Origin: Candidatus Brocadia sp. | Lineage (GTDB): Bacteria; Planctomycetota; Brocadiia; Brocadiales; Brocadiaceae | Direction of reading: 5' to 3' | Length of the DNA stretch: 32,000 bases | Assembly: GCA_021650915.1 (NCBI GenBank) | Contig: CP091279.1 | Span: 1,260,001-1,292,000 of the forward strand | Shown here: one piece after another, positions 1-32,000 of the stretch | How positions within the stretch are numbered: the first letter of the stretch is position 1 | Layout of the letters: each line of letters opens with the position of its first letter | Program-made: the position numbers and the translations under genes | The notes under the pieces: generated by a model | Seen by the model: the letters and a program-made list of their open reading frames with translations, nothing else | The model's database searches: none | Told to the model about the DNA's origin: nothing

Positions 1-326
1 CCTTCTGTATGGCGCTCACCGCTTACGACACCAACATTGCCTGGTGCTTTTATGGGGAGACGTGCGCCGCATATCTCCTGGGTCATGGCCACATCGTCAG
101 ATATACTTACCGTTTCCTGTGGCTGCCCCTTGTGCTGGCAGGGGCAGTGGTTAAACTGGATATGGTATGGAGTATTGCGGATACCATGAACGGTCTGATG
201 GCAATACCCAACCTCATCGCACTGGTAGTGCTTGCGCCGGTTGTGGTGCGTCTGATCCGTGATTTCGAAGGAACATTTTCCCGTTCTCACGGTGTCGCTG
301 GTCTGCACAAAACCCCTCATTCGTGA
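1..326 (+). CDS. Alanine/glycine:cation symporter (AGCS family), C-terminal fragment; 5' end lies outside the window
   Basis: The reading frame of ORF 9..326 is open to the window edge. The C-terminal sequence NIAWCFYGETCAAYLLG...KLDMVWSIADTMNGLMAIPNLIALVVL matches the conserved C-terminus of AGCS transporters. Hydrophobic TM-like segments are present. Confidence 0.8.
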   Translation, partial: FCMALTAYDTNIAWCFYGETCAAYLLGHGHIVRYTYRFLWLPLVLAGAVVKLDMVWSIADTMNGLMAIPNLIALVVLAPVVVRLIRDFEGTFSRSHGVAGLHKTPHS

Positions 327-431
327 CCAGACTCTTCTCGGACAGAGCAGATTTAAGGAAAATATCGTATCAGCAATATCAGCCCCCCGGGCATCTTGCC
401 TGACGTGAACAACATCACAGAAAGAACCTGC

Positions 432-3128
432 TCAACGAAGAGCAAGAAACGACAGCATTCGTTTTGCCAGCCAGGACATCATTGTTACGGATATTTTGCG
501 GATAACCGATACGCTGATCGTGTCGCATATAATCTCACGGTATGGTTTTTTCCCTGACACGCTGTCGAATAACGCCTTTCTCAAGGCCGGTTCAGTATGT
601 GCAATCCGGATAACTGGCGTCAGAAAACCATAATAAGCGCCCCAGATTACCAGTCTCCTCACGGTATGCGCATAGGGAAGGTCCCTTATGACCTCGCGAA
701 AGCTCTTGAGATAGATCCGAAATGCCTGCCTGGAGATTCCCACGTCCACCATGACCTCCGCCGCTCTGATACCCATCAAACAGGCGGAATTAACCCCTTT
801 GCCTTTGAACGGGCGAATAAGCCCTGCCGCGTCTCCAATGGTAACATATCTGTCGCCAAAGAGATGTTTGGCAGGTTTTATGGGAAAACAACCACGATGA
901 TAGTCGAGATTCTTCTGCGATTCATTGAAATTTTTGGGAAGTATTTCCTGAACATCCGTCAGGCGTAAAAACTCGTCCATCGACCGGGAGGAAATCTTTG
1001 CGCCGGCAATGTTGATGGTATAATGATCTGCCTTGGGGGTTATTGCGCCAAACTCTATGCCTTTTATGGGCGGCAGAAAGGCGTGGATATATCCATCCGT
1101 CTCTTCCAAGCTGTGATGCTCCCCCTTCGGGTGAAATTTGGTAAGCAAGGTTAATAAATGTTTGGGCGACCGATAGGGTGTTTCACGCTCAAATATCCTG
1201 TGGGTGTCTTCTTCAAGGCCAAATGCCCCGACAACGGCATCGGCCCGCACGTGTTTTGTTTCACTGTATACCGTAACGATATCGTTTGCAATTTCAATAT
1301 CGGTGACCTTGCTGCTGATGACTGTGGCTCCGGCTTCTTTTGCCTTTTGTAAGAGATAGGCGTCAAACTGTACCCGCCGGAGCGCATAAGAAACCTCTCC
1401 TTTTCCATCGAGTTTCATGACATGGCCGCTGGTATGAAGATAATAGCCAGGAACTTCCCGTTTCACGAGGTGCCAGGGGAAAGGGGCGCCCAGGTTATCC
1501 GCAAGAATATGTTCGATGGGTTGTGAGAGCACGCCGGCGCATTCATTGTGGTCAATCCCCCCTTCAAAGTCCTTGTATTCATAAATAATAACATTCAGGT
1601 TCATATTGCGTTTCTTTGCAAGATTTTTCAGGGCGATTGCGCAACTGGCGCCGGCAGGGCCTCCGCCGATTATTGCAACGGTCTGACCCTCCTTCAGGGG
1701 ACCCAGATATCCTGCCGGGAGATGTTTTTGTCTTTTCATACGCCAGGAGAGTATAGGATGCCGGAAATAATCATATCCCTGCCTCACCGCCGCGCGCACT
1801 ATGTGCGGAAACATGGCAAGGTGCAAGCGCACGTCAATAGCCCTGGAAAATATCTCTTTATAGCTTGCATTGCCGGTAACCATATCCCAAAGGATATGGT
1901 TAATCTGGATCGATTCCCATGCATGCTGTTGATTCGTCAGGAGGTCAATTTGCACGTTTACCAGATGTTTCCTGGACGTGGTATGCTCATGGATGCGGAA
2001 CAGGAGATTGCCAAAAAAATTGTCCTGTGCCAGAAGTTTTAAGGCTGGCCGATAATACCCCTTTTTAAAATGATCCGCAGAAATGCCCCGTTCGAAGATC
2101 GTGCGGGCGGCTAATTGCGCCGTATCAAAGGCAGATTCAATGCCGTTTTTGTAGGTACGGGAAATACTCGCGTCGCCAATGATTACAAACCGGTTTGTGT
2201 AGGGATGGTCAGCATGGGTAACGGGTATTTTGGGAAAACAGATACAGAGGTCTCTGGGCAGCGACCACCCTTCAGGGAGAAGTTCGCGTACCCTGGGGTG
2301 TCTCATGAATTCAACCAGATGTGCCTTCGACATATCATCTTTTCCGATGAGAGAAATTGTGACATAGTCCCCCTTGGGTATAAAAGCGGCGAATTTAATC
2401 TGTTTTATTCCCAGGGCGAATGCGTAAATCGTATGATGAAAACGTTCCTGAATAAAAGAACTTCCCAAGTGGATTTCCGCATTGCACGTCCGCGCCGATT
2501 TCGGTTCCCGATAGCCGAATTCTTTCCCCACAATCCGCTTAATAAGAGCGGTGTTCAGCCCAAATGCGCCGACGATGAGATCGGCCGACATCTTCTTCCT
2601 GACATCCGCCTCTTTATAGACAATATTTACAAAATCCTGCGGATCTTTCGGCAGTTCGATCTCTTCCACGACCGCCCCAATAAGCTTTGCACCCTGAGCG
2701 GTAACCTGCTTCAGTAAAAAATCGTCAAAACTGATATTGGTCGTTTCCGATGAAAATCGGGGGCCATTCCCGCGGAAAACGGTAATTATCCTCGGTTTAT
2801 GTCCGGGTTTTGGATGGCGAAGCTGGATGCCGCGTTCCCGCGTTTGAAAGTAGTAGCCGTTAATTTCCTGCTGGACCCGCATTCTGGGAAGGATGATCTT
2901 CTGGCCTTCCATTTTATCAAGGAGGGTCTCAGACAGAACGCCCGCGCACATGTTGCAGCCAATGGGACCCTTTTGAATAAAGTTTCTGCCATCAAGAATG
3001 GTTATGTGAACGCGGAGCCCGTGTTGCTTTGCAAGTTCCAGGGCAAAATGGGTAAAGAAACTCCCCGCCGGACCGCCGCCAATAACTACAATACTCGAAC
3101 CATCTCTCAGTTGAAGATTCATTGTCAT
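432..3128 (-). CDS. Internally duplicated FAD/NAD(P)-binding oxidoreductase, geranylgeranyl-reductase-like (two tandem halves)
   Basis: There are two Rossmann dinucleotide motifs (VVIGGGPAGSFF and VAIIGGGPAGASCA). Each is followed by a Cys motif (GCNMCAGVLS / HNECAGVLS), VGAFGL, and a GD motif (VIIGDASIS / VTIGDAAGLIRPFKGKGV). I prefer the ATG at 3128 (MTMNLQL) because GGAAAGG lies 8-9 nt upstream. The ORF track start at 3224 is a GTG, and 3167 is another possible ATG. Confidence 0.7.
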   Translation of the reverse strand: MTMNLQLRDGSSIVVIGGGPAGSFFTHFALELAKQHGLRVHITILDGRNFIQKGPIGCNMCAGVLSETLLDKMEGQKIILPRMRVQQEINGYYFQTRERGIQLRHPKPGHKPRIITVFRGNGPRFSSETTNISFDDFLLKQVTAQGAKLIGAVVEEIELPKDPQDFVNIVYKEADVRKKMSADLIVGAFGLNTALIKRIVGKEFGYREPKSARTCNAEIHLGSSFIQERFHHTIYAFALGIKQIKFAAFIPKGDYVTISLIGKDDMSKAHLVEFMRHPRVRELLPEGWSLPRDLCICFPKIPVTHADHPYTNRFVIIGDASISRTYKNGIESAFDTAQLAARTIFERGISADHFKKGYYRPALKLLAQDNFFGNLLFRIHEHTTSRKHLVNVQIDLLTNQQHAWESIQINHILWDMVTGNASYKEIFSRAIDVRLHLAMFPHIVRAAVRQGYDYFRHPILSWRMKRQKHLPAGYLGPLKEGQTVAIIGGGPAGASCAIALKNLAKKRNMNLNVIIYEYKDFEGGIDHNECAGVLSQPIEHILADNLGAPFPWHLVKREVPGYYLHTSGHVMKLDGKGEVSYALRRVQFDAYLLQKAKEAGATVISSKVTDIEIANDIVTVYSETKHVRADAVVGAFGLEEDTHRIFERETPYRSPKHLLTLLTKFHPKGEHHSLEETDGYIHAFLPPIKGIEFGAITPKADHYTINIAGAKISSRSMDEFLRLTDVQEILPKNFNESQKNLDYHRGCFPIKPAKHLFGDRYVTIGDAAGLIRPFKGKGVNSACLMGIRAAEVMVDVGISRQAFRIYLKSFREVIRDLPYAHTVRRLVIWGAYYGFLTPVIRIAHTEPALRKALFDSVSGKKPYREIICDTISVSVIRKISVTMMSWLAKRMLSFLALR

Positions 3129-3245
3129 GGGTAACCTTTCCGGCAGTACAAGAACCCGCCGTTTCATGAGACCTTTGGCGACCTTCTCAATGTAGGGCGA
3201 CGAGGCTCGTCGCTCTACAACCACGCCTTTGATAGTTCTCTACGT

Positions 3246-3584
3246 TTAGATGGCGGTTTCTCCCCTCTCCCCGGTACGAACGCGAACAACATCATCGACA
3301 GAGGAAATGAAGATCTTCCCGTCCCCAATATTCCCTGTTTTGGCCTCTTTTACAATACATTGCACGATAGTGTCAACGTCCCTGTCCGCCACCACCATCT
3401 CCATCTGTATTTTCTTCAAGAGATCCGTTTTATACGTTCTTCCACGCCACTGCTCGGTAATGCCCTTTTGATGTCCATGTCCTTTGACCTCGGTTACCGT
3501 CATACCCGGATATCCGATATCCAATAAGGCGTCCTTCACCATGGTAAACCGATCCTCTCTTACAATTGCCACGATCTTCTTCAT
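3246..3584 (-). CDS. P-II family signal transduction protein (GlnB/GlnK-like), 112 aa
   Basis: Aligns end to end by eye with E. coli GlnB: MKKI.AI...TGMTVTEVKG.G.QKG.TE..RG..Y...KIGDGKIF...V..V.R.RTGE. The T-loop Tyr51 is retained (RGRTY). Confidence 0.9.
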   Translation of the reverse strand: MKKIVAIVREDRFTMVKDALLDIGYPGMTVTEVKGHGHQKGITEQWRGRTYKTDLLKKIQMEMVVADRDVDTIVQCIVKEAKTGNIGDGKIFISSVDDVVRVRTGERGETAI

Positions 3585-3601
3585 GCGCCGCTTCTCCCCT
3601 C

Positions 3602-4615
3602 CTACTCTATATCCCCATCTTCTAAACGATACGGGGCGTCGATCCCTGCACGAGATACCAATTTACCGCTATAGGTAATCGTATTTCCTATCTTTATACT
3701 TACTACCTCGTCAAACATCCTCCAGTCAAAGAGGATCTCCACTTCTGCCTTCTTACCGTCCTGACGGCTTACTCCAACACGGTTCCAGTCTACCCGCCCC
3801 ATCCCCTTATACACGACAACCCCCTGCCATCGCACATATTTACCTTTAAAATTTTTCCACAATTTCTTTTTTTCAGCGCGCGATAATGTACTGCGTTTCC
3901 CAAATTGTCTGTCCAGATCCTCAAAAGAAATATCCAGCGAATCTTTTGCCGGCGCTGCCGCGACAGTTTCCGGAGTGCTCACGGGGGTCATTGTTCCCTT
4001 ATTCATACCGTGGTGCAAAATAGGTTGCCCCCCTTTCGGATTATCAGAAAGCCTAGGAGACGCCGGGGAATTTTTCGTGGCAACAACCTTCAGTTGGCTG
4101 TCGTCATAAGAGATGGGATCTCCCCCGGCAAACAGACGACAAAAGGTATTCCCGTGCCTGCTGATTCTCTCCGGATCATAATAAAACTGGACTTCGTTGC
4201 CAATGTTCCGGTTCCGATAAGCAAGCCAATTGTACGCCCCGGTTATCAGCACCCGGTCGTCTAATACAATAAAATCCTCCACCGGGTCATTGCCGGTTGG
4301 CGTCCTGTGTACCCGGATATCAAATCCTCGCCTGATTAAGGTTTCTGTCAGCAAACCACTTTCCCTGCCAGGGAGTTGTTCCAAAATTACGATACGCACC
4401 CGAACACCCCGGTCTCTTGCAGCAACTAACTCCTGTTCGACGTCCGTAGCAGCAAAATCGTGAATACAGAGATTGATTCCTTGTTGTGCATATGCAATCC
4501 CCTCCCTCAAGCGTTCTTCGACACTACCTTGCGGAACATAAGAGACATAATCTCCTGCATGCAAAGAAGCGGAAACCCACAGGAGCATTACACACATACA
4601 TAATTTCTTCACCAT
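3602..4615 (-). CDS. Secreted PLD/Nuc-like fold protein lacking the HxK catalytic dyad, with a Pro/Ser-rich linker and an unknown C-terminal domain
   Basis: I place the start at ATG 4615 (MVKKLCMCVMLLWVSASLHAG, signal-peptide-like), which avoids overlap with nnrD. The N-terminal half aligns with Nuc endonuclease: YVPQGS...CIHDFAATDVEQELVAARDRGVRVRIVIL ... FIVLDDRVLITGAYNW. At the HxK position the sequence reads V-E-D (nt 4274-4282). Confidence 0.6.
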   Translation of the reverse strand: MVKKLCMCVMLLWVSASLHAGDYVSYVPQGSVEERLREGIAYAQQGINLCIHDFAATDVEQELVAARDRGVRVRIVILEQLPGRESGLLTETLIRRGFDIRVHRTPTGNDPVEDFIVLDDRVLITGAYNWLAYRNRNIGNEVQFYYDPERISRHGNTFCRLFAGGDPISYDDSQLKVVATKNSPASPRLSDNPKGGQPILHHGMNKGTMTPVSTPETVAAAPAKDSLDISFEDLDRQFGKRSTLSRAEKKKLWKNFKGKYVRWQGVVVYKGMGRVDWNRVGVSRQDGKKAEVEILFDWRMFDEVVSIKIGNTITYSGKLVSRAGIDAPYRLEDGDIE

Positions 4616-4739
4616 GCGATAGAGACGCAACCAGACCCTCTCCGTCGAAAGAGTAACAACCTCCAGAATCCCGCTTTCCTGATGGAGATTACAAGGAGGG
4701 TAAAAAACGCGCAAAAAAGAAAGATTCTTCATGGCAATA

Positions 4740-5618
4740 CTACAGACCCATTGTTTTCCGGTAAACCAAGAAGGCCTTTGGCAAGGCATCCAGGATGTCC
4801 GTAGCAATCAGCGACATTTCGCCCGTCTCCCGCACCGCAATATCTCCGGCCAAACCGTGTATATACACCCCCAGCTGAGCTGCTTCAAAGGGTGCGTATT
4901 TTTGCCCAATGAAGGCTGCAATCATCCCGGCCAGGACATCTCCCGCCCCGGCTGTAGCCATGCCGGGATTACCCGTCTTATTTACATAGAACCTCTCTTC
5001 ATTGACAACAAGGGTCTGATGCCCTTTCAGCACAAGGGTTGCCCTATCCATTCCCCTGAGAAATATCCGGCATGTTTCTAACCGTTTCGACTGAATCTCC
5101 TGAGTTGAGGATACTCCCATAAGGCGCGCCATTTCTCCCGGATGCGGCGTAAGGATAATCTGCTTTTTTACCTGATGTAATACACCGGGACTGTCGGCAA
5201 GCGCATTGATACCATCTGCATCCAGGACGATAGGGCAATCCAGGGATTGCAGCAGCCACAGGACCAGGCGTTTCGTTTCCAGGTATTGGGACAGGCCGGG
5301 GCCAATGGCAACGACATCAAACTGTTGCGAAAAGTCGAGGATATCCTGACGACCCAGCTCGGACAAGGTCTTCAGATGCGTTTCCGGGAGGGGATGCGTC
5401 ATAACGCAGGTCAGTTTGGATGCCACAATTCCCTGCAGACTCTCCGGGATACCCAGGGTTACCAGCCCTGCCCCGGCGCGCAGTGCGGCGCTGCTGCAAA
5501 GACAGGCAGCGCCCGTCATCCCACAGGAACCTGCCAGTACCAATACTCTTCCGTAGTCTCCTTTGTGGCTATCTGGTTTTCTCGGAAAAATATCTGGCAA
5601 TGCCTTTACTTCGACCAT
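4740..5618 (-). CDS. nnrD: ADP/ATP-dependent NAD(P)H-hydrate dehydratase (YjeF C-terminal family)
   Basis: KGDYGRVLVLAGSCGMTGAACLCSSAALRAGAGLVT, LDADGINAL, ILTPHPGEMARL and GNPGMATAGAGDVLAGMIAAF are typical carbohydrate-kinase-like Nnr motifs. The start codon is ATG. Confidence 0.85.
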   Translation of the reverse strand: MVEVKALPDIFPRKPDSHKGDYGRVLVLAGSCGMTGAACLCSSAALRAGAGLVTLGIPESLQGIVASKLTCVMTHPLPETHLKTLSELGRQDILDFSQQFDVVAIGPGLSQYLETKRLVLWLLQSLDCPIVLDADGINALADSPGVLHQVKKQIILTPHPGEMARLMGVSSTQEIQSKRLETCRIFLRGMDRATLVLKGHQTLVVNEERFYVNKTGNPGMATAGAGDVLAGMIAAFIGQKYAPFEAAQLGVYIHGLAGDIAVRETGEMSLIATDILDALPKAFLVYRKTMGL

Positions 5619-5730
5619 ACGCTCACCGTAATTTTTACCACAGAAATCAATGGAAGCACTGAGTAATAAGGAAATTCAGCTGTCTGCACATCCCGGATAT
5701 CTTTCTCCGGGTACGCTGTGGTACAGCATC

Positions 5731-6483
5731 TTATTTTTTTGTCCGGTTGATCAGCGAGGCGGCATAAGCAGCCCCAAAGCCATTGTCAATATTCACAACG
5801 GAAACACCGGAGGCACAACTATTCAGCATAGATAAAAGCGGGGTAATCCCGGAAAAGCTGGCGCCATAGCCGATACTCGTTGGCACACCGATGACAGGGC
5901 AATCCACCAGACCGCCTACCACACTTGCCAATGCGCCTTCCATACCCGCCACAACAATGATTACATTGGCCTTAAGCAATTCGCTATGATTTTTCATGAG
6001 CCGGTGGATGCCCGCAACCCCAACGTCATACAACACCCGAACAGTATTGCCCATGATCTCAGCCGTTACCCTTGCCTCCTCGGCAACGGGGATATCAGAG
6101 GTGCCGGCCGTTATAATCAGGATAAGCCCTTTGTGGGGTTTTCTGCGGGTCTTTCGTATCGTAATCGTTCTTGCCTGTTCGTGATAAACGGCCTCCGGAA
6201 ACTCACGGGAAACAGCCTCGTACATTTCCCTGGTTGCGCGGGTCGCAAGCATGTCATTCTCACCGGCAACGATATGCCCTGCAATCTTTACCACCTGTTC
6301 AGGCGTCTTCCCCAGGCAAAAAATAACCTCAGGAAAACCGCAGCGAATCTTGCGGTGACTGTCCACCTTGGCGAAGCCAATGTCCTTGTAAGGCAATTCC
6401 CGGATCTTTTCCAGGACGTCATGCATTGGCACCTTCCCGATCTTATAATTTTCCAATAATTGTTCTATGACATCAATATCCAT
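5731..6483 (-). CDS. larB: LarB-like (PurE/AIR-carboxylase-like) nickel-pincer cofactor biosynthesis protein
   Basis: IITAGTSDIPVAEEARVTAEIMG...VIIVVAGMEGALASVVGGLVDCPVIGVPTSIGYGASFSGITPLLSMLNSCASGVSVVNIDNGFGAA is the LarB/PurE-like signature. The ORF track start at 6504 is TTG. The first ATG is at 6483 (MDIDVIEQLL). Confidence 0.8.
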   Translation of the reverse strand: MDIDVIEQLLENYKIGKVPMHDVLEKIRELPYKDIGFAKVDSHRKIRCGFPEVIFCLGKTPEQVVKIAGHIVAGENDMLATRATREMYEAVSREFPEAVYHEQARTITIRKTRRKPHKGLILIITAGTSDIPVAEEARVTAEIMGNTVRVLYDVGVAGIHRLMKNHSELLKANVIIVVAGMEGALASVVGGLVDCPVIGVPTSIGYGASFSGITPLLSMLNSCASGVSVVNIDNGFGAAYAASLINRTKK

Positions 6484-6700
6484 CGCTATTTTCTTAACCC
6501 TCAACTAAGGTACGGGACAAGCGCCTTTACCAAGATAATTTAATAAGGCTGCCTTTGGCAGCGGTTTTTAAGCTTCACTCTATAAAGAGGAGAGGGGGGG
6601 TATTACGATCACCTTCACATTTTTTATCCTCCCTTTAAGAATTTTCGTAACAATTTAGTTTTACAAAAAACCCCAATAAGGACGATGTTTACCATACCGT

Positions 6701-6729
6701 GTAGGGGCAGGTTTAAAACCTACCCCTAC
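6701..6729. repeat. Near-perfect palindrome GTAGGGG-c-AGGTTT-a-AAACCT-a-CCCCTAC
   Basis: Read directly from the sequence: 7 + 6 bp of self-complementary arms. It shares the GTTTAAAACC core with the elements at 7047 and 26415, and the GTAGGGGC end with the palindrome inside the E2 gene. Confidence 0.8.
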
Positions 6730-6788
6730 AAGACAATATTATTCATAGCGCAGCACAGCCGCAACCAAATTTCCTTTATGAAAGTGGG

Positions 6789-6881
6789 GAGATTGCTTCG
6801 GAAAAGGCCCTCGCAATGACAGTGACTATGCACTTTGATGGCACACTGCACGTTGTCATTGCGAGTGAAGCGAAGCAATCT
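6789..6881. repeat. ~93-nt imperfect long hairpin (GAGATTGCTTCG...CTCGCAATGAC / GTCATTGCGAG...CGAAGCAATCT)
   Basis: The outer arms 6789-6800 and 6871-6881 are complementary at 11 positions. The inner arms 6810-6820 and 6855-6865 are complementary at 11/11. The apical region is 34 nt. Confidence 0.75.
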
Positions 6882-7046
6882 TTCACTCATAAAAAACGGT
6901 ACCTCCTGAAAGAGGCTTATGAAAAAACTTACAAAAAAAAGAAGTTTTTATACAGTAATACTATAGAGAGAATTTTTCAAAAAGCTAAATTGTTAAGAAT
7001 TTCCAAAGATGATTTTAACACTTTTAGCAAAAATAGAAACAAAAAT

Positions 7047-7079
7047 AACCCCGTCAGGGTTTAAAACCCTAACAGGGTT
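7047..7079. repeat. Dispersed 33-nt twin-hairpin element, copy 1 (AACCCC gtc AGGGTT taaa AACCCT aac AGGGTT)
   Basis: Two adjacent short inverted repeats. A second copy with the same architecture lies at 26415-26447, with ~27/33 identity by eye. Confidence 0.8.
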
Positions 7080-7089
7080 ATAATTCAGG

Positions 7090-7109
7090 GGCAGGAGAAA
7101 ACTCCTGCC
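7090..7109. other. Strong stem-loop GGCAGGAG-aaaa-CTCCTGCC
   Basis: A perfect 8-bp GC-rich stem with a 4-nt loop, in an intergenic position. No U-tract follows on either strand, so a terminator role is uncertain. Confidence 0.5.
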
Positions 7110-7280
7110 ACCACGAGGAAGGCAGTCACAACCGTCCTGCCATTTCACAAAAAAAGATTCAAAGAATTAAATCATCGATAATTGTCCTCAACGAACTGCA
7201 CGCATAGAAGAGTCGAAGCTGAAGTATTCGCTGAAACAATCATCGTAGACGAAATGGGCAGATGTTCAAATTGTGCCATC

Positions 7281-8132
7281 TCAGCCCCCTCTATTCTTGA
7301 ATTGCATCTTCGCATGATAGGAACTCCGCACCAGCGGCCCTGATGCTACATGATGAAATCCCATTCGCTCCCCCTCCAACCTGAGCCTTTCGAATTCGTC
7401 CGGTGTATAATAGCGATGGATCGGCAGGGCGTTGCCTCTCGGGCTCAAATATTGTCCGATCGTAAGCGTATCACAATGCGCATTCCTTATGTCCCTCATA
7501 ACACCAAGTATTTCATCCCAAGTCTCACCCAATCCTACCATAAAACCTGATTTTATTCCTAATGAGGGATCTTTCTGGTGTATCTGTTCCAATATCCTGA
7601 GGGACCGCCGGTAATTGGCCGTCGGCCTTACCTGCAAATAAAGGCGGGATACTGTTTCCACGTTGTGATTTATTACGTCCGGACGGGCATAAATTACCGA
7701 TTCCAATGCGGCTGATGATCCGGCAAAATCCGGTATTAAAACTTCGACTTTACAATCTTTGATATGTTTCCGAATAAGGGTGATTACCTCGGCGTAAACT
7801 GATGCGCCACCATCAGACAGGTCGTCCCTTGTCACGGAGGTTATTACGACATAGGTAAGTTTCATCTTTAAAATGGCTGCCGCGATTCGCTGTGGTTCAC
7901 CTGCATCGGCTACGGATGGCTGTCCCTTCCTGACCGCACAAAACCCGCATTGTCTGCTGCAGATATCCCCCAGTATTAAAAAGGTCGCCGTCCGCTGTTC
8001 AAAACACTCGCCAATGTTTGGACATAGCGCCTCTTCACATACGGTATGAAGTTGTTCTTCCCGTAGAATGCTTTTTATCTCAGTGAAATTTTTCCCTGAC
8101 GGTAGCTTTACTTTCAGCCAAGGGGGACGCAT
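7281..8132 (-). CDS. lipA: Lipoyl synthase (radical SAM)
   Basis: RPPWLKVKLP, LHTVCEEALCPNIGECF and the radical-SAM CSRQCGFCAV motif. The start codon is ATG. Confidence 0.95.
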   Translation of the reverse strand: MRPPWLKVKLPSGKNFTEIKSILREEQLHTVCEEALCPNIGECFEQRTATFLILGDICSRQCGFCAVRKGQPSVADAGEPQRIAAAILKMKLTYVVITSVTRDDLSDGGASVYAEVITLIRKHIKDCKVEVLIPDFAGSSAALESVIYARPDVINHNVETVSRLYLQVRPTANYRRSLRILEQIHQKDPSLGIKSGFMVGLGETWDEILGVMRDIRNAHCDTLTIGQYLSPRGNALPIHRYYTPDEFERLRLEGERMGFHHVASGPLVRSSYHAKMQFKNRGG

Positions 8133-8265
8133 GGCACATTTCGTGGCAATCGTATATTCTTATTTTTTAGAGGTAGTTTACATCAAAGATTGACAGACGG
8201 GAGATTAAGAAGAAATGAATTGTGCGAGAAAACAGGGCATGGCGAAACCTTGCCGGGTTATCCTT

Positions 8266-9078
8266 TTATCCCTTATTTCTCCTGAGAATACAGGAGATTT
8301 CTTCATTCAAAGCATTCCGCCACTCCCGATATTTTCTGGGAAACGGCTTGTCTTTTTTCAGCATAGTATACAAATAATTAATCCTCGACTCTACCATAAG
8401 TTTTGCCATCTCAGTGTTATCCTGCACGTAGGTATTGATTAAATCCAGGATTTTGTCTTTATTCGCATGAAATTTTTCTATGATTTCAACGATATGTGGC
8501 ATATCATGAACGACATTTTTACTAAAAAACAGTACGACTGCATCCGGAAAAGACAATATATCGTCATCACTGCTAATAATGAGGGATGCATTGTGGTCGA
8601 TAGCGTACACCCTTCCGTCATCGGTAAATAACACATTTCCTAAATGCCTGTCGCTATTCCCGATGATAAAATCAAAGACCCGCAATCGTTCATAATCTTT
8701 CCTCTCTTCATCCGTAAATCTCTCAATCTGATACCCATCCTTGGCGTTTTTAATCCAGTCCTGAACCGAGCCATCATACTGCACATTGCCAATCATATCA
8801 TCAATCACCATTGTTTTAGGCACAAGTCCCAGACCCACAATCTTATCAATTTGATAAACAATCGCTTCCCGGATTGCGGTATCCGGATTATCAGCCATCC
8901 AGTAATGTCGGATATCACACTTGAATATTACGGCGCTTCCATCCTTAAATATAATCTTCTCCGGACCGCGCGGGCCCCCCATCCATCGGTCATATTCTAT
9001 ATGGTCTATCTCTCTGTCCTTGATCGAGCCAAAGATCCCTTCTTTGACGCCTTTTTCGAAAATACTTTTCTCTATCAT
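8266..9078 (-). CDS. PI3/PI4-kinase-like (type II PI4K / HipA-like catalytic core) protein of unknown substrate
   Basis: VIFK (putative ATP lysine, K53), GSVQDWI (hinge-like), FDFIIGNSDRHLGNVLF (catalytic-loop DRHxxN, nt 8635-8652) and YAIDHNASL (DFG-equivalent). The ATG lies 9 nt after the lipB stop. Confidence 0.55.
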   Translation of the reverse strand: MIEKSIFEKGVKEGIFGSIKDREIDHIEYDRWMGGPRGPEKIIFKDGSAVIFKCDIRHYWMADNPDTAIREAIVYQIDKIVGLGLVPKTMVIDDMIGNVQYDGSVQDWIKNAKDGYQIERFTDEERKDYERLRVFDFIIGNSDRHLGNVLFTDDGRVYAIDHNASLIISSDDDILSFPDAVVLFFSKNVVHDMPHIVEIIEKFHANKDKILDLINTYVQDNTEMAKLMVESRINYLYTMLKKDKPFPRKYREWRNALNEEISCILRRNKG

Positions 9079-9087
9079 ATTCTTTCG

Positions 9088-9795
9088 TTACACCTTCACC
9101 ATATTGTTTATAACCCCTAACCGCTGCATCATAGCCTTTATTCCGATTGCGGTCATCTGTACCTGAAACACATCCGAATAGCACTTTGTAATCTCACGGT
9201 AAACAGCTTTTACACTTACGTTTTTTTTGGCTACCGTCTGAAGTGAAGCAACCCTTATTCCCTGAATTCCACAGGGAGTAATGAGCCGAAAAGGAGATGT
9301 ATCATTGTTCACGTTCAATGAGAATCCGTGCATGGTGTAGCCCAATGCCATCCGAACTCCAATAAACCCAATCTTTTCTCCGTTCACCCAGACACCCGTA
9401 TATCCTTCTCTTCGCTCAGCTTCAATGTCAAAGCCCGACAATGTCCTAATCATGACCTCTTCAAGCATCCGGAGATATTGATAGTAGTCGCCCGTATACG
9501 CCGACATTTTTATCACGGAATAACCAACTGCCTGGCCTGGGCCATGATAGGTGGCTAATCCACCCCGGTCAGTTTTATAAACGGCAAAACCATTCTTTTC
9601 GTAATAATCCCTGTTTGAGATTAAAGCGCCCTCTTTATATCTGCGTCCATAGGTAAAAGTAGGGGGATGCTGAAGCAAGACAAGGCAATCTTCTATCGTA
9701 TCAGAAATTCTCGCTTCAAGCAGCGCCTTTTGTAATTCCCAGGCATCACCATACTCCACCGTATCCAGTTGGAGGAGAAGACCGCTTCGCGCCAT
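9088..9795 (-). CDS. lipB: Octanoyl-[ACP]:protein N-octanoyltransferase
   Basis: LLQHPPTFTYGRR, TDRGGLATYHGPGQAVGY and KIGFIGVRMALGYTMHGFSLNVN. The ATG at 9795 overlaps the E2 3' end by 50 nt. Confidence 0.9.
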   Translation of the reverse strand: MARSGLLLQLDTVEYGDAWELQKALLEARISDTIEDCLVLLQHPPTFTYGRRYKEGALISNRDYYEKNGFAVYKTDRGGLATYHGPGQAVGYSVIKMSAYTGDYYQYLRMLEEVMIRTLSGFDIEAERREGYTGVWVNGEKIGFIGVRMALGYTMHGFSLNVNNDTSPFRLITPCGIQGIRVASLQTVAKKNVSVKAVYREITKCYSDVFQVQMTAIGIKAMMQRLGVINNMVKV

Positions 9796-11020
9796 AGGCT
9801 GAAACCTCCCATTTTTCCAATCTCTCTTTTATCGTACGAAGAAACGCATCGGCATTGGCCCCATCCATAACCCGATGATCAAACGAAAGGCTGAGATACA
9901 TCATCGATCGGATCGCAATGGCATCGTCTACCACAACAGGTCTTTTGACGACTGCCCCAACACCCAGGATTGCAACCTGAGGCAGTAAGATAACGGGTGT
10001 GCCAAACAGGCTTCCATTAAGACCGTAATTCGTGATGGTAAACGTCCCCTCCTGCACCTCTTCGGGTTTTAACTTTTTTGTGCGCGCACGCCCGGCAATA
10101 TCCTGAATATCCTTTGCTAATTGCACAAGATCTTTTTTATCAGCATCCTTTATTACCGGAACGATTAACCCATCTTCCAGGGATACTGCAATCCCGACAT
10201 TGATCGTGTTCTTCTGAACAATGCCTTCTTCTTTCCATGAGGCATTCATGAGAGGATGTTCCTTGAGGGCGCGTGCGGTAGCCAAGGTTATAAACGGCAG
10301 ATACGTAAGATGAATCTCCTCCTCTCGCGTCATACCGTCCTTGTTCAGGTCACGATACTTTACGACCTTTGTCATATCGACTTCAAACACCGTTGTCACA
10401 TGGGCAGCGGTCCGTTTGCTTTGGACCATCCTGTCAGCGGTAATTTTTCGTTTTGGGCTTAGAGGAATAAATATTTCCTTCTCATAAATTTTTTGTCCCG
10501 TTTCCGCAGGCGGGACAGCGCTGCCGGCACCTGGTCGTGAAGACAGGTAATCCATAATATCTTTTTTCGTAACCCGCCCCCCTTCACCCGAGCCCTTTAT
10601 CTCTTCCAGATTTACCGCATATTCTTTAGCCAATCTCCTCACCAGAGGTGAATATCGTTTTTCTCTTTCGGCTGCCCTTTCAATTTCTTTTACCGCCGTA
10701 ACGGCTTCAGCCTTTTTTGCAGTTACAGGCAGGGGCGAACGGCCGTTCGCCCCTACAGCGCTAATCACGCCTTCTCTTGTTTCCACAGCTTCAATTTGAG
10801 CAATCACCGTTTGTACCGGAAGGGTCTTCCCTTCAGGATAATAAATCTTTTTCACGATGCCGCTTGTTGGCGCAGGTATCTCGGTATCAATCTTGTCGGT
10901 GCTGATTTCAACGATGGGTTGTTCCTTCTCAATCCTGTCTCCCTCGTGCACCAGCCACCTGGTAATAGTCCCTTCTGCGACACTCTCTCCCATCTGCGGC
11001 ATAATCACATCCACCGGCAT
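9746..11020 (-). CDS. Dihydrolipoamide acyltransferase (E2) of a 2-oxoacid dehydrogenase complex
   Basis: It has an N-terminal lipoyl domain (VEISTDKIDTEIPAP), a peripheral subunit-binding domain (SPLVRRLAKEYAVNLEEIKGSGEGGRVTKKD) and a catalytic domain (LSLSFDHRVMDGA). I prefer the ATG at 11020 because GAGAGG lies upstream. The track start at 11029 is GTG. Confidence 0.9.
   Translation of the reverse strand: MPVDVIMPQMGESVAEGTITRWLVHEGDRIEKEQPIVEISTDKIDTEIPAPTSGIVKKIYYPEGKTLPVQTVIAQIEAVETREGVISAVGANGRSPLPVTAKKAEAVTAVKEIERAAEREKRYSPLVRRLAKEYAVNLEEIKGSGEGGRVTKKDIMDYLSSRPGAGSAVPPAETGQKIYEKEIFIPLSPKRKITADRMVQSKRTAAHVTTVFEVDMTKVVKYRDLNKDGMTREEEIHLTYLPFITLATARALKEHPLMNASWKEEGIVQKNTINVGIAVSLEDGLIVPVIKDADKKDLVQLAKDIQDIAGRARTKKLKPEEVQEGTFTITNYGLNGSLFGTPVILLPQVAILGVGAVVKRPVVVDDAIAIRSMMYLSLSFDHRVMDGANADAFLRTIKERLEKWEVSAYGAKRSSPPTGYGGVW
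10731..10754. repeat. Perfect 24-bp palindrome AGGGGCGAACGG|CCGTTCGCCCCT inside the E2 linker coding region
   Basis: Read directly from the sequence. It encodes GANGRSPL (aa 93-100) between the lipoyl domain and the subunit-binding domain. Confidence 0.9.
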
Positions 11021-11035
11021 ACAGAACACCTCTCA

Positions 11036-12010
11036 TTAATAACGCATTAATTTCTCTACTGCAGAAATAACATCCTTTGTCTGAGGCAGGAAGGCCTCTT
11101 CCATCTGTGCGCTGTAAGGCACCGGGGTATCCAGGGCTGCAATGCGGATAATAGGCGCATCCAAAAAATCAAAGCAATACTCGTTAATTAAGGCAGAGAC
11201 TTCTGCCCCAACACCCCCCGTCTTCGTTTGTTCATGCAGTACGGCGACCTTGTTTGTTTTTTTTACCGTATCAAAGATTGCTTTTTTATCTAACGGTAAA
11301 ATTGTTCTCAAATCAATAACTTCACAGGAAATTCCATTTTGTCTGAGCGTCTGTGCCGCTTCAAGCGCGGTATGAATCATTGCCCCGTATGTGATAATCG
11401 AGACATCCTTGCCCTCCAGGGCAGTTCTCGCCTTTCCTATAGGAACAACGTAATCTTCTTCAGGAACAGAATCTTTAATGCGACGGTAAAGATATTTGTG
11501 TTCACAATAGATAACAGGATCGTTATCACGTATGGATGCCTTTAGCAAACCTTTTGCGTCATATGCAGTAGAAGGGGCAACGATCTTTAGACCTGGCACA
11601 TTAAAAAAGAATCCCTCAATACACTGTGAATGAAATGCCCCGCCATGGATATTTCCTCCGTATGGCGCTCGTATAACAATGGGAGTAGCGCCCCCCCAAC
11701 GATAATGATTCTTTGCGGCTACATTTACCAGCTGATCAAATGCACAGGAGATAAAATCGGCAAACTGCATCTCTACGACAGGCCGCATTCCCACAAGCGC
11801 TGCACCAATGGCAGCGCCGGTAAAACCAGATTCTGACAGCGGGGTGTCGAGAACACGCCATTCACCATATTTATTGAAAAGACCTTCTGTTACCCGAAAC
11901 GCACCGCCGTATACCCCCACGTCCTCGCCCAAAATAAATACGCCGGCGTCACGCGCCATCTCTTCATCCAATGCCTCTTTGATTGCTTCAAGATAGGTAA
12001 TTTCCTTCAT
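11036..12010 (-). CDS. 2-oxoacid dehydrogenase E1 component, beta subunit
   Basis: Transketolase-like pyrimidine-binding and C-terminal domains: VFILGEDVGVYGGAFRVTEGL, DTPLSESGFTGAAIGAA, VIRAPYGG. The ATG overlaps the E1alpha stop (ATGA). Confidence 0.9.
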   Translation of the reverse strand: MKEITYLEAIKEALDEEMARDAGVFILGEDVGVYGGAFRVTEGLFNKYGEWRVLDTPLSESGFTGAAIGAALVGMRPVVEMQFADFISCAFDQLVNVAAKNHYRWGGATPIVIRAPYGGNIHGGAFHSQCIEGFFFNVPGLKIVAPSTAYDAKGLLKASIRDNDPVIYCEHKYLYRRIKDSVPEEDYVVPIGKARTALEGKDVSIITYGAMIHTALEAAQTLRQNGISCEVIDLRTILPLDKKAIFDTVKKTNKVAVLHEQTKTGGVGAEVSALINEYCFDFLDAPIIRIAALDTPVPYSAQMEEAFLPQTKDVISAVEKLMRY

Positions 12011-12990
12011 GACATCTCTTCCTCTATTGATGTTGCATACACACCTCTTAAAACGTCTCCCGGTTCAGGATAGGGACTCTCCTCTGCAAACGCCTCAGCC
12101 TCTTCAATCTCTTTCTTCGCCTGTAAATCGATACTATCCAGTTCCTCTTTTTCAGAAATATGGTTTTTCATTAAATAGGTTTCCATGTGTAAAAGCGGGT
12201 CCTTCTTCTTCCATTCTTCCAGGAGTTCGCGAGGAACATATTTGGCGCTATCGTGTTCCGAATGGCCGTGCATCCTCATAGTCTTGCATTCGATAAAGGC
12301 AGGCCCTCCCCCGTTTCTCGCTATCTCATAAGCTTCTTTCGCCGCCGTGTAAACTTCCACCACATTATTTCCGTCTACGATCCTACTGGGTATGCCATAA
12401 GCCAGGGCGCGTTCTGCAACATCTTTTATAGCCATCTGGAGTTTCAACGGAGTGGAATAGGCATATTGGTTATTGTTGCAGATAAATACTATGGGCAATT
12501 TTCTTACCGCCGCGATATTCATCCCTTCATGGAAATCACCGCGACTTGTTCCACCATCCCCCGTACACGCCACAGCAACCCTCTTTTCACCACGGATTTT
12601 AAAGGCAAGCGCCGCGCCCGCTCCTATCGGATAATTATCCGCCAGATGGCTGGGAAAACCAAATACGCCATAATTTAAATCACCCACGTGAACATTTCCC
12701 TCCTTGCCTCCGGTGACACCCGTTTTTTTACCGAAATACTGCGCCATTATTCTTTTTGCCGTAATACCGCGAATTAAAAAAACCCCCATATCCCGAAAAT
12801 ACGGAGCGGCAATATCATTCTTTTCAAGGGCATAGCCGTACCCGACGGACACAGCCTCGGTGCCGTTGCTTGTCCATGCCCCTCCCAATATCTTCCCCTG
12901 ATGATAGAGCGATGTAACACGATCTTCCAGCCTTCGCGTCAATTTAAGATAATAATATAATCGTAGCAGATCTTCCCGTTTAATATCCAT
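12007..12990 (-). CDS. 2-oxoacid dehydrogenase E1 component, alpha subunit (TPP-dependent)
   Basis: The TPP-binding motif is present: CTGDGGTSRGDFHEGMNIAAVRKLPIVFICNNNQYA. The motif MRMHGHSEHD is also present. Confidence 0.9.
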   Translation of the reverse strand: MDIKREDLLRLYYYLKLTRRLEDRVTSLYHQGKILGGAWTSNGTEAVSVGYGYALEKNDIAAPYFRDMGVFLIRGITAKRIMAQYFGKKTGVTGGKEGNVHVGDLNYGVFGFPSHLADNYPIGAGAALAFKIRGEKRVAVACTGDGGTSRGDFHEGMNIAAVRKLPIVFICNNNQYAYSTPLKLQMAIKDVAERALAYGIPSRIVDGNNVVEVYTAAKEAYEIARNGGGPAFIECKTMRMHGHSEHDSAKYVPRELLEEWKKKDPLLHMETYLMKNHISEKEELDSIDLQAKKEIEEAEAFAEESPYPEPGDVLRGVYATSIEEEMS

Positions 12991-13001
12991 TGTTTCTCCG
13001 C

Positions 13002-13247
13002 TTACAGACCGCCGGTAATCGCCCGGTCAATCTCTGTTTGTGCCTTGAGTTCCATTACATGATTGGTAAGCTCAGCGATATGTCCCTTTTCCCACTCCGC
13101 AAGGGTGAGCAACATTTTGCGCGTGGCAGGCTTTGCCGCCTGCAATGCCGCCCGATAGTAATAATCATATGATTCTTGTTCCCGCTTAATTGCCTCGATG
13201 AGCACATCCATTATAGCGCCTGGTTCCGATGTCTGATTCAACTTCAT
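13002..13247 (-). CDS. Small ferritin-like / rubrerythrin-family two-helix protein (81 aa)
   Basis: AIKREQESYDYYYRAA...LLTLAEWEKGHIAEL has the E...ExxH half-site pattern of rubrerythrin-type di-iron helices. A strong SD (GGAAGGAGGA) precedes the ATG. The gene ends 12 nt before E1alpha. Confidence 0.55.
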   Translation of the reverse strand: MKLNQTSEPGAIMDVLIEAIKREQESYDYYYRAALQAAKPATRKMLLTLAEWEKGHIAELTNHVMELKAQTEIDRAITGGL

Positions 13248-13364
13248 ACAGTCCTCCTTCCGGTTGATAATATGTACTCTCTTCCGGGGAAAAATCTTCG
13301 AAATAAGACCCGTTCTTCCATACTTTTGTATATTTTTTCCCCTGGCATTTCGTATTTTCCATAG

Positions 13365-14501
13365 TTAACGGGCGTTCAAGGTTATTGACGACAACGGTCT
13401 TAAACTGGTCAACTGAGGATCTTTTACCTTCTTATGCTGAATTAGAACCTTGAAAATCTCACCCATCACCTCCGGATGAATGAGGTTTTTTAGTTTTAAT
13501 ACAGTGCCGGTATCCTGTTTTGCATCACGCAATCTTTCCAGCATGCCCAAAGCAATCAAAAAATGGGATTGCTTTGTAAAGCCCGTTACCTCCAACTGTG
13601 CTAATCTTCCTGCATTTATCAGGTTCGTAAAGTCTACATGGGCAGTAATATCTTGTTCACCCGGCCGTGCATAGTAATCCCGGTTGACCGTATGGCCATG
13701 ATAACATCGCAGTGTCCCCTCCCGTGCGTTTCCGTGATATAACCTGTCCCGGGTATCACCGTAATCGATTGTAATAACAAATCCTTCGTCTAATTTTTCT
13801 GAAGCGTGCCTGAGCCAGTCCGCAGCGCCTATATTCACCTCACAGGCCTGATCTTCTTCGAGATATATTTTATTTGTTTTCAGATAACCGTGTAACGCCG
13901 GCCCTGATATCACGTCGTCTATATCACAAAAATTTATTCCATTATACCCGACATAGGTCTCCTTGAAAACCTTATTTTTCATTTTCAACCGGTGCACTGG
14001 CAGGGCGTCTACAAATTCGTTGGATAAAAAACATCCGCGCATCCTGCCAAACGAGAAACCATCCTCCGTGCATGTATGCCACGACACCTTCTCCTCCGGA
14101 ATCTCGAGAGACGCTAAAAGCGCCCGCTGTTTTTCCCTTGCGTGGGGATTCGATTCGACGATGATATAGTGGAAGTTTTCGTAAAATTCAGGGTATTCAT
14201 TCTTAATACAGCAAACAATATCGTGGCACAGCCATCCTTTGTTCGCGCCCATTTCCACAACGGTGAACAAATCCTTCCCCATAATCACCCACATCTCTTC
14301 CAGTTGTCTCGCAATGAGTTCTCCAAAGATCCGGTGGACAGCAGGGCTTGTATAGTAATCGCCCCGCTTTCCAATCCGTTCTTTTTCCGAGTGGTAATAA
14401 CCATATTCCGGATGATAGAGCGCCATTTGCATATACTCGGCAAAGGTAATCTTCCCTTTCTTCAGTATGCTTTCGATGATCACATTTCTCAACAATTGCA
14501 T
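13365..14501 (-). CDS. Class I SAM-dependent methyltransferase, MidA/NDUFAF7 (DUF185) family
   Basis: YMQMALYHPEYGYYH...GDYYTSPAVHRIFGELIARQL...VVEMGANKG matches the MidA family N-terminus and its SAM motif I. Confidence 0.75.
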   Translation of the reverse strand: MQLLRNVIIESILKKGKITFAEYMQMALYHPEYGYYHSEKERIGKRGDYYTSPAVHRIFGELIARQLEEMWVIMGKDLFTVVEMGANKGWLCHDIVCCIKNEYPEFYENFHYIIVESNPHAREKQRALLASLEIPEEKVSWHTCTEDGFSFGRMRGCFLSNEFVDALPVHRLKMKNKVFKETYVGYNGINFCDIDDVISGPALHGYLKTNKIYLEEDQACEVNIGAADWLRHASEKLDEGFVITIDYGDTRDRLYHGNAREGTLRCYHGHTVNRDYYARPGEQDITAHVDFTNLINAGRLAQLEVTGFTKQSHFLIALGMLERLRDAKQDTGTVLKLKNLIHPEVMGEIFKVLIQHKKVKDPQLTSLRPLSSITLNAR

Positions 14502-14525
14502 AATATCCGATCTTCTGCCTTCTTC

Positions 14526-17729
<3,204 letters not shown>

Positions 17730-17862
17730 TTACCGTGCAATGCCCTATATAAGTTCAAAGTCCGATTGGTGAAATCCGACACAAATACAACATGCTAAAT
17801 TCCACGGAATGAATCATTTTTCTTTTACTCATTTTTTGGATTTTGCGCCTCAGATTTTTTAG

Positions 17863-19395
17863 TTAATGCTCATGGGTTGCGCCTGCTTTCCCCAGATCGG
17901 CTTTGAGGATAAAACTGTTGCGCGCAACATACCGCTCTCCCGGCGAGAGGCCGCGCACCACCTCTACCCATCGTCCGTCGTTCCGTCCCAACTCCAATGG
18001 ACGGACCTCGAAGACGTTATCATACTGCACAAAAACGACAGACACGTCGCGAAATGTTTGTATTGCATCAACTGATACGGCAACCGGCACGGTCACCTCT
18101 TCCTGAACAATTTCGACCGTGACGAAGAGACCCGGACGCCAACGCCCCTCCGGATTTTGTATGACGACCCTCCCCTGAGCGGTGCGCGTTTGCTCACCAA
18201 CGAGCGGGCCTAAATACGTCAGCGTGCCATTTGCTTCCAGACCTAATATCTTAGACCTTGCCGTAACGTTTTGTCCAACCCTGACCACGCTTAAGTCTTT
18301 AGCATATACCGTGACCCCTACCCAAACCGTACGTAAATCAGCAATGGCATAAATATCTGCATCTGCCTTAATAGCTTCACCCACGGCAATCTCCTTTTTA
18401 ATGACAATGCCGTCGAACTGCGCTTTTAGCTCATATCGTGTAAGCCCCCTGCCCGTCATTTCGGGAATACTATCCAAATCAGTTTGGGAAAACCCCAATG
18501 CGAGCAGTTTTTGAGTGGCCGTTTGCAGATTTATCTCTTCTTCTGCCAATGCCTGACGGCTGACAAGATAGTCTCTTTCTGAAGAGATCTTCTGTTTCCA
18601 GAGACGCTCCTTCCTTTCAAATGTCGCGCGCGCAAGTTCCGCTCGTTTCACAGAAGCCATGTACCCACTCTTCAGTTCCGCCACTTCCCGACTGTCAAGA
18701 ACAGCAATAACCTCGCCATGACTAACCGTATCGCCAAGATTTTTGTTTACCTCAGTTACCACACCTGAAACTCTCGGTACGACATGCACTACCTTATCTG
18801 CATTGAGTTCAATCTCGCCGGGAAGTTCAAGTACGCTCTTCATTGGTACCGAACCAGCAGTTTCAACAACGATTCCGGCACTTTGTATCGCCTCCGGCGT
18901 AAGCTCGATCCTTCCCTCTATCTGCGAGTATTCCCAGCGATGGACATGGCCGTTATACTCTGCCACCACGGCAACATCAAACGAGTGTGGTTCTTCTATA
19001 ATCCTGTCACTGCAAAGATGATCACTCTCACTCTTAAAGTTGATAACATCTACTTTTCCACCAAGGCGATGTAATTCTATCGTCAGTTTCACCATATCAG
19101 GATCGATCACTTTTCCCTTGTCATATACATGAACCCAGAACAGGGGCGGGGTTCCCTGTTCATGCATAATGATCTCAACCTGAAAACGGCCTTCAGACAA
19201 CAATCGCCCGCCATGAGGCCCTTTTGCATGGTTATCATTCTCATGCTCATGCTCATGTTCTCCGGCAGCGTGCTCATGGGGTTCTTCAACTGTTATTTTC
19301 TCCATCCGCAAAATAATAAAGGCCAGAATACTCCCCATCAGGATGACGATACCAATTGCTAATTTTTTTTTATAACGAATTATTACGTTTTTCAT
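17863..19395 (-). CDS. RND periplasmic adaptor (membrane fusion protein) with a His-rich N-terminal segment (adaptor 1)
   Basis: It has a TM anchor (LAIGIVILMGSILAFIIL), a His-rich segment (EEPHEHAAGEHEHEHENDNHAKGPHGG, nt 19213-19278), then biotinyl-lipoyl-like, hairpin and beta-barrel regions (VPRVSGVVTEVNKNLGDTV...). The start is uncertain: ATG 19395 (MKNVII), ATG 19449 or GTG 19482. Confidence 0.85.
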   Translation of the reverse strand: MKNVIIRYKKKLAIGIVILMGSILAFIILRMEKITVEEPHEHAAGEHEHEHENDNHAKGPHGGRLLSEGRFQVEIIMHEQGTPPLFWVHVYDKGKVIDPDMVKLTIELHRLGGKVDVINFKSESDHLCSDRIIEEPHSFDVAVVAEYNGHVHRWEYSQIEGRIELTPEAIQSAGIVVETAGSVPMKSVLELPGEIELNADKVVHVVPRVSGVVTEVNKNLGDTVSHGEVIAVLDSREVAELKSGYMASVKRAELARATFERKERLWKQKISSERDYLVSRQALAEEEINLQTATQKLLALGFSQTDLDSIPEMTGRGLTRYELKAQFDGIVIKKEIAVGEAIKADADIYAIADLRTVWVGVTVYAKDLSVVRVGQNVTARSKILGLEANGTLTYLGPLVGEQTRTAQGRVVIQNPEGRWRPGLFVTVEIVQEEVTVPVAVSVDAIQTFRDVSVVFVQYDNVFEVRPLELGRNDGRWVEVVRGLSPGERYVARNSFILKADLGKAGATHEH

Positions 19396-19584
19396 AGTAT
19401 TGTTACCATAAGACAGAGTAGGATAGGTTAAGCAAAGCGAACCCATCATTACCTTTTTTTTGTTGGGTGCGCTCCGCTTCACCCAACCTACTTAAATCAA
19501 ATTGGTCTTTTATCATTGTCCTGCGCACCAGATGGGGTAATCACGCTTGAGGATTCTGGCAACGGACAACCATTTTCTTTCGCC

Positions 19585-19700
19585 GGTTCAATCATCCTCG
19601 ATCGAACTGAAACATTTGGTATATTTTCATTTTATAGCAAGTATTCATATCTATCGCTCAGTTCAAAATGTATGGATCAATCTGCAAGATTGATCCAGCC
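19585..19700 (-). repeat. Conserved ~115-nt double-hairpin element, copy A (between ynfA stop and adaptor-1 start)
   Basis: The element reads GGTTCAATC/atcctc/GATCGAAC, then AAACATTTGG, 41 nt, GTTCAAA, 6 nt, then GGATCAATCT/gca/AGATTGATCC and AGCC. It is collinear with copy B. The strand assignment is tentative and rests on a G.U versus A.C argument. Confidence 0.8.
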
Positions 19701-19750
19701 AAAAAACATGAACAAACTCGTATGTTCACGCCACCCTTGCTTATCTCAAA

Positions 19751-20089
19751 TTATCCCCTTGGCCAGTACATAATAATAACCACACCAACAAGGGCAATAA
19801 AACCACCGATCAGGTCAAATTTGTCAGGGGCTATCTTGTCAATCTTCCATCCCCAGAGAATAGAAAGAACTATGAATATACCACCATAGGCAGCGTACAC
19901 CCGGCCAAAATTTGCTGGCTGAAATGTTGGTATAACTCCATAGATAACCAGCGCTATTGCTCCGGACAAACCGAGCCAGATACTCTTCCCCTCCCTTAAC
20001 CAGAGCCATATCAGGTATCCTCCGCCTATTTCACAGAGTCCGGCAAGGATAAAAAAGAAAATTGACCTGACAATTTCAACCCTTTCCAT
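19751..20089 (-). CDS. ynfA: YnfA family (UPF0060) small inner-membrane protein
   Basis: [25 protein letters not shown]...[21 protein letters not shown] aligns with E. coli YnfA over its full length. I prefer the ATG at 20089 (GAGG lies 8 nt upstream) over 20107. Confidence 0.85.
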
Positions 20090-20125
20090 GTTTTGCCTCA
20101 TTTCCATTTCTTATACTGCCTCGCT

Positions 20126-20239
20126 AGTTCAATCGTCGCCGATTGAACTAAAACATTTGGCTTTTTTAATGGCTGGAACTAATTTAAAAACCCAAACCCC
20201 GTTCAAATATCCGGTTCAATCTACAAGATTGAACCAGCC
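20126..20239 (-). repeat. Conserved ~115-nt double-hairpin element, copy B (between pump-2 stop and ynfA start)
   Basis: The element reads AGTTCAATC/gtcgcc/GATTGAACT, then AAACATTTGG, 40 nt, GTTCAAA, 5 nt, then GGTTCAATCT/aca/AGATTGAACC and AGCC. Confidence 0.8.
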
Positions 20240-20324
20240 ACGTGAAGGGGGCAGACACATTTTTGCCCTCCCCTGTATCTCTTTTCATCTCCGCGTCCTC
20301 TGCGGTCTCTGCGGTAAAATTATT

Positions 20325-23300
20325 TTATGCTATCTTAATCCTTTTCGGAAACCATTGGTAGAGGGCAGGGATCACAAAAAGGGTCAAAAAACTGGAAAAA
20401 CATACCCCGCCAACGATTACTGTTGCCAACGGTTTCTGCACTTCAGCTCCTACATCGTTAGACATTGTCATAGGCAGCAATCCAATAATATCCGTCATAA
20501 CAGTAATAAGTATGGGCCTGAGTCGTGTCGAAGCCGCCTCGATGATGGCGTCTCTCGTTTCTCTCCCTTCCTGCAGGAATTCGTTGATAAATGACACCAT
20601 AACGGTGCCGTTTAATACACACAGTCCAAAAAGCGAAATAAATCCTACCCCCGCGGAGATACTCAGGGGCATATCTCTCAGGAACAAGGCCACAATCCCT
20701 CCTGTTGCTGCAAAAGGAACATTTACGTATATAAGGGCGGCATTTTTCAGGGAACGGAAACTCATATAGAGGAGCACAAAAATTAATCCCATGGAAAGGG
20801 GGATAACGATTGCAAGGCGATTCCTTGCCCGTTGCATATTCTCAAACTGTCCGCCCCAATCCAGATAATATCCCGGTGGGATATTCACGCCTTCCCGTAT
20901 CTTCTTTTGTGCCTCTGCCACAAAGCTGCCGATATCCCTGCCCCGGACATTGCACTCAACCACAATACGTCGATGTCCGTTTTCACGGCTGACCTGGGCA
21001 TGTCCTTCTTCAACATAAATATCCGCCAATTGGACGAGCGGCACACGCACACCGCCCGGGGCGCTGATCAGGATATTTTTAATTTCCTCAATGCTATTCC
21101 TTGATTCTTCCGTAAAACGGACCAAAAGGTCAAATCTCATTTGCTCTTCCAGCACCTGCGACGCGGCCCTGCCGCCAATAGCCGTGGTGATAACATCCTG
21201 TATATCTGACACATTGATTCCGTAACGGGCAATGGCGTCCCGGTCAATCTTTATCTGTATCACCGGCAACCCTGCCACTTGTTCACCTTTCACATCCTTC
21301 GCCCCCTCTATATGTGCAACAACTCGTTCGATCTCCTCTGCCTTCGACTTTAACACCTCATAATCCGCGCCAAAAAGCTTAATGGCAACGTCAGAACGGA
21401 CGCCGGCTATCAATTCACTGACCCTGAGCTCAATGGGCTGCGAAAAACTGTACTGTATGCCGGGGATCTTCTTCAAATCCTCTTCCATACGGGCAATGAG
21501 TCCCTCCTTGGTCCTTGCCGTCTTCCACTCTTTCTTCGGTTTGAGCATCACAAACACATCACTAATTTCCTGTCCCATGGGATCTGTGGCGATTTCAGCC
21601 CGTCCGGTCTTGGACACCACCGTCTCTACCTCCGGATATTTCATGAGCGTTTTCTCTACGAGCGTAGAGAGCTCCACCGACTTCTTTAACGAGACACTGG
21701 GCAGTCGCCGGGCGTTGATCGCTATGGCGCCCTCATCCAATTCAGGCATAAACTCTGAGCCTAAAAAGGGGACAAGGGCAAGGCTGGAAAGAAAGCACGA
21801 AGCGACAATGATAAGAGACATCCTGGGATGGAATACGGCCTTTTGTAAAAAAGGTTTGTAACGATTCTTTAAAAATCGCATAATGCGGTTATCTGCCTCT
21901 TCTTTCTGCAACGTTATCCTTATTCCCCCTTTTTTAAAAACAAGGGAGCACAGGCTTGGCATAATAACCAGGGCAACAAAGAGGGAACTCAGCATGGCAA
22001 GACTTACCGTGAGGGCTACCGGCTTGAACATCTTGCCTTCAACACCTTGCAAGGTCAGAAGCGGCACATAGATAATAATGATAATTCCAACGGCAAAGAA
22101 GACAGGACGCCCCACCTCTTGCGTTGCACGCAGTATTATTTCCTTGTAATCATCACTATTTTTTCTCAAGGTAAGGCGCTGGACAATATTTTCCACGGTG
22201 CAAACTGAACCATCAGTAATGTTGCCAAACCCCAGAGAACCGATACTCATTACCGTGGCTGCAATTCCTGCATGATACATGCCTGAAAAGGTTAAAATAA
22301 CCGTTAAAGGAACGGAGAAGGCAATAAGGAGTGATACCCGCCAATTTCCTACCGTTAACGTAAGAACTATGATTATCAGGGCAATACCGGAAATAACATT
22401 GGTAATCACCGTATGGATAACGTTATTGACAAGGTCGGTCCGATCGTAAAATGGTATGATATCAGCGCCTTTCGGCAGGTTTTGCCGAATCTCCTCAACC
22501 TTCCGCTTTACCCTTTCCACTACTGTGCGGCTATTTTCATCCTTGAGCATCATGGCAATACCCGCAACAACCTCTCCCTTGCCATCCTTAGTGACCGCCC
22601 CGTAACGCACCTCTGAACCCACTGCCACGTCGGCAATATTTTTTATATAAATGGGTGTGCCTTCCGGAGTGGCCTGAACGACGATATTTTCTATATCTTG
22701 TATGGTATTGATGAGACCAATCCCCCTTATGAGATACTGTTCAGAAGCATGCTCTATATATTGTCCGCCAGCATTGGCATTATTGGCCGCCAGGGCATCA
22801 AAGACCTGCCGGAGGGTAATATCATGCGTGACAAGCTTTTTGGGATCCACTTGCACCTGATACTGCTTTACAAAGCCGCCAAAGCTGTTGACCTCAATGA
22901 TCCCCGGGGTGTTCAGTAGTCTGGGTTTGATTATCCAGTCCTGGATGGTTCTCAGTTCCATGTTATCCTTGCCTTCTCCGGTAACCACGTATTGATATAT
23001 TTCACCCAAACCCGTGCTAATCGGACCCATGATAGGCTGAGCATGAAATACCTGCGGTAGCTGCTCTTTTGCCGTTTGTAACCGCTCCAAGACCAATTGA
23101 CGGGCAAAATAGATGTTTACGTGGTCGTCAAATACTACCGTGACCTGAGAAAGCCCCGTCTTTGAAATGGAGCGCACCTCCACGACATCCGGTAAGCTGC
23201 TCAAGGAGAACTCAATGGGAAACGTAATGAGTTTTTCCACTTCAAGAGGGCCGAGCCCAGGCACTTCGGTATTAATCTGTACCTGGTTTGTCGTAACATC

Positions 23301-23420
23301 GGGAACGGCATCAATTGGCAAGCGCACAAGATAATATAAACCCCATCCTGTAATGACGCATATCACAATAATGACAAGAAAACCTTGTTTTAGCGCATGT
23401 TCGATAAGTTTGTTGATCAT
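20325..23420 (-). CDS. Heavy-metal efflux RND pump, CzcA/CusA family (pump 2), with a divergent TM4 motif
   Basis: 1031 aa and collinear with pump 1: PIDAVPDVTTNQVQI, GLGEIYQY, ANNANAGG. TM4 reads GFGNITDGSVCTVEN (nt 22188-22232) instead of DFG...DGA...VEN. The start codon is ATG. Confidence 0.9.
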   Translation of the reverse strand: MINKLIEHALKQGFLVIIVICVITGWGLYYLVRLPIDAVPDVTTNQVQINTEVPGLGPLEVEKLITFPIEFSLSSLPDVVEVRSISKTGLSQVTVVFDDHVNIYFARQLVLERLQTAKEQLPQVFHAQPIMGPISTGLGEIYQYVVTGEGKDNMELRTIQDWIIKPRLLNTPGIIEVNSFGGFVKQYQVQVDPKKLVTHDITLRQVFDALAANNANAGGQYIEHASEQYLIRGIGLINTIQDIENIVVQATPEGTPIYIKNIADVAVGSEVRYGAVTKDGKGEVVAGIAMMLKDENSRTVVERVKRKVEEIRQNLPKGADIIPFYDRTDLVNNVIHTVITNVISGIALIIIVLTLTVGNWRVSLLIAFSVPLTVILTFSGMYHAGIAATVMSIGSLGFGNITDGSVCTVENIVQRLTLRKNSDDYKEIILRATQEVGRPVFFAVGIIIIIYVPLLTLQGVEGKMFKPVALTVSLAMLSSLFVALVIMPSLCSLVFKKGGIRITLQKEEADNRIMRFLKNRYKPFLQKAVFHPRMSLIIVASCFLSSLALVPFLGSEFMPELDEGAIAINARRLPSVSLKKSVELSTLVEKTLMKYPEVETVVSKTGRAEIATDPMGQEISDVFVMLKPKKEWKTARTKEGLIARMEEDLKKIPGIQYSFSQPIELRVSELIAGVRSDVAIKLFGADYEVLKSKAEEIERVVAHIEGAKDVKGEQVAGLPVIQIKIDRDAIARYGINVSDIQDVITTAIGGRAASQVLEEQMRFDLLVRFTEESRNSIEEIKNILISAPGGVRVPLVQLADIYVEEGHAQVSRENGHRRIVVECNVRGRDIGSFVAEAQKKIREGVNIPPGYYLDWGGQFENMQRARNRLAIVIPLSMGLIFVLLYMSFRSLKNAALIYVNVPFAATGGIVALFLRDMPLSISAGVGFISLFGLCVLNGTVMVSFINEFLQEGRETRDAIIEAASTRLRPILITVMTDIIGLLPMTMSNDVGAEVQKPLATVIVGGVCFSSFLTLFVIPALYQWFPKRIKIA

Positions 23421-23500
23421 TGTACTCGCAGATCTCTAAAATGTATTTGGGGAAAACTACTGGAATCTGTAGTTTCAGGTTTTTTCACGGGACTATCGCG

Positions 23501-24832
23501 CTAATGTGCGCACCCCTCTCCAAATTTTTCCTTCATGATCCCAGACTTAAGCAGAAAACCTCCCTTGACAACCACACGATCGTTCTTGTTTAGCCCACTG
23601 ACAACCTTTATATGGCCATCTACCTTCGTACCCAGGATCACATCGCGTCTTAAAAAAAATCCCTCGTGAAGAGGCACAAAGACAAAGCGGTTTTGGCCAT
23701 CTGACTGAACGGCCTCTTCAGGCACAATAGGTGAATTATTCGTTTTTTCTGAGTGATGCAGAAGCGATACCTTGGCAAACATACCAGGTTTTAATTTTTT
23801 ATGGCGATTGTCAACCTCTGCCCGGACCTTCACCGTGCGCGTCTTTTCATCAACGGTAACTCCAATATACGTAACAAGCCCCTCGAATTGTTCCTCCGGA
23901 TAAGAGGCAACCGATATCACCACCTTATTTCCAGGATTGACGACGGAAATGTCTTTTTCGTAGATATCAAACCATACCCACAGATTAGTGAGGTCGGAAA
24001 TAGTTACAATAGGGGAAAAGGCATCTTTGAGTTCACCAATAGCGACACTTTTTTCGACCACCGTGCCATCGAAGGGGGCAGAAAGAGTAAATAGGGAGGA
24101 TACTTGATCTTCCTTTATATCCTGGATGTCATCCTCCTGCTGACCCATGAGCATCAACTTCTCTTTAAGCGCTTTTAGCTCTATGCGTGCCTGTTCGTAA
24201 GTGTTTTCAGCTTCCAAAAAATGCTTTGTGGAAGAAATCTTTTGTTTATAGAGAGTCTTTTCCCTGGAATAGTTCTTTTTTGCCATTCTCAGCATTGCCA
24301 TTGCCTTCTTATAATTTGCCCTGACCTCGCCCAGTTCTATGCTATCCAATACAGCCAGTCTCTGTCCTTTCTTCACATGATCTCCCCAGTCCACAAATAA
24401 CTCCTTAACAACCCCTGATACCCTTGGGGAAACGATAACAAAACGGTCCCGGTTTGGTCCCACTGCACCTGTTGCCTTATGAGTTATTTCCATATCAAAC
24501 AATTCGACATTTTCAATGGTTATAATCTCTCCCAGTATCGATGTATCGACCTTGACGGCCCCCACCTCATAACGACACCCGTCACACTCGAGAATGGGGA
24601 CATTGTGTTCACATTGCTTTTTTAACAGTTCTTCATAGCTATTGTTTTTCATCGCAGGAACACACAAGGAGCACGCTGCCTCAGGAACACCGTGTTCCTG
24701 GCACATTTCATCTTTCTGTGCATCCAGACAACCCTGATGTGCTGCAACATCTGCAACAGGAAGGATACCCGTGCATAAAAGAATAATCATGAACCGGATC
24801 ATTGTGGTTTTAGATAACCGTAAATAAATCAT
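23501..24832 (-). CDS. RND periplasmic adaptor with twin Cys motifs at the N-terminus (adaptor 2)
   Basis: It has a signal/anchor sequence, then CQEHGVPEAACSLC and CEHNVPILECDGC (nt 24575-24703), then the adaptor core (SPRVSGVVKELFVDWGDHVKKGQRLAVLDS...). GGAAGAGGGA lies upstream of the ATG at 24832. ATG 24802 is an alternative start. Confidence 0.85.
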   Translation of the reverse strand: MIYLRLSKTTMIRFMIILLCTGILPVADVAAHQGCLDAQKDEMCQEHGVPEAACSLCVPAMKNNSYEELLKKQCEHNVPILECDGCRYEVGAVKVDTSILGEIITIENVELFDMEITHKATGAVGPNRDRFVIVSPRVSGVVKELFVDWGDHVKKGQRLAVLDSIELGEVRANYKKAMAMLRMAKKNYSREKTLYKQKISSTKHFLEAENTYEQARIELKALKEKLMLMGQQEDDIQDIKEDQVSSLFTLSAPFDGTVVEKSVAIGELKDAFSPIVTISDLTNLWVWFDIYEKDISVVNPGNKVVISVASYPEEQFEGLVTYIGVTVDEKTRTVKVRAEVDNRHKKLKPGMFAKVSLLHHSEKTNNSPIVPEEAVQSDGQNRFVFVPLHEGFFLRRDVILGTKVDGHIKVVSGLNKNDRVVVKGGFLLKSGIMKEKFGEGCAH

Positions 24833-24888
24833 ATGATTCTTTTTTCCCTCTTCCGTAGTTGAATGGTAAAATAATTTTCAAATCACCC

Positions 24889-26223
24889 TCATTGCTCCCG
24901 TATTTTCGTTACTGCCAGTCTCTCAATGTCTGCAATTATCAGATTTAAATTTTTCAGGGATTCTACATAGGAAATCCTCGTTTCAGCCCATGTCCTTTGT
25001 GCATCGAGGAGGTCAATATAATCAAACTCCCCCTCTCTGTATCCTCTTGTTATGAGCGTAAGCGCTTCATCCGCTTTGGGCAGAATCTTTTCCCTGTATT
25101 CCATGACACGTTTCCGTTCTATGTTGAATGAATTGAAATTTCTTCTTAACTGAAATAGCAGTTCGTTGTAAACCGACAGATTTTCACTTTTTGCCTTTTT
25201 TGCAAGGGCTTTCCCTTTTTGTATATTGCCCTGGTTACGATTAAAGAAGGGGGCCGGTATCTCAACGCCCAACTGTACGGTGTCTATGTTTTCCGCGGAG
25301 AGTCTTTTATAACCTGCAGACACCGTGATATCGGGGATAACCTGTCTCTTTTCCAGCATCAACTGCGTGTCAGCCACTTCAATATTCTTTTTTGACGCCT
25401 TAAGAGATGGTTGATTATCGCTCATCTGCAGTTCAAGTTCATGAAGAGCCAACGCACCGGGCTTCGACAAGAGATTACCCGTCACACCATCGATGACATC
25501 CTCCGGAATGCCCATCACCGTCTGTAATTCTTTTATAGAATTCTGGAGAACGCCTTCTGCATGGAACACGGAATTTTTTGCCATTGACAATTCCACCTCT
25601 GCCCTGAGGACGTTTGTAATGGCTACTTCTCCCGCTTCAAACCGGAGTTTCTCACTCGCGTAAATACCCTTTGCAATTTCCTCCACCTTTCTCGCTATGA
25701 CCAATCCTTCCTGATCTCCAACAACTTTATAAAATGCCTTTTTTGTGTTGGCCATAACCTCCAACAAAACAGTATCGCGTTCGAACTCATTTTTTTCCTT
25801 TGATTTTTCGCTGACCTTAATTCCTAACCCCCTCTTCCCACCCGTAATGATGGGCTGAGTCACGGCGACGAGATTTTGGCTTTGATTTAGCCCTATTTCG
25901 TTGTCAGGAATTTCTTCGGCTAACAATTCCAGGACAGGATTCGGATATAATCTTGATTGTCTTAATTCGCCTATGGCTGCGTCTATCTGATCTCTGGTTG
26001 ACTGCAATTGCGGATTCTTTTCAACTGCAATACGAATGGCATCTTCGAGTGATATTTTTTTGCTTGATACTTGATACTTCTCGTCCGCGACTGTGGCAGG
26101 AGAATCCTTTCCGAAGGCCATGAACCGGAAATTTGACAAAAAGGCAGAGACACCGACGATGAGGATAAAACAAATGCACATGCTTCTTTGAATACGAGGT
26201 TTAGATATCAACTGCATATTCAT
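24889..26223 (-). CDS. TolC/CzcC-family outer-membrane efflux factor
   Basis: Signal-like N-terminus and a two-repeat coiled-coil/beta-barrel OMF pattern (LEDAIRIAVEKNPQLQS...; ...DLLDAQRTWAETRISYVESL). It is the first gene of the OMF-adaptor-pump trio. The ATG at 26223 has GAAAGG upstream. The track start at 26229 is TTG. Confidence 0.8.
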   Translation of the reverse strand: MNMQLISKPRIQRSMCICFILIVGVSAFLSNFRFMAFGKDSPATVADEKYQVSSKKISLEDAIRIAVEKNPQLQSTRDQIDAAIGELRQSRLYPNPVLELLAEEIPDNEIGLNQSQNLVAVTQPIITGGKRGLGIKVSEKSKEKNEFERDTVLLEVMANTKKAFYKVVGDQEGLVIARKVEEIAKGIYASEKLRFEAGEVAITNVLRAEVELSMAKNSVFHAEGVLQNSIKELQTVMGIPEDVIDGVTGNLLSKPGALALHELELQMSDNQPSLKASKKNIEVADTQLMLEKRQVIPDITVSAGYKRLSAENIDTVQLGVEIPAPFFNRNQGNIQKGKALAKKAKSENLSVYNELLFQLRRNFNSFNIERKRVMEYREKILPKADEALTLITRGYREGEFDYIDLLDAQRTWAETRISYVESLKNLNLIIADIERLAVTKIREQ

Positions 26224-26259
26224 AAACAACCTTTCACGATAAATCGGGTAATGTAGCGT

Positions 26260-26289
26260 ATTATCCAGTACAAACTTTTTATAGTGTAA
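26260..26289 (-). promoter_or_regulatory. Candidate sigma70-type promoter for the OMF-adaptor-pump operon (TTACAC-18-GATAAT on the minus strand)
   Basis: Hexamers read from the minus strand, ~35 nt upstream of the ATG at 26223. This rests on motif resemblance only. Confidence 0.25.
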
Positions 26290-26334
26290 GTATCTCCATA
26301 TATATCCCGCTTGCTCGCTTTAACCGGCAGAAGT

Positions 26335-26361
26335 AGTTGACCGTTGGCAGTTGATAGTTGA
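26335..26361. repeat. Three direct AGTTGA(C/T) repeats (26335, 26349, 26356)
   Basis: Read directly: gtAGTTGAccgttggcAGTTGAtAGTTGAcat. They lie ~110-135 nt upstream of the OMF start, so they could be an operator. Confidence 0.5.
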
Positions 26362-26414
26362 CATAAATGATAAAGTCTTCATTGCCAACTTCATGAGCAC
26401 GACATTCCCGAGTC

Positions 26415-26447
26415 CACCCTGTCAGAGTTTAAAACCCTGATAGGGCT
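26415..26447. repeat. Dispersed 33-nt twin-hairpin element, copy 2 (CACCCT gtc AGAGTT taaa AACCCT gat AGGGCT)
   Basis: Same architecture and orientation as 7047-7079. Intergenic. Confidence 0.8.
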
Positions 26448-26722
26448 CATGATTTTCGTAGTTTTCGCTGAGCCGCAAAATTATCTTTGGAGGATACGGT
26501 CGATTAATGCGTGTCGTTCTCTTTACTCGCTTTGCCGACCAAAAACAACCCGGAGAAGTTTCTACAGAATTGCACCAGTAACAGTAGCCTTGGAAACTTG
26601 CCTAGAATAGGCCGAAGCGTCGCGCTATGTTTTCCGTGCTTTGTTGTGAGACACCACGGACAGTTACATGGTCAACATTCAGCCGAACGGCCCTGACGTA
26701 AAAAGACGAGCGTTAAAGGGTA

Positions 26723-27052
26723 TTATGCAGCGAAACGCGGTGGATGATAAATGATAGTCTGGAAAATGCTTTTGAAATGATTAACATGAAGGGTTTGAAC
26801 CCAACGGGGAGACCTATTGAGAAAGAGGAAAGATTTTTGCAGTAAACCCATGACTAAATTGTGGGTACACAGCAGGCAACAATGTGAGCAATGCTGATCA
26901 TCCATGGGAAGAGAATCAAGAACATCCTGATGGGATATAACTGCTGCTTCCTTTTCCGCACAATGCAACACATCGCCTTCCACACATCCCAATAATAAAC
27001 AATCGCCTGGCAATATGCACAAAAGAAACCATATCATCAAAATACCTTGCAT
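26723..27052 (-). CDS. Small Cys/His-rich protein (~109 aa) with a hydrophobic N-terminus; putative metal-binding accessory protein
   Basis: From ATG 27052 the product reads MQGILMIWFLLCILPGDCLLLGCVEGDVLHC...DDQHCSHCCLLCTH...IIYHPPRFAA. It lies upstream of, and on the same strand as, the efflux operon. No SD is visible, and the upstream part of the 151-aa track ORF is AT-rich low-complexity sequence. Confidence 0.4.
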   Translation of the reverse strand: MQGILMIWFLLCILPGDCLLLGCVEGDVLHCAEKEAAVISHQDVLDSLPMDDQHCSHCCLLCTHNLVMGLLQKSFLFLNRSPRWVQTLHVNHFKSIFQTIIYHPPRFAA

Positions 27053-27231
27053 GGTTTTTTTACAGAAAATAGTTTTATGCATAAAGAGAAAATAGAAATT
27101 AATCGTTGTATGGAGGTTTTTAAAGAAGTTTTCCTGTCCTGTAAAAATTTTCTTTTTCATAAAATTTTTACACCCCATTCAGAGTTCCCCCCATGCAAAG
27201 GAGGAATGAAAAGGGTCATCCAATCGTAACT

Positions 27232-27259
27232 TTGTAACACAATTTCGTCTTATGATAAT
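27232..27259 (+). promoter_or_regulatory. Candidate sigma70-type promoter for the sensor gene (TTGTAA-16-GATAAT)
   Basis: Hexamers read from the plus strand, ~105 nt upstream of the ATG at 27365. This rests on motif resemblance only. Confidence 0.3.
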
Positions 27260-27364
27260 TACCTGGCTACTATAAAAGCAAGAGGAAAATTAATTTTGAT
27301 TTACTCTCCATAAATCTGTAGGTATACTAATTGCGGAAATTTTGCATTATTATAAGGAGAAAAA

Positions 27365-29287
27365 ATGTATCTCTCGATTAAAAATCGACTCATTTTTTTA
27401 CTCATTGCTTTTACGTTACTCCCTTTCGTTCTGCTCAGAATGATTGCCTACCCAAGAGTACAGTCTGATCTTCAGGAAATCCTTATACGAAACCTCGACG
27501 GAATTGGTCATAAACAGGCAGAATTGGTAACGAACTGGGTACAGGAGAGGGTTAAAAATATTAGCGTAATCGCAGAAAATCCTTTTATGGCCACATGTGC
27601 AAAAATGACTGAGAAGGATCAGGATTATCCGTATATCGTTCAATATTTAGAATCAATAAAACGCAAATACGGCTACAAGGAGATACTTATCAGTGATAAT
27701 AACGGGCTCATAACCATTGCCACTGCAGTAGAAAGGGCTGGTCACGACATTTCCCAAATGAATTACTTTCAACAGGCGCTTCACGGGAATACCTATATAT
27801 CAGGTATCGTTCCTTCTGAAATTCCCCTAACTAATGAATTGGGAGAAAAAGAATTAGGCATGCCAACCATGTTTGTTTCAACGCCATTAAAAGACAGGGA
27901 TGGAATGATTATCGGTGTCATTGTCATTCGGGTGGACGTAAACGCACTCAATAGCCTTATGTTGAGCCTAAAGTTAGGAACAACCGGAGAAACCTATCTG
28001 GTAAATAACGATGGTTACATGATAACCGAATCACGGTTCGTCCAAGAGCTTAAGGACATGGGCTTAGTAAAACGAAGGAGCGCTTTAGAATTAGCGTTGA
28101 TCAATCGGGAAACGGGCGAATTAACCCGTGGTGTTAAACAGTGTATTGCCGGCATCAATGGTTTCGATGCGAAAGGCTATAGAGATTACCGGGGTACCTT
28201 AGTACTGGGCGTATGGCGCTGGCTGCCTGAATATCATTGGGGCGTTATGGCGGAAATAGATAAAGGCGAAGGCTATGGACCAGCATATAATCTTAATTAT
28301 ATCGTAAGTTCAACATTGATCATACTCGTGGTTCCTATCGTACTGGTAGCATACTTTATCGGCAAAAAGACTTCTACCCCCATCATTCAGCTTACGGAAG
28401 TGACAAAAAAAATTGCATCAGGAGATTTAACCCAGTGTGTAAATATAAAGAGAGCCGATGAAATCGGGATTTTAGCAAACTCCTTTAACGCCATGGCAAA
28501 ATCGTTGGATGAAAAGACGCGGGAGATAGCGGCATCGGAGAAGCGGTATCGGGAATTATTTGGCTCGGTGAAGGAGGGTGTGTATCAATCGGAACCCACC
28601 GAAGACGGCGAGTTTATCAACATAAACCAGGCAGGGGCAGAAATCCTTGGCTATAATTCTCCGGAAGAAGCAATTGGTAAAAAGGTAAAGGACATTTACG
28701 TAAATCCGGAAGACCGCAGAAAGGTCGTTGAAAAACTGACGAAAGACGGAATATGGAGGAGTTTTAGTTCGCTATGCAGGAGGAAAAACGGAGAACAGTT
28801 TTACCTGGAACGGACATCGAATCTGGTTGTCGATGAAACGGGCAAACCTCTCCGTATCGACGGAATCTTCAGAGATATCACGGAACGGAAGCTCCTGGAA
28901 GGAGAATTGCAGGAATCAGAACTCCACTACCGACAATTGTTGAAATTATTGAAGGAAGGCATATATCAATGTGAACCCACGGAAGACGGGGTGTTTACAT
29001 GGATCAATCAGGCGGGAGCAGAGATGTTTGGTTACGCTTCACCGGAAGAAGTGATCGGCATACCGATGAAAAATATCTATGTAGATACTGCTGATCAAAA
29101 AGAATTGATCGATATCCTGCAAAAAAATGGGACGCGGAGAGACTTTATTGTTTACGGTAAGAAAAAAAGTGGCGAACGATTCATTTCTGAAAACACCTGT
29201 AATCTTGTCCGTGATGCCAGCGGCAAACCGATCAAGATCCTTGGAATATTCAGAAATATAACGGGAAAGTGCTTTGCAAATAGCTGA
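27365..29287 (+). CDS. Membrane sensor protein TM-dCache-TM-HAMP-PAS-PAS with no recognisable output domain
   Basis: AAGGAG SD and ATG start. TM1 is LIFLLIAFTLLPFVLL, followed by a periplasmic Cache-like region (~aa 35-305). TM2 is IVSSTLIILVVPIVLVAYFIG, and HAMP is PIIQLTEVTKKIASGDLTQCV...DEIGILANSFNAMAKSL. Two very similar PAS repeats follow (KEGVYQSEPTEDGEFININQAGAEILGY... / KEGIYQCEPTEDGVFTWINQAGAEMFGY...). The ORF stops right after PAS2 (GIFRNITGKCFANS*). Confidence 0.8.
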   Translation: MYLSIKNRLIFLLIAFTLLPFVLLRMIAYPRVQSDLQEILIRNLDGIGHKQAELVTNWVQERVKNISVIAENPFMATCAKMTEKDQDYPYIVQYLESIKRKYGYKEILISDNNGLITIATAVERAGHDISQMNYFQQALHGNTYISGIVPSEIPLTNELGEKELGMPTMFVSTPLKDRDGMIIGVIVIRVDVNALNSLMLSLKLGTTGETYLVNNDGYMITESRFVQELKDMGLVKRRSALELALINRETGELTRGVKQCIAGINGFDAKGYRDYRGTLVLGVWRWLPEYHWGVMAEIDKGEGYGPAYNLNYIVSSTLIILVVPIVLVAYFIGKKTSTPIIQLTEVTKKIASGDLTQCVNIKRADEIGILANSFNAMAKSLDEKTREIAASEKRYRELFGSVKEGVYQSEPTEDGEFININQAGAEILGYNSPEEAIGKKVKDIYVNPEDRRKVVEKLTKDGIWRSFSSLCRRKNGEQFYLERTSNLVVDETGKPLRIDGIFRDITERKLLEGELQESELHYRQLLKLLKEGIYQCEPTEDGVFTWINQAGAEMFGYASPEEVIGIPMKNIYVDTADQKELIDILQKNGTRRDFIVYGKKKSGERFISENTCNLVRDASGKPIKILGIFRNITGKCFANS

Positions 29288-29384
29288 TGCTGACCTTTCG
29301 GTGTCATTTCTGTAAATGAACCGGGTTAGAGGTTCGGATAACTGAGAGGCATGGAAAAAGTCATCCCCTCTTTGACTCATTCTG

Positions 29385-29493
29385 CTAGTGTGCAGACATA
29401 TTAATTACAAATTATATATTGTGGACAATTTTAACTATATCGCGCCGTAAAACAGCATTTATATGTTTCGTTATTAATATGTCTCTACACTAG
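29385..29493. repeat. 109-bp unit bounded by 21-nt inverted repeats (CTAGTGTGCAGACATATTAAT ... ATTAATATGTCTCTACACTAG)
   Basis: The arms are complementary at 19/21 positions, with an adjacent 2-nt mismatch. The spacer is 67 nt and AT-rich. The right arm ends 1 nt before the GGAG SD of the kinase gene. Confidence 0.8.
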
Positions 29494-29504
29494 GGAGTTA
29501 AAAT

Positions 29505-30311
29505 ATGTATTCAATCGACAAATACCATTTTAAAGAATTCAAGATTGCGCCTGGTCACCGGGCGAACTACGCTGTCCTCTGTAATACCGAATTTGAAGAA
29601 AACCAATGGGGTATGAAATATTCACCTGCGAACAATTATTCAAGAGAATACAAGATATTGCCTCTCTTTTCCCACCCGCAGATTCCCATCAGATACAAAG
29701 AGGGAAATGCCATGATGTACAAAGAAGGTAAATCAGTAATCGCACAAAACTATCTCATTATAACCCATTTTGAGGGAGCGGATATCGTTGAATATTTCCA
29801 AAAGAGAGGGTTGCCCGATCAGGATGAAATGAAGCGTGTGATTCAATATTTTTCCAACGCCACGCTACCCTTGCACCACATGCACTCCAAGGGATACATC
29901 CACAGCGATATTAAACCAGGACACATCATTTTAAATCCTCATACGGGCACAATAGCGCTGATTGATCTCGAATGCACGATTAAAATCGGAGAAATCATTT
30001 GCGGTATGAGCAAGGAATACGCATCGCCAGAACAAAAACAGATGATTCGCATGCTACGCGATGGTGAGGAGGAAAAAACTGTGTTGAAAAAAGTCAAGAT
30101 GAACGCGGCATCAGATATGTATTCTGTTGGCTTGATTTTTTACCGGGTATTGACGGGGAAATTATGGCAGGAGGCAAATATCAACCCACAAGAAATCAAC
30201 AAGGCCATTCCGGATAAACTCAACCGGGTTCTCTTAGGACTTTTAGAGGAAAACCCCGATAATCGTATCCCGTCTGCAGAGGCACTAAAAAAAGAACTAG
30301 CGACAGTATAA
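29505..30311 (+). CDS. Stand-alone Hanks-type Ser/Thr kinase-like domain with degenerate catalytic motifs (possible pseudokinase)
   Basis: The subdomain pattern is recognisable: WGMKY (VAIK-like K38), REYKILPLFSHPQIP (alphaC Glu and HPNI-like), YIHSDIKPGHIIL (HRDLKPxN-like, aa 131-143), IDLE (in place of DFG, aa 153-156), YASPEQ (APE-like), SDMYSVGLIFYRVLTG and NPDNRIPSAEAL. The Gly-rich loop is replaced by IAPGHRAN. It has no TM segment and no extra domains. Confidence 0.75.
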   Translation: MYSIDKYHFKEFKIAPGHRANYAVLCNTEFEENQWGMKYSPANNYSREYKILPLFSHPQIPIRYKEGNAMMYKEGKSVIAQNYLIITHFEGADIVEYFQKRGLPDQDEMKRVIQYFSNATLPLHHMHSKGYIHSDIKPGHIILNPHTGTIALIDLECTIKIGEIICGMSKEYASPEQKQMIRMLRDGEEEKTVLKKVKMNAASDMYSVGLIFYRVLTGKLWQEANINPQEINKAIPDKLNRVLLGLLEENPDNRIPSAEALKKELATV

Positions 30312-30457
30312 TTCCTCAGACTAAGCCTCATACAACACAACGAAAGCCATAATACCACCGCTCATAAACGATTACGGCATAGGAAACCATTTACGAATTT
30401 CTCTAAGAAGGCACTTCTTTGACCGTTCCCATTTCGTATTTCCCCTTAAATGCACGA

Positions 30458-30477
30458 GGGCCGCTAAAAAGCGGCCC
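30458..30477. terminator. GC-rich stem-loop GGGCCGC-taaaaa-GCGGCCC between convergent genes
   Basis: A perfect 7-bp stem, 147 nt downstream of the kinase stop. No clear U-tract follows on either strand, so the terminator assignment is tentative. Confidence 0.35.
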
Positions 30478-30583
30478 CCGTAGCATCAAAACCCTGCAGA
30501 AGAATACCTCTTTATAAGTTACCTAAAACAAACACCACAGGAACAAGGCAGTCACCAACGCCATTGTATACAACCGTGGAGAT

Positions 30584-30679
30584 CCCACCGCTCAGAGTTA
30601 CGACATGGGTATGGACATCCCGGAGTTGCGGCAGAGGTAAACCAGCGCCCCGTCCCAGTAGCTTGCAGCTACCGGTGGG
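30584..30679. other. GC-rich (~62%) 96-nt island with a closing helix; candidate small structured RNA
   Basis: CCCACCG (30584-30590) pairs with CGGTGGG (30673-30679). An internal hairpin GTAGCT-tgc-AGCTAC (30658-30672) abuts the closing helix. The flanks are ~40% GC and ORF-free. No known RNA family was recognised. Confidence 0.25.
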
Positions 30680-30809
30680 CAAGAAAACTCCGTCTCTTTA
30701 AGAATGTTCCTGTTCTTTGCTGTTCAAAACACCGCACTTCTGATATCATCTTATTTCAGCCGATCACTTGCGATATGCATCTTAAAATAACTACAAACAA
30801 ATCTACCTG

Positions 30810-31226
30810 TTATTTGCCAAACGAGAATTTTCCCTGAGATCCGCCTACCGTTTGGAATAGGCCTGTATCTGTCGTTACTAAAAAGAGAAGGACGCGTTCC
30901 TGCACCTCAAAGAGGGGACTTTCCGCCATTCCGGGAGAAAATACAACTCGCACCTCAGATTTAGCTGAAAGATCTCCCTTCAAGATACACTCAACCGAGA
31001 CAACTGCTTCCTGATCATTCTTCCTGGAGGAAATCCCCTTCACCGTACCAAATACAACGACATGGGAACGGTTAACCATCTCTGCATTTTCCAGTCGCAG
31101 CACCATGCCATATGCGCGATCAGAAGCCCCCCCAAACAGGCATATATAAAGGAGGAGGAGTGTTATCCCCCCCCCCCCCCATATTTTACCTGCATACTTC
31201 ATAAACTGGAGTTTAGTGTTTCCCAT
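30810..31226 (-). CDS. Small secreted protein of unknown function (~130-138 aa), immediately downstream of the metalloprotease
   Basis: The N-terminus is signal-peptide-like ([27 protein letters not shown]), followed by a beta-strand-rich mature region. The start is ambiguous: ATG 31226, ATG 31202 or TTG 31247. It overlaps or abuts the matrixin stop at 31213. Confidence 0.55.
31167..31180. repeat. Homopolymeric tract C14 (+) / G14 (coding strand)
   Basis: Counted directly: tgttatCCCC CCCCCCCCCC atatt. It encodes W-G-G-G-G in the signal-peptide region of the small ORF. A second G7 tract lies at 31127-31133. Confidence 0.9.
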
Positions 31227-32000
31227 CGTTATAAATATTCTCTCCAAATGCCCGCGCTCTAAATACCGGGTTCACAAAATGCACATTATACGTAGCGTTC
31301 TTGGCAACATCTCCGGGATTTATCACAATATCCCCTAACACCTGACCATTCAGGGATACACGAACGGTCTCAGAATCACCGGCTAGTATGTTATTAGCAA
31401 GCGCTATACTCACTTGCACCTGATCAATATCCTCCCTGGTGGCGGCAAGGCTAAATTGCGCCCTGTACAGGTCTCCGGTATGCCACCAAAAACCATCAAA
31501 TTGGGCACCAAAGGCATTTCGGGATAATACCCCATCCACATCTGCAAACACACTATTTCCGAGATTGGCTGCCCTTGGTAATATACGAGTACTCAGTAAT
31601 CCCGTGCCTTTCTCTCGCAGACTTACCGTTACACCATTTTCTAAAATCCTGAAACTCCCGGAACCAGGCGGTACCGTATCAAGAAGCTCGAGCTGAATGA
31701 CACAGTCATTCGACCGGTTCCCATATATCGCTACAATACCTCTGATATCATCATGAGAAAGATATGCCCTTCTCGCCGAATAGAACGGATACATCAGGGC
31801 ATTGGGATCGGCAGAGTGTCCCAATCCAAGGGCATGACCCATTTCATGGGCAGCAACAGTCAACAGATCAATTCCTGCCCCTCCAAACGTGGGCGACACC
31901 CATGTTTCGGCATCGTCAAAATGGATGTCTCCGGCAATACAACCGGCATTTACGGGTGGTGGATAAAAGGCATGCGCCAATACACCGCCCGCACCATCGA
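31213..32000 (-). CDS. Matrixin-type (M10) zinc metalloprotease with an unknown C-terminal beta-rich domain; 5' end outside the window
   Basis: The frame is open to the window edge (...[14 protein letters not shown]). It has HFDDAETW, the zinc site [14 protein letters not shown] and the Met-turn ALMYP. About 160 aa C-terminal to the catalytic domain carry no recognisable motif. Confidence 0.85.

Follow-up and report, generated by a model that had tools for sequence, protein, structure and literature searches.

Introduction

The locus described here raises the question of what a kinase-like gene does between lipB and lipA, at the end of a bacterial 2-oxoacid dehydrogenase operon. The gene, which we call X, lies in a window of 32,000 nucleotides from Candidatus Brocadia sp. 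(GCA_021650915.1, CP091279.1:1260001-1292000). An initial annotation assigned its product to the PI3K/PI4K-type II/HipA-like kinase fold and proposed, from position, that it may phosphorylate a component of the dehydrogenase, a lipoylation enzyme or a small molecule. That annotation also considered an embedded kinase of this fold in a bacterial dehydrogenase or lipoylation operon to be undescribed, and our literature search agrees: we found no relevant report on a kinase inside a bacterial dehydrogenase/lipoate operon, on an anammox PI4K-like kinase or on the related family TIGR03843. What is new at this locus is an uncharacterised protein of the PF00454 superfamily within an undescribed operon context. 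Here we ask whether X is a kinase, how far its linkage to the dehydrogenase genes extends, and which substrates its structure and neighbours favour.

Results

Organization of the operon

Searches against Pfam and NCBIfam place on the minus strand, in order, a Methyltransf_28 gene, a gene for an 81-aa ferritin-like protein, E1alpha, E1beta, E2, lipB, X and lipA (Table 1), and so bear out the gene order that had been read from the ferritin-like gene to lipA. The operon in the window holds no E3 gene. The 81-aa ferritin-like protein is 68–100% identical across all Brocadiaceae operons seen, and the position of the Methyltransf_28 gene upstream of the operon is conserved across loci. An operon 100% identical to that of the window is found on a 46.8-kb metagenome contig (WBZY01000234.1), and the closest named genomes are those of Candidatus Brocadia species including B. 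pituitae, in which X is 87–88% identical.

Table 1 Features of the operon and of gene X in the window, with the evidence for each assignment.
Feature	Position	Strand	Evidence or remark
Terminator-like hairpin, 17-bp stem and T-run, about 200 nt past lipA	7045..7081	-	Consensus scan; pattern match only
lipA, lipoyl synthase; final gene of the operon	7281..8132	-	NCBIfam TIGR00510, 368.9 bits (cut-off 310)
X, 270-aa single-domain PI3/PI4-kinase-like (PI4K type II / SCO1664-like) atypical kinase	8266..9078	-	ATG start
D161 codon (AID-HN), predicted metal-binding Asp, equivalent to the DFG/IDNG Asp	8596..8598	-	Invariant in 107 homologs
Catalytic loop D143-R-H-L-G-N148, PI3/PI4-kinase DRHxxN motif	8635..8652	-	D143, R144 and N148 invariant in 107 homologs
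K53 codon (VIFK), predicted ATP-phosphate-binding lysine	8920..8922	-	Invariant in 107 homologs; translation
lipB, lipoyl(octanoyl) transferase	9088..9795	-	NCBIfam NF010925, 172.8 bits (cut-off 155); TIGR00214
E2, dihydrolipoyl acyltransferase (lipoyl, E3-binding and catalytic domains)	9746..11029	-	Pfam 2-oxoacid_dh, Biotin_lipoyl, E3_binding
E1 beta subunit	11036..12010	-	NCBIfam NF006667, 379.5 bits (cut-off 321)
E1 alpha subunit, TPP-binding, loop HGHSEHD	12007..12990	-	Pfam E1_dh, 268.6 bits; translation
81-aa ferritin-like (rubrerythrin/EncB-like) protein, head of the operon	13002..13247	-	Weak family matches only
Methyltransf_28 (NDUFAF7-like), putative SAM-dependent methyltransferase	13365..14501	-	Pfam PF02636, 199.9 bits

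The lipB stop codon (TAA, 9088–9090) lies 9 nt upstream of the ATG of X, as first annotated. X is separated from lipA by 133 nt in the window and by just 12 nt in three other loci (L024, L027 and L030). No minus-strand terminator-like site was found between X and lipA by the consensus scan, and a strong one follows lipA. Together with the 9-nt gap, these two observations lead us to infer that X and the E1alpha-E1beta-E2-lipB-lipA operon most probably share a transcript; promoter and terminator calls are consensus matches only. An internal promoter could lie within the 133-nt gap between X and lipA.

X carries the fold and catalytic signature of the PI3/PI4 kinases

The product of X matches Pfam PF00454 (PI3_PI4_kinase) over residues 95–232 with 44.2 bits (E = 2.9e-11, gathering cut-off 27.1). 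No second domain rises above its Pfam cut-off, in agreement with the original description of a 270-aa protein without a further domain, and a precomputed PF00454 match is present in all 95 full-length homologs. On translation we recovered each of the motifs previously listed: VIFK (with K53), GSVQDWI, FDFIIGNSDRHLGNVLF and YAIDHNASL.

An alignment of 107 sequences extending down to 22% identity shows K53, P87, G103, D136, D143, R144, N148, D161 and R232 to be invariant, and E71 nearly so. The four residues that the initial annotation took to be catalytic (K53, D143, N148 and D161) are thus conserved throughout this set, and they are unchanged in all of 20 Brocadiaceae homologs. The catalytic loop of X aligns to those of PI3Kalpha and PI4KIIbeta. 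By homology with the PI3/PI4 kinases, K53 and E71 of the alphaC helix would position ATP, D143 in the DRHxxN loop would serve as the catalytic base, and N148 and D161 would hold the metal.

Modelling leads to the same family. An AlphaFold model based on only 20 close homologs reached a pLDDT of 50.6 and was discarded; the model used instead, based on the 107-sequence alignment, has a pLDDT of 89.7 and a pTM of 0.90. A Foldseek comparison of this model with the PDB returns PI4KIIalpha/beta on top (E = 1.8e-8, TMq 0.58), then VPS34 and then the Helicobacter pylori Ser/Thr kinase CtkA (TM 0.53/0.52). A profile of the 107 proteins likewise finds PI4KIIbeta (E = 6.8e-16) and PI4KIIalpha (4.6e-14) in the PDB, followed by FAM20A/C/B at E = 1e-12 to 8e-7 in the region of the catalytic loop; a single-sequence search with X gave marginal matches only (E about 0.05). 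These results support a bilobal PI3/4K-type kinase fold for the product of X, in which the catalytic signature is intact.

The best match in NCBIfam is TIGR03843, the actinobacterial SCO1664 family, whose members resemble X in their single-domain build, size and motif set. The match covers residues 49–166 only, and its score (52.2 bits, E = 5.2e-14) falls under the cut-off of 172.4, so that X is related to this family but is not a member. The FAM20 kinases, which include the protein kinase FAM20C and the xylose kinase FAM20B, are reached only with the superfamily profile; they are eukaryotic, secreted and equipped with additional domains, and X alone has no Fam20C match in Pfam. The mitochondrial kinases PDK and BCKDK are of the GHKL fold, unrelated to the PI3/4K-like fold of X, and no HATPase_c or BCDHK match was found in Pfam at E<=0.01. 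Their likeness to X lies only in a hypothetical role, that of a kinase tied to E1/E2.

X lacks typical features of lipid kinases and of HipA-type toxins

Given that the best structural and profile matches are type II PI 4-kinases, and that some database records name X homologs 'phosphatidylinositol 4-kinase', X could be a genuine membrane-lipid kinase acting on phosphatidylinositol or on another hydroxyl-bearing lipid headgroup. The two share the kinase core, including the GS.Q hinge, the (N)xDR..xN catalytic loop, the AID(N/H)(G/N) motif and the FK lysine. X is however a soluble bacterial protein of about 270 aa with 16–20% identity to PI4KII, and corresponds to the kinase core only, with target-normalised TM values of 0.29–0.48. 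The palmitoylated and membrane-binding inserts of PI4KII have no counterpart in it. Neither a hydrophobic nor an amphipathic membrane anchor is present, and the protein has a pI of 5.47, a GRAVY of -0.42 and no hydrophobic segment.

The activation or substrate-side loops of lipid kinases are basic, while the activation segment of X, IDHNASLIISSDDDILSFPD, is acidic (pI 4.05). In addition, the phospholipid headgroups described in anammox bacteria are PC, PE and PG, PI not being known among them, and the nearest relatives of X outside this group (see below) sit in Patescibacteria, where lipid synthesis is largely missing. Taken together, the missing inserts, the acidic loop, the Patescibacteria relatives and the known headgroups make a phosphoinositide an unlikely substrate, and we consider any membrane-lipid kinase role highly improbable. 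The database label is probably misleading.

If X were a toxin or defence kinase of HipA type that had merely come to lie in the operon, this would account for weak matches to HipA_2 (16.2 bits against a cut-off of 27), YjjJ (22 against 401) and the PADLOC candidate PDC-M03A, and phage proteins do carry similar domains, fused to MuF, portal or ADP-ribosyltransferase modules. All three matches are nevertheless under their cut-offs, those in PADLOC reaching only E>=1e-3. X shares its superfold with HipA and CtkA, the latter being single-domain and of similar size, but it has neither the N-terminal domains nor the HipB-type partner of HipA, and its catalytic loop is of the PI3/4K type DRHxxN. Its neighbours are lipB and lipA; there is no antitoxin-like gene beside it and no mobile-element context. 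Vertical inheritance, housekeeping-like conservation and a GC3 typical of the neighbouring genes also speak against such an origin. We reject both membership of the HipA family and a defence or toxin role, the probability of which we regard as vanishingly small.

X is conserved in the Brocadiaceae

A word-indexed search returned 103 homologs of X, all with at least 62% identity, and every named one belongs to the Brocadiaceae (Brocadia, Jettenia, Kuenenia and 'Brocadiaceae bacterium'). Among 1.84 billion cluster representatives, an exhaustive HMMER search found one full-length representative (498 bits) together with fragments; the next match, a protein of 3184 aa in which several kinase domains occur, scores 166 bits and the remainder about 75 bits or less. 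The single high-scoring representative, the sharp fall in score and the names of the homologs define a tight, lineage-specific clade, and on this distribution X appears to be a core gene of the Brocadiaceae anammox bacteria.

We compared X with the corresponding genes of three close Brocadia genomes. Its dN/dS of 0.08–0.14 is equal to or below the values obtained in the same genome pairs for lipB (0.12–0.20), lipA (0.13–0.16) and E2 (0.11–0.13), and between genomes X retains 73–88% identity where LipB retains 63–82%. This marks X as a real gene subject to purifying selection. Its overall GC is low (0.41), which reflects amino-acid composition, and its GC3 of 0.46 falls within the span of the neighbouring genes (0.41–0.57), which rules out a recent horizontal acquisition.

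The family scores, the conserved residues, the structure and this selection all support the kinase-fold part of the initial annotation. It is very likely that X is a catalytically competent kinase, an ATP-dependent phosphotransferase that falls, within the PI3/PI4-kinase superfamily, in the PI4K-type-II / SCO1664-like branch, and, judged from sequence, there is little doubt that it is active as one.

The nearest relatives beyond the anammox bacteria are single-domain proteins of about 270 aa with 25–31% identity to X, mostly from Patescibacteria, which match TIGR03843 at about 1e-22. In five of five loci examined they are followed, 5–13 nt downstream, by a conserved ORF of 85–89 aa without a family match. 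No homolog of this partner was found in the anammox loci searched, and none of the Patescibacteria loci examined links the kinase to dehydrogenase or lipoate genes.

Linkage to lipB is frequent but traces to one clade

To follow the linkage across genomes, we gathered X-anchored loci from GTDB species genomes and four look-ups. The order E1alpha-E1beta-E2-lipB-X-lipA occurs in about 24 species genomes, so that the recurrence of lipB-X-lipA in related genomes, suggested originally, holds; wherever an X-anchored locus has lipB, in 26 cases, X comes immediately after it. We also scanned metagenomes with lipB as the anchor, which is unbiased as to X, and found X immediately after lipB in 27 of 30 Brocadiaceae-type operons. 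The other three (L051, L079 and L080) stop at lipB and continue with unrelated genes; the dehydrogenase operon thus exists without X too. A 123-aa radical-SAM fragment takes the place of lipA after X in L075–L077. The search for LipB homologs gave at least 120 matches, those listed all being Brocadia-like with at least 63% identity, and in the lipB-anchored scan X never stood beside the lipB homologs of other taxa (33–47% identity).

X is found in other settings as well. Jettenia (L004, L032) has E2-lipB-X-metallophosphoesterase without lipA. A Kuenenia-like clade (L001/L039, L036, L038) carries a two-gene metallophosphoesterase-X unit, with no dehydrogenase or lipoate gene near it. A paralog lies between pstS and pstC in a phosphate ABC-transport operon, pstS-X'-pstCAB (L006, L037), and coexists with a lipB-linked copy, since one MAG contains both L020 and L037. 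Finally, X stands alone in L029, L033 and L041, among unrelated neighbours such as a MutL-like gene (PF13941), ribF and nifS/nifU.

In a neighbour-joining tree of X rooted on the Patescibacteria relatives, the deepest branches are those of the pst paralogs and of the Kuenenia-like clade, and all lipB-linked copies fall, with Jettenia and the stand-alone clade, into one large clade. Because the lipB-linked copies are all within one monophyletic clade, the lipB-X synteny counts as approximately one insertion event. The gene would have been inserted once, in the Brocadia lineage, between lipB and lipA; the linkage appears from the tree to be frequent and stable and to have been lost later at least once.

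X adjoins two different phosphoesterases

The metallophosphoesterases (MPPs) beside X are both of YfcE type and are only weakly similar to protein phosphatases. That of Jettenia scores above the cut-off of the YfcE-phosphodiesterase subfamily and that of Kuenenia is a weaker relative. The two are 31% identical, compared with about 70% for X between these genera, which indicates that X came to adjoin two non-orthologous YfcE-like enzymes, the one following X in Jettenia and the other preceding it in Kuenenia. The Brocadia sinica enzyme, 5.6 kb away, is unrelated. The idea of one and the same phosphatase partner is weakened by these comparisons; the adjacency is either fortuitous or hints at a relation between kinase and phosphoesterase.

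Discussion

Candidate substrates

The proposal that X is a kinase of the dehydrogenase or of lipoylation stands as far as fold, catalytic residues and synteny are concerned, while its second part, action on E1, E2 or the lipoylation enzymes, does not follow from our data. Kinase-like folds of this clan accept proteins (HipA, CtkA, FAM20C), sugars (FAM20B) and lipids (PI4KII), so the fold alone cannot decide the substrate class of X, and the operon position by itself leaves the substrate undefined.

A rival reading of the locus is a dedicated regulatory protein kinase, a functional analogue of PDK/BCKDK on a different fold, which would act on E1alpha (for example at the HGHS loop), on E2 or on LipB/LipA; in some genera a YfcE-type phosphoesterase would counter it as the phosphatase. 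The recurrence of the lipB-X order in both sets of loci and the tight spacing fit this reading. In Jettenia, the operon E1-E2-lipB-X-metallophosphoesterase mimics a kinase/phosphatase pair, and the HGHSEHD loop of E1alpha, which we liken to site 1 of PDHA1, resembles a eukaryotic phospho-site motif. HipA and CtkA, the bacterial members of this fold with an assigned function, are moreover protein Ser/Thr kinases.

Other observations speak against this reading. The synteny reduces to one insertion; the Kuenenia-like and stand-alone clades hold X apart from dehydrogenase and lipoate genes; and three operons of the same type do without it. The HGHS loop is general to E1alpha rather than particular to the genomes that bear X, and the two MPPs are phosphodiesterases that scarcely resemble protein phosphatases. 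We therefore judge an analogue of PDK/BCKDK to be unlikely. The same holds for direct action of X on dehydrogenase or lipoylation proteins in general, which we place between unlikely and decidedly so. The strongest form of the idea, in which a 2-oxoacid dehydrogenase complex or its lipoylation would have in X, a PI4KII-like enzyme, its first dedicated bacterial kinase, switching the complex by phosphorylating E1alpha, E2 or LipB against a YfcE-type MPP, is a doubtful one. The lipB-X adjacency in 90% of operons and the Jettenia arrangement E2-lipB-X-phosphoesterase could equally reflect a functional tie to the dehydrogenase; this tie is weakly supported. The operon context of X is unusual and testable, and the case that it reflects function is thin.

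Phosphorylation of a small molecule (a metabolite, a cofactor or a sugar) has other evidence behind it. The clan also includes aminoglycoside kinases and choline/thiamine kinases besides the xylose kinase FAM20B, and cationic vitamin salvage, such as that of thiamine for the TPP-dependent E1, or an intermediate hydrolysed by the YfcE-type phosphoesterases would be examples. This is consistent with the acidic substrate-side loop and acidic pI of X, with the relation of its profile to FAM20 members including the glycosaminoglycan xylosylkinase, and with a weak APH(9) match in NCBIfam. X also recurs beside phosphodiesterase-type enzymes and phosphate-uptake genes, and its nearest relatives belong to Patescibacteria, which depend on salvage. 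However, neither Pfam nor NCBIfam gives X an above-threshold similarity to a characterised small-molecule kinase. The 85–89-aa gene next to the Patescibacteria relatives is more in keeping with a partner or substrate that is a protein, and the thiamine idea is based solely on the need of E1 for TPP. A small-molecule kinase is in our view rather improbable as well.

Our preferred reading is that X is a soluble, lineage-specific kinase which is co-expressed with the dehydrogenase and acts on a substrate other than a phosphoinositide, with action on the operon itself as a minority possibility; the evidence tilts moderately towards this account. As its probable co-transcription suggests, the cell would produce X alongside the 2-oxoacid dehydrogenase and the enzymes that lipoylate it. 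Its link to the dehydrogenase would be one of co-expression, given that X is equally found paired with YfcE-type MPPs, in a phosphate-uptake operon or alone, and that X acts directly on E1, E2 or LipB would be the lesser possibility. More likely substrates are soluble proteins or small molecules, the latter probably cationic or neutral; the remaining weight falls to a protein or regulatory kinase with a target elsewhere than in the operon.

Significance

Single-domain bacterial kinases of the PI4KII/SCO1664-like type are widespread and their substrates are unassigned, and the clade of X is strongly conserved. The contexts in which X occurs, namely dehydrogenase and lipoate genes, phosphoesterases and phosphate uptake, point to clear experiments. 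Should X control the dehydrogenase complex, PDK-type regulation would gain its first counterpart in a prokaryote, and the X-MPP system would be convergent with mitochondrial PDK/PDP through unrelated folds. Such control would also bear on why anammox bacteria, which are strictly anaerobic and use the Wood-Ljungdahl pathway, retain a lipoylated 2-oxoacid dehydrogenase. If it does not, X would still be a marker kinase specific to the anammox bacteria.

Genes flanking and within the dehydrogenase operon

At the head of the dehydrogenase operon, E1alpha is immediately preceded by an 81-aa ferritin-like ORF, which is kept in this position with 68–100% identity in all Brocadiaceae operons seen. To our knowledge, no other half-ferritin heading a 2-oxoacid dehydrogenase operon has been described. 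In nearly all loci, a Methyltransf_28 gene is a conserved upstream neighbour of the operon, and its product is possibly a second protein-modifying enzyme linked to the dehydrogenase complex.

The last 50 nt of E2 lie within the longest lipB ORF of the window. The true start codon is uncertain, because the identical database copy of the LipB protein (P0328, 223 aa) appears to begin 12 codons further downstream. The genes downstream of the operon have, as far as can be told, no relation to X, the kinase-fold protein encoded between lipB and lipA.

Three operons of the Brocadiaceae type stop at lipB and contain neither X nor lipA. Their gene order is fer81 (the ferritin-like ORF)-E1alpha-E1beta-E2-lipB where the locus extends far enough, L079 showing only E2-lipB, and lipB is variously followed by a GNAT-POR fusion and fumarase, PocR/ParA-like genes or a PAS sensor. 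At three other metagenome loci (L075–L077), lipB and X are followed only by a 123-aa radical-SAM fragment at the expected position of lipA, which may be a decayed lipA; phosphoglucomutase and nucleotidyl-transferase genes come after it.

YfcE-like metallophosphoesterases adjoin X in two genera, Jettenia and Kuenenia. The two enzymes are only 31% identical to each other, and the side of X on which they are encoded differs between the genera; this reflects either independent recruitment or coincidence.

Features of the window and of the compared loci
Feature	Location	Strand	Remark
larB (nickel-pincer cofactor), NAD(P)HX dehydratase, PLD-like protein, P-II protein	window 3246-6504	-	downstream of operon
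lipB/E2 overlap	window 9746-9795	-
81-aa ferritin-like ORF	window 13002-13247	-	weak similarity to rubrerythrin and to EncB, an encapsulin cargo
Methyltransf_28 gene	window 13365-14501	-	NDUFAF7-like, putative protein arginine methyltransferase
Operons ending at lipB	L051:5001-10705; L079:1247-6924; L080:5001-8351
123-aa radical-SAM fragment	L075:6757-7128		likewise L076, L077
YfcE-like metallophosphoesterase	L004:8872-9570; L001:7276-7995		Jettenia; Kuenenia
X paralog in pst operon	L006:8001-8873; L037:10001-10783
85-89-aa ORF	L045:5830-6096; L046:5844-6101; L047:5860-6129; L103:3843-4100; L104:3873-4133		Patescibacteria

X-related kinases in other contexts

X-similar PI3/4K-like domains were found in tailed-phage proteins through the BFVD matches of a predicted structure model. 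These proteins are annotated as, or contain, head-morphogenesis (MuF), portal or ADP-ribosyltransferase modules, which suggests that the domains are injected effector kinases. The second-ranked protein of the exhaustive search (P0104, 3184 aa, 166 bits) combines four PI3_PI4_kinase-like domains with DUF4347.

In all five Patescibacteria loci examined, a conserved ORF of 85–89 aa lies 5–13 nt 3' of the X-related kinase. These ORFs share 44–52% mutual identity and the motif FPKDG..F.E.L...F.SGYL.A, match no Pfam or NCBIfam family and have no counterpart in the anammox loci. A dedicated role as partner or substrate of this branch of kinases is possible for the product.

A phosphate ABC-transporter operon encodes a paralog 66–69% identical to X between its pstS and pstC genes, at a locus that also carries a phosphate-selective porin and phoU. 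The genomes with this paralog also possess the lipB-linked copy of X, and the placement of the paralog in the pst operon suggests that it is expressed under phosphate limitation.

Follow-up and report, generated by a model that had tools for sequence, protein, structure and literature searches.

The question raised by this locus is whether a membrane sensor without an output domain and a bare kinase domain encoded directly downstream of it are two parts of one receptor, or neighbours with separate tasks. The window (the whole stretch of DNA analysed) comprises 32,000 nucleotides of Candidatus Brocadia sp. (contig CP091279.1, positions 1,260,001 to 1,292,000), and coordinates are counted from its first letter. 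The features of the sensor gene, S, are as follows.

27365..29287, + strand: sensor gene S, ORF of 640 aa (Pfam and NCBIfam domains, hydropathy)
27389-27448, + strand: TM1, TM-like segment by hydropathy (residues 1-30)
27470-28246, + strand: dCache_1 (Pfam, 3.7e-21; residues 36-294)
28289-28363, + strand: TM2, TM-like segment by hydropathy (residues 308-337)
28355-28510, + strand: HAMP (Pfam, 2.4e-14; residues 331-382)
28547-28885, + strand: PAS1 (residues ~395-507; PAS_9, 7.3e-28, in two stretches that cover both PAS domains)
28922-29263, + strand: PAS2 (residues ~520-633; second stretch of the same PAS_9 match)
29270..29284, + strand: C-terminal read-through CFANS, 5 residues (DNA alignment of sensor 3' ends and intergenic regions from 14 loci)

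All the domains of S score above the Pfam gathering cut-offs, with dCache placed between the two TM helices and followed by HAMP and PAS; the TM-dCache-TM-HAMP-PAS-PAS chain proposed in an earlier, sequence-only reading of this DNA is borne out by Pfam and hydropathy. The two PAS domains, called near-duplicates in that reading, are indeed tandem duplicates, but at 50% identity the term is an overstatement. No match to HisKA, HATPase_c, GGDEF, EAL or MCP was found in S with Pfam (HisKA and HATPase_c at E≤0.1); in NCBIfam, WalK and AtoS match S only in its HAMP-PAS part, and all scores lie far below the family cut-offs. Histidine kinases of the dCache-HAMP-PAS type (WalK/AtoS-type) have DHp and CA domains, whereas S has neither and ends at its last PAS.

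HisKA, HATPase, GGDEF and MCP were also sought in the S homologues (120 listed, of 635, 762 or 889 aa), and an output domain was present in 0 of 120; the output-bearing orthologues that would have spoken for a truncation of S are thus absent from the homologues listed. The aligned members of the family all end at GxFRDIT(E/G)(R/K), just past the last PAS. These comparisons show, at the level of predicted domains, that the S family consists of anammox-specific membrane sensors (TM-dCache-TM-HAMP followed by one to four PAS) without an enzymatic transmitter. Orthologues of S end in ...ITGK-TAA, and the window copy reads AAG TGC where they have AAA TAA: the CFANS tail is due to the loss of the ancestral TAA stop after ...ITGK. 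The statement that S terminates exactly where an output domain would begin is therefore right about the missing domain, but the tail GKCFANS represents a five-residue read-through beyond the usual ITGK stop.

In the 217 nt after the stop codon of S all three frames are full of stop codons, and the DHp and CA domains of the closest output-bearing relative give no tblastn match at E≤10 against positions 29201-30400; the earlier claim that no HisKA/HATPase-like remnant lies downstream is confirmed by both results. The accompanying claim that simple truncation by frameshift is not evident agrees with the family-wide absence of output domains and with the stop codon conserved at the same site in the orthologues. 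The identical 640-aa protein is recorded in 48 contigs, one of them of 3.25 Mb, and in an independent record (L090) both the S and the kinase proteins are identical to those of the window, which makes a misassembly unlikely. A different view of S, as a histidine kinase cut short by truncation or frameshift or as a product of faulty assembly, can appeal to its end exactly at the PAS/linker boundary and to the name 'histidine kinase' given to some of its relatives in UniRef, but we consider it already refuted by these observations and by a dN/dS of about 0.1 (range 0.08-0.125).

The region between the two genes contains a small insertion.

29288..29504, + strand: intergenic region between S and the kinase gene, 217 nt (sequence, consensus scan, Rfam)
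29385..29493, no strand: MITE-like insertion, ~109 bp (inverted-repeat search, alignment to L090)

A Shine-Dalgarno-like GGGAG lies 8 nt upstream of the kinase ATG. The intergenic region has no Rfam match, and the terminator-like and promoter-like matches recognized in the consensus scan are not above chance frequency and are uninformative. The gap is longer in the strain of the window because of the ~109-bp insertion, which has 34-nt imperfect terminal inverted repeats, is hairpin-forming (RNA fold z = -2.8) and is missing from the sister record L090 despite the identity of both flanking proteins. The position of this hairpin-forming element between S and the kinase in this strain was counted against a split receptor kinase.

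The kinase gene itself, K-A, and its motifs are located as follows.

29505..30311, + strand: kinase gene K-A, 268 aa (Pfam Pkinase; AF2; Foldseek; hhalign to PknB)
29550-29570, + strand: PGHRANY at the Gly-loop position (K13-I-A-P-G-H-R-A-N-Y22)
29616-29618, + strand: Lys38, beta3 Lys, on strand 35-40 of the AF2 model
29646-29648, + strand: Glu48, alphaC Glu, equivalent to PknB E59 by hhalign
29901-29924, + strand: HSDIKPGH, H133-H140 (by hhalign D135 corresponds to D138 and H140 to N143 of PknB)
29964-29972, + strand: DLE, D154-L-E156 (by hhalign D154 corresponds to D156, the DFG Asp, and E156 to G158 of PknB)
30024-30032, + strand: SPE, S174-P-E176

K-A matches Pfam Pkinase (4.7e-15, 56 bits, residues 43-260) and its hydropathy profile contains no hydrophobic segment, in keeping with its description as a stand-alone 268-aa Hanks kinase devoid of TM and sensor regions. 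The AF2 model (pLDDT 86.8, pTM 0.85) predicts a bilobal Hanks-type (ePK) kinase fold, with loop residues 15-19 as its sole low-confidence part; Foldseek returns more than 1900 PDB kinase matches, the best of which is PknB (2fum, TM 0.74), also the best PDB match by hmmsearch (1.7e-12). Residues 1-43 are unalignable to generic kinases, and the assignments of the Gly loop and of Lys38 are based on the strands of the AF2 model, not on a profile alignment. With PknB, its best match in both sequence and structure, the kinase has in common the catalytic Asp, the catalytic-loop Lys, the DFG Asp, the alphaC Glu and SPE; in PknB, however, the kinase domain shares its polypeptide with a TM helix and an extracellular PASTA sensor, and K-A has neither.

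The Brocadiales have few STKs (PMC11032199). The family to which K-A belongs occurs in anammox bacteria only, as two ancient paralogues, K-A and K-B, of soluble Hanks-fold proteins of ~270 aa that are always stand-alone (every member ≤272 aa); it is vertically inherited and found in all anammox genera. A role in anti-phage defence (MADS mad6 or PD-T4-6-like) could be read into PADLOC/NCBIfam matches to PD-T4-6, MkoA and mad6 at 50-66 bits and into the type III methyltransferase and Ppl-like ATPase that follow the kinase in loci L007 and L008, but we regard it as very improbable: the scores equal that of the generic Pkinase match and fall far short of the family cut-offs (51 bits for MAD6, whose cut-off is 460), the methyltransferase and Ppl genes occur only in L007, L008, L117 and L118, inserted downstream of a conserved core gene, and consistent linkage of K-A to defence genes was not observed across genera, the adjacency being confined to one sub-lineage of a vertically inherited family.

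The active site is the more delicate issue. GxGxxG was sought in K-A and is absent, the stretch I-A-P-G-H-R-A-N-Y containing only one Gly; the Asn of HRDxKxxN and the Gly of DFG are both absent as well, with His140 and Glu156 in their places. Where PknB has GxGxxG, HRD...N and DFG, K-A, which is non-RD, has PGHRANY, HSD...H and DLE. These atypical motifs, noted earlier, are read directly from the sequence, and the latter two have now been mapped by hhalign. The catalytic core is present (beta3 Lys, alphaC Glu, HxD Asp, DFG Asp), and the Lys, alphaC Glu and catalytic Asp listed earlier as retained can be recognized as E48 and D135 by hhalign and as K38 by the AF2 strand. SPE is retained too and is not atypical, since PknB also reads SPE.

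Pseudokinases often show loss of the Gly-rich loop, of the catalytic-loop Asn and of the DFG Gly. A dead pseudokinase, acting as an adaptor or nucleotide-binding switch for S or for K-B, would fit the missing GxGxxG, the His for Asn and the DLE for DFG, as well as the low confidence of the N-lobe loop 15-19 in the model; K-B could then be the active partner. We consider this rather unlikely. The beta3 Lys, alphaC Glu, catalytic Asp, catalytic-loop Lys and metal-binding Asp (Lys38, Glu48, Asp135, Lys137 and Asp154 in K-A) are invariant in both paralogues, and so are the unusual active-site residues, across 57 K-A and 25 K-B ORFs (82 ORFs from all anammox genera), with dN/dS of 0.05-0.09. K-B carries the same substitutions (the His for Asn and the Glu for Gly are common to both, and its loop, x-x-H-K-S-N-Y, contains no Gly), so that neither paralogue is more 'canonical', and the substituted positions hold residues that are conserved and could serve as ligands (His, Arg/Lys, Asn, Glu), not random ones. 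Given this invariance and these rates, the term 'degenerate' used in the sequence-only reading is not appropriate: the active site, with H18/N21/Y22 at the Gly-loop position, His for the catalytic-loop Asn and D-L-E for DFG, looks derived and under selection. Since no residue required for phosphotransfer has been lost, K-A is probably an active enzyme, with a metal/nucleotide site that is likely to be altered by His140, Asp154, Glu156 and a His/Arg/Asn clamp replacing the glycines.

Whether the two genes belong together is a matter of their distribution. Of 36 kinase-centred loci in the Brocadia clade, 26 have S directly upstream of the kinase and on the same strand, the two genes being 2-484 nt apart (the shortest gaps are 2, 58 and 70 nt). 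The kinase also adjoins S in all S-889/640 metagenome loci whose sequence extends far enough downstream, and it follows each of the 2-PAS (635/640-aa) sensors seen. This adjacency is kept while the outer flanks vary (at least 7 upstream and at least 12 downstream neighbours), and S-K therefore appears to move as a unit. Gene order thus shows S-K to be a conserved same-strand two-gene cassette in the Brocadia clade; it is a real, uncharacterised anammox-specific pair. Judged in the same way, the pairing is not obligate, and the kinase family predates its placement beside S: 10 of the 36 Brocadia-clade K-A loci are without S (some of them nested among S-K lineages, which implies secondary loss), Jettenia caeni and Loosdrechtia have an orthologous 889-aa sensor beside a Czc-like operon and no adjacent kinase, and in Kuenenia, Scalindua and Anammoxibacter no S adjoins the kinase. 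The co-occurrence that the earlier reading proposed as a check holds in the Brocadia clade, but in Jettenia, Loosdrechtia, Kuenenia and Scalindua the two genes do not lie together.

On the other side of S, the window contains a divergent operon.

20325..27178, - strand: Czc/Cus-like RND efflux operon, divergent from S (Pfam, synteny)
26723-27178, - strand: c7, small Cys/His-rich protein, RND operon
24889-26229, - strand: OEP, RND operon
23501-24832, - strand: CusB/CzcB-type MFP, RND operon
20325-23420, - strand: RND pump, RND operon

This operon is a conserved neighbour of the S-889/640 sensor subfamily, and it provides the strongest competing explanation: that S and K are uncoupled neighbours, brought together in Brocadia by a lineage-specific rearrangement that has persisted through inertia or operon hitch-hiking. 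S would then serve the divergent Czc/Cus-like operon, or modulate a remote histidine kinase by heterodimerisation, and K-A would belong to a separate K-A/K-B/metallophosphoesterase (MPE) phospho-module, ancestrally linked to Amt-PII. The link of c7-OEP-MFP-RND to S-889/640, found in Brocadia, Jettenia caeni and Loosdrechtia, indeed predates the S-K link, and upstream of S the window holds two Czc-like RND systems and no CzcRS-type regulator. Most S-family members are of the 762-aa type, with HPP, a TM coiled-coil protein, a receiver and FocA as partners, and these paralogues are located between HPP and FocA. The NtrB-like 1065-aa histidine kinase next to them (dCache-HAMP-PAS-GAF-PAS) shares the TM-dCache-TM-HAMP-PAS chain with S and is 38% identical to it over ~540 aa. 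In Scalindua, K-A lies immediately downstream of Amt-PII-Amt; in Kuenenia it follows the K-B/MPE pair. K-B and MPE form a tight pair everywhere, including Brocadia (gaps ~8-10 nt), and no sensor-kinase fusion was found among 1.84 billion representative proteins. Against this, S-K remains intact while both flanks are repeatedly reshuffled, the Czc-like operon is not upstream of S-K in L009, L010, L015, L036, L040, L025 and L042, the 2-70 nt gaps at several loci suggest one transcript, and no 2-PAS sensor was seen that did not precede the kinase. On balance uncoupled neighbours are quite conceivable, if somewhat against the odds.

A sensor-plus-separate-kinase system in Candidatus Brocadia is plausible, and we assign a probability of roughly 0.4 to its specific form in which S and K-A constitute a split receptor kinase, by analogy with GlnH-GlnX-PknG. 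S would be a ligand-gated scaffold: binding of a periplasmic ligand to dCache would send a signal through HAMP to the cytoplasmic PAS array and so alter the array's binding of a partner in trans. For this paralogue the partner would most likely be K-A, recruited or allosterically switched at the membrane, which might then phosphorylate on Ser/Thr targets encoded outside the window. As to the signal, the ancestral neighbourhoods hint at nitrogen-substrate transport (Amt/PII, nitrite transporters), and the local one at the divergent Czc-like efflux operon. The linkage of both families to nitrogen-transport loci in other places and the small number of STKs in the Brocadiales were counted in favour of the split receptor kinase. 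Of the split receptor kinase as first proposed, the output-less sensor, the stand-alone kinase and the Brocadia-clade cassette remain; an obligate pairing is not supported.

The same proposal held that such an arrangement is not a standard bacterial architecture; it is unusual, but GlnH-GlnX-PknG, in which an output-less membrane protein controls a soluble Hanks kinase (PMC9769921, PMC6069109), offers a precedent, the closest one identified. In both systems a soluble Hanks-type Ser/Thr kinase without TM or sensor of its own is encoded beside an output-less membrane protein, which in GlnH-GlnX-PknG relays a periplasmic nutrient signal in a nitrogen/amino-acid-related role. The differences are considerable: GlnX has four TM helices and periplasmic helical bundles and needs the solute-binding GlnH, whereas S is a two-TM dCache-HAMP-PAS protein that could bind a ligand directly; PknG combines canonical catalytic motifs with rubredoxin and TPR domains, whereas K-A consists of the kinase domain alone and its active site is derived. 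Beyond the kinase fold, the two systems showed no relationship in sequence. Non-catalytic sensors that control a separately encoded kinase by protein-protein contact are also known in the RetS-GacS heterodimer and the RsbR-RsbT stressosome. Those kinases, however, are of the histidine-kinase or GHKL type, not Hanks-type, and their domain content is unrelated to that of S-K.

These results can be viewed in the light of how anammox bacteria sense and regulate the uptake of ammonium and nitrite, their energy substrates, which have several membranes to cross. The literature searched on uptake regulation yielded only the Amt-histidine-kinase fusion Ks-Amt5 (PMC5764959) and changes in transporter transcripts (PMC7438415). 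Since the S family and the two atypical kinases with their linked phosphatase are lineage-specific, linked by neighbourhood to these very transporters and, in the case of both the S and the K families, under strong purifying selection, they are testable candidates for such regulation; if S and K are merely chance neighbours, the finding shrinks to the annotation of two uncharacterised families. A strictly conserved active site that has every phosphotransfer residue but no glycine loop, catalytic-loop Asn or DFG glycine also offers a natural experiment on the minimal needs of a kinase. In a broader and decidedly speculative scheme, which we hold to be improbable, K-A, K-B and the K-B-linked metallophosphoesterase would form an anammox-specific Ser/Thr phospho-switch acting on Amt/PII and HPP/FocA substrate uptake, with the output-less dCache-HAMP-PAS family as periplasmic substrate sensors. 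If it were true, the S-K cassette would be one of the inputs to this switch, which would be the first regulatory system of anammox substrate transport to be described, and K-A and K-B would embody a new way of binding metal and nucleotide, in which His replaces Asn, DxE replaces DFG and a His-Arg/Lys-x-Asn clamp takes the place of the glycine loop.

We have characterized the sensor gene (S) and the kinase gene that follows it (K) by ORF calling, Pfam, NCBIfam and hydropathy. The ORF, domain and hydropathy results show that the sequence-only reading described both genes correctly:

27365-29287, + strand: S, ORF of 640 aa (ORF call)
S residues 1-30 and 308-337: two TM-like segments (hydropathy)
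S residues 36-294: dCache_1 domain (Pfam)
S residues 331-382: HAMP domain (Pfam)
S residues ~395-507 and ~520-633: two PAS domains (Pfam)
29505-30311, + strand: K, ORF of 268 aa (Pkinase, 4.7e-15)

Pfam recognized no transmitter or other output domain in S, and NCBIfam returned only partial HAMP-PAS matches, far under the cut-offs of the histidine-kinase families. The two PAS domains are 50% identical to each other. Among the best 120 homologues listed, which come from Brocadia, Jettenia, Loosdrechtia and related MAGs and measure 635, 762 or 889 aa (2, 3 or 4 PAS domains, respectively), none carries HisKA, HATPase_c, GGDEF, EAL or MCPsignal; the aligned members of the family all end directly past the last PAS domain, at GxFRDIT(E/G)(R/K). 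In its domain order S corresponds to the input half of a dCache-HAMP-PAS histidine kinase, and it shares 38% identity over ~540 aa with one such kinase, but the DHp/CA region that defines these kinases is missing from it. A search of solved structures gave just a weak FixL PAS match (8.7e-7), so that no ligand can be inferred.

The relationship between S and K was studied in K-centred loci from 79 genomes, scanned by tblastn and ORF clustering. S lies immediately upstream, on the same strand, of K-A (the paralogue clade to which K belongs) in 26 of the 36 Brocadia-clade loci, with sensors of 2 or 4 PAS domains and kinases down to ~72% identity. The gaps measured between the two genes range from 2 to 484 nt, several of them being 2, 58 or 70 nt. 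A Czc-like efflux operon precedes the pair in 13 loci and other genes do so in 7, while at least 12 different genes follow it; since adjacency is kept while the outer flanks repeatedly differ, S and K have stayed together through many rearrangements. In the S-centred metagenome loci K is present for every S of the 889/640-aa type with sufficient downstream sequence. The two sets of loci together are real evidence for a cassette.

The following element lies in the gap between S and K in the window:

29385-29493: MITE-like element of ~109 bp, with 34-nt imperfect terminal inverted repeats (CTAGTGTGCAGACATATTAAT... / ...ATTAATATGTCTCTACACTAG)

It lies right before the ribosome-binding site of K and is missing in L090, a comparison locus; no further copies occur in the window or in the comparison loci. 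Matches to consensus promoters and terminators in the gap are no commoner than in shuffles, and at this chance level the scan is uninformative on co-transcription; Rfam yielded no structured RNA or riboswitch in 26200-31000. A perfect palindrome, TGGACAAA-N4-TTTGTCC, is found ~30 nt upstream of the K start in several orthologous gaps (L010 8948-8966, L011 2281-2299, L013 2439-2457, L036 8948-8966) and elsewhere in L022, L026, L032 and L041; it is absent from the window. It might serve as an operator or fold into an RNA hairpin.

Both families are also found in other contexts. Ten Brocadia-clade loci have K-A without S, some of them nested among S-K lineages. K has neighbours older than S. Scalindua and Anammoxibacter carry [metallophosphoesterase <- K-B] [Amt - PII - Amt - K-A - zinc-ribbon protein ->], where K-B is the second paralogue clade; Kuenenia carries Amt-PII-Amt on the minus strand, followed by K-B, the phosphoesterase and K-A. 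The two atypical kinases and the metallophosphoesterase (306 aa) thus form a conserved cluster around Amt - PII - Amt in L043-L064 (Scalindua/Anammoxibacter) and L037-L039 (Kuenenia). The spacing of K-B to the phosphoesterase is ~8-10 nt everywhere, including Brocadia, where the pair is away from Amt. This arrangement is suggestive of a kinase/phosphatase module tied to ammonium transport, of which no description was found in the literature searched. Most members of the S family, in turn, have partners other than K. The 762-aa S always occurs in a cassette HPP - S - 176-aa TM coiled-coil protein (no Pfam match) - stand-alone receiver - FocA/NirC (L002-L006, L091-L124), upstream of which a dCache-HAMP-PAS-GAF-PAS histidine kinase and a sigma54 response regulator are usually found, and the Scalindua-type S (~530 aa) in the order FocA - HPP - S - coiled-coil protein. 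In Jettenia caeni and Loosdrechtia the orthologous 889-aa S is kept beside the divergent OEP-CzcB-RND operon, but a peptidase or a second RND system takes the place of K downstream.

The split receptor kinase proposed in the sequence-only reading is supported in part by the conservation of the S-K cassette, but it is limited by the lineage-restricted adjacency, the older neighbours of K, the other partners of S, the 109-bp element, the chance-level signals, and the lack of any S-K (Rosetta-stone) fusion in a search with the K profile against 1.84 billion representative proteins. With no catalytic output, the S family must signal by protein-protein contact, for which the PAS array is the sole candidate surface; on the strength of cassette conservation, the downstream K is the best-supported partner of S in the window. 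We tentatively favour direct coupling of S to K, at a probability of about 0.4: a periplasmic ligand would bind the dCache domain, the signal would run through HAMP to the PAS array, and the array would recruit or switch K-A, which would phosphorylate Ser/Thr on targets encoded elsewhere. Candidate targets may be Amt/PII and the nitrite transporters, as the ancestral and paralogous gene neighbourhoods suggest, or the divergent Czc-like efflux system of the local one. A real, if somewhat less probable, alternative is that S and K are conserved neighbours with separate functions, as the partners that each has elsewhere might indicate; the persistence of the pair through rearrangement speaks for direct coupling. 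The closest functional precedent for S-K coupling is GlnH-GlnX-PknG of Actinobacteria, whose soluble Hanks kinase receives a periplasmic nutrient signal by way of a membrane protein that lacks an output and is encoded in the same operon (PMC9769921, PMC6069109). Beyond the kinase fold, these proteins have no relationship to S and K.

Whether K is catalytic is a question independent of its coupling to S. No hydrophobic segment was found in K by hydropathy. Its close homologues (the best 120 listed) are ~50-90% identical, occur in Brocadia, Jettenia, Loosdrechtia, Kuenenia, Scalindua and Anammoxibacter and, when full-length, are almost all 262-332 aa long. At E<=1e-30 the profile search of the 1.84 billion representatives returned 11 proteins, each of at most 272 aa; the next matches are generic multidomain kinases with sharply lower scores (<=122 bits), and the majority of these, the top scorers included, align just from about profile position 44 onwards. 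The K family is therefore isolated and always stand-alone, with a unique N-terminal stretch of 43 residues. The AF2 model (pLDDT 86.8, pTM 0.85; residues 15-19 not confident) is nearest in the PDB to the PknB kinase domain (TM 0.74, 22% identity), and hhalign to PknB places E48 at the alphaC Glu, D135 at the catalytic Asp, H140 at the catalytic-loop Asn, D154 at the DFG Asp and E156 at the DFG Gly. K thus shares the fold of PknB-like ePKs but departs from them in three canonical motifs, the Gly loop, the catalytic-loop Asn and the DFG Gly; its SPE motif is normal, since PknB also has SPE. The family comprises two ancient paralogue clades, K-A and K-B (~40% identical to K-A), and across 57 K-A and 25 K-B ORFs H18, N21, Y22, G36, K38, Y39, E48, H133, D135, K137, P138, G139, H140, D154, E156 and P175-E176 are invariant. 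The motifs had been called degenerate: the atypical residues are real, but they do not reflect decay, being invariant in 82 ORFs, with dN/dS of 0.05-0.09 for K in the window. All phosphotransfer residues are kept, and conserved residues that could act as ligands stand in place of the three absent canonical features. The active site thus appears, from these sequences, to be derived, not decayed, and K is more likely an active kinase with an altered nucleotide/metal site than a pseudokinase; a non-catalytic K, which the three missing motifs might suggest, is unlikely.

Simple truncation of S by frameshift, already judged not evident from the sequence, finds no place in a family that is without output as a whole. 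Two features bear on the 3' end of S:

29039-29380, - strand: antisense ORF of 113 aa overlapping the S 3' end and the gap, without support and most likely spurious
29270-29287: ancestral TAA stop (after ...ITGK) changed to TGC, with a 5-residue extension, CFANS (DNA alignment)

In the alignment the 14 orthologues end in ...ACG GGA AAA TAA and S in ...ACG GGA AAG TGC TTT GCA AAT AGC TGA; the tail is therefore a five-codon read-through from the lost stop, specific to the strain of the window and to its relative L090. Stop codons interrupt every frame of the 217-nt gap, tblastn detects nothing similar to a DHp/CA region there, dN/dS of S is 0.08-0.125 (against six orthologues), and the independent record L090 encodes the same S and K proteins. 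Truncation, frameshift, pseudogenisation and misassembly are excluded by the family-wide lack of output, the orthologous stop, the missing DHp/CA remnant, dN/dS and L090. The window derives from an anammox planctomycete: S matches, at 100% identity, a protein of Candidatus Brocadia sp. that is recorded on 48 contigs, including a 3.25-Mb contig.

A defence role for K was rejected, as its matches to mad6/MADS and PD-T4-6 reflect generic kinase similarity and the MTase-Ppl pair next to it in L007 and L008 is a local insertion. That pair, a 685-aa type III-like DNA methyltransferase and an 899-aa Ppl-like ATPase directly downstream of K (L007 9597-14268, L008 6953-11624), is a defence island adjoining a core gene in one sub-lineage.

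Elsewhere in the window, which contains no two-component regulator, the following were recorded:

8266-9078, - strand: 270-aa ORF with a PI3_PI4_kinase domain (2.9e-11)
14526-17720, - strand: RND of Czc/Cus-like system 1
17863-19482, - strand: MFP of system 1
20325-23420, - strand: RND of Czc/Cus-like system 2
23501-24832, - strand: MFP of system 2
24889-26229, - strand: OEP of system 2
26723-27178, - strand: small Cys/His-rich protein, motif HCxxCCxLCxHN, no Pfam match

The two efflux systems are in tandem (14526-26229, - strand). In many Brocadia-clade loci the gene of the Cys/His-rich protein is conserved at the head of the divergent OEP-MFP-RND (Czc/Cus-like) operon; as it is usually 119 aa long, the 151-aa ORF of the window probably starts further in. 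The first ORF, flanked by the lipoyl synthase and lipoate-protein ligase genes of a 2-oxoacid dehydrogenase operon, is a small PI3/4-kinase-like protein, unusual for a bacterium.

No description of the S and K families was found in the literature searched on anammox bacteria; the number of STKs is reported to be small and nearly constant in Brocadiales (PMC11032199), and a transcriptomic study of Kuenenia transporters does not mention these kinases (PMC7438415). Overall, these results partly support a sensor acting in trans to a Hanks kinase, in two uncharacterised, anammox-specific and strongly constrained families; the finding would carry greater weight if regulation of ammonium/nitrite transport, or an unusual catalytic chemistry, were shown experimentally.
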